Shown here: positions 1 to 64,000 of the stretch, piece by piece
Position numbering within the stretch: position 1 is the first letter of the stretch
Layout of the letters: every line of letters starts with the position of its first letter
DNA from: Basidiobolus meristosporus CBS 931.73
Taxonomy: Eukaryota > Fungi > Basidiobolomycota
Length of the DNA stretch: 64,000 bases
Assembly (NCBI GenBank): GCA_002104905.1
Contig: MCFE01000418.1
Coordinates: forward strand, 14,268-78,267
Direction: 5' to 3'
Notes under the pieces: model-generated
What the model was told of the DNA's origin: nothing
The model's database searches: none
What the model saw: only the letters and a program-made list of their open reading frames with translations
Program-made: the position numbers and the translations under genes

Positions 1-1100
1 CTCAACCTCTCTTCCTGTTACTATACTTCAAAGCTTTCTTTACTCAACATGGATCTGAATCTTGATTCTCCAAAGTCTGTAATAATTCCTATCAATCCTC
101 TCCTTTATGGGGAAGATGCTAGTGTTATTTTGTTTGCTGGTGGAAGTCATATTTAGACAAGATTAAGGCAATGAGGCTCATAATCTGTTGCAATTTAGGA
201 AGTGATTTGGATATAAGAAATCCATGAAGGAAGAGTGATAAAAGTTGAGCTGCAGTTTATTTATGAAGAAGCTCAGTATTTATACCTTTGTAGAAGTAAT
301 GCAACTGTAAATTAAGTAAGGAGGGTTTCTCAATATTCAGCAGCATACTATAACAGTTTCAGGCTTAATGCAAAATGTTTGGTAAGAGTATTAATTTGAT
401 CTTGACTATTGGGGAATAATCATAGTATTGTAGATCTGAAATGCAGTGGCAAAGTCAGGGCTTCAAATGAGTGCAGCAGTGACTAAGACTAGCCCACATT
501 TGTTAGGTAAGCTTTTAGCTACTGAATGCTTCCAAATAGTCCAATATCTCAACAGTTACTTCAATAAAATCTTGGAATTTCAATAGCCTCTTCAACATGC
601 CTTGATTTTAACTCCAGCTTTTGAATGTTCCTTTACAACTTTTGTATCTTAGTGCAAGGCTTTTCTAGCTCATTTAGTGTTGCAAACTGTGCTTCTCTTT
701 GGTACTCAGCCAAAGCAGCTTGTTGAGAAGTGCTCCAGCTGTAGTTAGCACTAACAGATTTCTTTAATGGATCCTAACTTTGTGAGAATTTAATAACTTT
801 AGCTTTACAGAGAAAAGGAAACAACTTGATTTTGTTCTTGTGCATCAGCTCAATTGCAGCAGCTATATTGTCAAGCACTTCTAGAAGCCCAATAATATTA
901 TCTCCTGAGAATCTTATGGTAATAGCACCCTTCAAGGGGGCTATTAACTCTGGGAGTGGTGTATCAGGCATTCTTCTTATGCCTCTTGATGCTTGTATAG
1001 TGATATGCTCAAACTACCCAGGTCCTTCACCAAATTCTTGTTTTGTTGCCCTATGATAAATCTGGGTTTGTGCTGCAATGTAGTAACAAGTCTGTTGTAT
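1..1100 (-). mobile_element. Highly degenerate retrotransposon gag-like remnant
   Basis: Minus ORF 774-971 (ITIRFSGDNIIGLLEVLDN...KIKLFPFLC) resembles the FSG-x-N motif at the start of fungal Ty3-type gag; the surrounding sequence is stop-riddled and CpG-poor. Confidence 0.35.
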
Positions 1101-1374
1101 AAAACAGCATCCAGTGTTGCTAATACTGAAGTGGTTTAATGGGAGCTTGATATGCCAATAGAAGATCCAACTTTGACTGATATTCTCAATCCTGGGCTCA
1201 AAATATACAGTAGGCAGTGTTACCTATGTCCACAACATTGTACTGACCTTTGGTCATTATTGGCCCAACTAGCATTGTTAGTAACTTTTGCTTATTTGGT
1301 AGTCCTTTTCCTCACTGTCCAGAGCAACTACATATCAGGAAGTTCTGACCTCCTCCTAAACCTAAAGGGATGTG

Positions 1375-1575
1375 GTAAAGGGGGCTCTAAAGGGGTGTCT
1401 GAAGGGGTGCCTAAAGAGTAAAGGGGCATCTTACAGTGGTCTCCAAAGGTAGACCTTAAACTGAATGGACACCTAAAGGGGCTTGTCTAGTTGAAAGGGA
1501 TTGTAATGTCTTTTCTAAGGGGGGCATTAGACAAAAGGGGTGTCTTTAGAGTGCAGGTGTTTCTTAGAGGGGACT
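1375..1575. repeat. Degenerate AAGGGG-core repeat cluster
   Basis: About 8 copies of (T/A)AAGGGG(G/T/C) motifs within 200 bp, e.g. taaagggggctctaaaggggtgtctgaaggggtgcctaaag. Confidence 0.45.
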
Positions 1576-1877
1576 CTTCCAACAGAGAGGTGGTGGTCTT
1601 CTTATACAACTTAAATTGGATTATTGTGAGCTTTGCAGTGTCTTTACTGATACAGTAGCAACCAAAGTCCAAATACTCAACAGTGCAAGTGATGCAGTAG
1701 AAGTGTTGCAACTGGCAATCTTGCAATTGTAGTGTGGAGATTTGGGAAAGAGAGGCTCCATGTTATTTTTCTGCTAGGGAAGTTGTGGACTTGCAAAGCT
1801 GCCAAGCTTAAGAAAACCTAACTTTAGAACAGAGCTTACTCTGCACACATATGCTTCAGATTATACAATTGGTGGGG

Positions 1878-2246
1878 TGTTATGATATACTACTTGAATG
1901 TTTAAGTTAGAGCAGTTCTTAGTCAAATCAATTAGTTATATTCTTAGCCTATCAGTATATCAATGTTACATATCAAATCAGTAGCATTAGTCAGCAAATG
2001 AATCAGCAGATCCTTATCAGACTGAAATAGATATATTAAGTAGGATCCAATTGGGTGATGATGATGCAATCAAATGAGTCATCAGCCACAAACTACATTA
2101 CAAAATACAATTAGTCAGCAATTGATCTAGCAAAATATATTTAAGGAGCTGCTGGAACCTCAATAAAAGTCAGTTCAAGTTTTAGTGAATACAATACTAG
2201 CTAAACTCCCTATTCCTCTACAACTCTTATATCAAGACTTGTAACA
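1878..2246 (+). repeat. Putative 5' LTR of the Ty3/Gypsy element
   Basis: Begins TGTTA and ends TAACA (inverted termini). It is followed at 2248 by TGGTAGCAG, a PBS-like sequence complementary to the 3' end of initiator tRNA-Met, and then by gag. Confidence 0.6.
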
Positions 2247-5200
2247 TTGGTAGCAGCATTAACCAGAAAACTCCCATCTAAAGAAAGGAGAAGCCTCCCT
2301 CAAGATGTCCAAAATTCAAGAATGGAAGAATGCTATGCAGCAAATCCTGGCCCAACAGCAACAGCTACTCCAGATCCTTAGCCAGCAGCAACAAGGAATG
2401 ACTACCATGGTCCAAAGCCGGCAAACCCTGTCAAGAGCAACTTTAGTGTGAAGGTCAACTGGTACCATGGTGGAGTCAATGAAAACCTGGGAGCTGGGCT
2501 CTTCCAGATTGAAGAAGCATTCAAGGCTAAGGGAATTGCTCCAGAAGGCAAGTTACAATATGCAGCCTCTTACCTGGCAGATGTAGCTTTACAGTGGTAC
2601 TGCAAGAAGATCAGGCCAGCCACCATGATGGGATGCTCTACAATTTCTATCTGGGATGAGTTTGTGTTGGAAATTCAGGATGCTTTTGAACCTCCACACT
2701 AGCAGACATCACTAAGAAGAAAGCTGAAGACACTCAGACAGAGAGGAATGGTTTAAGAGTACATCTATGAATATAGATCTCTACTTGGACAAATTGGAAG
2801 AATGGACCCCCTGGATCAAGTGGAATACATTATTGATGTGTTGAAAGAAAGAACTCACAAGAAAGTGAATTGTCAAAGACCCCAGACTATTGAAGAAGCC
2901 ACTAAGATTGTAATTAACTATGACTCAGCTATGTTTGGAGTTGGGAAGCCCACAATGACTAATTAGTGAGGCTACAATCATTATGAAAGAAGACAATCAG
3001 AAGCAGTGCCAATGGAAATATATGCTATGCAGAAGAATCCTACATTGAATGAATGTAAGAAGAAAGGACTTTGCTTCAATTGCCACAAGCAGGGACATAT
3101 TGCAAAGTAGTGCCCTCAGAGAAGAAATGGACACCAGCCATCAAGAACCTTCAACCATACTGGAGCCCTTGAGTATATTAACATAGAGGATGAGCTTGAA
3201 AACAACTCAGAACTCACCTTCCATGAGACAGTAGAATACTTATCCCAGATGACCTCAAGCACAGGAAAGCTATTATATTTGAATGGAGTAATCAATGGAG
3301 TACCTGCCAAGATCATGATTGACTTTGGAGCATCACATGAGTACATGTCAGAGCAATTTGCTCTGAAAGCTGGAATCAACTTCAGTCTCAACAGCTGATG
3401 GGAACTCTCACATAATCAACCGTATTACTCAGCCAATAAGGATAAAGATCAATGACTATGAAGAAGCCTACAGGCCTATATATTTGGGAACTGCAAGTTT
3501 GACCTTGTTCTTGGAAATACCTGGCTATTTTGCTGTAATCCTTCAATCAACTGGAGAACCCATGCTACTCAGATCCAGAAGGACAACAAGACCTATGAGC
3601 CATTACTTGCCAGACTGGATTTCCACTTGGTCAGTTTCAATGTGTGTGAAACAAGTGAACTTAGCAAGACACAATTTTTTACAGCACTTAGAAAAGGCAC
3701 CCAGATGTTCCTAATGGCAGTATTACAGGAGGATTCCTCTACTCCAGTACCCCAGAAGGTCCAAACTCTTTTGAAGGAAAACTCAGACATATTTCCAGAT
3801 GAACTTGTAAGCCTACCACCAGTCAGAGATGTGGATTATACCATTGACACTGGAGATGGCCCTTCAGCAAGTAAGACACCTTACAGAATGAGTCCATTGG
3901 AATTGGAAGAGATGAAGAGACAAATATATCCGTTATTGGAGCAAGGATATATCACACCCAGCAAGTCACCTTGGGGAGCACCAGTACTCTTTGAGAAGAA
4001 GAAGGATGGAACACTTAGGATGTGCATTGACTACAGAGCCCTTACTCAGTTACCATGAAGAGTAAGTACCCCATATCTTGGATTGATGAGCTTTTGGACT
4101 AACTCAATGGAGCCACTATATTCAGCAAGATTTACCTCATATCAGGATATAACCAGATTAGGGTGAAGCCAGAAGACATCCCCAAGACAGCATTCAGGAC
4201 CAGATGTGGACACTGCAAGTACTTAGTCATGAGTTTTGGCCGCACCCATGCTCCTGCAACATTCATGACACTGATACAGACTGTGTTCCTGGAGTACTTA
4301 GACAAGTTTGTGATAATCTACCTAGATGACATATTGATAAAGAGCAAGACAGAAGAGGATCACATGGTGCACATTGGAAAGGTCTTGAAGAAGCTTATAG
4401 AGAACAAACTATATGGCAAGCTAGCCAAGTGTGAACTTCAAGGAACACATTGAATATTTGGGACACAGAGTGACTAGCACAGGAGTGACTTTAGACCCTA
4501 AGAAGTTTGAAGTTAACAAGAATATGAAGCAGCCTCATAGCACATCAGAACTTGGATCATCCCTTGGAATGGCTTCCTATTATCAGAGACTTGTCAAGCC
4601 CTTTGCAGGTATTGCAGCACCTTTAACTGATATCTGCAAGAATGACAATACCTACAAGTGGGACATAGCTTGTGAGACTGCTGTTCAAGTGCTCAAGAAT
4701 GAGCTTCCTAAGCTGCCAAGCTTAAGAATACCTGACTTCAGAAAAAAACTCACTCTGTGCACAAATCCTTCAGATTATGCAATTGGTGGAGTGTTGAGCC
4801 AAGAAAACAAGGGAAAGGACTACCCAGTTGCCTTTGAATCCAAGAAACTGAGTTCAGCTGAATAAAACTATCCAGTGCATGAGAAGGACATGCTTGCTAC
4901 AATACACTGCTTGAAGACATGGAGATGCTATATTGGAGGAGTCAAATGTACTGTGAAGACTGATCATGCCTCCCTCAAGTATATATTTACTCAGAAGGTA
5001 CTCTCTAGTAGAATGAGAAGATAGAGTGAATATATTCAGCAATTTGGTTTGGAGATTTTCTACTGCCCTGAGAAAAACAACACAGCTGCTGATGCGTTAA
5101 GAATAGAACAAGTTGCACTACTCAACTTGGTGTATGAATCAGATTGGCCTAGCCAATTACCAAGGTACTTGAAGGACCAAGCCATTCTTAGTGAGGTGGA

Positions 5201-5404
5201 TGAAGAGATCAAGAAGATATTAGACTTGTTCCGCTGGATAGTGCCACATAGTGCCAGCCTGTTTATGGTGCCGGATTGATCTGGCACTCTACGGCACTAT
5301 CTGGCACTATAATTTCTACCATGATGCCTGTGGTATGATACAGTTACTGGTAATTTTACTCAATCTTACTTATGTTGCTCAGAATAGTGCTTTCCTTGCT
5401 TTAT

Positions 5405-6289
5405 TTACTCTTCATAATGCTCCAGACACATTTCTCTCAGTGGATGTCTTCTTGTATGAACATACTGTGCATTAATAAGTATCTTAACTATTTTACCTAT
5501 TGTGCTGTTTTCTCCTATATATGACTTTCCTCTGTATTTACCTGCCAATATGCTGAATCTCTTCAGATATCCAAATGTGTGCTCTACCCCTACTCTGAAA
5601 TGATTAAATATCCCATTGTAGAGCTTCTGCTTCCTGCTAAGTACACCATTTCTTGGCTTCCTATAAGCTGTAATACATCCTAATCTCTGACAATCCTCTC
5701 CTATATAAGCTGAGTCTGCCATACATTTCTCCCCTCTACTGAATTCATGATGATTCTCTACCCAGAGTGCTTTGTCATGCCTACCTCCAGCAAATGGCCC
5801 ACTAAACCAGATGATGTTACCCTCAATGTCAGACAGTGCTTGAAACTTCACACAGTGTGCCTTGTAATTGCCAGAATAAAAGTGCCTCTGCCCTCTAGAA
5901 GGTCTGTTAATCCTCACTGGGAAGGTATCCAAAATACTCCTGATATGGAACCTGTTGCTGAACACTCTGGGATATGGAAGTCTATTGGAGCTTCTGAACC
6001 TAGTATTCCAAGCTTGCTCTAAGTCATTCATACCCTCTGCAAGGTGGTTCTCCATTGCTGTCAGCTGGGAATGAAAGCTTATAGGACTTTTGTTGCCATG
6101 GATGGTGGGATGAAACCTTGTAGGACAATAGTTCTTGTAATAGCAGAGAAGCTTGACAAGGGATCACCTTGAGTAGATTGGGGTTGATGGTCCACAGTAC
6201 TTGGAATAGATCTCCTCTAGTGTGTCAAAAGGAAATCCGGTGGTAGTGATGGGATTGATGAGAAAAGACCATTCAGATGAGTAAGTCAT
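5405..6289 (-). pseudogene. DDE_Tnp_4 (HARBI1/IS5-like) transposase, ~294 aa with one in-frame TGA
   Basis: Motifs ILDTFPVRINRP...FYSGNYKAHCVKFQALSD..G.I...SGPFAGGRHD, ADSAYIG and RVGVEHTFGYLKRFSIL. An ATG at 6289 is in frame, with a single TGA at 6164-6166 (plausibly CGA>TGA). Confidence 0.85.
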
Positions 6290-6648
6290 ATTAAGATTTG
6301 TGGATGATTGTATTAAGGCGGATTGAATTGATTTGGCGCAATCCGCCTTATTTATCTGATTTTTAATACATTATGGTTAAATCTCCATCAATTGCCATGT
6401 ATCCCATCATTATGTCGCAAAAATCATCTGCAAACAATGCCTTGGTACTTTTATTGATGCTTTAATCATAGGTCTATAATCAAATAGGAAATCTGCGATT
6501 GATGTGATCTGATCTGTGTCAACGCAATCCAAGATGCATCATGCATAATATATGGAAAATTCAACAATCACATTAGTTTTCATATATATTTCATATGAGA
6601 CCAGGTTGATGCCAATATACTGCTGTATAAGTATCCAAACTTGTTGCT

Positions 6649-7782
6649 ATGGTCCCCATACCAAGCCTCAACTCATCTTTAGTACAACCCAGACAAAACC
6701 CATCCCCCAGCTCACAAGCACGGTCCGGACCGGAAAAGTCAATGATGGATCCGTTCAAGTTCTTGCCAAATGATTTTAGTATGGCCCAAGTGTCTATGAT
6801 GAGCCTTCATACAGATATTTGGGCACTACTGATTAATCTAGCAGAACTAGATACCTCAGAGAGTCAACAAAGATGGAAGAATATGAGTAGAAAGCTGTGG
6901 CATGAGTTCTACATCAAGATGCCAGCCAATGTATGTAAAAAGATATATAACAAGACAAGTATTGAAATCAAGAATGAGCTGAGAGTGAGGGCATTTGACA
7001 AAGAAGCCGCGCGGGAACAATTTCACGCGCAATTTGCACAGTACGGGCTGGACGCGTCCGTTTGTGCCTCAACTTTGGGAACCAAAGAGATTTTGAATGA
7101 GTTTTTGCCTCAAATGACTAATGTACTACGTGATATATTAGTAGAGCTAAGTGGCTTCCAAGAGCAATATACACAGGACTCATCCAGGCAACAGCTCCAA
7201 AGTATCAGACAGAGGGTAAGTGAATACCTTGAGGAATCAGATGGTGAGCTTCAGGAGGAAGAATACAGACCGCAAGCAACATCATCCAGATTGCGCCAGC
7301 ATGCCTTGCTGGATTCCCTACCATCTCTTGCAACCACAGCGCGCCGGCGCACATCAGTCCAGAGTACGCCAACACCCTTTACCAGAATGCCCCACATTGA
7401 GTCAACGCGCGTGCTTCAGAGCAAAACTACGAGAACTCACCAAACTGCTCATTTAGACACAAGTCCATTGGAGCGGACCAAGTCGCGTCAACTTGCAGCA
7501 TCACATCAAACTCAGCCAAGGGCCATCTCAATGCGTCAAGGCATGCCTGCGCATGCCATTTTGCCTGACCATCAGCAAGTTACTTCTGGTGAACTGACTG
7601 ATGATGACCAACATGAAGTGCCTCAACCACCGGAGCCCTTGGCAAGTAGAAGAACGCGTCAGCACGTGGCACTACAGGCCAGTTCAGTTGGTTCAGTTGG
7701 AGCAATTCAGCGCGGCCAAGCTGTAGCATTGCACTCATCAACTAGGAGGCAAAATACTGACTACAAATACTCAAGTAGCTAA
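6649..7782 (+). CDS. Second ORF of the DNA transposon, unknown function (377 aa; helical N-terminal half, low-complexity C-terminal half)
   Basis: Long open frame inside the TIRs, divergent from the transposase. No motif recognised. Confidence 0.6.
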   Translation: MVPIPSLNSSLVQPRQNPSPSSQARSGPEKSMMDPFKFLPNDFSMAQVSMMSLHTDIWALLINLAELDTSESQQRWKNMSRKLWHEFYIKMPANVCKKIYNKTSIEIKNELRVRAFDKEAAREQFHAQFAQYGLDASVCASTLGTKEILNEFLPQMTNVLRDILVELSGFQEQYTQDSSRQQLQSIRQRVSEYLEESDGELQEEEYRPQATSSRLRQHALLDSLPSLATTARRRTSVQSTPTPFTRMPHIESTRVLQSKTTRTHQTAHLDTSPLERTKSRQLAASHQTQPRAISMRQGMPAHAILPDHQQVTSGELTDDDQHEVPQPPEPLASRRTRQHVALQASSVGSVGAIQRGQAVALHSSTRRQNTDYKYSSS

Positions 7783-10499
7783 GATGATAGTCAGCCAGGA
7801 AGTAGTGTAGGTGTGCAAAGTGAGTCACTACCAAATGCTTCAGTAGTAATCCCTGTGAGAAAAAAACCCAGGAGAAGATGATGCAATTGCTTTGAATTGC
7901 TCACATTTGTAATGATCCCAACAGCCCTTTTTTTTTGCAATCCAAATTGAGCCATTGCAAATCAGTGATCATCCAATTTTTGATATAAGCAATATCAAGG
8001 TTGTCTCACATTTGAGACAGAACCCCTATAAATAAACACCCTGCATATATATACATCATCTGTAATACCAGTGCAGCTATTGGATCTGTTTTGCACCTAC
8101 ACAATTGCTTGCGTGCTGGCTATGACACCTTGTCCAATCACTAGGATCAGGGATTTACTTGCTTGATGAGCAAAATGAGATATTTGATGGTGAATCAGGT
8201 AGCTTTTTTAGTAGTCAATGAGCCAATTGGGGGGCTGCCAGCTTCAGGATACTTTTGGACCAATTAACCACTGAGATACCGTCCAATTGGAGTGAGGGTA
8301 ACCAAAATGGTAAGTATTAGTGTAGTTTATAGTGTGATACACATTTATTTCCATTTACATTAAAGAAACATATCCAAATACCGGATTTTACCTGCCATAA
8401 TGGCGGTATCCAATTGCGCATGTGATGCAAATATTACAAGTTGGCGCGATCATCCGTTCCAACCTCATTGTGTCAGATTGTGCCATAGTGTGCAAGATTG
8501 TCCCGCATAGTGCAAAATTGTCCAAGAACAATCCTTCCTTCTGGTAGCTATAATATTGCGCCCAATTGTTCTTTACAACCGCAGATTGCGCCGCATGCCC
8601 TGGCACGGTACAATGGAACAAGTCTAATATGGGATGAAGCCAGCAAATTTGTGGTACAGAATGAAACACTGTACTAAATTGTGGATGGAAGCCTATTGCC
8701 TATTGCCCTGATGTTGCTTGCCTGGATTTAATACACAAGCCACACAGTAGATATGGACATCTTGGAATTGAAGGAACCTATAGCCTTGTGAAAGCCAGAG
8801 CATGGCGGCCCAGAATGAAATAAGACATTGAGAAGCTAGCAGAAACATCTCAAATTGCCAAATCAACCAAGGCCAACCGCAGAGAATTGCTGAACTCTTT
8901 CCATTAGAGCCTGTAAGACCATCTGAAAGATGGGAAATTGACTTTATTGGATGACTGCCAACTACCAGGAAATGCAACCATTAGATCCCAGTAGCAACTG
9001 ACCATGCCACCAAATGGCCAGTGGCTAAAGCAGTACCTGTAGCCAGTGAACAAGAAGTTGCAAGTTTCATCAGCCATGAGATCCTTATGAAGCATGGATG
9101 ACCTGTAGAGATTCTATCCAATAGAGGAGCAAACTTTATGGCAAAGACATTGGAAGCTTACCTAGAAATGCAGCACATTAAACATGTGAAAACCTTGGCA
9201 TATCACCCTAGAACCAATGGAGTCACTGAGCAACTTGATGGGTTATTTGGAAAAATGCTGACCAAGTATGCAAATGGAGCTGTCAGAAGATGGGATGAGT
9301 ACATAGACTAAGTACTCTTTGCATGCAGAGTTATAGTACACAACACCACCCAACAATTGCCATTTTACTTAGTGTATGGATGTGAACCAAGGATTCCAGG
9401 AGTTCTCACACAACCAAAGCTTGCAGATGCCTTAGTAGATGAGCTCAGGTAGCCAAGTACACACCAGCAACTGGAAAAAAGATGTCAAGAGGTACAGGCC
9501 AAAGTATCTCAAAGTGCAGAAAAGATGAAGCAGAGATTTGATAAGACTATATCACCAGAATCATTGACAGCTGGAAACTTTATATTGCTGAGAAACAATA
9601 CTTGGAAGAAGCTTGAGCCCCAATGGATGAGACCTTTTAAGATCATCAGAGAATGTCTTTTTGCTACTTACTACTAGTGGACAAGCTAGGGAATATCCAG
9701 GAGGAGCCAGATAACTTTGCATTATTTTTTGATTGCATATATATGGAAGTCAGTCAAACCAAAGGGGAAATAGTGTTACATATACTGGTGTATGTGTTGT
9801 CACAACTTTATTTCAAATGCTTACTTTGGTGGGTCATCATTAAATCTTACATTCATGTAGGTGCAATGTCTCAAATGCAAGACTGTCTTAAATTCACATG
9901 AGTATTGACCAAAAAGTAATATTATAGTGTAATGTTGTTGAAGGTCAAACTGTTTGCCCCATGGACAAGACTACTTTGATTCAATACCATAAGAGAAGAG
10001 ACAAAAGACCATGTGGCTATTGTAGCAAGTCTCTCAGCCATGATGCATGCAGACAGCATAGGAAGTAATACAAGGATCATGGCCAGTATTGTGCCACACA
10101 AGTCATATTTGACCATTCATCAGTCACTACTGTACCATCATTATCTTGCCAGCCAGTTGATGCTTCTATATTGGCACCAGGCTGTCTTTGTCACCTAAGT
10201 AAACTGAATCAGGTGAGTTTGTGATGCCAATAGGCTCACCCCAGCCTTCTGAATATAGATTTTGAGCCTCACTCCCCTAACAACAGTATTATGCATGAGC
10301 CCATCAAATCCCTATATGCCAATAGACAATACCCATTGAAACAAATGCCAAGAATACTTTATGGAGCCAAGTGAGCCCAGTAATCCACCTACTGGTAAAT
10401 GATATAATGTTGTGGATAGAGAAGTGGGGTACTTCCACTAATATCAGTAATGGGGGCTTTGAGGATTTATAACTACTTCTTGCCAAGATCATACTGGGA

Positions 10500-13062
10500 T
10501 GCAACTAACCATGTACATGGTACAAGTGGACGGCCGTCATGTGGCTGGCAACATATGATTTGGAGATTGTCCTGATTCCAGCATGTGTTAGCAGTTGCAT
10601 GGCATTCACATCCAAAAATGCTACCATTGCAAATGTCCAAGTTGTCAGGAATCCACCACCATCAAGGGAAATTATTGTTCACACTCCAGATATATTCCAG
10701 TAATACCCTGTCTGAGGAAGCAGATGCAGTCCAACAAATATTGCAAAGTTATGCAGTACTGCACTCAGTATCAATCAAGCGCAAATATATCCAATATATT
10801 TGATGGCAAACATTACAAACAGCTAAGAAGCAAGGGCTACTTTGAAAGTATGTATTACCATGCCTTTGCCTTAACACTTAATGGATTCTTGTTAAATAAG
10901 TACTCTACCAGCAAATCTTGATGGCCACTGATTCTCATCAATCTGAATCTCCCACCCATCTTATGGTATCAGAGCAATAATCTGATGGTAGTCTCACTGG
11001 TATCTGGGCCTAAATCACTGTCCAACCTGGATAGCTACCTGTATCCATGGCTGGATGAATCTTGTATGCTTTCTAGCAGGATAACAGTGCATATTATTAA
11101 CTGCATTGGAGATACCCCAGCCATCAGCAAGATAGCAGTTTTTTCCTGGCACAATGGACAGCATTGCTGTCAAATGTGTTAGATCCAGGGAATTTACTCA
11201 ATAACTCACACACATTACTATTACCAAAACATCCGCACTAAGAACATCAACTTTTCACAGAGAGAATGCACAGAAGCCAGCACGTAACTGCAGCAAAGTT
11301 GGCAAGCTATAGGCCATTGGCCAGAATATGGAATCAATTGGAAACCAGAGATACTTAAGATAGAGGGTATCTGTTGAAGCAAAAGCTTTCCACTGGGAGC
11401 AATGCACTACTTTTCAACAATATTCCTATACTGATGACCAAGTTGTACCTGGGGCATTTCAAGCTAAATGAGCCCTTTGAGATGCTGGAGATGTTTGAAA
11501 GAATTGGCAATATATTACATAGTATCCACTTGCCTAAGTACTTCTCACAGGCTCTAATCAATATTCATCTGCATATGCAACAATACAAATGCAAAGACTG
11601 GATGAACTGGATATGTATTTATTCAGGTGGCATTCTGAAGCCATTCCTACCAAGAGTATACTGGAAGCATTGGGAGTTATATGTGGACATTATTGGAATA
11701 TTTATCCAGAAGTGGATCACCAATGCCAACTTGACACATCTACAGCTGTTGTACAGGGAGTTTGCGACGGGATTCAAGTGGCTATACTACAAACATGATG
11801 CTTAACATGTAGATCTCTGCTACTAAGGTGTCCAATCTCTACTCCATCTTGCATGGTGTGTGGAGAATATTGGACCTTGCTTCACCTTTTGGGAGTTTCC
11901 TATGGAGCAGATGTGTGGGGAGATAGGAAGACAAGTTGAGTTGCAGGTACTACCATATCCCAATCCCATTAAGAATACTACCTGCAAGTCTGTCATGGAT
12001 GTGATGAGTTGGTGCATGGAGGACAGCCATGAAGAGTTGGAAAATACTGAGGACAAATGTGCACATGGAGACATCTATGCCTATGGCATTCAGAAGCTAA
12101 GCAGCCCCAATGTGTGGGTAATTAGTTAAGTAATTCAAAGTTGGGTTGGGTGCAACAGGCAACTAATCTTTATTAGAAAAACTCTACCAAGGTATGCCGG
12201 ATTTCTCCTGGTCACAAGCCAACTTCTGCACCATTCAATACAGAATTTTCACAAACAAAAGCTATAGTGCACCTATAGGGGGGACTAAAATCCAGCAGGG
12301 AGAAGGAATATATTGGCTAAAACCAAGAAGTTCTTTGCAGATATTCAGGAGGTATTCAGGGCAGAAGTGGCAACAACTAAGCATAAGTTTGCAAGATGTA
12401 TATGTTACCAACAGTACAAGGTATATGGCAACTTTGCAAGTGTTACACTAAAAAGCCGTAAATTTGAGGTGATAGAAGTATGTCAATTGTGGCAGGTGTG
12501 CATGTTTGTAGTGGTTACTAAGCAGGAGGCCATAGTTTTTTTTGATTTAAACTATATGTGGAATACTCAAGGTAGTAGTGGGTAAGCAAATAAAGATGGT
12601 GATTCTACAGTGGAATATATGAATTGCACAAGGGGAGGTAGAAAAAGGAAATATCATTTGGTAAATTGGTACAGTAGCATTATACCGAATCAGCTGTAAG
12701 TCATCATACTGCTAATATAATGCCATCAGAGTCTTGCCGTGAGGCCGTCAAAGAACTGTCAAGTTTCTTACCATATAAAGCAATTGGATATCCTGGCTGG
12801 TTGGATCCACTTGAAATAGTTGTAGAGTGCTAAAAGACTGCAGCAATACCATGCAATTATTGCCATAACACCAATTGAATCTTGTTGTGTTTTATCCCTT
12901 TGTTTGGTAGTAAAATCATCAAGACACCATTGTGATCCTGTAATAAGATTGTTAAGATGGTCACAAGTTCCAAGCTGCTGGTATTATGATGGTCTTTAAA
13001 TGGGATCCTGATTGCTGATCTGAATTGGATCCACCTGTGGGACCAAATTAATTTTCATAGGG
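10500..13062 (+). mobile_element. Degenerate CACTA/EnSpm-type (Transposase_21-like) element, copy 1
   Basis: Frames give IFDGKHY, ALTLNGF, WPLILINLNLPP, GDTPAISK...HNGQHCCQMC, YKCKDWMNW and HLAWCVENIGPCFTFWEFPMEQMCG (CACTA C-terminal motif). Terminus ...TTTTCATAGGG at 13062. Confidence 0.8.
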
Positions 13063-13077
13063 TTTAAATGTATGTAA

Positions 13078-13774
13078 TGTTGTACAAGCTTGTAGTTCCA
13101 CCTAAATATTCAACTAACTTAGTCACTTAGATCATTACCTTCAAATCCTAGAGAATACCAACCAAAATCTTTGTTGGGATTTACTTAGAATATTTTCAGC
13201 AAAATATCAGGTACCTAGAACATGAAAATCCACAAAGTTGCTCAAACTGTTGTAAGAGTCTTGGAGATATTGGAAGTGATTTGGGAGAACAAGTAGATTA
13301 TGTGGTTTTCACTTAATGATATATTGAATGTAAAAGTAGTATTTATACTTTTACCAGGTCTTGGCATTACAAACACGTAGAATAGGTTAAGGAAGGTCCC
13401 AAGAACATGTGTGCAAAGTTTGGGCTGTTTAGACAACTTTGAGAATTTTCATGTTCTGGGTACCTGGTATTTTGGTGAGAATAGTCTAAGTAAATCCCAA
13501 CAAGGAGTTTGGTCAGTATTCTCTAGGATTTGAGGGTAATGATCTAAGTGACTAAGTTCGGTGAATATTTAGGTGGAATTACAAATTTTTATAACACAAA
13601 CAGCCTCAAATTTTGCACACATGCTCTTGGGACCTTTTGCAATCAATTCTACATGTTTATTATGCCAAGCCCAGGTAAAAGTATAAATACTACTTTTATA
13701 TTCAATAAATCATTAAGCAAAAAGCGCATAATCTATTAGTTCTCCCAATAAATTTCCCCAAGACTCTTACAATA
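13078..13774 (+). repeat. Copia solo LTR (outer) split by a second solo LTR
   Basis: Matches the LTR at 46110-46458 in two halves. Flanks TGTAA/TGTAT (4/5 TSD match). Confidence 0.85.
13248..13596 (-). repeat. Copia solo LTR (inner, inverted)
   Basis: 349-bp reverse-complement copy of the same LTR with a perfect 5-bp TSD CAAAC (13243-13247, 13597-13601). Confidence 0.92.
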
Positions 13775-16449
13775 TGTATGACCATTCCTTTCACCTCAAG
13801 CTAAATGAGCCATTTGTAATATCTTGCCAAGTATCTCAGATCTCACCAGTATTGCAGAGTATCTGCTACCCTAAGTACTTCTCATGGGCTCTTGTCAATA
13901 CTCATACATATGTGCAACAATACAAGTGCAAGGACTGGATGAACTGGGTATGTATTTATTCAAGTGGCCTTCTGAAGCCATTGCTGCCCAGAGTACATTG
14001 GAAGCATTGAGATTCATATGTGGACATTGTAAGAGTATTTATTCTAAAGCGGATCACCAATGCCAACTTGACACATCTACAGCTTTTGTACAAGGGATTT
14101 ATGATAGGATTTGAGCAGCCATACTACAAACATAAAGCTGAATGTGTAGATCTCTGCCACTGCTGTATCCATTTGCTAATCCATCTTGCTTGGTGTGTGG
14201 AGAATATTGGACATTGCTTCACCTTTTGGGAGTTTCCTATGGAGCAGATGTGTGGGGAGATAGGAAGACCAGTCAAGTTGCAGGTACTACCATATCCCAT
14301 TCTCATCAAGAATATTACTTTCAAGTCTGTCATAGTTGTGATAAGTTGGCACCTGGAGGACAGCTAGGAAGAGTTAGAAAGTACTGAGGACATATGTGCG
14401 CATGGAGACACCTATGCCAATGGCATTAAGTAGCTAAGCAGCCCCAATGCATGGGTAATTAGTTAAGTAATGCAAAGTTGAGTTGGATGCTGCAATCAAC
14501 AAATTTTTTATTAGGAAAACTCTACCAAAGTATTCAAGGTTTCTCTTGGTTACAAGACAACCGCTGTAGTGGGGTGACAGTGACACCCACTGACAGATGT
14601 GCTCATTCCCTTATTTTCTACTTCTCTATATCTCTACTACACTAATTTTAGTTTTATCCCATTTGTCTTACCCAATCATTACTATCCCATAAGCCAGTTG
14701 AGTATCACACCTGCTTACCTTATTGCATAAGTTACCCCTCACTTTGTGTAAGAATACTAGCTATAAGTGCTTCTATATTAGACAAGTACCTGCCCCAGTA
14801 CCCGTGACACATGATCAACCCATGCCACCATCCCTACCATTTCCACACCATATATGGTATCCCTATGTTACACAGGTTTCAGAATACTGATACCTGATTG
14901 GTTGGATGTGCTGTGCCTCTTAGAACCTTCTGGCACCTATTTAGAACATTCTTAGGTCATTCTGATGTCATTAAGATTTCTATAGATATCTGGGACCTTC
15001 TGGAACACCATGATTAGTAATCACTTAGCCAGTAAGAAAAGTATATAAGGGAGGCTATCCCCCAACAATAAATCATCATCCCTTTTATCAATATACCAAC
15101 TTGTTGATCAGTGTGATCACTGCTACCTGAACTTCCAACCACAGGACACTCCCAGGAAACTGCGCTGATAGCCAACTGACCTTGGAGGCCCTACTTGTGA
15201 GGAATACTCAGAGTAGGTATCTTTTATTATATTGGATTCTTTCCCAAGTTTGTTCTTGTACAGGCAAAGATACTTTTCTGTCTTTGTAACTATTGACCAC
15301 AGCTGCATTCTTATCAAGTCCCTGCTGGTGGAGTTTACAGTTGTTTTGACTTTGGAAGCTTTAGTACATTGTCATCTCAAAGGACGCTGAACCCAGCACA
15401 TACTTTTGTTAAGACGCCAACTAAGTTGGGGATTGTAGCTCAATAGTTTTCCCTTGACAAGCTTGTGGCTTTATTACCCTTCACATTAGATAAGAAACAG
15501 AACCCAAGTATTCCTAGCAAGCTTTTGCCAGAGGTTATTGCACCCAGTGAACACCCCACACACAAAACACTTGAGAAGTGTTGGACGTATATCTCCCTTG
15601 GACCTATTCACTACCACACCGCCACTCAATACAGAATTTGCATAAACAAAAGCCAGAGTGCACCTATAAGGGGGACTAGAATCCAGCTGGGAGAAGGAGC
15701 ATATTGGCTGAATACCAAAAAGTTATTTGCAGATATTCAGGAGGTATTCTTGGCAGAAGTGGTGGCAACCAAGCATATGTTTGCAAGATGTATATGTTGC
15801 CAGCAATACAAGGTATATGGCAACTTTGCAAGTATTGCACTAAAAAGCTGTAAAGCTGAGGTGATAAAGTATGTCAAATGCAGCAGGTGTGCACATTTGT
15901 AGAGTTTAGTAAGCTAGAGGCCATATATTTTTTTTGATTTGAATTATATGTGGAATACCCAAGGTAGTAGTGGGTAAGCAAATAAAGAGAGGTGATTCTA
16001 CAGTGGAATATATGAATAGTGCAAGGGGAGGTAGAACAGGGAATTCCATTTGGTAAATTGGTATGGTAGCATTATACAGAATTAGCTGTAGGCCACCATA
16101 CTGCCATGATAATGCCATCAGAGGCTTGCAATAAAGCCATCAAAACATCAAGTTTCTTACCATATAAGGCAATTGGATGTACTAACCAGTTAGATCCATG
16201 CAAACAGTTGTAAAGTTCATTAAGAATGCAGCATTACCATGCAACCCTTGGCAAAACATTGCCTAAACACCATCATGTTTTTTAACCTTATTTGGTGGTA
16301 AAATTAGCCAAATGCTGTTATGATCCCATCATAAGATTGTGTTGTGTCATTAATTCCAAGGTGCCAGTATTATAATGGTCTTTTGACGGGATCCTGACAG
16401 CTGATCTGGATTGGATCCACCCTGCAAGACAAAAATATTTTTCATAGGG
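13775..16449 (+). mobile_element. CACTA/EnSpm remnant, copy 2 (3' half)
   Basis: Aligns by eye to copy 1 (YKCKDWMNW, WEFPMEQMCG) and ends in the same ...TTTTCATAGGG terminus. Interrupted at 14565-15618. Confidence 0.8.
14565..15618 (+). mobile_element. 1054-bp TG...CA insertion with 4-bp TSD (probable solo LTR of another family)
   Basis: TGTAGTGG...CTACCACA with CCGC duplicated (14561-14564, 15619-15622). Internal TATATAAG (~15042) and AATAAA (~15067). The CACTA sequence is continuous across it. Confidence 0.75.
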
Positions 16450-16899
16450 TATTAGCCAGAACCTTTCTGCTAATATTTCTGCCACTCTCTGTCAATTCTA
16501 AGATTCTGCACTTAATTGTCCCTTTGGTTAAGCTAAGCTATTCAAGAGCTTTTAGTACACCTTTCTCTTTGATACAACAATGATTGAACAAAATGGGTTG
16601 GTAGGTGTATATACATAATGCACAACATGTCATCAATTAATAGCTGAGACACTTTTGTAGAGGCCTCTAATTGGCATATTTCTTCTTTACCCACAAGTGA
16701 GTCTGTGTTATGGCAGTAGTACATTGTGCAGTCACACCTAATGAGATAAAAGCTGACACATTTGACCATACTATGTATGATTTGCAAACATACCGTACAG
16801 ATCAAATTTGATCAGTGGTATAACACCTATTTATATGAGTGGTTAAACTGAATAGAAGTGTTGGGAGTACTCAGCCTTATGTGCCTCCTATGTCCTTTA

Positions 16900-17600
16900 A
16901 CAGTGCATTCATGCTATGGATCTGAGAAAAAACAAAGCATATATCACTTGCATTTGGCAGCTAGTAGGGCAAATGAAAATCCCCTATCACTGTTCTACCA
17001 TCATGTATAACAAATACAAGGGTGCCAGTTCAAGCTAGGAGCTCCCACTGCTTGGGAGTCTGATGTTATTATGGAGAAGGGGCATGTTTCTGGTACAAAT
17101 ATGGAGCAACTTCCAATTCTTGGTCTCTAAACTCAGTCAAGTCCTCCAGCAGGACTTGCACTGTCAGCTAAATATCCCAGATATTTCCACCTGCTCCTTA
17201 CAGGATGCATGCATATATTGAGTTATAACCGCAATAGCCTTTCTGCATAGTAACTAGGTGTGCAACACTCTGTGAGATCCAATGAAACGTAAGTGGCTTG
17301 CCATTGGCTGGTCTGCCAGCAACATAAAAAGAAGTTACATTGGTTTTGTGCAAGTATGGTAGCCCCTAGGAGTGCCCATTTTGATAAAGGAAAACTGGTT
17401 AGCATGGGAGATTGCTTGTAAGACTGCACTCCAGATGCTTAAGGATGGTTCCATCAAGCTGGCGTACCTCAGTGTACCAGATTAAAGAGCAGAACTTATA
17501 GTCAACATAGGGCTGTACTATTGGAGACGTACTTGGTCAGGGTCTAGTATCATGGAGCAGCAGTGGCTAGAATTGGATGGCCATAGGCCACAACTATGAG
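16900..17600 (-). mobile_element. Possible decayed RT remnant
   Basis: Minus-strand fragments ATYVSLDLTEC and a frameshifted VEYLGYL resemble RT motifs. Very degraded. Confidence 0.25.
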
Positions 17601-18181
17601 TGTTGACCACGGTACGATATTACCCGACTGCACGACGTTTTAGCCACATGAGTGGTAATGTCAACGCGCATTCTACCAAACCTCACAAATCGTATCTATG
17701 AAGCAACACGTCGAAGTCTCGTCGAGAGCGATGGATCGGGAGGAGGTGGTGTCCGATGGTTCCACTCGTATCTCCCCCGACCAGGGACGGTCATCCCGTG
17801 ATCTGGATGGGATATGGCCTGCCATCTCGTATATCTGAAACGACGATATGACACGCACATGACACACTGCTGAAATGATCCCTCGCGTGGTGGCTGATGC
17901 GCCCGCCTCCAAGGTACGATGGGAGTCCACAAACCCGATCCATCCTGCGATAGCCCGTGCATTCGTCCAGCCGACGAATACACCATTCATTTCCATTCAT
18001 CTGGATGCATCGGGCTGAGCCACCCAGCTGCGAATGCCCCTCTGAAACGGAGTTTCACCGGATGTTGCGAGGGAGGGTCGCTACGCGTGCGAGAACAGTT
18101 ATTCGGACGCATAAATACCAGGGCCTCCAAGGAGTCCACCCATCCCACTTCCACCCACCTCCTTCGACTTCCACCAGCAGC

Positions 18182-18790
18182 ATGAGACTCGTCGCCACCA
18201 CCGCACTCTTCGTCCTGGCCTTCAGCCAGATCGCCACCGCGGCCAGCGTGGCCGGATTGAACGAGGCTGGTGATGAGAGTGCCAACATCGATCCCAGCTT
18301 CCGGGACTACGTGCCAAACTTCGGAGGGTTCAAGTCGGCAACGAAGAACCTGGCCTCGAGAACATACGGCATAGCCTCCCGGATCACCAAGGGGATCGGC
18401 AGCGGCCTAGGATACTTCCTTGGTGGCTCCGGGGCCCGTGGGAACTCCGGAGGTCGGGCTCGCGGGGCGATCGAGGGGGACATGGGCCGCGGCATCGGCC
18501 CCCAGATGGCAGGGAACTTCCGTGGAAGCGGAAAAGGCAACCTCGCCGATATCGTCGGTGGGAAGATCGATGGTGGTGGAAAGGGATCGGGCGGATTGAA
18601 CTTCGGCAAAGCCCCCCGCAAGGGGATCAAGTTTGTTCCCCCCGTGGCCGGCGCGAAAGTGGGGGATTTCAAGGAGGGACTTGAATCGGCCAAAGGAAAG
18701 CCGGTCGTCTTACCCGTCAAGCTGGGCAAGGTAACCAAGGCGGCGAAGGCGATCGGCCATTCTGCCCCCAAGCCCAAGGCTGCCCCTTAG
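18182..18790 (+). CDS. Secreted glycine-rich protein, paralog A (202 aa)
   Basis: Signal-peptide-like MRLVATTALFVLAFSQIATA. Upstream CATAAATA TATA-like box (~18110). Gly-rich core shared with 19322-19915 and 20211-20624. Confidence 0.85.
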   Translation: MRLVATTALFVLAFSQIATAASVAGLNEAGDESANIDPSFRDYVPNFGGFKSATKNLASRTYGIASRITKGIGSGLGYFLGGSGARGNSGGRARGAIEGDMGRGIGPQMAGNFRGSGKGNLADIVGGKIDGGGKGSGGLNFGKAPRKGIKFVPPVAGAKVGDFKEGLESAKGKPVVLPVKLGKVTKAAKAIGHSAPKPKAAP

Positions 18791-19321
18791 AATCCGTTGT
18801 TCATGTACATGAATATAGAGCTTCCTAGATCACAGTGTATTAAATAAACTACGCCCCCCTTTATTGAGAATTGTTGTGCATATCCTAAGCCACTATGGCC
18901 ACATTGCTATGATGGTGTGCGGTTATCAGACAGTCCAACGGATGGGATGATGGTGTGCGATTATCAAAGACAGTCCAACGGATGGGATAATTGTAAGTTC
19001 AGGAAACGCCATGTGTGTTCTACTTGGCTTGTAGGCGAACGTTGATGAAAACACATGAGCCTTGGTTGTTAGTAGATCACCGCAACTAGGATGCCCGGCC
19101 ACATCAGTAGCAAACAATTGATTTGACTGGTGAGAACAGCCATTAGCATGGCTCCACATGAGCAACAAGCATCGCCAAGTATTCCTGACTACACGTGGAG
19201 TGATCCCTTCCCCAGAAGGAAGGCCAATAAGCGCGAGATGAGATAAATGCAAACACTGAAACCAAGATTAAGTGGAGAACCAGTTTTTATTGAAGAACTT
19301 GAAGATTCTAATGCGGGGAAC

Positions 19322-19915
19322 TTAAGCCTCGTATTCAGGCTCAGCCTCAGCATAACCAGCGCCATCCCCATCGCCGCCACCACGAACGGGTTGAACAGCG
19401 CGGATTGGTTGAATCGCGGGGCCACCGTAACCGCTAGCCCAGTCAAGTCCTTCATTGTAGTCATCATTCTTGTAACCAAGCACAGGGGCGTCAACCTTGA
19501 GTCCGCCACGGTAGCGGTTACCGAAACCTAATCCTCCAGATCCCTTACCTCCACCCTTGATCTCCCCTCCGAGAATGTCCTTGAAGTTACCGGCTCCCTT
19601 ACCGCGGAAGTTACCGGCGAAGCCAGTACCAAAACCGCGTCCGAAGTCACCTTCGAGGGCACCGCGAGCGCGACCTCCGAAGGAGCCTCCGATACCAGAG
19701 CCGTCCAGGACATGTCCAAGACCACTTCCAACACCGACGGCAATTCTCTTACCGAGTCTACCGGCGTATCTTCCAATGGAGTTACCGATGTCGCCGAAAC
19801 CGAATTCCTCGGTGGTGGCAGCTTCCTCGCCGACCTCATTAATGTTCACGCTGTATGCGAAAGCGGTATGGCTGGCAGCGAGGGCAACAAGACCGGTGGC
19901 AACGATGAATCTCAT
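19322..19915 (-). CDS. Secreted glycine-rich protein, paralog B (197 aa)
   Basis: Signal-peptide-like MRFIVATGLVALAASHTAFA. Core GSGLG..L.GSG..G..GGRARGA.EGD.GRG.G...AGNFRG.G.GN..DI.GG.I.GGGKGSGGL.FG shared with paralog A. Confidence 0.85.
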   Translation of the reverse strand: MRFIVATGLVALAASHTAFAYSVNINEVGEEAATTEEFGFGDIGNSIGRYAGRLGKRIAVGVGSGLGHVLDGSGIGGSFGGRARGALEGDFGRGFGTGFAGNFRGKGAGNFKDILGGEIKGGGKGSGGLGFGNRYRGGLKVDAPVLGYKNDDYNEGLDWASGYGGPAIQPIRAVQPVRGGGDGDGAGYAEAEPEYEA

Positions 19916-20210
19916 GATGTCGGAAGATGGAGAGGAAGTGGAAGAGTGTGAGGGATGAGGAATACTGGAGCGAGTGGCCCCCTTTTTAAAGAGATTCCGG
20001 CCACCGTCTGAAACGCATTATGAATCAGGGGCTGCAGCTTTCAGAATGGGATACTTGAAATGTTCCCTCTGTCACACACTCTGTTTGAGCCCCTGACCGG
20101 GATCCTATGCGATGGATCTGGCTCCTTGTTACAGACAATGGCAACATAGCATATGGGTATAAAGCCCGTACTACCCTGGATCTATCCATTCCCATCCTAC
20201 CTCTGCCACC

Positions 20211-20624
20211 ATGAGATCCTTCACCGCCATCACTCTTGCAGCCATAGCACTCAGCCAAGTTGCTGTGGCACTTCCACAGGATGTTGCGGAAGGTACTGTC
20301 GACGCCAGCACCCAGGACTCCGCCCTTTATATCGGCGGCGGCCTGGGGAGCAGAATTGGCAGATATCTCCGGGACAACATCTCTGTTGACGGCTCAGGAG
20401 CCATCGGTGGAGTAGGCCAAGGTGCGTTCAGAAGTCACCACATCCCGGGATTGAGAGGATCCATCAATGGGAACTTCGGAGCCACTGGTGCCGGTTCCCT
20501 CAGGGATGGCCTGTTCCGTGGGGACGGGGACATTGGAGGCGGTGGCTCAGGTAGGATCGGGGTGGGCAAAGGATACAACGGGGCTGATGATTACGATGCG
20601 GTTGACCCCTTGGATTACGAATAA
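20211..20624 (+). CDS. Secreted glycine-rich protein, paralog C (137 aa)
   Basis: Signal-peptide-like MRSFTAITLAAIALSQVAVA. A more diverged copy of the same Gly-rich core. Confidence 0.8.
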   Translation: MRSFTAITLAAIALSQVAVALPQDVAEGTVDASTQDSALYIGGGLGSRIGRYLRDNISVDGSGAIGGVGQGAFRSHHIPGLRGSINGNFGATGAGSLRDGLFRGDGDIGGGGSGRIGVGKGYNGADDYDAVDPLDYE

Positions 20625-20906
20625 TGTTTCCATTTTTACGGATTACGAATAGTGTTTCCATACGAAATAAACCGATGGCGACTAACCCTAACCCCCTCCC
20701 CTCCACCTCATACATCCATTCGGCATTGCTGAGAATGATTAATTTATTTGGAACTATGGTTGTGCTCAATACGTGGTCGTAAGGCGAATGTTACATGAAT
20801 CTAGAATATGATGATGTTAAAGAGCAGTGTGACGCATGTGCTGGTGAACGCATATTCGGCAGTTAGAACTCAAAAATCGGTGGGGTGAATGAGCAGGTTT
20901 GGCTGT

Positions 20907-22150
20907 CTACTTTCTGTTCAAGACACGCTTGGCGACTTGAGCAATGATGTCGGTGGTGGGAAGGGAGAGGTCTTCCAAAGGCTTGGCGTAAGGCATAGGA
21001 ACATCGGCGCCGGTGACTCTCTCGACCGGGGCATCGAGGTAGTCGAAGGCCTCGGATTCCATGATCTGGGCACAGATCTCGGAACCGACACCGAATTGAG
21101 GCCAGCCACCCTCGATGGTGATGAGACGGTTGGTCTTCTTGACCGACTTGATGATGGTGTCGATGTCCAAAGGACGGATAGAACGCAGGTTGATGACTTC
21201 GGCGTTGATGCCCTCCTTGGCGAGGAGTTCGGCGGCGGCCAAAGCATCACCAACCGGCTTGGAGTGAGCAACCAAGGTGACGTCGGTACCTTCGCGCTCG
21301 ACCTTGGCCTTGCCGATTTCGATCACGAAATCCTTGTCAAGAGCCTCCTCAGAGATGTCGAAGGATGAGCCGTACATGATTTCGTTCTCGAGGAAGACGA
21401 CTGGGTTAGGATCACGGATAGCAGCCTTCAAGAGACCTCTGCAGTCCTCGGAGTTCCAGGGGGAGATAACCTTGAGACCTGGAACGGAACCGTACCAAGC
21501 GGCATAGCATTGGGAGTGCTGAGCAGCCACACCAGCAGCAGCGCCGTTAGGGCCACGGAAGACAATGGGGCATTGGACTTGGCCACCAGACATGTAGTGG
21601 GTCTTGGCAGCGGAGTTGACAATGTGATCAATAGCTTGCATGGCGAAGTTAAAGGTCATGAACTCAACCACAGGCTTGAGTCCACTCAAGGCACTACCAA
21701 CGGCAATACCGGCGAACCCGGCTTCAGTGATGGGGGTATCGATGATACGCTTGGGGCCGAATTTGTCCAAAAGTCCCTTGGAAACCTAGAAATACCATTC
21801 GCTTAGTAAGACGCGGGTGAAAAACACCGAGCAGAAGCCCGTGGCGTACCTTGTAGGCGCCGTTGTATTGAGCAACTTCTTCACCCATGAGATAGACCTT
21901 GTCATCTCTGGTCAACTCTTCCTCCAAAGCAGAGTTAAGAGCATCACGAACAGTAATCTGAACAGCGAACGGTTAGGGTCGGACTGCGGCAAGCAAAGGG
22001 GGAAGAACATACCTGCTTGGTGGCAGTGGAGTTGAAACGGGCCTGGGCAAAGAGTCTTCCGGTGTTGCAGGCAGCACCCAAAGCGAGCTTTCTGGTGTTG
22101 GCCTGAACGGAGCTTCTAGCCACAGAGGTAAGTGCAGTGCGGAACAACAT
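20907..22150 (-). CDS. PDB1: Pyruvate dehydrogenase E1 beta subunit, mitochondrial (3 exons, ~374 aa)
   Basis: Exons 22150-22013, 21957-21850 and 21785-20907 with GT-AG introns. [59 protein letters not shown] and FRGPNG motifs. Arg/Ser-rich presequence. Confidence 0.97.
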
Positions 22151-22689
22151 TTGTATGATAGGGAGAGGGGATGACAGCAGAGGCAGGAAGCCGATGACGA
22201 AGATAAGTAATTGAGTGAATGGGATTTTTTTCTGCTCCGAGTTCGCCTTGGCTTCACCCCCACTGGACATTTTTAACCAAATTGCCAAATTGGTCAGGAT
22301 CGGATTAACCAGGCGAACCAAATTCACCTGTGCCCTCCTTATCCTTGTGCCCGATTTACTGCTCCCCACAGATGCAGTGGGAGAAAATGGGGTAGAATGT
22401 GGCTTGCGAGTATGAGGCTGATTCAACCCTGATCTCCCATCCTGATCTCGAATTTCCTTTCCAATGAATCCCTTGGTGATGGTTCACCAGCATCCCAAAT
22501 TGGGGGGACTGTGCCACAGGACTGAGGCTTGGAATGATCAGAGTTGCAAAAGCCCCAATGTTCGTCGCGTGAGTGGGGAAACGCAGATAATCTAAGCTGC
22601 GATAATCATCGCCAGCAAATAGTGTTTTCTCCCAAGCCTCATCACCGGGCTTTATTCTCAAGAGATTGTAACATTCACGTTCGACAGGA

Positions 22690-22905
22690 CTGATATTGAA
22701 TGGTTTACTAGCTAGACTGATCCGATATTGAGTGGTCTTCTAGCTAAACTGATCTGATATTGAATGGCTACTCTACTGATATTGAGTGGTCTTCTAGCTA
22801 AACTGATCTGATATTGAATGGCTACTCTACTGATATTTCGGGGTCTATTCGATTGATATTTCAACGGTCTACCGATACTTCGTGGATCTCAATGGCCTAC
22901 CGATA
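22690..22905. repeat. Degenerate minisatellite including a ~52-bp tandem duplication
   Basis: gatattgagtggtcttctagctaaactgatctgatattgaatggctactctact occurs twice, plus related GATATT/GATACT-core units. Confidence 0.75.
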
Positions 22906-22958
22906 CTTCTTGGTCTAGCGTAGGCATTGCGATTCATTAGAGTAGGTATTGCGATCCA

Positions 22959-23660
22959 TTAGAGTAGGCAGGCGCGAACGGGGATCCCAAGAAGGTTGAG
23001 ATTAAGGTTGATCAGACGGTTGCAGTTTTGCTGTGGCTGGGTGCTGGGTGAGGGGGATGGACTAGCGGTTGGGCTGGGGGTAGTGGTGGGTGTGGTTCCA
23101 TCCCCACCGTTGTTTGGATTTCCACCACCAGTGTTGGGATTGTCGGTGTCTTTGGGACTGTCATCCTTACTATCTTTTGGGTTTCCATCGTCCTTGGAGC
23201 CATTGGATCCGGAGTCACCATCGGCGTCTTTGGCATCACCACCGTCATTGCTTGAGTTGTTCCCTCCCTTGCCATCCTTGCCGTTTGTAGGCTCTCCATC
23301 TGAACCTTTCCCTCCATTCCCGTTCCCACTTGATTTGCCTGCCCCATGATCCCCTGGGCCCATACCAGTGTAGTTTGGTTTTCTACCGATCCAGCCCGCT
23401 AGCACTGGGGACCCGCGATCATGGCCGTAGTTAGGTCCGTGTGCGGAAGGTATCCTGAATCTTCTGTTCGAGGCCGCCTCCTTGGTCCTGCTAAGCCACT
23501 GGTCGAAATTCTTGATGGAGAATTTGTTACGCAACGGCCTCATGGCGCTCCTGGCGGTGGACACCATCCTACCGGGGGCCTTCGATTGGGTGGACTCGAT
23601 GACGGCGGACTGCACGATGTTGGAGGCCAGCAGAACGGATATAGCGAGGAGTAGCTTCAT
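22959..23660 (-). CDS. Secreted Gly/Asp- and Pro/Thr-rich protein with a two-Cys hydrophobic C-terminal tag (233 aa)
   Basis: Signal-peptide-like MKLLLAISVLLASNIVQS. Single exon. Ends NCNRLINLNLNLLGIPVRACLL. Confidence 0.8.
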   Translation of the reverse strand: MKLLLAISVLLASNIVQSAVIESTQSKAPGRMVSTARSAMRPLRNKFSIKNFDQWLSRTKEAASNRRFRIPSAHGPNYGHDRGSPVLAGWIGRKPNYTGMGPGDHGAGKSSGNGNGGKGSDGEPTNGKDGKGGNNSSNDGGDAKDADGDSGSNGSKDDGNPKDSKDDSPKDTDNPNTGGGNPNNGGDGTTPTTTPSPTASPSPSPSTQPQQNCNRLINLNLNLLGIPVRACLL

Positions 23661-24361
23661 TTCAAATAGATGGAGGATTTTGTTGGTCTGGTGGAGCCCG
23701 GGATCGCACTATATAGGGCCCACTCCACAGCCGACGACAATCCTCCGAGCAAGGGAATGCTCCGGCTGGATGCAAATACTCGGACGATCCCACTCGCTCT
23801 TGGGCCTCGTCGGTTGTTTACACTTGACAACAAACCATGCATCCGCCGTCCGCGAATTCAACACCCGTCAGTTTCAGGATGATCTGCCGTCCAGCGGGAT
23901 GAATTTGGGATTTCGCCCGAGTATCAAACACCTACCCACCAATTGGAACCATAACGCCTTGAAGCGCTCAGTTCGCCCATGAAACGTCCGTTTTCTACGG
24001 ATCTCCGCTCCTTTCATAGTGGATGCTCCATTTGCTTCATATTAGGCAACATGTGGACAAGATGTGGGTGGTCTATAGCCAAGTTTGTTTAGCTCATGGC
24101 GTGTACAGTAGACTAGGATTACAGGCTTTTACAGGTAACTTCACCAGTAAGGGATGAAACGGGAACAGTTAACAGAGGGTGTCACGTGCTTTACAGAATG
24201 GATTACACAGGGACATGCGCTTTGTAAGGAAGTAAATAACATAATGAAAGCTTGATGTATAAGTACAAGTGAGAGAAGTAAGGGAAGGGTGAAGAAGGAA
24301 AGGAAGGGTGAGGGTGAGGGTGAGAAGGGGATGCAAAGGTGGATCAGTTGTTGGACAAGAG

Positions 24362-27359
24362 CTAGGCTTCCTCCAAGGTGGAGGAGGATCTGGTTCGTTT
24401 CGATAGGGGTCGCCGACTTGAATGTATGAAGACATGACTGAAATGGATTCGTTCTCCTTTGTAGTCTTTGAGGGGAAGATGACGATAACCTAGAAATCAG
24501 ACAAGATAAGACTCGGGGGAGCAGACGATTCCTTGGATCTGTATGGGGCACTTACCCGGCTGCAAGTTATCCAGCATTATGCAATAGCTGGCCAAGATCT
24601 CGTCGGAGCTAATGCCCTGATCGTAGATGGCAAACCTGAGGAAGGTGACTTCCGGCCGGTGAACCTCGAACACGAACCTCTCTTTCCAGATCGGGTTGAA
24701 CCCGTTGTTGGCGATGGTGCGAGTGCGACGCCGCACCACCGAGGATGCGATCACCTCCAACTCACAGACCGGGTCCACCACCTCGCCTTTACTGGCAAGT
24801 TTTGGCTTTGGCAACTGCTGCGCGGATATGATCTAGCACAAAGCGGGTAAATACGGGAACCTCTCCATCGGCAAAATCCTTCCGTTACCTCGACCTCGAG
24901 CAGCTCCGATATAGGCTCCTCCACCTCCTTCACACGGAGGTATTCCGGCTTCAGGACGTAACCGCACCCACCGTTGTTGTAGAACATGGCTTCGTAGATC
25001 TGCATGCATCGGTCTAGCAGGAGATATCAGCAGGGACCACAAGCAAAGTAGACATGGGTTGCGCGCATACCGTAGGTTTGGTAGTTCAAGGCAACCACCT
25101 GAGTGCCTGAGAGCCAATGGATCATGGGGTCGAAGTTCGACGAGTTCAGACGCATGGTTTTCGGATATACGCGAGTGAGCTGGATCTTGTTGTGCTCAAT
25201 GAACGTGGCCATCTCTTTTTGGCTCAGCTTCAGCGCCTTGCTCTCGTTCATCGAGATGATTTTGTCGTATTTCACTAAGAATACCACCGGATCGGAGGGG
25301 TTAGTCTCTCGCCCGTTGTTGGCTTATAGACGGATGCAGCGAATACTAACAATGGTTAAGGTCGAAGAATTTGAAGTGCGCCGCCTTGCAATACACAACC
25401 ATGTCCGAGAGTAGCTTGGCAACTTTGGGTTTGCGCATTTTCCCAGCTTTCTCGACTACACGAAACCGAAACACATGGTTAGTGGGGTGTCTGACTGCAC
25501 GCACCGCTTACGCAAGCCTTACTTTTGACCGTAGCTTCGTAGCCGTTCTCATCGATGGAGTCCTCCTCCGAGGTGGAGCTGAGGGCCTCTTCCGACTCTG
25601 GGGTGATGGTCTTGTTCTATGCGAAGATGGCATGTTAGATCTCCACACGGCTGGCGTAGCGATAGGAACTCACTCATGTAAAGACCTTGATCAAAATCTT
25701 GTAGAGCAGCTGGTTTGGCGAAGGAAGGTGTGATGCGTGTTCTCCTAAAGGCTTGAGCAAGAGAAGTCCGTTAAGAATTTGAAGCAATATCTTGGCCATG
25801 GCCTCCTGCTGCACTGGTGAACAATGGGTTTCAAATGACAGGATCAATGGGAATGGAGACGCAACAAAAGCGTACTTTCTGATGGCCTCTATAGCATCCC
25901 GAAATAGTATCTTTGACGTCCTGGACGGGGACAAGGTTAGTCTGGCTCTAGACGAGAGGGTAGGCAGCAGATGGCTTACAATGTTCGTCCGTGATATATT
26001 ATCGGTTCGTTATTGGGGCCATCCCAGCAATCCACTAGACAGGAGCGTTAGAATGTCGCTGGCGTGCCTCTAACTTGAGAAAATACTTGCATTCAACGCA
26101 TCGACATCCCCGCTGCAGAGCTCGAATGTACCCCTCCACCGAGGACTCGCTGACCACCTGATCGCCCAGGAGATATCTGTGTAGCCAAGGTTAGCTGGTA
26201 TCGGGTGGTGGATGCCGGTCGACACTTACGTATTGTGTGAGGATGCAATGAAGTAATGGCTCAAAGGCTGGTCCATGTCTTGGTAGACCCGAGTGGTCTC
26301 CGATGGAGTAGGCAGGTTGTCCGAGAGCAGCAGAAAGTTCAGGAATCCCTTGACGTTCATCGTGCTAGAGCCTTCTTCGCAATACTTGTAGAAAACATGT
26401 TCGGCCTCTTCAGGCTTTTGCTGGAGAAAGGCTGAGTACAGTGGAGCCAAGATTCCCTTCCGTGGTGACGCCTTACCTTCTGCGTATCAACCCAAAAGCG
26501 AGTGAACTCCTGTAGAGTAAGATAGGCCCGATCGGTGGTGGCGATCGATTCAAAGAGCTCGCTGATATCGTTGCGCTGGCGAAGCAAATGAATGATCTTC
26601 GCAAAGCCGTCAAAGTCGATGAACCCTTGGTTTTGCTTGTCGATCACCTACATCACGGTATCAGTCAGTCCATCCTCACAAATGCCTAGAGTGACCAGAA
26701 TCCATCCTACGTTGAAAAATCGCACCAGGCTCTCAGCAGGGCAGTTGATGTTGAGCTTTTTACAAAGCTGCGTGATCTCACCAAGGGAAAGTGAGTCGTT
26801 TTTGTCTTTACTGGCGTCGTGCCATGCTTGGCGCAGCCAGGCATCGACCCGCTCTCGCAAAACATGTGGTCCAGCCAGTTCTTTGGACTTTGCGATGAGG
26901 ATCTCAAGCGTATTAACCCACTCCACCAGCAATTCCCTGGTTGGCGAGACGAGATTCAGGTTCTTGTACTTTCCCCCTTCCACGTAGACAACACTAAACC
27001 ATCTATCTTGGTCTCTGGAACTCAAATTAAATTGCTTTTTAAATATCTTGGCTTCCGGGCCAACCCGAAGCTCCTTAATCCACTCCATGTTTACTACAAG
27101 ACAGAAACTCGTTAGCCTGCTACCTTGTGCTTTTTGGAAGGGAAGGGAGGGGAAACAGTAGACACACACCCACTGCAGACTTGGAGCGCTTTTTGGAGTC
27201 CCATAGCAACCTATTTTGTGCAGGATCGAGCCAAAAGGTGCGCTCATGACGCTTGGCAGGAGAGAGCTTTAACATCTTGGTGCCTTTTATGAGGGACTCG
27301 GGGATAGGAGGGAGATCGTTTTTGGGGCTAGGGCATACTGTAGGGTTTAAGGTGCGCAT
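24362..27359 (-). CDS. PLC1: Phosphoinositide-specific phospholipase C (delta/Plc1-type; PH-EF-X-Y-C2), multi-exon
   Basis: PH (LIKGTKMLK..., WIKELRVG); EF hands; X box ([43 protein letters not shown]); Y box (LTRVYPK..R..SSNFDP...[21 protein letters not shown]); C2 ([23 protein letters not shown]). 5' start uncertain. Confidence 0.95.
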
Positions 27360-28092
27360 CAGTATAGAAAGCTCTCAATGGGAAGAAAGGGAGGCTAAAA
27401 CGAAGATGTCTAAATCAATGCGGCAGCGTAAAAGAAGAGAGAAGAGCTTCTACCTTTGAGCATTAGGTTGGAACAACGTATTCTCTAGGGTTGGAGGAAT
27501 GAGCGAAACTAAACTGGGGGATGGATAGGAAAAGGCGGTGGAGAATTTATAGATAAGTTTACCAACAAAGAAAAATCAACTAAAGAATTGGAATGATAAG
27601 GAAAGAGCCTTGAATGGCTTGTGAATGGTGCTACATCAGAATCTCGTTGATCTCGCAGTTCAAATGAAATCTAAATCAGCTACAAATTTTACTACGTATC
27701 CCAGTACGAATTCCACCCAGTGAAATCCCCGATCTAATGTGATGGCGAGCATTAAGAGAACAGGAAACGTCGAAGGGAACATGCTGGAGAACATTTGTTG
27801 CTCTCGTTACACTGCCCTCGATCGCTCCGAATGCCATATTCGTCGAAGCAGTAGGTGTCTAAATATAGTGAGGCCCAGCAGCCAATCCAGCACAGCCAAG
27901 ATCCCACTCGCAACTAGCGTGCGTGTGCGGCCATGATCAGCCTTACAAATATGTATCACCATGTTTCAGCGGGTGAGTGGGTCGCATGTGTGATAGTGCA
28001 TTATTAAGTGGGAATCAAATGGATCCGGTCTCATTGTTACCATATAAATTTGTGGTGAATGTCTAGCCAAGCCCATATTTAGTCTGATCAAG

Positions 28093-29294
28093 ATGCACGT
28101 CCAAGGTAAATGCGCAATCATAACTGGTGCCTCCTCAGGCTTTGGGAAGGCCTTGGCAGAGAGACTGGTCTCCAAAGGGTTAGGCCGATATGAATGCTCA
28201 TGATGCAGCGTCCGTTGCTGACTTATTGCCTGCAGCGCCAACGTAATCCTGGCCGATATCGACAACGTGGAAGGTGAAAAGCTGGCCGCCTCGCTTAACG
28301 AAAAAGTGTTAGTACTGAGTGCTCCTTTGCGTGTCCTGGTGAACCCAGTTCGCTTACCCTTTGACCTTCAGAAAAAGAAAATGCGCAGTCTTCCAGCTTT
28401 GCGACGTTACCAAGCAAAAGGACCTTGTTCAACTCTTCAACAAGGCTGAGGAAAGCTTCACTGCCGCGGACGTTGGTATTTCCCTGACGCCATCTCTTTA
28501 TCAGACCTCTAAAGATTCTCTATAGATTGTCATCAACAACGCTGGGATCAGCGATATGCCAGGATTCTATGACAGCGAGAATCGTAAGCACCTTTGCTGT
28601 TCGTTTTACAGGGTCTATCTTCTAACCACAAAAAACCTCTTTCCCAGCTACCTGGTACAAGACGCTGGATATAGATCTCGTTGCTGTCATTGAGGGAACC
28701 AGATTGGGTGTTCGTCATTTCAAGAAACACAGTCGCTCCGGCGTTATTGTCAACACCGCTTCTTTAGCCGGAATTATTCCCTTGTCATTGTCACCTGTCT
28801 ATTCTGCGGCTAAGACTGGGGTAATGAAGTACAGAGATATCAACCGGGGAAGACACTAACATCTTATGGCCAACAGGTTGTAGGATTTACAAGATCCCTC
28901 AACGTTTTGAGGCACCAGAATATCCGGGTCAACGCCGTGGCTCCGTCATTTTCGCGTAGGGGATCGTTGATACCATGCGTTATACATCAACTAACCAACC
29001 TCTTTTCATCTAGCCACCAACATAGTGACCAAGGGAAGAGCAAATCTGGAGGCTTTTGATAAATTCGTGTCCAAAGTCAAGTTGGTCCCTGTTGAGCAAG
29101 TAGTTGATGCATTCATGCTGCTTATCGAGGATGACTCCCATGCTGGTAATGTTATGTCGTCGCTCTTGATTGGCTGCTAGATATATCTAACAAAGGAAGC
29201 AGGGCAAGTGGCTCAAATCACTCCTCAGCACGGTATCACAATGCTTGTTGGTGAAAAATCCCCAAAGACCAAGAAGCCTTCGGGAAAGCTCTAG
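28093..29294 (+). CDS. Short-chain dehydrogenase/reductase (15-hydroxyprostaglandin dehydrogenase-like), multi-exon
   Basis: TGASSGFG, ADID, CDVT, IVINNAG, NTASLAG, YSAAK and IRVNAVAP motifs separated by short GT-AG introns. Confidence 0.92.
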
Positions 29295-29698
29295 GCGTGT
29301 ATGTAGCCAAATATGTTAATAAATCTCTATCCAATTCATCAGCCGTTGATGTGTTTGGGGCTTGGACCGACCACGCTTTTCCTTCCACCATCTTCACTGA
29401 TGCATCGGAAAACAATCCGGTTCAATTTTTGTATTGGTCAAGAATGCTCTTCTATACATATTTTCTGCAACTCGACCTTGAAACAATCAATCCCACCATG
29501 ATTCATATGCATTCATGGATGAATGGTGTCAATTCAATATATAAGTTTTGGTTCTTGACCAATACAGGCTATTCACAGGTTATTCGCAGGTTATTCGCAG
29601 GTTATCCACTTTTGTTCACTTCCATTTCTTGGTGGCCTTCACCCTCTTCCCTTTGTTGACTCGCGAAATCATCGATTCCTTCCTTCGCCACTGACTTC

Positions 29699-30616
29699 AT
29701 GTCGACCACGACCTTTCAGACTCCTAGTGAGGAGGTTTTGTATTGGAAAACCATGGCTTTGTCCTGGGAAAAGGAGCTCGCCGATACACGGTTAACGTTG
29801 GATGATTTCCAGACATCATCAAGAGAGTTGGAAGAAGAGCTTGAGCGAGAGCTTCACATACTAGAGGAGCAGAATAAAAAACTTAGTACTCAGAACCAAA
29901 GTCTGGTCCATGAACTGGACGAGCTCACACAGAAGCACCAGGCGTCCTGTCTAAGCTCTGGCCAAAGTATATATTCCCTTCAGAAGGAACTAGAGAACCT
30001 TCGGGAAGAGTACGACCTATCCCAGCGTAAGGCTGTCAACCTGGAAATGGATAACGAGGAGCTGGAGAGCTTCAAAAGGGCTGCCCATAGCTCGATACTT
30101 GACATGGAGAAGAAATACAACGAGGCACGAGAGTGGAAGGAGAGGTATGAGCAGGAGAGTAGGAAACGCGGTCAAATGAGGGAGGAAATTCAGAGACTCA
30201 AAGATGAGCTTCAGGACTTGGAGAATGAGCTCCGTGTTGTTCGATCACACTCTCCAATATCACCCGCCCTTAGTCCGACTCCCTTCAACTTCCCGCCAAC
30301 ACCCACTCCCTGCAAAAGAAGCGCTCAGGATTCGGAGGCACCTGGTACCCATTCGCCTTCTCTATCCCCAACTCCCCCTTCCCCTGTTCCCACGGCGCGC
30401 AGGCTGTCTGAGTACCGTAGGAAAGGGGGGAGCTCAGTAAGCACCCTTCAAGAAATCATGGAGCGAGTCAAGACGCTGGAGAATAGACTGATCTCGTGTC
30501 GCACAAGAGTAAAACCATTCTTACCTAACTCACACACTAACCCAACCAAGGCAAGAACTCCCGCCCTACCGCCAGCTGAAGCAGGGGAGATGCTAACACA
30601 ACCTGGCGTATGGTGA
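29699..30616 (+). CDS. nudE: NudE/Nde1-like dynein regulator (305 aa)
   Basis: EEVLYWK, FQTSSRELEEELEREL, LEMDNEELE and EEIQRLKDELQDL coiled coil, typical of the NudE/NDEL1 N-terminus. S/P-rich tail. Confidence 0.88.
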   Translation: MSTTTFQTPSEEVLYWKTMALSWEKELADTRLTLDDFQTSSRELEEELERELHILEEQNKKLSTQNQSLVHELDELTQKHQASCLSSGQSIYSLQKELENLREEYDLSQRKAVNLEMDNEELESFKRAAHSSILDMEKKYNEAREWKERYEQESRKRGQMREEIQRLKDELQDLENELRVVRSHSPISPALSPTPFNFPPTPTPCKRSAQDSEAPGTHSPSLSPTPPSPVPTARRLSEYRRKGGSSVSTLQEIMERVKTLENRLISCRTRVKPFLPNSHTNPTKARTPALPPAEAGEMLTQPGVW

Positions 30617-30884
30617 CTAATAGGGTGGGTTTGATGGGGGTATCTTGCACTCCATCGATTTGTGCACATAGTCGAAGTTGTTATTATTTCATCAGTTTGT
30701 GGTTCCCCTAACCAATCCCTTGATATCCAATAATTTCCACGTCACAGTATCAGGTGGACGATTGATGATTCCGAGCCCATTGGTGCCACTGAAGCAGTGT
30801 GGATCTGCCTAGAGCAATCGTGGAATCCACATCCAAGAGGAAACCAGCGCGCAGTCCACCGCCTAACCTATCGTTAACCCTAGA

Positions 30885-31012
30885 GACCACTATGTTGCTT
30901 CGTAACGCATTTAACAAATAGACACACATAATACCCCCAGTCACTTGGCACCATGTTGCTTCGTAACGCATTTAATAAATAGACACACACACACAATACC
31001 TCCAGTCACTTG
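30885..31012. repeat. ~62-bp imperfect tandem duplication
   Basis: atgttgcttcgtaacgcatttaa(c/t)aaatagacacaca...atacc(c/t)ccagtcacttg occurs twice. Confidence 0.75.
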
Positions 31013-31227
31013 AGCAAACAATTTATGGTGAGCGTAACCTTTTGGTGGCAATGAATAGAATAGGAGGGGGGATAGACATATGGAGAAGTGCGGAATGAGC
31101 GTTGAATATCGTGCAAAAAGGTACACATGAACAAGGGGATGGGGATGGGGATGGGGATGGAGATTAAGTGATATATAAGGTATGTACACGTTACATACAA
31201 TGTCGATCCGGTGGAACGAAGGGTCGC

Positions 31228-34399
<3,172 letters not shown>

Positions 34400-34902
34400 G
34401 AAGTAGAAAATACGGGAAGACGGGAGATAGGAATGTAGACTTCAGCGCTCCAGAGAAATACCAAAAGTGTATTGTTACAAGAATGAACGGAGATATGAAT
34501 TTAGGAAAGTTTGGACGCAACTCTCATGTATTCGTCAATCCAAGCATTAATGGATTGGCTGATCTTCATGGATCATATTGGCCCAATCTAGTATTATTTC
34601 AGCACAATGGATGGCGGCGCGGGCAGCTCGATGCGAATGCGCTGATTCAGGCCTCAGTCCCCGGCACCCCTCAACCTCGTGACATCCACATTGCACTGAT
34701 TTCGCAACCAACCCAGTGATCAGATTGCTACCTGGATTACATAATAGATTATATTACGAGCTGATCCCGCGTCCTGATCCCGCGTCCTGATCCAGCTAAC
34801 CATTTCATTAAGCTTAATACATTTATTCTCCCAAGTTAGTGTACAATATTAGTGCAGTATTAGTGCAATATTAGCGCAGTATCCAGTGCCGATTCCCATC
34901 CA

Positions 34903-36357
34903 CTAACTGGATGCCTCTTTGGCCTGACGCTTCGCATTATAACGCGCGTTCAGTATATCAAATGGCTCTTGACGCTGTCTCTGAATCATGGGGATGTACT
35001 TATTTAAGCGCAGCTCGCGGCCTCCTCCCAATATGACATTGGTCCCAGTGGCTTTGACCTTGCCGGAGCCTAGATGCTCGCTCCACGTACACGGTGTTTG
35101 ATCGGCAGGTTTGACCAGCAGGGAGCCAAGCTCTTTATACATGGTTGAGAACATCAGCGTTTGGGTGGTATGGGTATACCACTGCTCGACGATATGTTTG
35201 TGAAGGCGAGACAGACCCAGCATGTCTTTGTTGCTGCTAAATTGCCAGTCCAGTCCGTCAAACTGACAATCATACAACACCAAGGGGATGTCGCTAGCCA
35301 TTTCGTAGTTTGGCTTTGAGGGTAGCGTATCAACGTCTAACATCTGTTGAACAATGGAGGGTTGCTCCAGCCCTTGGCCAACGTTGAATAGCACTGCCAT
35401 CATACAACGCACCTGATGCCAAAGGAACGCTGTCCCGGTCAGATTCAACTCGTAGAGCTCCAGTTCGGGTGAGGAAAAGTTCATCCCTTCCACTCGCTTT
35501 ATATCAGCCTCGAGGACGGTCCTTTCATAATTGACGATTTGCTTGGCAGGATCGATCTTGCAGAAGTTTCGGAAGTCATGGGAGCCAAGGAACATTTTGG
35601 CCCCTTCCCTCATTTTCTCAACGTCAAGCCCTCCCTTAGCAAAAAAGTACTTGTATTTTCTGGAACGACAATCGAACCGAGCGTTAAAGGAATCTTCGGC
35701 GGGTGACCAGGCAACGACTCGCACATCGCTTGGAAGTTGCTTGTTGATCAAATCTACATACGCTATTTCGTCTATTTCGGTTCGTCTATCTCTACTCTCA
35801 TCTTGTGGAATGTTGGACCTAACATCGAGTGCTATCACCTGACCCAGGCCACTTACGCCTTTGTCGGTTCGTCCGCAGCGAGAGTAGTTACAGGTTGCGG
35901 GATCGGCAATAAGCCTGGCCGCTAGCAGCGCACGGAACAATTGGTCCTCGACAGTTTCAACTGTCCCTTTTTCTCCCTGACTAGCAAAGCCATAATAATT
36001 CCAGCCAAAATAGGCCACCTTTAGGGCAATGTGACGCTTGGGATACTTAGTGATGTCGAAAGGACGCTGTTCCTTTTTCACCTTCTTACTTTTCGGCCGA
36101 GGGGAGTTTTCGGAGGAGGGGAGTTCATGTTTACGCGACTTTGCCGGTGCTTCAACCGAAGAATCGACCTTGGTCTTGGGGGTCGCTGAATGCTCCCGTT
36201 GCTCGTATTCCAAAAGTTTCTCTATCAACTTCTCCTTCGACCAGGAGTCGTACTTTCCAGGGATAGAGGTTGACATACTTCTATACCTTGTTATGGAAGG
36301 GAGCAAATGAAGGTTCACGAGGTGGGCCAGTGGTCTTGACAGTATAAACCTGTGCAT
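34903..36357 (-). CDS. DEG1: tRNA pseudouridine(38/39) synthase (TruA family), 484 aa
   Basis: RHIALKVAYFGWNYYGF, YSRCGRTDKGVS (catalytic Asp), FNARFDC, G.HDFRNFCK and AFLWHQVRCM motifs. Confidence 0.93.
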   Translation of the reverse strand: MHRFILSRPLAHLVNLHLLPSITRYRSMSTSIPGKYDSWSKEKLIEKLLEYEQREHSATPKTKVDSSVEAPAKSRKHELPSSENSPRPKSKKVKKEQRPFDITKYPKRHIALKVAYFGWNYYGFASQGEKGTVETVEDQLFRALLAARLIADPATCNYSRCGRTDKGVSGLGQVIALDVRSNIPQDESRDRRTEIDEIAYVDLINKQLPSDVRVVAWSPAEDSFNARFDCRSRKYKYFFAKGGLDVEKMREGAKMFLGSHDFRNFCKIDPAKQIVNYERTVLEADIKRVEGMNFSSPELELYELNLTGTAFLWHQVRCMMAVLFNVGQGLEQPSIVQQMLDVDTLPSKPNYEMASDIPLVLYDCQFDGLDWQFSSNKDMLGLSRLHKHIVEQWYTHTTQTLMFSTMYKELGSLLVKPADQTPCTWSEHLGSGKVKATGTNVILGGGRELRLNKYIPMIQRQRQEPFDILNARYNAKRQAKEASS

Positions 36358-36463
36358 TGTTCACACAAACCGACGGCCGAAAAAAAAACTGGTGTTGATC
36401 ACACTGAATTTTTATTAATTTATCAACAATATCTATATGAAATCTCGGTTCGGCAGCATGGGA

Positions 36464-37262
36464 TTAATCTACAAAATTCAACATTAGCTCAGTGGTGAGT
36501 GGGGTGATAGGCGATCGGGGAGCTTACAGCAGCAAGTGCAGTCGAATGGGCAGTCTTCCGTATCTGCGCAGTCGTGAGTAAGCAATTTTATAAGGCCAAG
36601 TGGACATAAGTGACATGATTACCTCCACCGGTACCAATGTTGAGCTCGGTAGTGTCGAAAACTGGATATCCCTCCTCAGTGGTTTTTCCTTTTATCCGAA
36701 AGCGTTCAATATCAGCGAAGAAACATACAAATCCATGTATGCACATACTTCCTTGTTTTCCACGACTATCTGAAAATCCATCTTCGTCGTTGATGCGAAG
36801 ATCTTTCTTGCTCTGCTTTGCCGCCTTCTTGTCGGGATCAACAAACACCACCTCCTTGGCTTTACTACTCTTCGAGCTGCCCTCTTTTTTCTCTGCCTTT
36901 TCCTCGACCTTGGAGGCACTGTTATCGCTTGCTAGGCTTTTGTTTCCCTTCGCAGCAAAGATATCGTCAATCTCATCAGCTTCATGTGTTGGGCAACAGA
37001 ACAGTCAACAAAAGTGGCAAACAGCATAACGTATAAGCGGTACACCGACCTTTTCGCTTTTTCCCCTCGGCATCGTTTGTAGGCTTACCCTTGGACGCGA
37101 AAATGTCGTCTATCTCACTCGTGGCTAGAAAGTAGTGAAGGCGAAGGGTGAGAAAATCAACTGCGAACGAGTACACTGCATCCCTCTATAACGAGCCATA
37201 CTAGGGTTTTGCTTTGGTTTTTCCGCCTTCTTCTCGGGTGCTTTATTTTTCGGCTTCGCCAT
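36464..37262 (-). CDS. DUF1764-like small Lys-rich protein, multi-exon
   Basis: IDDIFASK, DGFSDSRG, KTTEEGYPVFDTTELNIG and DCPFDCTCC motifs across GT-AG introns. Confidence 0.8.
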
Positions 37263-37414
37263 AACTAACTAGATCGATCCACAAGGAATCCCATATCGCC
37301 AGCCTCCATTATAACCACACTCCCCGATGACCTGTGTGGAATTTTTTGATCCACCGAAAATTTCCCATTTTCTTTCCAATTGAAAAGCTGGCCAATACAT
37401 GGTGTTTATGTCTG

Positions 37415-37519
37415 TGGTTCAATACTCTTGAAAATGCGTATATTGGTGGTTAAATACTCTTGAAAGCGCTTATATTGGTGGTTAAATACTCTTGACAGCG
37501 CTTATATTGGTGGTTAAAC
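37415..37519. repeat. ~31-bp tandem repeat x3
   Basis: aatactcttga(a/c)agcgcttatattggtggtta repeated. Confidence 0.8.
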
Positions 37520-37634
37520 GCTCGTGTTGACCCAGAGCCGAGGCTAGATCTATATATGGACATGGGGATGAATTAGGGAATTCCATCTTGGGAATATAAA
37601 CAAAAGGACATGAAAAAGGCTGGAACTATCGTTT

Positions 37635-38354
37635 CTATATACAAAAGACAGGGTTGAGGGAGCAATCAAAGTCGGAATCGGGTGGAGCCGGGTACTGAGA
37701 GGGTTTGGAAGACTGGGGAGACTGGTTGGGAGTTGCCATGTAGCTTTCGTCAGAATCAGAATTGGTGTCGGAATCAGCATCGGCCTCATTCAAGATATAC
37801 TCGATGGACATGCGCCTCTTTAGCCTCTCCTCCTTGTTTTTGAGAGGGAGATAGAGCTCGACGTATATCCAAAGAGTAGTGAGCGTGCTCCAGCGATTTA
37901 GGATGGGGAGTGCTAGGGCCGTAGGGAGGGTCGTCAGAAGGGCCTCAACTAGTGAGAAGGGGAGGATTGAGCGAAACAATGCGACCGACCAGGTGGGGTT
38001 CAGTCTGCTGAAAAGCTCCAAGGAGATCCCAATCGTGGTGTCGCATACGTCTAGTTGACGCATGTACGACTCAACCAAGGGCAAGACGAACTCGTCGTAT
38101 GTCTTGTGAGGGGCAGTGCATTGGATCAAGTGCTCAGCATGGCTTAGCTGGCGCCTGCATAAGGAGCACTCGCCTGATGGGACAGCAAGTGTCCACAGCT
38201 TGTCCCAGAATTTCTTCAACGCAAAGCTCTTCAAGGTGGAAGAATCAACCGGGATCAGGTCGGGGTGGTCAGGCAACAAGAAATCATTGTGGGTCAGGAT
38301 CTTGAACGAATACTGTATCTCTTCAAAGACGCTAATTTTGCACATCGTGAACAA
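37635..38354 (-). CDS. Hypothetical protein (239 aa) with a CxxC...H..H...C cluster
   Basis: Open frame with gene-like GC and CpG content. CSLCRRQLSHAEHLIQC, and RMSIEYILN followed by an acidic tract. Confidence 0.5.
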   Translation of the reverse strand: MFTMCKISVFEEIQYSFKILTHNDFLLPDHPDLIPVDSSTLKSFALKKFWDKLWTLAVPSGECSLCRRQLSHAEHLIQCTAPHKTYDEFVLPLVESYMRQLDVCDTTIGISLELFSRLNPTWSVALFRSILPFSLVEALLTTLPTALALPILNRWSTLTTLWIYVELYLPLKNKEERLKRRMSIEYILNEADADSDTNSDSDESYMATPNQSPQSSKPSQYPAPPDSDFDCSLNPVFCI

Positions 38355-38601
38355 TGAATTTCTCCCTGGCCTCTGCTCACATTTAAATAAGCCATTTCCA
38401 CGGGTTTGTCCGCAAGCATTGATTTCACCAAGCTACTCTAGACAGTCAAGTGGTCACCAGGATAAAGCAAGTCATGGAGTTGCATCCAGATCACATTGAT
38501 TCGGGATCGTTAGGATCATCTTTGCCTCATACAGCGAAACATTTGATCTGGACTTGGGGTTAGGCCGTTCCTACCCGCCCACTCCACATTTATTTATAAG
38601 T

Positions 38602-39255
38602 TTACAAATCAAAATCAGACTCGGCCTCGGTTCTGGTGGAGATTTCAGAGTCGTACTCCACATCCGAATACCTCCCGCCTACTCGTATTTCGTCGTCATT
38701 CATCACCTCCCCAATTCTTGGACCACTCATGAACGCGTGTGGTAGAGTAGCTCCCTTCTGGAGGCCTTTGCTCTCACTATGATGCGCATTTGGTGTGTAG
38801 TTCAGTTGCACAAGCCTCTGGGCCAACGCAACCAATTGTGCAAACGCCTCCGTGGATAATGGGGGCGAGTTTGGAAATAGCTGCTGTATCATGAATCGCA
38901 TTTCTTGATCTGAGCCGCCGGTGTTGACGAATAGGTCCACTATCTCCCCGGTTAGGATCCGGATTTGCTCCTGGGTCGGAGGCAGTTTTCGGGCCCATAT
39001 CTCTCGTTTGATTAGTTCGCAGAGTGCGTTGTACGTACGATCATGGTCCCCTTCCCTAGGCGTAAAGATAATCCGCTCCATAAGGTCGGCATCGCTTGAG
39101 TGGCGCGGTCGCCCAAAGGGGGTCTCTTTACCGTTAGGTATTGGGTAGGGAGCATTCCGATGCTTCTCCTGCAAAGCAGATACGCTGTGACGCCGTCTCT
39201 GTTGTTGCTGCGAACCCGAGTTCGACGATAGGAATTCCCGAGGGTGAGCATGCAC
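38602..39255 (-). CDS. Hypothetical protein (217 aa)
   Basis: Open frame with ATG and gene-like composition. RRHSVS kinase-site-like motif, helical middle region, acidic tail. Confidence 0.6.
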   Translation of the reverse strand: MHAHPREFLSSNSGSQQQQRRRHSVSALQEKHRNAPYPIPNGKETPFGRPRHSSDADLMERIIFTPREGDHDRTYNALCELIKREIWARKLPPTQEQIRILTGEIVDLFVNTGGSDQEMRFMIQQLFPNSPPLSTEAFAQLVALAQRLVQLNYTPNAHHSESKGLQKGATLPHAFMSGPRIGEVMNDDEIRVGGRYSDVEYDSEISTRTEAESDFDL

Positions 39256-39689
39256 TGCTCGAGTCCCGAAATCCCTAAAACATCCAACTGATTAAAGTGC
39301 AAGAAGCACACTTGGGGTAAATAGAGTAATACTACCTAGGATTTATGTGGCCATTTAGTGAGTTGAGTTCGTGCTTTTCTCCTGCTGCATAGATATCTTC
39401 CATACTGTTCTGAAATAAGGGGATAAAATTGTTCTTGGCCTGGCTGTCTGTTCGTTGTATTGAGGGCACAAGAATAGCCTGTCACATGGTTAACTGAAAC
39501 GCCACCAATGCAGACTTTCCCATTAACCGACTAATTTGGATTAATCGACTCGGGATGGTGACATGGCAAAAAGCGATCACTGGTCGAATATCTGTCCAGC
39601 ACATGTAGACATCCATCCAAGTCATACATACATACACAAACACATTCACAATAACAACGTTTGGCTAGCATTCAATGGCAGTGTAGGCA

Positions 39690-39778
39690 AGCAACTTCCA
39701 ACTAGCATTCAACAACAGGAGCAACTTCCAGCTAGCTTTCAACAGGAGCAACTTCCAGCTAGCTTTCAACAGGAGCAT
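39690..39778. repeat. 27-bp tandem repeat x3
   Basis: caacaggagcaacttccagctagcttt repeated downstream of RPS26. Confidence 0.8.
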
Positions 39779-39823
39779 GTATGTGTAGGTGTACATATAC
39801 GTGTACAATAGCAACAGATTTAT

Positions 39824-40242
39824 TTAAGCAGATTTGGCGGGGTTGACCTTCTTGCCATCTTTGTCGAAGCGGAATCTGGGAGGAGGGGTTCTGATTCTGC
39901 GACCAACGGCTGAACGGACACGAACAATGTGTTGGTGAATGGCGCAAGAGACACAGTAATGAAGCTTGACGTAAAGCTTGGGAAGGGCATATTCAGCATA
40001 GACGGAGGCCTCCTTCAAATCTCTAACAGCGGCGGATTCAACCATGTTACGGATGGTGAAGCGCTTGATAGCCTTATCCTTGGGAACGCAACGAGCGCAG
40101 TTGACACAACGAACGGGCTTGACGTGGCCACGTCCACTCTTGTTACGTCCGTGATTTCTTCTTTTGGTAGTCTAGAGGAGTGGGCAAAGTGGTTAGACGA
40201 CTGGGACGGGGGGCATCCATCCGTTAGTAGTGAGCTTACCAT
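39824..40242 (-). CDS. RPS26: 40S ribosomal protein eS26 (ATG-only exon 1 + 68-bp intron + exon 2; 116 aa)
   Basis: [36 protein letters not shown]...[17 protein letters not shown]...VRVRS. Exon 1 at 40240-40242, intron 40172-40239. Confidence 0.97.
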
Positions 40243-40444
40243 CCTGTCACCAAGCTTTCGATCGTTGGAAAAGGGGGATTTTCTTGGAGTTGCCGCACAA
40301 TTTATTATACAATCCCCACGTGGAATGGGCACTCTCACCGATGAATTAGATTCTCGACCCCTGTATTCCATCGGATGCTAGCCCAATCAGAATCATTTGG
40401 AGATCTCAAGGAATGATGTGGTGAACGCTCTCCAATCTACGCCC

Positions 40445-40828
40445 TTATGCTTGGTGTAGAGTGATCAACCGCAACATCTCCCCTCCAAGCTTGCAGTTGC
40501 TGAACTTGATGGTTTCTGGCTTGCAGTAGAGCATGCTAGCTCCAATGATCTTCCTCCACATGTCCTGCGAGCAGCCAGAGTTAGGCTCTATCATGGAAAA
40601 CTGGTTCCAGCCGCCCTGGTTCAGCCCGATATAGTCGGCGGCTTGGTGCAGTCGTTCCATATCTTCCTTACTACCTGGCAGGCAGGATACATAACATTCC
40701 TGGTATCTACCTGTGATAGGTCGGCAACTACCACTGAACTCAAAGGTTAAGTTAGCCACACTGATGTAGGCACTCATTAGTAGTATACTAAGTCTAAGCC
40801 CAAGCCTAAGCCAGATTCTCTTGTGCAT
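40445..40828 (-). CDS. Small putatively secreted Cys-containing protein (127 aa)
   Basis: Basic then hydrophobic N-terminus, 6 Cys, single exon, TATAAAT upstream (~40866). Confidence 0.55.
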   Translation of the reverse strand: MHKRIWLRLGLRLSILLMSAYISVANLTFEFSGSCRPITGRYQECYVSCLPGSKEDMERLHQAADYIGLNQGGWNQFSMIEPNSGCSQDMWRKIIGASMLYCKPETIKFSNCKLGGEMLRLITLHQA

Positions 40829-41430
40829 TCTCCTCGCAACCTGCTCCTCACCGGCCCTCGTCTCATTTATAGTACCGGCAGTTCAAACACAGTCAGGACA
40901 ATGTTTCCGAGTATCAGACCAGGCATATTGGATGTTTGAGCTGATACTGCTAAATTTATGTCGGAGTGTTGTTACAGGTATGTTCACTTGATTATTGCTA
41001 AATATAGCGATGTGTTTGGTTCTAAATTGTGATTCTGTATATACTCCAAACAAAATATATCACCAGATAACAGTTTAGAATAACTTCCCTATATATTCAT
41101 AAATAAGCTGGAATAATAATTGCTACTTGCAGCCACTGAACTCCATTGATATGTTGTGTGGGAGAAAGGTAACAATTTGTTGATTTTGGCATTTGCAGTA
41201 ACAACATACTTGTCTTCTGTAGCCAGAATTCTTGGAGCTAAGGAAAATTGTTTCCTTGCTGGTTGATCCATTATTAAAACAAAGCCCATTGTGAATCTGT
41301 TCTACTGAACAGTGAATCTACTGATAATTGTTGTTTAAAGTGTATCCTTTTGTGATATAAATCAACAACTGAGCCATAACAAGCATTGTAAGCCCAAGTT
41401 GTTATACATTTTGTAATTACACCTAAGTAT

Positions 41431-42850
41431 TGTTGTAATAATTTTGGAGATATTCAAAGTGATTGGGAGAACAGGTAGATTATGTGGTTTTCACTTAATA
41501 ATTCATTAAATGTAAAAGTAGTATTTATACTTTTACATGCTCTTGGCATTATAACTATGTTAAATAGGCTACAGAAGATCCCAAAAACATGTGTGCAAAG
41601 TTTGGGGCTGTTTGGACAACTTTGAGAATTTTTATGTTCTGCATATATATTCTAAGTAAATTCCAACAAGGAATTTGATCAATATTCCCTAGGATTGGAA
41701 GGTAATGACACAAGTCACCAAGTTAAATGAATATTTAGGTGGAATTACAAGTTTTACAATAAAATGATGTCTAAAATATATGTATGTATTGCTGACATCA
41801 AAAGCTAGATTTCTACCAAATTGAATACATCCTTGATGGTCTTGAAATAATGTAATTTTGTCTTTGGGCACAAGCTCGAATCTCTGAAGACCTTTCTTAG
41901 CCACCTTGCTTCTTTTGTAGCTTCACATATGGCCATATACTCTGCCTCTGTGATGAAAAGTGCTACAGTTAGCTGCTTGAATTTAATGAGATTGCTCATA
42001 TGCAGCAAAGAATGGTATATCCAACAGTGGATATTCTGTCTTCCAAGTTTTGTCCCTAATCTGCACCATGGTATCCCAAATAATCCTTCACAGAGTTGCT
42101 ATAAGTGCACTTTGAGCAGATATTAGTAGTTCCTTTAAAGTATCTAAGAACCTGCCTAACTGCTGCAGTATGATCAGAACAATAGTTCTGATTATGTTGG
42201 CTGGCAACTCCAACTGATTATGAGATATCTGAGCATGTGCCTAGTATGGTATACTTCACACCACCAGCAATTGACTGTTAAGAAAAGTTTGGGATGTCAG
42301 GTGATAACAAGCTCTCCTGACTTGGTTGAGTTTTGACCAAGTTAAGGTATGACTTCAACAGGATAGCTGTCAGTTTGCAGCCTTCCATTTGGTGCTTCTT
42401 AAGTATACTTGGAGCATACTTGAACTGGCTTAGGGTGATATTCTAGGTACTCATGTCTATGGAGAACTGTATCCCTAAGTAGTAACTGAGCTCTCCTAGA
42501 TTGTACATTCTGAACTCCTTACATATGCTGGTTTAGCCTCTTCCAACGTTTTTTGGTTTATGGAGGATACAATAAGATCATCGGCACACAAAGCTAATAG
42601 GAGTAGATTTGCTCTCTCTGACTTAAAATAGACACTATAGTCAGTAGTACTTCTTTGGAAACACAAGGAATCTAACTAGCAATCTATTTTGCAATTCCAA
42701 ACTCCTGATGATTGATTGAGACCACATAGAGACTTCTTGAGCTTGCAAATTAGATGAATATTATCTATGTCTACAAACCCATCAGGCTGGCTTATGTACA
42801 TGACCTGATCAAGTTCCCCATTCCAAGTTTCTCAAAATTGACAACTCTCA
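41431..42850 (-). mobile_element. Degenerate Copia fragment (LTR 41431-41761 + RT/RNase H remnant)
   Basis: The LTR is a diverged reverse copy of 46110-46458. Adjacent minus frames give ITEAEYMAICEATKEARWLRK and TLFQDHQGCIQ, matching the 3' pol of the 46-50 kb element. Confidence 0.85.
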
Positions 42851-44275
42851 ATATCTCTGTTGTTAGCTGATGGGCAGGCAAGCAAACAAAATCTCCAGGA
42901 GGAGACTAGGCCAACTAGCATCCATACCAAATTTGGTAATTAGCTGCCCATTACTTCCATCAAAAATTGCATTTGAAATTTTGAACCAAAAACACCAGCT
43001 GAATACCATCAAAATACCATTTTAAAACCAGCAGAATACCAGCTGAAAATTAGATGAGTTCCAAGTTTGAGATCTCTCATAGAGACAGGGATATCTTGAT
43101 CCTGTGAAGTGGTAACAAAAGCTACTAAAGCTCAAAATCAGGAAGCCAAATAAGAGTTTTAGATCTTTTGAGTAAAGGATCCACCCAATCTTAGTTTTTT
43201 ATGTAACAATGCACTGAGTTGAATGAAATTCCTCTTGAGAGAAGCAAAAGTTGCGGGGCATTGAGGGCATTGCATATTGTAAGTAATGCTTGTCTACTCA
43301 ACCTTTATTACAGCAAAAGTTTGGAAACTTGCTGTCAGGGAAAGGGGTATGGTCCTGTAAGTGACTTTTCCAAAGTGCAAGCAGGTGGTCAGGGGCCATA
43401 TTTTTGGGTGTTTCTGCTTTCAGTAACATTCTAGCTAGATCCACAACTAGAGGAGAGTTGGGCAGGATATGCCAACAGGAAGGCTTATGGTAGTGCTGCT
43501 GATAAAGCCATTGTTTAACTGTAAGGCTAGTGAGCTGTTGGGGCTTTGCAAGGAAGGAAGCTCTACAGAGTATTATGCTGAATTGATATATGTATATCCC
43601 AAAGTCTCTTTCAGTGAAAGTACATAAGGAGATTCAGGCAAATCATGGACTAGGGTCCTAATACACTGATTGAGGAACTTCTCTAAATGATGGAAATCAC
43701 AAGTTGAGAGAGAAAGGAGTTGGACACCAAGCTCAAATACTGGATATTGCACTCCTTCAGAAGCAGGGAGATTTTCTGGACTGGGGTAAACGTACTTACA
43801 GCAATGAGAAGCCTTTATGAAGCCTGCCTGGCAATGGTACTACACTTTGACAAGTGCAACTTTGCCTTGACACCATGATGATGCAGAGGAAAGCCAAGAT
43901 ATAGAGCACTTTACTTAGGCTCAATGAGGGGACCTTTGAGCAGTAACTGAGCAGCCTAGTGGGATTATCTTTGGGATGAAAAGGCTAGGATGCATTTCTG
44001 ACAAGTATGCTCATTGATGGCTGTATCTTATATAGGAGAAGCAGTAGATATGCTGATGTCATAAGTACAAAGAGTCAGTAGGCTCTGAGGGATGGCACAT
44101 ACTAGAAGTGGGAAATCATGTAAAAAGATGAAAAAGAGCAGGGGCCCTAGTACTGTCCATTAAGCCACACCACTGGGCACAAGATAGCACTCAGAGGAGT
44201 ATTTGGGGTGCAGGATGGAGGTAGCATTATGAGGGAACAATGAGCACATAAGCAGTGTCACAGCAGGAGAAGAGA

Positions 44276-46109
44276 CCCTATGAAAAATAATTTGGTTCCA
44301 CAGGTGGATCCAATTTGGATCAGCTGTCAGGATCTTGTTTGGAGACCACTATAATACCAACAGCTTGGAATTAGTGAATCTCTTGACAATCTTACAATGT
44401 GATCACAACAGTGTTTTGCTAATTTTACTGCCAAATGAAGTTATTAAACTTGACAGGGTTTAATTGGAGCTGTGACAATAATCATGTTGCATTGTTGCAG
44501 TCTCAATGCACTCTACAACCAATTTAAATGGATCTAACTGGCCAGGTCATCCAATTTCCTTATATGGCAAAAAACTTGACAGTATTTTGATGGCCTCACA
44601 GTGAGTTTCTGATGGCATTATCATAGCTATATGGCAGCTTACAGCTAGTTCTGTATTTTGCTACTGTGCCAATTTACCAAATGGTATTTCCTTTATCTAC
44701 CTTTCCTTGTGCAATTCATATATCTCACTGTAGGATCACCCCTCTTTATTTGCTTACCCACTACTACCTTGGGTGTTCCACATATAGTTGAATCAAAAAA
44801 AACTATGGCCTCCTGCTTACTAACCTCTACAAATGCACACACCTGCCAAAATTGACATACTTCTATCACCTCAACTTTAAAGCTTTATAGTGTGATACTT
44901 GCATAGTTACCATATACCTTGTACTGCCAGTAACATTTACATCTTACAAACATATGCTTAGTTGTCACCACTTCTGCAATGAATACCTCCTGAATATCTG
45001 CAAAGAACTTCTTGGTATTTAGCCAATATATTCCTTCTCCCTGCTGGATTCTAGTCACCCTTATAGGTGTGCTCTAGCTTTTGCTTGTGTGAATTCCCTA
45101 TTGAATGGTGTAGAAGTTAACATGTGACCATGAAAAATGCGGCATACCTTGATAGAGCTTTCCTAATAGAAATTAGTTGCTTGTGGCACCCAACCCAACT
45201 TTGCATTACTTAACTGCTTACCCATGCATTGGGGCTGCTTAGCTTCTTTATGCCATAGACATAGGTGTCTCTATGTGCACATCTGTTCTCAGTACTTTCC
45301 AACTCTTCCTGGCTGTCCTCCATGTGCCAGCTCATTACATCCACAATGGACTTGAAGGTAATATTCATGATGAGATTGGGATATGGTAGTACCTGCAACT
45401 TGACTCATCTTCCATCTCTCCACGCATCTGCTCCATAGGAAACTCCCAAAAGGTGAAGCAAGGCCCAATATTCTCCACACACCAAGCAAGACAGAGTAGA
45501 GAATGGATACAGTGGTGGCAGAGATCTACATGTTCAGCTTTATGTTTGTAGTATAGCTGCTCAAATCCTGTTACAACTCCTTGCACAGCAGCTGTAGATG
45601 TGTCAAGTAGGCATTGGTGATCTGCTTCTGAATAAATATTCCTAAAATGTCCACATTTGACTCCCAATGCTTCCAGTGTACTCTTGGTAGGAGTGGCTTT
45701 AGAACACAACTTGAATAAATACACATCCAGTTCATCCAATCTTTACATTTGTATTATTGCATATGCATATAAATATTGATTGGAGCCCAAGAGAGGTACT
45801 TAGGGTAGTGGATACTCTGTAATATCTTGTCAATTCTTTCAAATTTCCCTGGTATCTCAAAGGGCTCATTTAGCTTGAAATGGCCCATGTACTACTTGGT
45901 CATCAGTATAGGTATATTGTAGAAAAGCAAACACATTGCACTCAGTGGAAAGCTTTTCCTCCAATAGATACCTTCTATCTTACATATCTCTGGTTTCTAA
46001 TTGATTCCATATTCCAGCCAATGGCTTATAGCTTGTCAACTTTGCTGCAATTGCATGCTGACTTCTGTACATTCTCTCTGTGGGAAGATGATGTTCTCAG
46101 CGTTGGTAT
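44276..46109 (-). mobile_element. CACTA/EnSpm remnant, copy 3 (3' half, inverted), cut by the Copia insertion
   Basis: Starts CCCTATGAAAA (reverse of the terminus of copies 1 and 2). Minus frames give CVENIGPCFTFWEFPMEQM. Confidence 0.8.
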
Positions 46110-49100
46110 TGTTGTAAAGATTCGTAATTCCACCTAAATATTCACCTAACTTAGTCACTTAGATCATCACCTTCAAATCCTAGAGAATACTGACCAAATT
46201 CCTTGTCGGGATTTACTTTGAATATTTTCACCAAAATACCAGGTACCCAGAACATGAAAATTTGATAAGTTGTCCAAACAGCCCCAAACTTTGCACACAT
46301 GTTCTTGGGACCTTCCTTAACCTATTCTACGTGTTTGTAATGTCAAGATCAGGTAAAAGTATAAATACTACTTTTACATTCAATATATCATTAAGTGAAA
46401 ACCACATAATCTACTTGTTCTCCCAATCACTTCCAATATCTCCAAGACTCTTACAACAGGTTATGAGCCCCAAGCTGTCACTCTCTGCAATGTCTACTAC
46501 TGCTATTACTGGAATTTTTCCCTCTGCTGAAAAGTTGGATGGATCTAACTACCAAGTGTGGAAGGTGAAGATGAAGATGCTGCTACAAGAAAGAGGCCTT
46601 TGGGATATTGTCATGGGAGAAGAATGCCCTCCTAAAAACGTGGGAGAGGAAGCCTTAAAGTACCAGAAGAAAGAACAAAGTGCCTTTAACTGCATTTGCC
46701 TTAATGTCAAGGACAAATTGCTAATTCAATGCTCAAGAGCAAAAACGGCAAAGAATGCCTGGAAGGCACTAGAAGACACCTACCAATCATGTTCAGCTGC
46801 CAAGAAAATGTATCTGAGAAGAAAATTCTTTACTACAAAGATGCTGCCAGGAGAAGAAATGAGAAATCTAATTAACAGAATTACCCTGCTGGTAGATGAG
46901 ATGGAATCTGTGGGCGTACCAACTCCTGATGAGGATGTGATAGTTACCATCCTGAATAGCCTGACAGACAAGTTTCAGGGCCTTGTATTAGCCCTAGAGT
47001 CCAGAACTGAAGATTTGACCTTAAATTACGTATATGGAAGGCTCCTGGATGAAGAATTAAGAAAATCAAGCGCCAATAAGAAGGAAGAAGAAAATGCTTT
47101 AATAAGCAATGATAACCAACAAAGGAGGTACCCAAGACCCTACAAAGGCAACAGCAACCTATTTTGCAACTACTGCAAAAGGAAAGAACACACATCAGAC
47201 TGGTGTTTCACAAAGAGAGATTATCAGCAAAAGAAGCCTGAATATGGAAATGCTGCAACAACTGAAGATAGACTATTCATATCTGCACTAAATATGACCA
47301 CAAACAAGGATTCTCAGACGTGGTATATTGACTCTGGAGCTTCTCAACACTTTACACACCAAAAAAAACTTTTTACCCAATATCATGAAATTCCAATTAA
47401 GAAGGTTTTCATGGGTGACGATAGAACACTTGATGCAGTGGGAGAAGGAACTATCCAAGTAAACCTTAGAAGCAGTGAAGGAAGCCTTACACTGACCTTT
47501 AAAGAAGTACTCTATGTACCAGAAATAGCCAAGAACCTACTCTCTGTAAGCAAGGCCACAGCAGAAGGACTCAGTTTCAGTTTTGACAATTCTGGATGCA
47601 GGATCACTGATCAAAATGGTGCTCATATTGCTTTGGGCATCAGAGATCAGAATCTATACAAGTTGACTTATATTCCATCATATCTGGAAGCCAATATAAG
47701 TAACTTAAATGAAGAAACACCAATGCTTTGGCACAGGAGATTTGGACACATCAATTTTGATTATTTGCGTAAAATGATCAAAGATCAGCTAATTTCTTGA
47801 GTGAAAATTGATCCCCCAGCTATTTTGGAGCACTGTGAAGCCTGCATATATGGGAAACAAGTCAGACAACCATTCAAGAGCTCTGGGTTAATCAAAACTA
47901 AGAAAAAATTAGATCTAATTCACTCAGATCTGTGTGGACCTATGCAAAATTTATCCTTAGGCAGGATGAAGTATTTAATCACTTTTATTGATGATTATAC
48001 AAGATACACATGGGTCTACTTCATGGAGAGAAAGGAAGAAGCTCTGTCTAAGTTCAGGGAGTTTAAAGCCATGGTGGAGAGAGAAACTGGGGAAAAAATC
48101 AAGAAAATACGCTCTGACAATGGTGGAGAATATACCTCAAAACTCTTCATCCACTTCTGCAAAATTCATGGGATAAAGCAAGAGACTACTGTACCATACT
48201 CCCCACAGCAAAATGGAGTAGCAGAACGAGCTAACAGATCAATAATTGATATGGCAAGATCTATGATCCATGATCAAAAATTATCCTATGATTTTTGGGC
48301 GGAATCAGTTGCCACTGCTGTATATCTTAAAAATAGGAGTTATAACAGAATACTTCGTGATTCTACTCCATTTGAAGCATGGTATGGATACAGACCAAGT
48401 GCAGAACATCTAAGAATATTTGGGTGTACAGCATATGCCAAAAAACTGGCCGGAAATCAGTCAAAATTTGAGCCAAAAAGTGTAAAATGCATATTTTTGG
48501 GCTACTGCAATGAGAGTAAGGCATACAGACTCTACAATACCAAAGCAAAGAAGCTGATCAAGTCCAGGGATGTGTTGTTTGATGAAAATTCAAAATTTTC
48601 ACAAAAAATGACATCAGATGATGACAAAAATTTGATCTCAAGTCCACCAATTGTCAGGATTGAATCAGAGCAAAACAATGAAAATTTTTTCACTCCAGAG
48701 GACTCTACAACCGTGGTTCAGCCAGAATCAGTGCCCAGGAATATCCCAGAAGTGATCATTCCAGTATTAAATGCCCGGAGATCCAATCGGACAAGAAATA
48801 GCCCAAATTGCTATATCAATGAGGGTACAAACTTAGCCTATGCCTATTCAGTCCATATTGATGAACCCCAGACTGTAAAAGAGGCCCTAAATAGCCCTCA
48901 GACGAAGTTTTGGAGATCTGCAATGACTGAGGAATATCAGGCCCTGATGGAAAATCAAACTTGGGACTTAGTCAAATTACCAATCAACCGAAAATCAATT
49001 GGATGCAGATGGGTCTTTAAGACAAAATACAAGGCTGATGGTACAATTGAAAGATACAAAGCAAGACTTGTAGCCAAAGGATACTCTCAAACAAAAGGAC

Positions 49101-50793
49101 TTGACTATACTGAGACCTTTGCACCGGTAGCCAAGTTTAGTTCCATCAGATTAATATTGGCTATTGCAGCCAAATATAAGTTTTTTATTCATCAAATGGA
49201 TGTAAAAACTGCATTTTTGAATGGAGAACTTGATGAGGACGTGTATATGGACCAGCCTGATGGGTTGGTTGACCAAAATAACCCCCATTTGGTCTGCAAG
49301 CTTAAAAAGCCACTATATGGTCTCAAACAATCACCAAGAGCCTGGAATTGCAAGATAGATTCTTATTTGGAATTGTTGAGTTTCAAAAGGAGTAATGCTG
49401 ACTATAGTATATACTATAAGCCAGATAGAGCAAATCCAGTTCTATTAGCTCTATATGTGGATGATCTTATTATAGCCACCAATAACCTAGAAACACTGGA
49501 AGAGACTAAATCCAGCCTATCTAAGGAGTTCAAGATGTCTGATTTAGGAGAACTTAGTTACTACTTAGGGATTAAGTTCTCCATAGACAGAAGCACCCAG
49601 ACTATTACCCTAAGCCAATCCAAGTATATTCAAGATATACTAAAGAAGTACAAAATGGAAGACTGTAAACCGACAGCTACCCCAATGGAGACAAACCTTA
49701 ACTTGGTCAAAACTCAACCAAATCAAGAGAGCTTGGTGCCATCTGAAAGCCCTGACTTTCCTTATCAATCTATGGTCGGCAGTCTGATGTATATCATGCT
49801 TGGAACACGTCCAGATATCTCATATTCAGTGGGAGTTGTCAGCCAACATAATCAGAACTATGGATCTGATCATATTGCAGCAGTTAAGCGGATTTTTAGA
49901 TACCTAAAAGGAACTGCTGATATTTGCTTAAGATACACTTATAAGGACTCAGAACAAGATCATGTGGGATACTCTGATGCAGATTGGGGACGAAATTTGG
50001 AAGACAGAAGATCCACCACAGGATACACCTTTCTTTACTGTAAAGGAGCAATTTCATGGAATTCAAGAAAGCAACCAACCGTAGCACTTTCTACTACAGA
50101 GGCAGAGTATATGGCAGCCTGTGAAGCTACAAAAGAAGCAATGTGGTTAAGAAAGCTCTTTACAGATTTAGGCCTATGTCAAAAAACGCCTATTACTTTA
50201 TTTCAAGATAATCAAGGATGTATACAATTAGGTAGAAATCCAACTTTTCATGCTAGAACCAAGCACATAGATATTAGACATCATTTCATACGTGAAGCTA
50301 TAGAGAATAACTTAGTTAGCTTAGCTTACTGTCCTACAGATGAAATGATTGCAGACATATTTACCAAACCATTAGCTAGAGACAAGTTTGAATATCTTAG
50401 GTCAAAATTAGGATTAGTCAGTATGAACATTTAGCTGAGTGGGAGTGTTGTAAAAATTTGTAATTCCACCTAAATATTCACCTAACTTAGTCACTTAGAT
50501 CATCACCTTCAAATCCTAGAGAATACTGACCAAATTCCTTGTCGGGATTTACTTTGAATATTTTCACCAAAATACCAGGTACCCAGAACATAAAAATTCT
50601 CAAAGTTGTCCAAACAGCCCAAACTTTGCACACATGTTCTTGGGACCTTCCTTAACCTATTCTACGTGTTTGTAATGCCAAGACCAGGTAAAAGTATAAA
50701 TACTACTTTTACATTCAATAAATCATTAAGTGAAAACCACATAATCTACTTGTTCTCCCAATCACTTCCAATATCTCCAAGACTCTTACAACA
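46110..50793 (+). mobile_element. Near-intact Ty1/Copia LTR retrotransposon
   Basis: LTRs 46110-46458 and 50446-50793 (TGTTGTA...TACAACA); GGTTATGAGCCC after the 5' LTR; PPT TGAGTGGGAG before the 3' LTR. No matching TSD. Confidence 0.97.
46463..50434 (+). CDS. Copia gag-pol polyprotein with one in-frame TGA at 47798-47800
   Basis: KLDGSNYQVW, CNYCKRKEHTSDWC, WYIDSGAS, LWHRRFGH, HSDLCGP, RSDNGGEY, QNGVAER, YVDDL, YSDADW and RTKHIDIRHHFIRE. Confidence 0.93.
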
Positions 50794-50989
50794 AGAACAT
50801 GTGTGCAAAGTTTGGGGCTGTTTGGACAACTTTGAGAACTTTGATGTTCTGGGTACCTGATATTTTGGTGAAAATATTCCAAGTAAATTCCAACAAGGAA
50901 TTTGGCCAGTATTCTCTAGGATTTGAAGGTAATGATCTAAGTGACTAAGTTAGGTGAGTGTTTAGGTGGAATTACAAATTTCTACAACA
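50794..50989 (-). repeat. Inverted partial Copia LTR (first ~196 bp) abutting the 3' LTR, followed by a ~39-bp gag fragment (50990-51028)
   Basis: Reverse complement of LTR positions ~1-196. The next bases gaagaaaatgctttaataagcaataataaccaaca match gag 47087-47121 with 1 mismatch. Confidence 0.88.
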
Positions 50990-51058
50990 ATAAGAAGAAA
51001 ATGCTTTAATAAGCAATAATAACCAACATTTTCTTCCAACTTGACAGACTCACCGCCA

Positions 51059-51681
51059 ATGAGTCATTGTGCCCTGTCAAGAGAGAATTCCTGCACTTTC
51101 TCAATGCCCGAGTTCGGCTCCCATGTCTCCGGCGCCCCCTCTAGCACTGCCAATGTCAAGAATCTACTTTTGTACAAGACCGAGCTCTGCCGTTTGTACG
51201 AGGAGTCGGGGACCTGTTGCTACAGCGAGAAGTGCCAGTTCGCGCATGGGGTGGCTCAGCTCCGCGACGTCCCCCGACACCCGAAATACAAGGCGCAGAT
51301 CTGCCGCACGTTCTGGGAGCAGGGTAGCTGTCCATATGGTAAACGCTGCTGCTTCATTCACACCGCGGTTGAGTCGTCAACAGCCCAATGGAGCATACAA
51401 CACAAGTCAGGCCCAGCCCCTCGATGATGCCGATCCAGAAGCCCGTCGACAGCAGAGAGCACCTCCACGCGAGAGCAGCATTCGTGGATGGGATGGGCCT
51501 GCATTCAATCAAGCCCACTCGCAACATAATACTAGATGGCTCGTATTCCTCCGCCTCTCCCCAAGCCAAACCGCGAGTCAACAGCGTTCGGGACGGCGTA
51601 CGCGAGGACCTTGCCGGGTTCTTCTGGGCCTCCAGCATCGGCAAGCAAGGACGCCTCCAGGTTTTCCAGAATTTCAGTTGA
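51059..51681 (+). CDS. TTP/ZFP36 (TIS11/Zfs1/Cth-type) tandem CCCH zinc-finger protein, split across two frames
   Basis: YKTELC-x8-C-x5-C-x3-H and YKAQIC-x8-C-x5-C-x3-H. Frame 1 stops at 51427. A second frame ends [10 protein letters not shown], resembling the TTP C-terminal NOT1-binding motif. Confidence 0.85.
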
Positions 51682-51980
51682 ACGCTGTTCCCCCTCCCAA
51701 CTTCTCTAAAGACATAAAGGCGCCTTCCCAAGAGTCAATGCAATTATATTTTAACAGGTTTTAATTAAATTGAACATAGCTGGAAATGAATAGATAGCTA
51801 TACGCTGCATTTAGCTCAACCATTGGCTTTGGCACCAGATTATGCTTACATCAAACCTTAATTGACTCCAAAATGGCAAAGGATTTCTTGGAAGAATGGC
51901 CACACCCAATGAATTGATCATCTTTCTCGCGAGCGGCTTTGATAAAAAGACATACTCCACCTTCCCTCCCTTCATCCAAC

Positions 51981-52379
51981 ATGAAACTCCCCTCCTTCCT
52001 CCCGATTGCCAGCTTGTGCTCCATTTCGGTTATGGCTGAGTAGTCGATCCTTGACCTTCCCGAGGCCACCCGGGAGAGCGTTTGCACCAGACAGACTGCC
52101 TACTGCTCCAACAACTGTGGTGGCCCAACCAAGGCCCCCCAAAACTTCTGCAACGTCAAAACGATGGACTGGGGATGCGGCTGTTTATCCAAGGTCCCCG
52201 ACTTCCGCGAGTACAACTGGCCCGTTGCTGCCGAGGAGTGTAAAGCCAAGCGTACCAATTGCCAGGACAAGTGTAACTTCACGCCTGACGCATCCCACAA
52301 TCAATGTTATTCCGACTGCTCCACAAACTTCCAATGCGAAACCGTTGTCTGGTTTATTGATTGTTCTCTTGGGCCTTAA
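51981..52379 (+). pseudogene. Secreted Cys-rich protein with a nonsense codon (TAG 52041-52043)
   Basis: MKLPSFLPIASLCSISVMAE*SILD...C..Q..YCSNNCGG...NFCN..TMDWGCGC...C......CQDKC.........CYSDC...FQC, all in one frame apart from the TAG. Confidence 0.7.
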
Positions 52380-52749
52380 GTCTCTCCAGGCGTTCTTTGT
52401 TGCGTTTCAACAAAATGCGATAAACATTCTTTCGCTCTATCTCGGTCATTTCCTTCCAGTTGTCGATGCGGCTGATACTACCATCTTCGTTCACAACTAG
52501 GGGTGGTCTGGTTAATTTCACGGGAGCGCACACGGAGTAAACAGAGCTACTTACCGACTGGGCCGAGTTCATCAAGTCTAAAAGTGGTGCCTCCTTTGAC
52601 TGGATTGATGGGATCAGGTGCTGGCAAACCAAAGGTTGGCTTCTCGGAAAGCTCGTCCGTGTTTTGATCTACAGGTTTGTTGAGTAGTAGAGGAAGGGAC
52701 TCTACGAAACAGATTCAATGGGGTAGGTTTGCGTACTGGGCTTTATCAT
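52354..52749 (-). CDS. Small conserved fungal-type hypothetical protein, 3 exons
   Basis: Spliced reading FRLDELGPVV|VNEDGSISRIDNWKEMTEIERKNVYRILLKRNKERLERL with GT-AG introns. Start codon tentative. Confidence 0.7.
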
Positions 52750-53014
52750 GATTTTCTTCTAGCCGAGCATACCTACCTTTTCAAAAAAAAGAAAAGATTA
52801 ACAAGAAATTTCTAGAATATCCTGCGATCCTGGCTGTGACTAAATATTCTGGCCAGATTTCTCATAGCCATTTGCTTACTCAAGTGGCGATTTGTGGATT
52901 CCACTGATTGACATGGGATCTACAGTGCATAATTGACAGCGTTTGAGTGCAAAGTAAAATGGCTCACAATGGAGTTGCTACCGGTTTATTGGCTTACATC
53001 TACATTTCCTACTT

Positions 53015-53797
53015 TCAGTATCCCTCCTTTTTGGTTGACAGGGCAAACACATGAATGTGACCCTTGACTCCCTTTGTGTACGGGTGGACGTCGTAGATCT
53101 CTTTGGCCGTAGGGAACTCCAAATACGCAATCTCTCTGCTTGGATCGAGGGTCGCTTCAGCGATGTAGATGCGAACATCCCCGCCGTTGCTTGCGGCCAA
53201 TCCATTGACGGCAATCTTAGTACCTGGAGCCAGCTCGATCTTCCATTTCCAGTCCGAGGAGCCGATCTGCTCCACCTGCCTGCTGCAGTCTGTATAGACG
53301 ATGGTGTACTTACCACGGAAGTTACCCATGTCGCTGGACAAGAGGAAACCGAGCCGAGTAGCCCCAGGCACCGAGGTGACCTTGACTTTCTGGCCTTGCT
53401 CAATCCAATTATCATTCTTTCCCTTTGCCCACTGAGGCAATGTGAACTTGTAACCAGCGACCCTGACCTCCTTTCCGGGGCCCCAGCCAGCCTGGGTCAA
53501 GGACTGTGCTGTGTATCCAGGTCCCCTGACCACGGTGTCGTAGTTGGCTGGATCATATTTCTCATTGAAGGTCACTGCCTTGTTGTTGAATGGAGCCTGA
53601 GTTGCAGGAGCATAGCATTTCTTCTCACCATAGTCCTGGTTGTCCTCCCAGCCTTGATTCTTCCAATTACCGTAGCCTCCCTCGGAGCCGTGGCTCTCTT
53701 CATAGTACTCCCAGCTACCAGGCGTCTCCACCCATTCATCGCCTCTCACAAGCTGGATAGCTGCAACCAATGTGATCAAAGAGTAAAGGCAACGCAT
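53015..53797 (-). CDS. Secreted protein (260 aa) with a bacterial (actinobacterial-like) beta-rich accessory domain
   Basis: Signal peptide MRCLYSLITLVAAIQLVRG; intronless. Y(T/S)AQ.L..AGW.PG..V.V.G..F.LP....G..DN....GQ.....LGFL......G..T+.Y.D...Q......DW...LDP...HVFA pattern. Confidence 0.75.
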   Translation of the reverse strand: MRCLYSLITLVAAIQLVRGDEWVETPGSWEYYEESHGSEGGYGNWKNQGWEDNQDYGEKKCYAPATQAPFNNKAVTFNEKYDPANYDTVVRGPGYTAQSLTQAGWGPGKEVRVAGYKFTLPQWAKGKNDNWIEQGQKVKVTSVPGATRLGFLLSSDMGNFRGKYTIVYTDCSRQVEQIGSSDWKWKIELAPGTKIAVNGLAASNGGDVRIYIAEATLDPSREIAYLEFPTAKEIYDVHPYTKGVKGHIHVFALSTKKEGY

Positions 53798-54917
53798 GAT
53801 GGGTTGGTCAACTGGGAGGAAGCTAGAGGAGAAGCGAAAGCTATGCCAGAATTCACTATATTCTTGCGCTTTTATAGTGGCGGATCTAAGAGGTGCATGT
53901 GAAACAAGGTTACAGAGTAAATGTGACGATTCCATTGACCAATCAGAGCTAGGCACTGCAGGACATATCAGTGGTATCTGTGGCCAAAAATCGCCTCTGA
54001 AATCAAGATATTGGGATTGTGTAATCTAGCAAGGCCCTCGGCATGTAGGGCTTCTTTACAAGCATGTTTACATGCCAAGGTGATGCTAGAGTAAGCATAG
54101 CTTGGCATGCTTCATAAATTGAGGAATATATCCTACCTGTACAGCTTCATGGTATGGCATTTGTCAATCTATTACTTCCTTGAGATTTTGCCAGTGTTAC
54201 ACAGTGTTGAACTTGCCTACCTTTCCTGGCCCTTGGGCTCATGAGATTGATGCTGATGTATCTGTTCAGATTATATAGCTTTGTACAAAAATCACTCTTA
54301 TATCTTGAGTTTTCTTTTAGCTGATTGCAATATTATCCTCAATGAAACTTTTGCATAATATACATATTAGTATGATGTACCAAAGCATGGGATACTCAAA
54401 AATCTGCTTTCAATAATGTGGTGGCTCAAAAGCACACAGCTACTATATATGCTTGTCAGTTGCACATCTGAGTACACTACATACAGAAAACTAAATTAAA
54501 ATAGAGGGTCTAGGGTCAGGAAACTTGACATATGTCAAGATATTCATTTCAGACTTGCTACCAAAATCTTGTGGTATAACTTAATCTGTTTCTTGACTAG
54601 TCCTTCAGTCTTTGTTACTTTAGATACTCCTAAAAACACTATGTATTAAAGTAAACTACTTGCCAATATTATGCAACATTCTGCAAGTGTAGAAAAGAAT
54701 CTATAAAGCACCCTACAAGCATACTAACTACACATTTCCTATGAAAAATTTTGGAATTGATCCTGTCAAGAGGCTGTCACAAAATATAAATCATCTGAAG
54801 AGGAGGTGAAGATGTTGTTAGGAAGCCATGCAAAAATTGTGAAAAAAGCTGCACTGAGGGGGGATGATTATCAACACTGCATCTATGAGGAAAGTGAAAT
54901 AAAACTCTTAAATGGTT

Positions 54918-55130
54918 TATACTTGTTCCATTGTGCCATTGATCATAGTGCCAGAAAGTGCTGTATATTTTGTTATTATTTTGATATTTTAGGGTCATAT
55001 GCATGTCAATTTTGATCCCAAATTGGCACTGTATGGCACCATCTGGCACTCTGTGGCATGATCAGGCACCATCTGGCACGCTATGGCACTATTGGGCACT
55101 ATGATCAGCTGGAATGATGGAACAAGTCCT
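54918..55130. mobile_element. ~213-bp MITE-like element sharing the ACTTGTTCC TIR core with the 5221-8626 transposon
   Basis: Left end TATACTTGTTCCATTGTGCC, right end GGAACAAGTCCT. Internal TGGCAC/GTGCCA 10-mer repeats like those at 5240-5310. TSD not clear. Confidence 0.65.
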
Positions 55131-56579
55131 TTAACTAAGCCACAGGGACAACTGAGTGCAGAAACCTATGATTGTCAGAGAGTAGCCAAATTATTAGCAG
55201 AAAGATTTTGTTCAAAGCAACTCCAACATTATCTTGGAGTATTCAGCTGTTTAAGGAAACATGTTCCTATCATGTCCTCTTTGAGAGCCCCTTTAGATGC
55301 ATTACACTATAGTCCTGATCTTCCCTCAGCCTGGAACAAGGCTCATGACCAAGCATTTGAGTCACTCTGCCAGTTACTCCCACAAGTACCCACCCTATCC
55401 TACCTAGACTTTACTAAGACCTTTGTTGTTGCTACAGATGCATCTACTGTTGGGTTAGGGGCTGTCTTTTACCAGGATGACAACCAGAATCTGCCTCACT
55501 GGATCTCTTTTCAAGCCAGATCCCTATAACCTGTTGAGAGAAACTACTCTTCCACCAAGAAGGAGCTACTTGCCAGAGTCTTTGCCTTGAAGAAGTTTCA
55601 TCAGTACCTATGGGGTAACCCTTTTTCTTTGCATACTGACCACCAAGCCCTAGTCTATATCCATACTCAAAGGACTCTGACTCCAATGCTTACCAACTGG
55701 CTTGATACTCTGCTTGATTATGAATATACAGTTATTCATTGCTCAGGAATCCTCAACATCCCGCCTGACCACCTTCCAAGGGTTTTCACCTTGGGAGGGA
55801 CATGTGATTACTGATATAATCAGTAAGCTCACTGCAACTTCCAAAATAATCCCTCATTCAGATTTAAAAACTTGGAAAATCCCACATGCTAATGAAAGGA
55901 AAACATCAATACAAAGGAGTCATTTACTTGGCTGCTTTGGAGCTGACACACTTATGAAAGAGCTACATTCTGATGGATATCACTGGCCAAATATCAAAGA
56001 TGACTGCCTAGAATTTGTCAAGTCTTGCAGAGAATGTCAGCTTTACAATATCAGCCACCATGGATTTCACCATTTGAGTCCCATCCATGCAAGCCTTCCT
56101 ATGGATCATCTTGCAATTGGTTTAGCTGGACCTTTCACCACTAGTGATGATGGTAATCACTACCTCTTTGTAATTGTGGATGTCTGCACACATTTTGTCT
56201 TGCTCAAAGCTATCCCAGACAAGTATGCTGCCACTATTGCACAAGCACTATTCAAGCTCTTCTGCCTATTTGGATTCCCCAAGGTCATTCAATTGGATAA
56301 TGGGACAGAATTTGTGACTCATGTGATCAAAGCCCTTTGCCAGAATAGCACCATGGATCACTGTCTGATCACTCCCTATCATCCCAAAGCTAATGCACTT
56401 GCTGAAAGACATGTTTAGACCTCAATGAACATCATCAGGAAAGCTATCAAAGGTATCAAGAAGAATTGGGACAAGTACATTCTAACAGTACAGTATGCTA
56501 TCAACACCAAATTGCAGCTCTATATGGATCAACTCCATTTTCCTTGATGTTTGGAAGAAAATTCAACCACTTTGGAGAC
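55131..56579 (+). mobile_element. Degenerate Ty3/Gypsy pol fragment (RT end, RNase H, integrase), truncated by the telomeric array
   Basis: KQLQHYLG, VATDASTVGLGAV, HLLGCFG...HWPNIKDDC..FVKSC..CQ, DNGTEF and PYHPKANALAER. Confidence 0.88.
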
Positions 56580-57004
56580 TTAGGGGGAGAAAAGTCACCA
56601 AGTGGTGAAATCTTTATTTACTTATGACAAGTATTGAAAGAAGCCAAGCTTATCTGAAGTTATTCCTAGAAAGCTAGGTTAGGGGAGGGAAAGTCACCAA
56701 GGTAGGTGAAATCTTTATTTGATTTCAGACAAGTCTAACTACAAACAAAGAAGCCAGCTGGATTAGGGGGGAAGACAGTCACCAACAGGTGAAATCTTTA
56801 TTTTAGTTGAAACAAAGAAGCCAGCACTACTATTGTAGCTTTGATACAAGAGTGTGTAGCTGAGGGGAACTTGCAGGTAGGTTAACAACAAGTGATGATA
56901 GTGCTTCAGTGCTCAACACACTGTTGAGTGGGAAGGGGGGTAACAAGAGGGGTAAGAATGATTTGTGAACAACATTAATGAGGGGTATATGATAAGGATT
57001 GATT
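56580..57004 (-). repeat. Three 5'-truncated telomeric retro-unit 3' ends: SINE-type 56580-56678, ORF1-only-type 56679-56762, LINE-type 56763-57004
   Basis: Each begins (+ strand) TTAGGGG...AGTCACC..GGTGAAATCTTTATT and matches the 3' end of 61628-62161, 57484-58592 and 58593-61627 respectively. Confidence 0.9.
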
Positions 57005-57480
57005 TGTTGTAAGAGTCTTGGAGATGTTGGAAGTGATTGGGAGAACAAGTAGACTATGAGGTTTTCACTTAATGATTTATTGAATGTAAAAGTAGTATTT
57101 ATACTTTTACTTGGTCTTGGCATTACAAACATGTAGAATAGGTTAAGGAAGGTCCCAAGTACATGTGTGCAAAGTTTGGGGCTGTTTGGACAACTTTGAG
57201 AATTTTCATGTTCTGGGTACCTGGTATTTTGGTAAAAATATTCCAAGTAAATCCCGACAAGGAATTTGGTCAGTATTCTCTAGGATTTGAGGGTATTGAT
57301 CTAAGTGACTAAGTTAGGTGAAAATTTAGGTGGAATTACAAATTTTTACAACACTCCCACTCAGCTAAATGTTTATACTGACTAGTCCTAATTTTGACCT
57401 AAGATATTCAAACTTGTCTCTAGCTAATGGTTTGGTAAATATGTCTGCAATCATTTCATCTGTAGGACAGTAAACTAAGC
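57005..57480 (-). mobile_element. Copia 3' LTR (57005-57353) + PPT + ~125 bp of pol end, truncated
   Basis: Reverse complement of ~50320-50793. Breaks off at ~57480, where the next telomeric unit starts. Confidence 0.92.
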
Positions 57481-57483
57481 CAC

Positions 57484-58592
57484 TTAGGGGGGGGGAGGGA
57501 AAGTCACCAAAGTAGGTGAAATCTTTATTTGATTTCAGACAAGTCTAACTACAAATAAAGAAGCCAGCTGGGAATAGAAGATTCCCAAAGTAAACACTAA
57601 GTTGAATATGAATAAATCTAAGCTAAAGTTAAGGCAGTATCCCAGAGTACACTGGAGTTCAGGTTCATGGGGGAGTGAAGTAGATAAGCTTGAGAGATAT
57701 AATAATCTTTAAGGAAGTGGGTAACAGCAGGTGAAGGGGAGTTTTTGATAAGTGAAGCAAATCTTGAGAGCAGAGATTCCTCTAATGAGAAGGTCTTGTA
57801 AACTGGAGAATCAGGAAACTCTTTAAAAACATGGTCAGTAGGTTCCCAGTAAAACTGGTCAGAGACATTTTGAGAGAACTCTTTAGCAATACTTTTGTCA
57901 AGTACTATCTCCAGAGTGTGATTGTTGATAAATCTCATGTTGACAATCTTGGATAAATTGTAACCTTGTTGCTTGAGATACATCCTATGCTCAGATATAG
58001 GAATGAACTCCACATTGGCAAAGTAGCAGACAGCCCAGTCAGTAGCAGGAGGCAGATCAGAAGTAGAAGGAAACTTTCTTTTAGTCTTGGGAGGAGCAGC
58101 AGGATGTCTTGAGAAAGCAGGAACAGACTTTTTGACAGCATCAGAGTAGGAAGAGTGAGCAGGAGCAGATAATTCTTGGGGAGTCTTGTTGGCAGGAAGA
58201 GTTGGCACAGGGACAATTGATTCTTGCAGATCAGAGAAGGCAGAAAACAGCTTTTGAACTTGCTTCTTGAGTAGAGCATTTTCAGCTTCAACAAGTGCAA
58301 GCCTTTCCTCCAGGAAAGAAATCTGAAGGGAATTAGGTTAGGGTGTAGGTGTTATAGTAAGGGCTAGGAAAAGGTTAGAAGAGCAGGGGGTCTGGGGGAT
58401 GCAGTCCCCTAGAGAATAAAAAAGCAGGGGGTTTGGGGGATGCAATCCCCCATACTGCTCTTATACTCTTTAAATTCCCATTGGATTACTTTTCTCTCAT
58501 TCTTGGTTCTGGTCCCTTAGGGTTAGAATTCCTCCTCCTAACCCTTATCACCCTAACCATAAATATTTTTACCCTACAATTGGCACATTGTC
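57484..58592 (-). mobile_element. ORF1-only telomeric retro-unit, family A
   Basis: Shared 3' tail. Open frame 57618 to ~58340 (coiled coil SFLEERLALVEAENALLK, SYSDAV, WAVCYF...NSPS..V..FLK...LWDTA). No RT. No in-frame ATG seen at the frame start. Confidence 0.85.
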
Positions 58593-61500
58593 TTAGGGGG
58601 GGGGAGACAGTCACCAACAGGTGAAATCTTTATTTCAGTTGAAACAAAGAAGCCAGCGCTACTGTTGTAGCTTTGATACAAGAGTGTGTAGCTGAGGGGA
58701 ATTTGTAGGTAAGTTAATAAGAAGTGATGATAGCTCTTCAGTGCTCAAGACACTGTTCAGTGGGAAGGGGGGTAGCAAGAGAGGTAAGAATGACTTGTGA
58801 ACAACATTAATGAGGGGAATATGATAAGGATTGATATTCATCATAAATGGAGTGTGCTGCTGCAGATATTGCTGCCAAAGGTCTGTCAAGTACTTCAGGT
58901 AGGCCAGCTTGGGTTTTTCTGACTGCAGAATAAAGTGAGCAAACTTCTTGACTTCAGGATCTCCAAGTATAGTTCTCCAGCAGGAGCCAGGTGTTGTGTG
59001 GTGTGTTCTCTTCCAGGCCTTAATCAGTGGGTTGTTGCAGTTGTGAAGTCTGAGGTATAATCTGGTTCTAAGGTAGAGAAGTCTGATCTTATAGGGCATA
59101 AACCCAAAAGCACCAAGAATAGCATGTCTGTAGGGGCATTCAGGCAAATGAGGCACCAAGGAGGTAATGCACCATACTGCAAACTTGTCAAGCTTAGTGC
59201 AGTCTCTAGAAGTAAGAGAGAGAAGTGGTAAGCCAAATTCCAGGACAGGGAAGACAAACTGCTTGAGTAGAAGGAGGCAGCTGGGAGCTGAAGTTGTAGG
59301 AGGAGTAACAGCCAACAGCTTGTGGAGTGCCTGTCTTGCAAGGATAATTCTCTTCTTCAGGTGTGCTCCAGAGTCTAGTCCAGTAGGAAGGAAAGGAAAG
59401 CCAAGATATGTAGCAGAAACCTGAGCAGGTAGAGTGGAGTTCTCCAAGATGATGGGAGAGCCCAAAGGTACTGTCTTTGCAATGGAAAGCTGGAGATTAT
59501 TCTTCTGCAGATACTGGTGGATGGTCTGGGAGTCTTGTTGCACATTGGAGGAGGATATTCTGATGTCATCAGCAAAGAGAGTAACCAGGCAGTCAGCTGA
59601 GAGTCTTGGGAAGTCATTCAGGAAGATGGCAAACAGTATAGGACCAAGCACAGAGCCTTGAACCACTCCATTAGGAACTGAGAACACAGCTGATTGCTCA
59701 CTTGGGTGCAGAATTCTTGCTTGTGGATCCAGAAACAGAGACCTGATAAGGAGGGTGAGAGAGGTACTGGAGAAGCATTGCAACTTGGACCAAAGCAGAT
59801 TTCTGTCAACTGAATCAAAGGCCTTAGTAATATCAAACAGAACAGAGGGATACTTGCACTGGAGAGAGTGATCTTGGCTAAGTATGACTGCATATTCCAA
59901 GGAGAGGCCAGGAACAAAGCCAAACTGTGCAGGATGAAACTTGAGGGAGTCAGAGTAGAGCTCCTGAGCAAGCAGAAGCTCAAACACCTTTCTGCAGGTG
60001 GGCAGCAGAGATATTGGCCTGTAGGAGCTAGGATCCAAGTGCTTTCCTTTACCCTTATACAGTGGCAGAACATTTGCAAAGGACCATTCCTCAGGAGTAG
60101 AAAGCTGGGCTGAGCATTGCTGAAACAGTGGAAGCAGAAGTGCAGACATGGCCTTGGTACTAGTCTTCAGAAGCTCATAGGAGATTGTGTCCACACCTGG
60201 AGCAGTAGAGTTGGGAAGCCTCTTGAGCACATTATGGATTCTCCTTTGATCAAGTGCAATTGGGATGGGCAGAGTCTTGAAGTCAGGATGAAAGCCAGGA
60301 GTTGAGTACTGCTTTGTAGAGAAGAAGATGTTAGCCAGCTGTTCTGTTGAAGGTAACTTCCTGGAAGAGGGCCTCATTGCTCTGTAGAGTCTTGATACTG
60401 TTCTTGTTATAGAGTTGGAAGATTGCAGAGGCAAAGAACTCATAATATGATCCCAGAGCTGAGTATGCAGAGTGTGGTGAATTGCCTTGGAGTGGTGTAT
60501 TGCTGTCAGGAGGAGTTTCTCTGTTTTTGGGTTAGGGAAACTCAGGTAGCTTTGTTGCAGGGCTGAAACAATGGATTCCCATTTTCTTGAGGTAACAGCA
60601 GTAGTCTTGCATGGCAGTGAGAGGGAGGCAGACACCAGAATCAGATGCTTCACAAAGAGCCAGGCATAGTTGAGATCATCTGGCAGAGAAAGTAGCAAAC
60701 TGGCAAGCTTCAAGTAGTTCCCAAAGTCTTTCTTCTGATTCTTGGTAGCTTTGTGGGTGAGCACAGTAAGTTTTGGCAGCTTCTTCTTCACAGCTGGTTG
60801 CATAGAAAGGGACCAGGCTGGGTGGTCAGAGGCTCTCAAGGATCCTAGCTCAGCTCCAGAGAATTGCTTCACTTCATTCACAAAATAGAGGGCAGCAGCA
60901 GAAGGGCAGATCCAGTCAACACATCTTTTCTCAGATTGAGCACCCAGTGCTAGCAGATGGCTTTCTCTCAGGAAGTTCAGTAGGAATGTAGACCTTGGCT
61001 TCATTCTTGCAGTCAGAGTAGTCTTGTTCTCAGGATGGGGAATGTTGAGATCTCCAAGCAAGATAACAGGTGTTGATATAGATTGCTGGTATTGCTGAAC
61101 TTTCTGGCAGATAACTTGCACTTCCTGAAGGGCAAGACTTGGAGGCAGATAGCAGAGCACCAGACTGATAGTTGGCAACTGGAGAGCAGCACAGTAAGGG
61201 GAGTAAAGAGGAACACAGAGCTGAGGAGTATTGATGGTAGAAGAGATGAAGCAGATGGAGGAGGTATTCTTTGTTCTAGGAGTAGAAAAGTAATATAGAT
61301 TAGTCAAAAGTATAGAGGGTAGCTGGACATCAATCAAACACAGGAGGGAAAATCTTGAAAGAAGTCTCTCTAGAGTTGGTCTTGATGGCTGTATGCTGTT
61401 GCAGTTAAGCAACAGAACTTCAGGTAGTCAGGCAGAGGTTGTAGCTTCTTCAGAGGCAGCATTGACAATGTGACCTGCAGAGTCCCAGAGCTCTTCAAAT

Positions 61501-61627
61501 GGTGCATCACTTAAGTCAGCAAGGAGGGAAATGGCATGATTCTTGAGGAAGTATGCCACATCATAGGAGGGGGCTTGTCTCTTGATGGCAGCAAAGAAAG
61601 ACAGAATGGCAACATGGGCTGGAGGCA
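58593..61627 (-). mobile_element. Telomeric non-LTR retrotransposon (APE-RT LINE), 5'-truncated within ORF1
   Basis: ORF1 C-terminal remnant 61428-61627, then in-frame TGA, then ORF2, a ~65-nt 3' UTR with AATAAA and the shared stem-loop/C-rich tail. No poly(A). Confidence 0.93.
58659..61427 (-). CDS. LINE ORF2: AP endonuclease + reverse transcriptase (~920 aa, uninterrupted)
   Basis: APE: LLLNCNS, CYLPP, ILLGDLN, VDWI, SDH. RT: APGVDTI, W....V.P.YKGKG...YRPISLL, QFGF, FDITKAFDSV, GVVQGSVLGPILF, FADD, YLG. Confidence 0.95.
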   Translation of the reverse strand, partial: LPEVLLLNCNSIQPSRPTLERLLSRFSLLCLIDVQLPSILLTNLYYFSTPRTKNTSSICFISSTINTPQLCVPLYSPYCAALQLPTISLVLCYLPPSLALQEVQVICQKVQQYQQSISTPVILLGDLNIPHPENKTTLTARMKPRSTFLLNFLRESHLLALGAQSEKRCVDWICPSAAALYFVNEVKQFSGAELGSLRASDHPAWSLSMQPAVKKKLPKLTVLTHKATKNQKKDFGNYLKLASLLLSLPDDLNYAWLFVKHLILVSASLSLPCKTTAVTSRKWESIVSALQQSYLSFPNPKTEKLLLTAIHHSKAIHHTLHTQLWDHIMSSLPLQSSNSITRTVSRLYRAMRPSSRKLPSTEQLANIFFSTKQYSTPGFHPDFKTLPIPIALDQRRIHNVLKRLPNSTAPGVDTISYELLKTSTKAMSALLLPLFQQCSAQLSTPEEWSFANVLPLYKGKGKHLDPSSYRPISLLPTCRKVFELLLAQELYSDSLKFHPAQFGFVPGLSLEYAVILSQDHSLQCKYPSVLFDITKAFDSVDRNLLWSKLQCFSSTSLTLLIRSLFLDPQARILHPSEQSAVFSVPNGVVQGSVLGPILFAIFLNDFPRLSADCLVTLFADDIRISSSNVQQDSQTIHQYLQKNNLQLSIAKTVPLGSPIILENSTLPAQVSATYLGFPFLPTGLDSGAHLKKRIILARQALHKLLAVTPPTTSAPSCLLLLKQFVFPVLEFGLPLLSLTSRDCTKLDKFAVWCITSLVPHLPECPYRHAILGAFGFMPYKIRLLYLRTRLYLRLHNCNNPLIKAWKRTHHTTPGSCWRTILGDPEVKKFAHFILQSEKPKLAYLKYLTDLWQQYLQQHTPFMMNINPYHIPLINVVHKSFLPLLLPPFPLNSVLSTEELSSLLINLPTNSPQLHTLVSKLQQ

Positions 61628-62161
61628 GGGTTAGGGTTAGGGGGAGGAAAGTCACCAAGTGGTGAAATCTTTATTTACTTATGACAAGTATCCAAAGAAG
61701 CCATGTTAATCTGAAGTAATTCCTAGAAAGCTAGGTCTGAGAGATATCTTCCTGGTAAGCCAGGTCTGAGAGTTGAGAAGCTGAGTGGTACTATATTTCC
61801 TAGTTAGCTAGGTCTGAGAGAGGTTTCCTGGAAAGCCAGGCCTGAGAAGTGAGAATCTGAGTACATCTGAGGTGAGTTGTACTGATTTGCGGTAGCTTGT
61901 TTGTGGCCAGAATGGCCAGTAGACTGGGGGAACTGAGGGGTATTTCTGGGCGATCACTGGCCATATTTACTAGGCAAATCTGACCAATTAGCATTTCAAG
62001 GATTTCAGCCAATCAGAGCCTTTACTTTGCCCAATGGTTGATCAAGCCATCTCCCAATGAGCACACATCAATTTATTGATCAAGTTTTGTTGGATCCAGG
62101 ATTTGAACCCACAACCATGGGTATGGAAGGGTTAGGGATAACCACAAGGCTAAGTGTTCTT
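61628..62161 (-). mobile_element. tRNA-type SINE-like telomeric unit, copy 1 (~540 bp)
   Basis: Minus strand: A-box-like TAGCCTTGTGG (62152-62142), B-box GGTTCAAATCC (62109-62099), non-coding body and the shared LINE-type 3' tail. Confidence 0.8.
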
Positions 62162-62701
62162 GGTTAGGGGGAGAGGGTTAGGGGAGGAAAGTCACCAAGT
62201 GGTGAAATCTTTATTTACTTATGACAAGTATCTAAAGAAGCCAAGTTAATCTGAAGTAATTCCTAGAAAGCTAGGTCTGAGAGATATCTTCCTGGTAAGC
62301 CAGGTCTGAGAGTTGAGAAGCTGAGTGGTACTATATTTCCTAGTTAGCTAGGTCTGAGAGAGGTTTCCTGGAAAGCCAGGCCTGAGAAGTGAGAATCTGA
62401 ATATATCTGAGCTAAGTTATACTGGTTTGCGGTAGCTGAATTGTGGCCGGAATGGCCAGTAGACTGGGGGAACTGAGATGAAATTCTGGGCGATCACTGG
62501 CCATATTTACTAGGCAAATCTGGCCAATTAGCATTTCAAGGATTTCAGCCAATCAGAGCCTTTACTTTGCCCGATGGTTGATCAAGCCATCTCCCAATGA
62601 GCACACATCAATTTATTAATCAAATTTTGTTGGATCCAGGATTTGAACCCACAACCATGGGTATGAAAGGGTTAGGGATAACCACAAGGCTAAGTGTTCT
62701 T
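62162..62701 (-). mobile_element. tRNA-type SINE-like telomeric unit, copy 2
   Basis: Near-identical to copy 1 at exactly 540-bp offset (B-box 62649-62639). Confidence 0.8.
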
Positions 62702-63775
62702 GGTTAGGGGGGATGATAATCACCACAGGGTGAAATCTTTATTTAAATTGTAAATAAAGAAGCCAAGTTTGAATATGAATATCTGAGATAAAGTAAGCCT
62801 ACAAGATAAACTTGGACTTTGCTGTATCCCAGATATCCTCAATATCAAAGTTTAGAGGAGAATGTAGCAAAACTGCTTGTTCACTGTAGTATTTCTTGAG
62901 GAAGTTTGTGACTTGAAGGGAAGGAGAGTTTTTCAACAAGCTGGTAAACCTTTTGAGGAGTTCTTTTTCCAGAGAGAATGGTACAAAGAGTGGAATGTCT
63001 AAATGATGTCTGAATAAATGCTCTGAGAGCTCCCAATCCAGCATATTTTTGACTTCCTCTGTAAAATCTTCCACAATATCTTTGTCAAGAATGACTTCCA
63101 AGAGATCCCTGGCAATGTACTGAATGTTAATAATCTTGGGCATATGAATACCTAGGTCCTTGAGGTAGTTTCTTTGTTCTGAAATTGGAAGATAGCCAGC
63201 ATTTCTGAAATAGCAAACAGCCCAATTGGCAGTGGGAGGAGTATCAGGGCTGACAGGAAATCTTCTTCTGGCTTTAGGGTGCACTGGCTTAGGTGGCTGT
63301 CTTATTGGGAGAACAGTGGACTTTGGATGAGCTTGAAGTGCTTGGGAGTATGTCTGAGTATGAATGGCAGGAGTTGCTGGTTGCTGACAGTGTTCAGATT
63401 GACTGGAAGAAGTGCTGGTTGAGGGGTTGCAAGGTAAGGAAGTAGCTGAAAGAGAAGTAGAGAGTGCTGGGTGAAGTTCAGAGAGAGTTTTGAAAAGAAC
63501 CTGGATCTGAGATTTCAACATTGAGTTTTCAGCTTCAAGAAGAGAAACTCTTTGTTCAAGGTAAGAAGTCTGTAAAGAGTGAAAGTTGGGTAAAGACATG
63601 GAAGAAGTAGATAATAAGAAGAAAAGAGTAGTTGGGGTGGGAGGGAGGGAAAATAGTTAAGAAGAAAAGAGAGGAAAGATCTGAAATTGAAAATCTCAGA
63701 ATTTATAGATGGATGGACAAGGGTAAAGGATAGATTAATCCAGGGTTAGGGAAAAATAGTTAAGAAGAAAAGAGA
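62702..63775 (-). mobile_element. ORF1-only telomeric retro-unit, family B, directly capped by the telomere
   Basis: Shared 3' tail variant (ATAATCACC-ACAG-GGTGAAATCTTTATT), one ORF, purine-rich 5' region. Confidence 0.87.
62799..63599 (-). CDS. ORF1/Gag-like protein (266 aa)
   Basis: Intact ATG-to-stop ORF. N-terminal coiled coil, TYSQAL, WAVCYFRN...KIINIQYI...NSPSLQVTNFLK...IWDTA. Homologous to 57618-58340 and to the LINE ORF1 tail. Confidence 0.85.
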   Translation of the reverse strand: MSLPNFHSLQTSYLEQRVSLLEAENSMLKSQIQVLFKTLSELHPALSTSLSATSLPCNPSTSTSSSQSEHCQQPATPAIHTQTYSQALQAHPKSTVLPIRQPPKPVHPKARRRFPVSPDTPPTANWAVCYFRNAGYLPISEQRNYLKDLGIHMPKIINIQYIARDLLEVILDKDIVEDFTEEVKNMLDWELSEHLFRHHLDIPLFVPFSLEKELLKRFTSLLKNSPSLQVTNFLKKYYSEQAVLLHSPLNFDIEDIWDTAKSKFIL

Positions 63776-64000
63776 GGGTTAGGGTTAGGGTTAGGGTTAG
63801 GGTTAGGGTTAGGGTTAGGGTTAGGGTTAGTAGGGTTAGGGTTAGGGTTAGGGTTAGGGTTAGGGTTAGGGTTAGGGTTAGGGTTAGGGTTAGGGTTAGG
63901 GTTAGGGTTAGGGTTAGGGTTAGGGTTAGGGTTAGGGTTAGGGTTAGGGTTAGGGTTAGGGTTAGGGTTAGGGTTAGGGTTAGGGTTAGGGTTAGGGTTA
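63776..64000 (+). repeat. Telomeric (TTAGGG)n tract
   Basis: About 37 repeats running to the window end, with one variant (gggttagtagggttagg) near 63830. The G-rich strand points to the end, as expected for a right chromosome end. Confidence 0.99.

What the first reader, a model, noticed from the sequence alone, without database searches (positions are those of the whole stretch)
56580..64000. Telomeric retroelement consortium: one LINE, two ORF1-only families and a SINE stacked head-to-tail under a TTAGGG telomere
Seen: at least 8 units (starting 56580, 56679, 56763, 57484, 58593, 61628, 62162, 62702), all on the minus strand with 5' ends facing the telomere. They belong to four sequence types that share only a 3' signature and are joined via TTAG(G)n G-runs with no poly(A) and no TSD. 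Known: Drosophila HeT-A (Gag-only)/TART/TAHRE, Bombyx TRAS/SART, Magnaporthe MoTeR1/2 and rotifer Athena/Terminons are telomere-restricted retroelements with this polarity. Inference: a division-of-labour system in which one APE-RT mobilises ORF1-only helpers and a Pol III SINE to chromosome ends, alongside telomerase-type repeats. I know of no description of this combination in an early-diverging fungus.
Basis: partly seen in the sequence, partly recalled or inferred. Interest (0 to 1): 0.95.

Follow-up and report, generated by a model that had tools for sequence, protein, structure and literature searches.

The report
Telomere-only retroelement community in Basidiobolus
The last 7 kb of this fungal chromosome is a one-way stack of jumping genes (a LINE, two protein-coding LINE relatives without an enzyme gene, and a short non-coding rider). 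All end in the same folded RNA tail plus a telomere-like C-run-TAA, occur only at chromosome ends and sit under a normal TTAGGG telomere, a mix I found described for no fungus.

Summary
Eight minus-strand units sit at the stated coordinates, each ending in an identical 15-mer, under a (TTAGGG)38 contig end.

What it is: a telomere-restricted non-LTR community in a Basidiobolus-lineage fungus.
- A 5'-truncated LINE, with an ORF1 tail, one in-frame UGA, then an APE-fold domain and RT.
- Two ORF1-only lineages under purifying selection (dN/dS about 0.2).
- A roughly 530-nt non-coding element with Pol III-like boxes.
- Three short 3' stubs.

All share a 65-85-nt 3' module: two hairpins, a C(3-10) run and TAA. 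There is no poly(A).

Genome-wide:
- About 2,100 tails lie near contig ends with their 5' ends pointing outward.
- Truncation points and neighbours differ from end to end.
- Interstitial telomere tracts are at most 19 nt.
- Junctions show microhomology.
- Two elements here cap truncated LTR retrotransposons.
- A TERT gene is present.
- Diverged relatives in other samples keep the tail and the CCCTAA junctions.

Best reading: reverse transcription is primed on the telomeric G-strand through the tail, and elements sharing the tail are mobilised in trans. Whether the primer is an APE nick or an eroded end is unresolved. "Helper" roles are untested, and the genome holds at least two LINE lineages.

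This scan had already found and followed up the same system on other pieces of this genome. I found no paper describing it.

The parts
55702..56579 (+). Truncated LTR-retrotransposon integrase (flank, not a member). It is cut off at 56580, where the first tail begins.
   Evidence: Pfam rve 2.2e-12 and Integrase_H2C2 3.4e-8. The junction reads ...GGAGAC|TTAGGGGG.
56580..56679 (-). SINE-like element, 3' stub of about 96 nt, capping the truncated integrase.
   Evidence: 93.8% identical to SINE positions 427-522. Signature at 56604.
56679..56763 (-). ORF1-B element, 3' stub of about 80 nt.
   Evidence: 97.5% identical to ORF1-B positions 1023-1102.
56763..57005 (-). LINE 3' fragment of 244 nt.
   Evidence: 92.2% identical to positions 4078-4319 of the LINE copy in L043.
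57006..57483 (-). Copia-type LTR-retrotransposon 3' fragment lying inside the array. Its 5' side is truncated and capped by the ORF1-B tail at 57484.
   Evidence: The minus-strand translation ends ...[20 protein letters not shown]...*. Calling this a copia-type Pol C-terminus rests on general knowledge and was not scanned against Pfam. The junction reads C9-TAA|GTGGCTTAG.
57484..58593 (-). ORF1-only element type B, 1,110 nt. The open frame 57621-58337 is 239 aa here and is interrupted by one TAA. Most genomic copies have about 271 aa open.
   Evidence: dN/dS is 0.24-0.33 against three other copies and 0.98 against a gapped one.
58593..61628 (-). 5'-truncated LINE of 3,037 nt: ORF1 tail 61431-61628, in-frame TGA 61428-61430, ORF2 58659-61427 (APE fold then RT with FADD), and the 3' module 58593-58657.
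   Evidence: 98.9% identical to the copy in L043. RVT_1 1.2e-25. APE model and Foldseek result. UGA context.
61628..62162 (-). SINE-like element, full-length copy 1, about 530 nt, non-coding.
   Evidence: 95.8% identical to copy 2. A-box- and B-box-like motifs are read directly from the sequence. No tRNA by ARAGORN or Rfam.
62162..62702 (-). SINE-like element, full-length copy 2, plus a 13-nt extra tail stub at 62164-62176.
   Evidence: At least 407 first-look candidates genome-wide.
62702..63775 (-). ORF1-only element type A, 1,074 nt, full length. ORF 62799-63599 is 266 aa: coiled coil, RRM-like domain and helical C-terminal domain.
   Evidence: dN/dS 0.18-0.25.
63775..64000 (+). Terminal telomere, (TTAGGG)38, at the contig end.
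   Evidence: TRF period 6, 38.2 copies, 97% matches. Contig length 78,267.
58593..58657 (-). Example of the shared 3' module: hairpin 1 (UCUUUGUUU.../...AAAUAAAGA), hairpin 2 (UCACC N4 GGUGA), a pyrimidine linker, a C-run and UAA.
   Evidence: MFE -15.8 kcal/mol, z -4.0. The same architecture is found in all 8 family representatives folded.

Best explanation
This is a community of telomere-specialised non-LTR retroelements. The autonomous member is a LINE whose ORF1 (zinc knuckle, coiled coil, RRM-like domain) is followed in the same frame, after a single UGA, by an ORF2 with an APE-fold endonuclease and an RT.

The LINE, two ORF1-only lineages and a non-coding SINE-like element all end in one conserved 3' RNA module: two hairpins, a pyrimidine linker, a C-run and UAA, often followed by CCCUAA-register bases.

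Inferred mechanism:
1. The RT binds this module, in cis on its own RNA and in trans on the riders.
2. The C(n)UAA(CCC...) tail lies against the 3' end of the telomeric G-strand, or any exposed 3' end, using a few bases of microhomology.
3. That 3'-OH primes reverse transcription.
4. Each new copy is therefore laid down distal to the previous one, with its 5' end facing outward and often truncated.
5. Telomerase, which the genome encodes, re-caps the new end with TTAGGG.

Repetition builds head-to-tail stacks at hundreds of ends.

Shown: the anatomy, the distribution, the polarity, the junction statistics, the protein folds and the conservation in relatives. Inferred: recognition of the tail by the RT, trans-mobilisation, and the source of the priming 3'-OH (an APE nick at the base of the telomere tract, or an eroded or uncapped natural end).
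For: Distribution and polarity:
- The signature occurs 2,121 times (1,889 forward, 232 reverse, up to 1 mismatch) against 13 for the reversed control.
- Telomere 30-mers show the same strand bias, 7,145 against 73.
- In contigs of known length, every hit lies in the terminal 8-25 kb. C1: 5 of 5 in the last 22 kb of 345 kb. C2: 10 of 10 in the last 10.4 kb of 264 kb. C3: 2 of 2. C80: 3 of 3 at the left end on the opposite strand.
- All 11 plus-strand ORF1-A matches and both plus-strand SINE matches lie within 10 kb of a contig's left end. Contig C479 carries arrays at both ends with opposite strands.
- No family member lies in window 1-56,500 or in 40 kb of interior loci.

Independence of copies:
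- LINE copies are truncated at many different points.
- Some are capped directly by 150-240-nt terminal tracts.
- The order of neighbours differs between ends.
- Read-derived contigs show well over 100 different joints.

Recent activity and selection:
- The 50 scored LINE ORF2 matches are 98-100% identical, and 45 have no stop.
- The ORF1-only lineages have dN/dS of 0.18-0.33.

Tail:
- All 8 representatives fold into the same two hairpins, with z from -2.3 to -4.4.
- The stems are invariant, and the distal pair of hairpin 1 covaries (AU, GC, CG, GU).

Junctions (61 distinct):
- C-run of 3-10 bases.
- 56 carry TAA.
- 0-19 telomere-register bases follow.
- TAA is not part of the proximal element's own sequence.
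- Microhomology of at least 2 nt in 9 of 22, p about 6e-5.
- 26 of 61 internal junctions end exactly at TAA, against 1 of 8 terminal ones.

Enzymes:
- RVT_1 1.2e-25.
- The APE model has pTM 0.73, and Foldseek gives 1e-9 to 1e-8 against TRAS1 EN, ExoIII, APE1 and L1 EN.
- D-x-N, S-D-H, Y-x-P-P and N-x-N are kept across lineages 44-55% identical.

Conservation:
- LINEs 48-80% identical in ORF2 from other samples keep the tail, the C-run, the CCCTAA junctions, head-to-tail neighbours and the in-frame UGA.

Telomerase:
- PF12009 scores over its cut-off, and a T-motif FYITE is present.
Against: - No RNA data exist for this organism in the runs served. Transcripts, their 3' ends and Pol III use are therefore unseen.
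- Trans-mobilisation is inferred from tail sharing only.
- The tail linkers of the SINE (ACTTTCCT) and ORF1-B (ACTTTCCCT) match the second LINE lineage (ACTTTCCCT) better than the LINE in this window (ACTGTCT). The partner may not be the LINE seen here.
- No element is ever found distal to a full-length telomere tract. Simple pairing with normal G-overhangs does not predict this.
- After TAA-only junctions the next base is G in 15 of 22 (p about 2e-5). A CCCUAA tail cannot pair with the complementary primer C, so this is unexplained.
- The metal-binding Glu of APE enzymes is Asp in this family, and the domain is too diverged for phmmer or Pfam cut-offs. Nicking activity is therefore not assured.
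- One plus-strand LINE copy at C781:56471 could not be checked against the polarity rule.
Confidence: 0.7

Rival explanations
1. Endonuclease-directed, site-specific insertion of the TRAS/SART type. The APE nicks the G-strand at or next to the first TTAGGG repeat at the base of the tract. The tail pairs there, and the displaced telomere tract stays distal to the new copy.
For: - The APE fold and catalytic motifs are conserved across diverged lineages.
- The long tract is always distal, while junction tracts are 0-19 nt.
- The non-random base next to TAA-only junctions could reflect a nick-site preference.
Against: - Nothing known would confine nicking to the tract base. Nicks anywhere in a roughly 200-nt tract would leave long interstitial tracts, and none is seen among 61 junctions.
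- The junctions onto truncated integrase and copia sequence, at 56580 and 57484, carry no telomere bases beyond TAA.
- Glu to Asp at the metal site.
- Drosophila TART and TAHRE also keep an APE domain while adding to ends (my knowledge), so retention alone is not decisive.
Confidence: 0.35
2. Endonuclease-independent end healing, as with HeT-A or Athena. Elements are added only to eroded, broken or uncapped ends, whose 3' overhang primes on the tail by microhomology. Telomerase then caps the new end.
For: - Two units here cap truncated LTR retrotransposons with only TAA between them.
- 22 of 61 junctions have no telomere bases beyond TAA.
- Microhomology is enriched.
- The proximal-most elements of arrays abut unique DNA.
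- The polarity equals that of the natural 3' overhang.
Against: - It requires about 2,000 additions to rare critically short ends in a telomerase-positive organism whose assembled tracts are 180-270 nt.
- It gives no reason for the APE motifs to stay conserved.
- The same junctions could arise from a nick at the tract base.
Confidence: 0.3
3. Template-jump concatenation. Much of each stack is made in single events, in which the RT reaches the end of one RNA and jumps to the 3' tail of another, so many junctions never were chromosome ends.
For: - Direct tail-to-5'-end joints without telomere bases, for example C9 joined to a truncated LINE in L041 and TAA joined directly to full-length or truncated elements.
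- Very short stubs of 13-120 nt stacked in series.
- Template jumping by non-LTR RTs is established for R2 (my knowledge).
Against: - 34 of the 61 junctions carry 4-19 telomere-register bases after the C-run, in variable phase. This fits intervening telomerase action or pairing better.
- Neighbouring units differ in divergence. Units here are 92-100% identical to reference copies, which suggests different ages.
Confidence: 0.15
4. The arrays are spread mainly by subtelomeric recombination or segmental duplication, or are an assembly artefact, rather than by ongoing retrotransposition.
For: - Tandem 114-125-nt LINE-tail stubs on C2 could be unequal-exchange products.
- The assembly has many roughly 20-kb, all-repeat contigs and an odd orientation bias.
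Against: - Truncation points, neighbours and junction sequences differ from end to end.
- Read-derived contigs from the source sample independently show well over 100 joints.
- Related elements with the same junction grammar occur in unrelated samples.
- There are many near-identical copies with open frames, and purifying selection acts on the ORF1-only lineages.
Confidence: 0.05

Closest known systems
TRAS and SART families of Bombyx mori (R1-clade, APE-type, telomere-repeat-specific LINEs)
   Same: - APE plus RT LINEs with ORF1.
- Confined to telomeric repeats in a fixed orientation.
- Coexist with telomerase-type repeats.
- The TRAS1 EN structure is the top Foldseek match of the APE model, E 6.7e-10, although tied with ExoIII, APE1 and L1 EN.
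   Different: - TRAS and SART end in poly(A) and sit between long TTAGG tracts (my knowledge). Here the tail is two hairpins plus C(n)TAA, and junction tracts are at most 19 nt.
- R1-clade membership was not shown. A mixed profile of this family with distant LINE homologues matches L1 EN (4e-20) better than TRAS1 EN (2e-9).
- No SINE or ORF1-only partners are known for TRAS or SART (my knowledge).
HeT-A / TART / TAHRE of Drosophila (Jockey clade)
   Same: - Head-to-tail arrays with 5' ends facing the chromosome end.
- A Gag/ORF1-only member (HeT-A) alongside RT-encoding members.
- Variable 5' truncation.
- Capping of broken, non-telomeric ends.
   Different: - Drosophila lacks telomerase and simple repeats. 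Here TERT and TTAGGG tracts are present.
- Drosophila junctions are oligo(A). Here they are C(n)TAA.
- There is a non-coding SINE-like member here.
- The host and, most likely, the LINE clade are different.
MoTeR1/2 (Pyricularia), FoTeR (Fusarium), Cnl1 (Cryptococcus): the fungal telomere-targeted non-LTR elements
   Same: - Fungal.
- Inserted at TTAGGG telomeres, with telomere-like bases at the 3' junction.
- Repeats in the 5' region.
- Head-to-tail arrays.
- A non-autonomous partner (MoTeR2).
   Different: - Those elements group with CRE/SLACS and carry a C-terminal restriction-enzyme-like endonuclease in a single ORF (PMC12857005).
- Here the endonuclease is an N-terminal APE fold, with a separate ORF1.
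Endonuclease-deficient Penelope-like elements Athena (rotifers) and Coprina (basidiomycetes)
   Same: The 3' ends carry reverse-complement telomere repeats that are thought to pair with G-overhangs. They are telomere-associated, oriented arrays (my knowledge of Gladyshev and Arkhipova 2007).
   Different: They have a Penelope-type RT and no endonuclease. Here the RT is LINE-type, best matching the L1 ORF2p structure at 1.6e-13, with a conserved APE fold.
Stringent LINE-SINE pairs such as eel UnaL2/UnaSINE1
   Same: The SINE and LINE share a conserved 3' stem-loop that the LINE RT is known to need, rather than poly(A) (my knowledge). Here a two-hairpin module is shared by all members.
   Different: Those pairs are dispersed genome-wide. 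Here all members are confined to chromosome ends and the tail ends in a telomere-like motif.
HAL1 (ORF1-only L1 derivatives of mammals)
   Same: Non-autonomous elements that keep only an ORF1 with a coiled coil and an RNA-binding domain (my knowledge).
   Different: - The ORF1-only lineages here are old paralogues, 29% identical to the LINE ORF1 and 47% to each other.
- They are under purifying selection.
- They are telomere-restricted.

Membership tests
APE-type non-LTR retrotransposon (LINE) | Reverse transcriptase domain with the catalytic xADD motif | tested here: met
   Pfam RVT_1 1.2e-25 at residues 461-673. FADD is read in the ORF2 translation. Best solved relative is human L1 ORF2p at 1.6e-13.
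APE-type non-LTR retrotransposon (LINE) | N-terminal apurinic/apyrimidinic-type endonuclease with catalytic residues | tested here: met
   - The sequence signal is weak. Exo_endo_phos_2 scores 3.8e-4, below its cut-off, and phmmer finds no PDB hit.
- The fold is clear. The model has pTM 0.73, and 240 PDB chains match at E<=1e-3, all APE/ExoIII/LINE EN.
- N-x-N, Y-x-P-P, G-D-x-N and S-D-H are conserved. The metal-binding Glu is Asp.
- Enzymatic activity was not tested.
APE-type non-LTR retrotransposon (LINE) | ORF1 upstream of ORF2, and frequent 5' truncation | tested here: met
   ORF1 is about 502 aa. There are 1,410 first-look ORF2 candidates, 218 copies reaching mid-ORF2 and 83 candidates for the ORF1 5' region.
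APE-type non-LTR retrotransposon (LINE) | Poly(A) or simple-repeat 3' tail and target-site duplications | tested here: not met
   None of the 61 junctions has poly(A). The tail is C(3-10)TAA. TSDs cannot be assessed at terminal arrays.
TRAS/SART (R1 clade) | RT and EN belong to the R1 clade | tested here: inconclusive
   No reference RT set was available. TRAS1 EN is the top Foldseek row but is tied with ExoIII, APE1 and L1 EN. The mixed profile favours L1 EN (4e-20) over TRAS1 EN (2e-9).
TRAS/SART (R1 clade) | Insertion at one defined position inside long telomere-repeat tracts, with a poly(A) 3' end | tested here: not met
   Junction tracts are 0-19 nt and there is no poly(A). 22 of 61 junctions abut non-telomeric sequence directly after TAA.
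HeT-A/TART/TAHRE-type retrotransposon telomere | Retroelements replace telomerase as the end-maintenance system | tested here: not met
   Terminal TTAGGG tracts of 180-270 nt cap the arrays. A TERT RBD scores over the Pfam cut-off and a T motif is present.
HeT-A/TART/TAHRE-type retrotransposon telomere | Head-to-tail arrays with 5' ends outward, made of Gag-only plus RT-encoding members | tested here: met
   for polarity. for the ORF1-only lineages.
MoTeR/FoTeR/Cnl1 (CRE-SLACS clade) | Single ORF with RT followed by a CCHC plus restriction-enzyme-like endonuclease | tested here: not met
   There are two ORFs with an N-terminal APE fold. No REL or CCHC family was hit in ORF2. The family definition is taken from PMC12857005.
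Penelope-like EN-deficient telomeric elements (Athena/Coprina) | Penelope-type RT without an endonuclease | tested here: not met
   The RT is LINE-type with an APE fold. Only the idea of a telomere-complementary 3' tail is shared.
tRNA-derived SINE | Non-coding, short, with its 3' tail shared with a partner LINE | tested here: met
   About 530 nt with no ORF of 100 aa or more. The last 40-55 nt match the LINE and ORF1-B tails and fold the same way.
tRNA-derived SINE | tRNA-related head with an internal Pol III promoter | tested here: inconclusive
   A-box-like TAGCCTTGTGG and B-box-like GGTTCAAATCC lie about 40 nt apart (read). ARAGORN finds no tRNA. Rfam finds no tRNA match, even at E<=10 on the head alone. 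Earlier notes call the head tRNA-Gly-like. I could not reproduce that.

The most novel reading that the evidence does not exclude
The retroelement community may be a working second arm of chromosome-end maintenance in a telomerase-positive fungus. Its members would carry a telomere-mimicking primer-binding tail, and most would carry a CCCTAACCC motif near the 5' end. They would cap eroded or broken ends, which telomerase then re-seeds. Such a partnership could be what lets this lineage keep hundreds of small linear chromosomes. It would also include the first SINE and the first HeT-A-like ORF1-only elements specialised for telomeres outside insects.
Probability: 0.25. Interest if true: 0.92.

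Novelty: new variant of a known kind. Interest (0 to 1): 0.8.

Why it matters
Telomere-specialised retrotransposons are known from a few lineages: Drosophila, silkworm, rotifers, Giardia, Chlorella and three fungal genera. They are central to ideas on how telomerase and retroelements relate.

This system adds several things:
- An APE-type, two-ORF LINE. The described fungal cases use a restriction-like endonuclease instead.
- A poly(A)-free tail that ends in a telomere-like motif behind two conserved hairpins.
- A full "ecosystem" on that tail: at least two LINE lineages, two protein-coding ORF1-only lineages under selection, and a non-coding rider.
- About 2,100 tails on an estimated 240 or more assembled chromosome ends, alongside telomerase.

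The system gives a culturable organism in which to test three questions: whether telomere targeting needs a nick or only an exposed end, how a LINE RT reads a non-poly(A) tail, and whether such elements help or harm end stability.

The junction statistics already constrain these models. TAA travels with the incoming element, microhomology is enriched, and no element sits beyond a full-length tract.

Tried and rejected
1. Internal ORF2 telomere motif as a telomerase seed. CCCTAACCC is conserved at the F-P-N-P codons in four lineages. However, 0 copies have a telomere tract fused in register there, against 218 with the intact flank. Rejected.

2. TAA as part of the target or the proximal element. 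The reference sequence upstream of the truncation points is not TAA. Rejected. TAA comes with the incoming tail.

3. tRNA identity of the SINE head. ARAGORN found nothing. Rfam found nothing at E<=1 on 8 kb, or at E<=10 on 111 nt. The only Rfam rows (mir-318, scaRNA) are chance-level.

4. RT clade assignment. No named reference set was at hand. Homologue names and the protein atlas say only "APE plus RT LINE". Left open.

5. ORF1 fold by Foldseek. No match at E<=1e-3. VIA-align gives RRM domains at Z 6-7.4, rmsd 2.0-2.5 over 63-68 residues. That is suggestive, but it lies below the level at which the tool's note warns of common arrangements.

6. More genome DNA. Contig lengths for most listed places are therefore unknown, and the distance-to-end test rests on 8 contigs of known length plus the strand/coordinate rule.

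7. RNA evidence. No RNA run holds the stretch.

8. Segmental duplication as the main cause. Rejected on the independent junctions.

9. The conserved 5' telomere motif in the relatives' 5' UTR was not found. The 5' motif seen in all four families here may therefore be lineage-specific.

Full report
OBSERVATION

The 15-mer GGTGAAATCTTTATT occurs eight times in the window. All copies are on the + strand between 56604 and 62729, against 0.31 expected by chance. Each is preceded by TTAG(G)n. The window ends in (TTAGGG)38, which is the end of a 78,267-bp contig.

BLAST against reference copies resolves the stretch, read on the minus strand from the telomere inward:
- a full-length ORF1-only element A, 62702-63775
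- two full-length non-coding elements of about 530 nt, 62162-62702 and 61628-62162
- a 5'-truncated LINE, 58593-61628
- an ORF1-only element B, 57484-58593
- a copia-type LTR-retrotransposon fragment, 57006-57483
- three 3' stubs: LINE (244 nt), ORF1-B (80 nt) and SINE (96 nt)
- a truncated integrase gene, cut at 56580

At the DNA level the four types match each other only over their last 40-85 nt. There is no poly(A) anywhere.

THE MEMBERS

The LINE
- A full-length copy seen in other loci is about 4.7 kb.
- Its 5' UTR is about 330 nt and holds two copies of a roughly 100-nt tandem repeat.
- ORF1 is about 502 aa, with a CPNC...CKC knuckle, a coiled coil and a C-terminal domain.
- A single in-frame TGA follows, then a 922-aa open frame.
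- ORF2 has RVT_1 (1.2e-25), with FADD read in the translation. Its best solved relative is human L1 ORF2p (1.6e-13).

The ORF2 N-terminus
- It is too diverged for Pfam cut-offs or phmmer.
- An AlphaFold model (pTM 0.73) nevertheless matches 240 APE/ExoIII/LINE-EN chains.
- TRAS1 EN is first at 6.7e-10 but is tied with the rest.
- N-x-N, Y-x-P-P, G-D-x-N and S-D-H are conserved across lineages 44-55% identical.
- The metal-binding Glu is Asp throughout.

ORF1-ORF2 junction
- ORF1 and ORF2 are in one frame, separated only by UGA-CU(A/C), in this LINE and in three diverged relatives.
- I read this as programmed read-through. That is an inference.

ORF1-only elements
- ORF1-A (266 aa) and ORF1-B (about 271 aa in most copies; one TAA in the copy here) are 47% identical to each other.
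- ORF1-A is 29% identical to the LINE ORF1 over the coiled coil and C-terminal domain. Both ORF1-only proteins lack the knuckle.
- The ORF1-A model shows a long N-terminal helix, a beta-alpha-beta-beta-alpha-beta domain and a helical end.
- The middle domain aligns to many RRM domains (Z 6-7.4, rmsd 2.0-2.5 A). Foldseek alone found nothing significant.
- Divergent copies give dN/dS of 0.18-0.25 for A and 0.24-0.33 for B.
- Most genomic copies have open frames. These are protein-coding lineages, not decaying deletion products.

The 530-nt element
- It has no long ORF.
- It carries box-A-like and box-B-like motifs and an internal 76-nt duplication.
- No tRNA model recognises its head.

THE SHARED 3' MODULE

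All families end in the same architecture:
- hairpin 1, with an invariant base UCUUUA/UAAAGA and a variable distal part and loop
- hairpin 2, UCACC-N4-6-GGUGA
- a pyrimidine linker
- a C-run and UAA

The same holds for a second LINE lineage found in other loci and for relatives from other samples.

Eight representatives fold to this same structure, with z from -2.3 to -4.4. In the alignment the stems are invariant, and the distal pair of hairpin 1 covaries.

The linkers group the SINE and ORF1-B with the second LINE lineage rather than with the LINE of this window.

DISTRIBUTION

- The signature occurs 2,121 times in the 89.5-Mb assembly, 1,889 forward and 232 reverse, against 13 for the reversed control.
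- Telomere 30-mers show the same bias, 7,145 against 73.
- Where contig length is known, every hit lies within 8-25 kb of an end (C1, C2, C3, and C80 reversed at its left end).
- Every plus-strand ORF1-A match (11 of 11) and every plus-strand SINE match (2 of 2) lies within 10 kb of a left contig end.
- Contig C479 has arrays at both ends on opposite strands.
- The rest of the window and 40 kb of interior loci hold no member.
- First-look candidate counts are 1,410 for LINE ORF2, 560 for ORF1-A/B and 407 for the SINE. These are lower bounds.
- 218 LINE copies reach mid-ORF2.
- There are 83 candidates for the ORF1 5' region, which shows a strong 5' truncation gradient.

INDEPENDENCE

LINE copies are cut at many different points. 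Some are capped directly by terminal tracts, and the order of neighbours differs between ends. Contigs built from the source sample's reads show well over 100 distinct joints. The arrays are not one duplicated block.

JUNCTION GRAMMAR (61 distinct junctions)

- The C-run is 3-10 bases, with a mode of 6.
- 56 junctions carry TAA.
- Only 0-19 bases in telomere register follow, while terminal tracts are 180-270 nt.
- In 22 junctions TAA is followed at once by non-telomeric sequence.
- The TAA is not present in the proximal element's own sequence at that point, so it arrives with the incoming element.
- 26 of 61 internal junctions stop exactly at TAA, against 1 of 8 terminal ones.
- Microhomology between the telomere-register bases and the proximal element is enriched: at least 1 nt in 15 of 22 and at least 2 nt in 9 of 22, p about 6e-5.
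- Full-length SINE copies are always preceded by ...TAACC, whether the neighbour is another tail or the terminal tract.
- After TAA-only junctions the next base is G in 15 of 22, although the sense strand is only 12-18% G (p about 2e-5). I cannot explain this.

In the window, two tails (56580 and 57484) sit directly on truncated LTR-retrotransposon genes. This is the pattern expected for capping of a terminal deletion.

HOST AND RELATIVES

- A pseudouridine synthase gene in the window is 67% identical to its Basidiobolus ranarum homologue and 38-48% identical to those of the other fungi listed, nearly all Mucoromycota. Earlier notes of this scan name the species as B. meristosporus. I did not verify the species.
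- TERT is present.
- ORF2 proteins 48-80% identical occur on contigs from other samples.
- Those contigs keep the tail, the C-run, the CCCTAA junctions, head-to-tail neighbours and the in-frame UGA. The design is therefore older than this genome's recent burst, in which the 50 scored copies are 98-100% identical.

MECHANISM

Best supported (0.7): target-primed reverse transcription on the telomeric G-strand. The RT recognises the two-hairpin module, the C(n)UAA(CCC...) tail lies on the primer with a few paired bases, and telomerase re-caps the new end.

Where the 3'-OH comes from is open:
- A nick by the conserved APE at the base of the tract (0.35) explains the conserved enzyme and why the long tract is always distal.
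- Addition to eroded or broken ends (0.30) explains the TAA-only junctions onto non-telomeric DNA and the microhomology.
- Template jumping (0.15) may account for runs of short stubs.
- Recombination alone is unlikely (0.05).

COMPARISON

The system works like TRAS/SART and like HeT-A/TART/TAHRE, but it fails defining tests of both:
- There is no poly(A).
- Junction tracts are tiny.
- Telomerase is present.
- R1-clade membership is not shown.

The described fungal telomere elements (MoTeR, FoTeR, Cnl1) use a restriction-like endonuclease in a single ORF (PMC12857005). That is not the case here.

The telomere-complementary tail recalls the Athena and Coprina Penelope-like elements. The shared stem-loop recalls stringent LINE-SINE pairs. 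Both comparisons are from my own knowledge.

Seven searches of the paper library found no description of this system, or of any telomere-restricted SINE.

STATUS IN THE SCAN

Other windows of this genome carry the same system. Earlier follow-up agents reached similar conclusions. Those are unchecked AI notes and I do not count them as evidence.

This report adds:
- the two-hairpin module
- the junction statistics
- selection on the ORF1-only lineages
- the conserved UGA read-through layout
- the APE fold with its Glu-to-Asp change
- capping of truncated LTR elements
- a negative test of the internal motif as a telomerase seed

Noticed in passing
G000, whole assembly: Contigs are almost all oriented with the telomere at their right end. 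The TTAGGG 30-mer occurs 7,145 times forward and 73 times reverse. Left ends of C1, C2 and C722 are unique sequence without telomere. This is probably an assembly or orientation convention, but it is unexplained.
   Followed up: partly
G000: By my estimate, about 240 contig ends bear telomeres and about 400 contigs carry arrays, in an 89.5-Mb assembly whose contig 1 is only 345 kb. Contig C479 (at least 312 kb) has oppositely oriented arrays at both ends and may be a complete small chromosome. This suggests very many small chromosomes or uncollapsed copies.
   Followed up: partly
window 61428-61430; L052, L053/L054, L058: ORF1 and ORF2 of the LINE are in the same frame, separated by a single UGA followed by CU(A/C). 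The layout is conserved in four lineages 44-63% identical in ORF2, which suggests programmed stop-codon read-through to an ORF1-ORF2 fusion.
   Followed up: partly
window 60529-60537 (GGGTTAGGG on +); L052:3011, L053:3568, L058:1867: A 1.5-repeat telomere motif lies inside ORF2 at the codons F-P-N-P and is kept at the nucleotide level in all lineages. No copy has a telomere tract fused there (0 against 218 with the intact flank).
   Followed up: yes
window 63750, 62676, 58524; L045(-):4850: Each family carries a C-strand telomere-like 8-9-mer in its 5' region. On the sense strand it lies at position 25 in ORF1-A, 26 in the SINE, 70 in ORF1-B and 243 in the LINE 5' UTR. It is not present in the 5' UTR of the relative in L054.
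   Followed up: partly
61 junctions in the window and loci L001-L049: After TAA-only junctions, the 5'-most base of the proximal element is G in 15 of 22, on a G-poor strand (p about 2e-5). Pairing with the tail does not explain this.
   Followed up: partly
L002(-):1-1515, L036(+):1114-1927, L046(-):4168-5326: A second LINE lineage, with YMDD in place of FADD and a different ORF2 C-terminus, has the same 3' module. Its tail linker (ACTTTCCCT) matches ORF1-B and nearly matches the SINE. A relative is P0005/L058.
   Followed up: partly
L048(-):1-1007, L045(-):220-1010, L027: A further telomeric family of about 1 kb has a different tail (AATAAAGCACTAGAA followed by CCCTAA repeats), telomere-like tandem repeats of about 117 nt (my count of the printed unit) at its 5' end, and no signature 15-mer.
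   Followed up: no
L012-L015 (C2:260,000-260,260): Three tandem LINE-tail stubs of 114-125 nt each, each with its own C-run and TAA. They could be repeated abortive reverse transcription, template jumps or unequal exchange.
   Followed up: no
window 46262-50434: A copia-type LTR retrotransposon with long open gag and pol frames (Retrotran_gag_2, rve, RVT_2) lies about 6 kb proximal to the array. Integrase fragments lie at 55702-56579.
   Followed up: partly
run X5 (organism B), laid on window 59354-59611 and 60270-60452: A 2022 run of another labelled organism holds two short low-depth contigs 98-99% identical to the LINE RT region. This may be the same or a sister species present in that sample.
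   Followed up: no
G000:C781:56471-59221 (+): This is the only listed LINE copy on the plus strand that is not near a left contig end. The contig length is unknown, so it may be an exception to the polarity rule.
   Followed up: no
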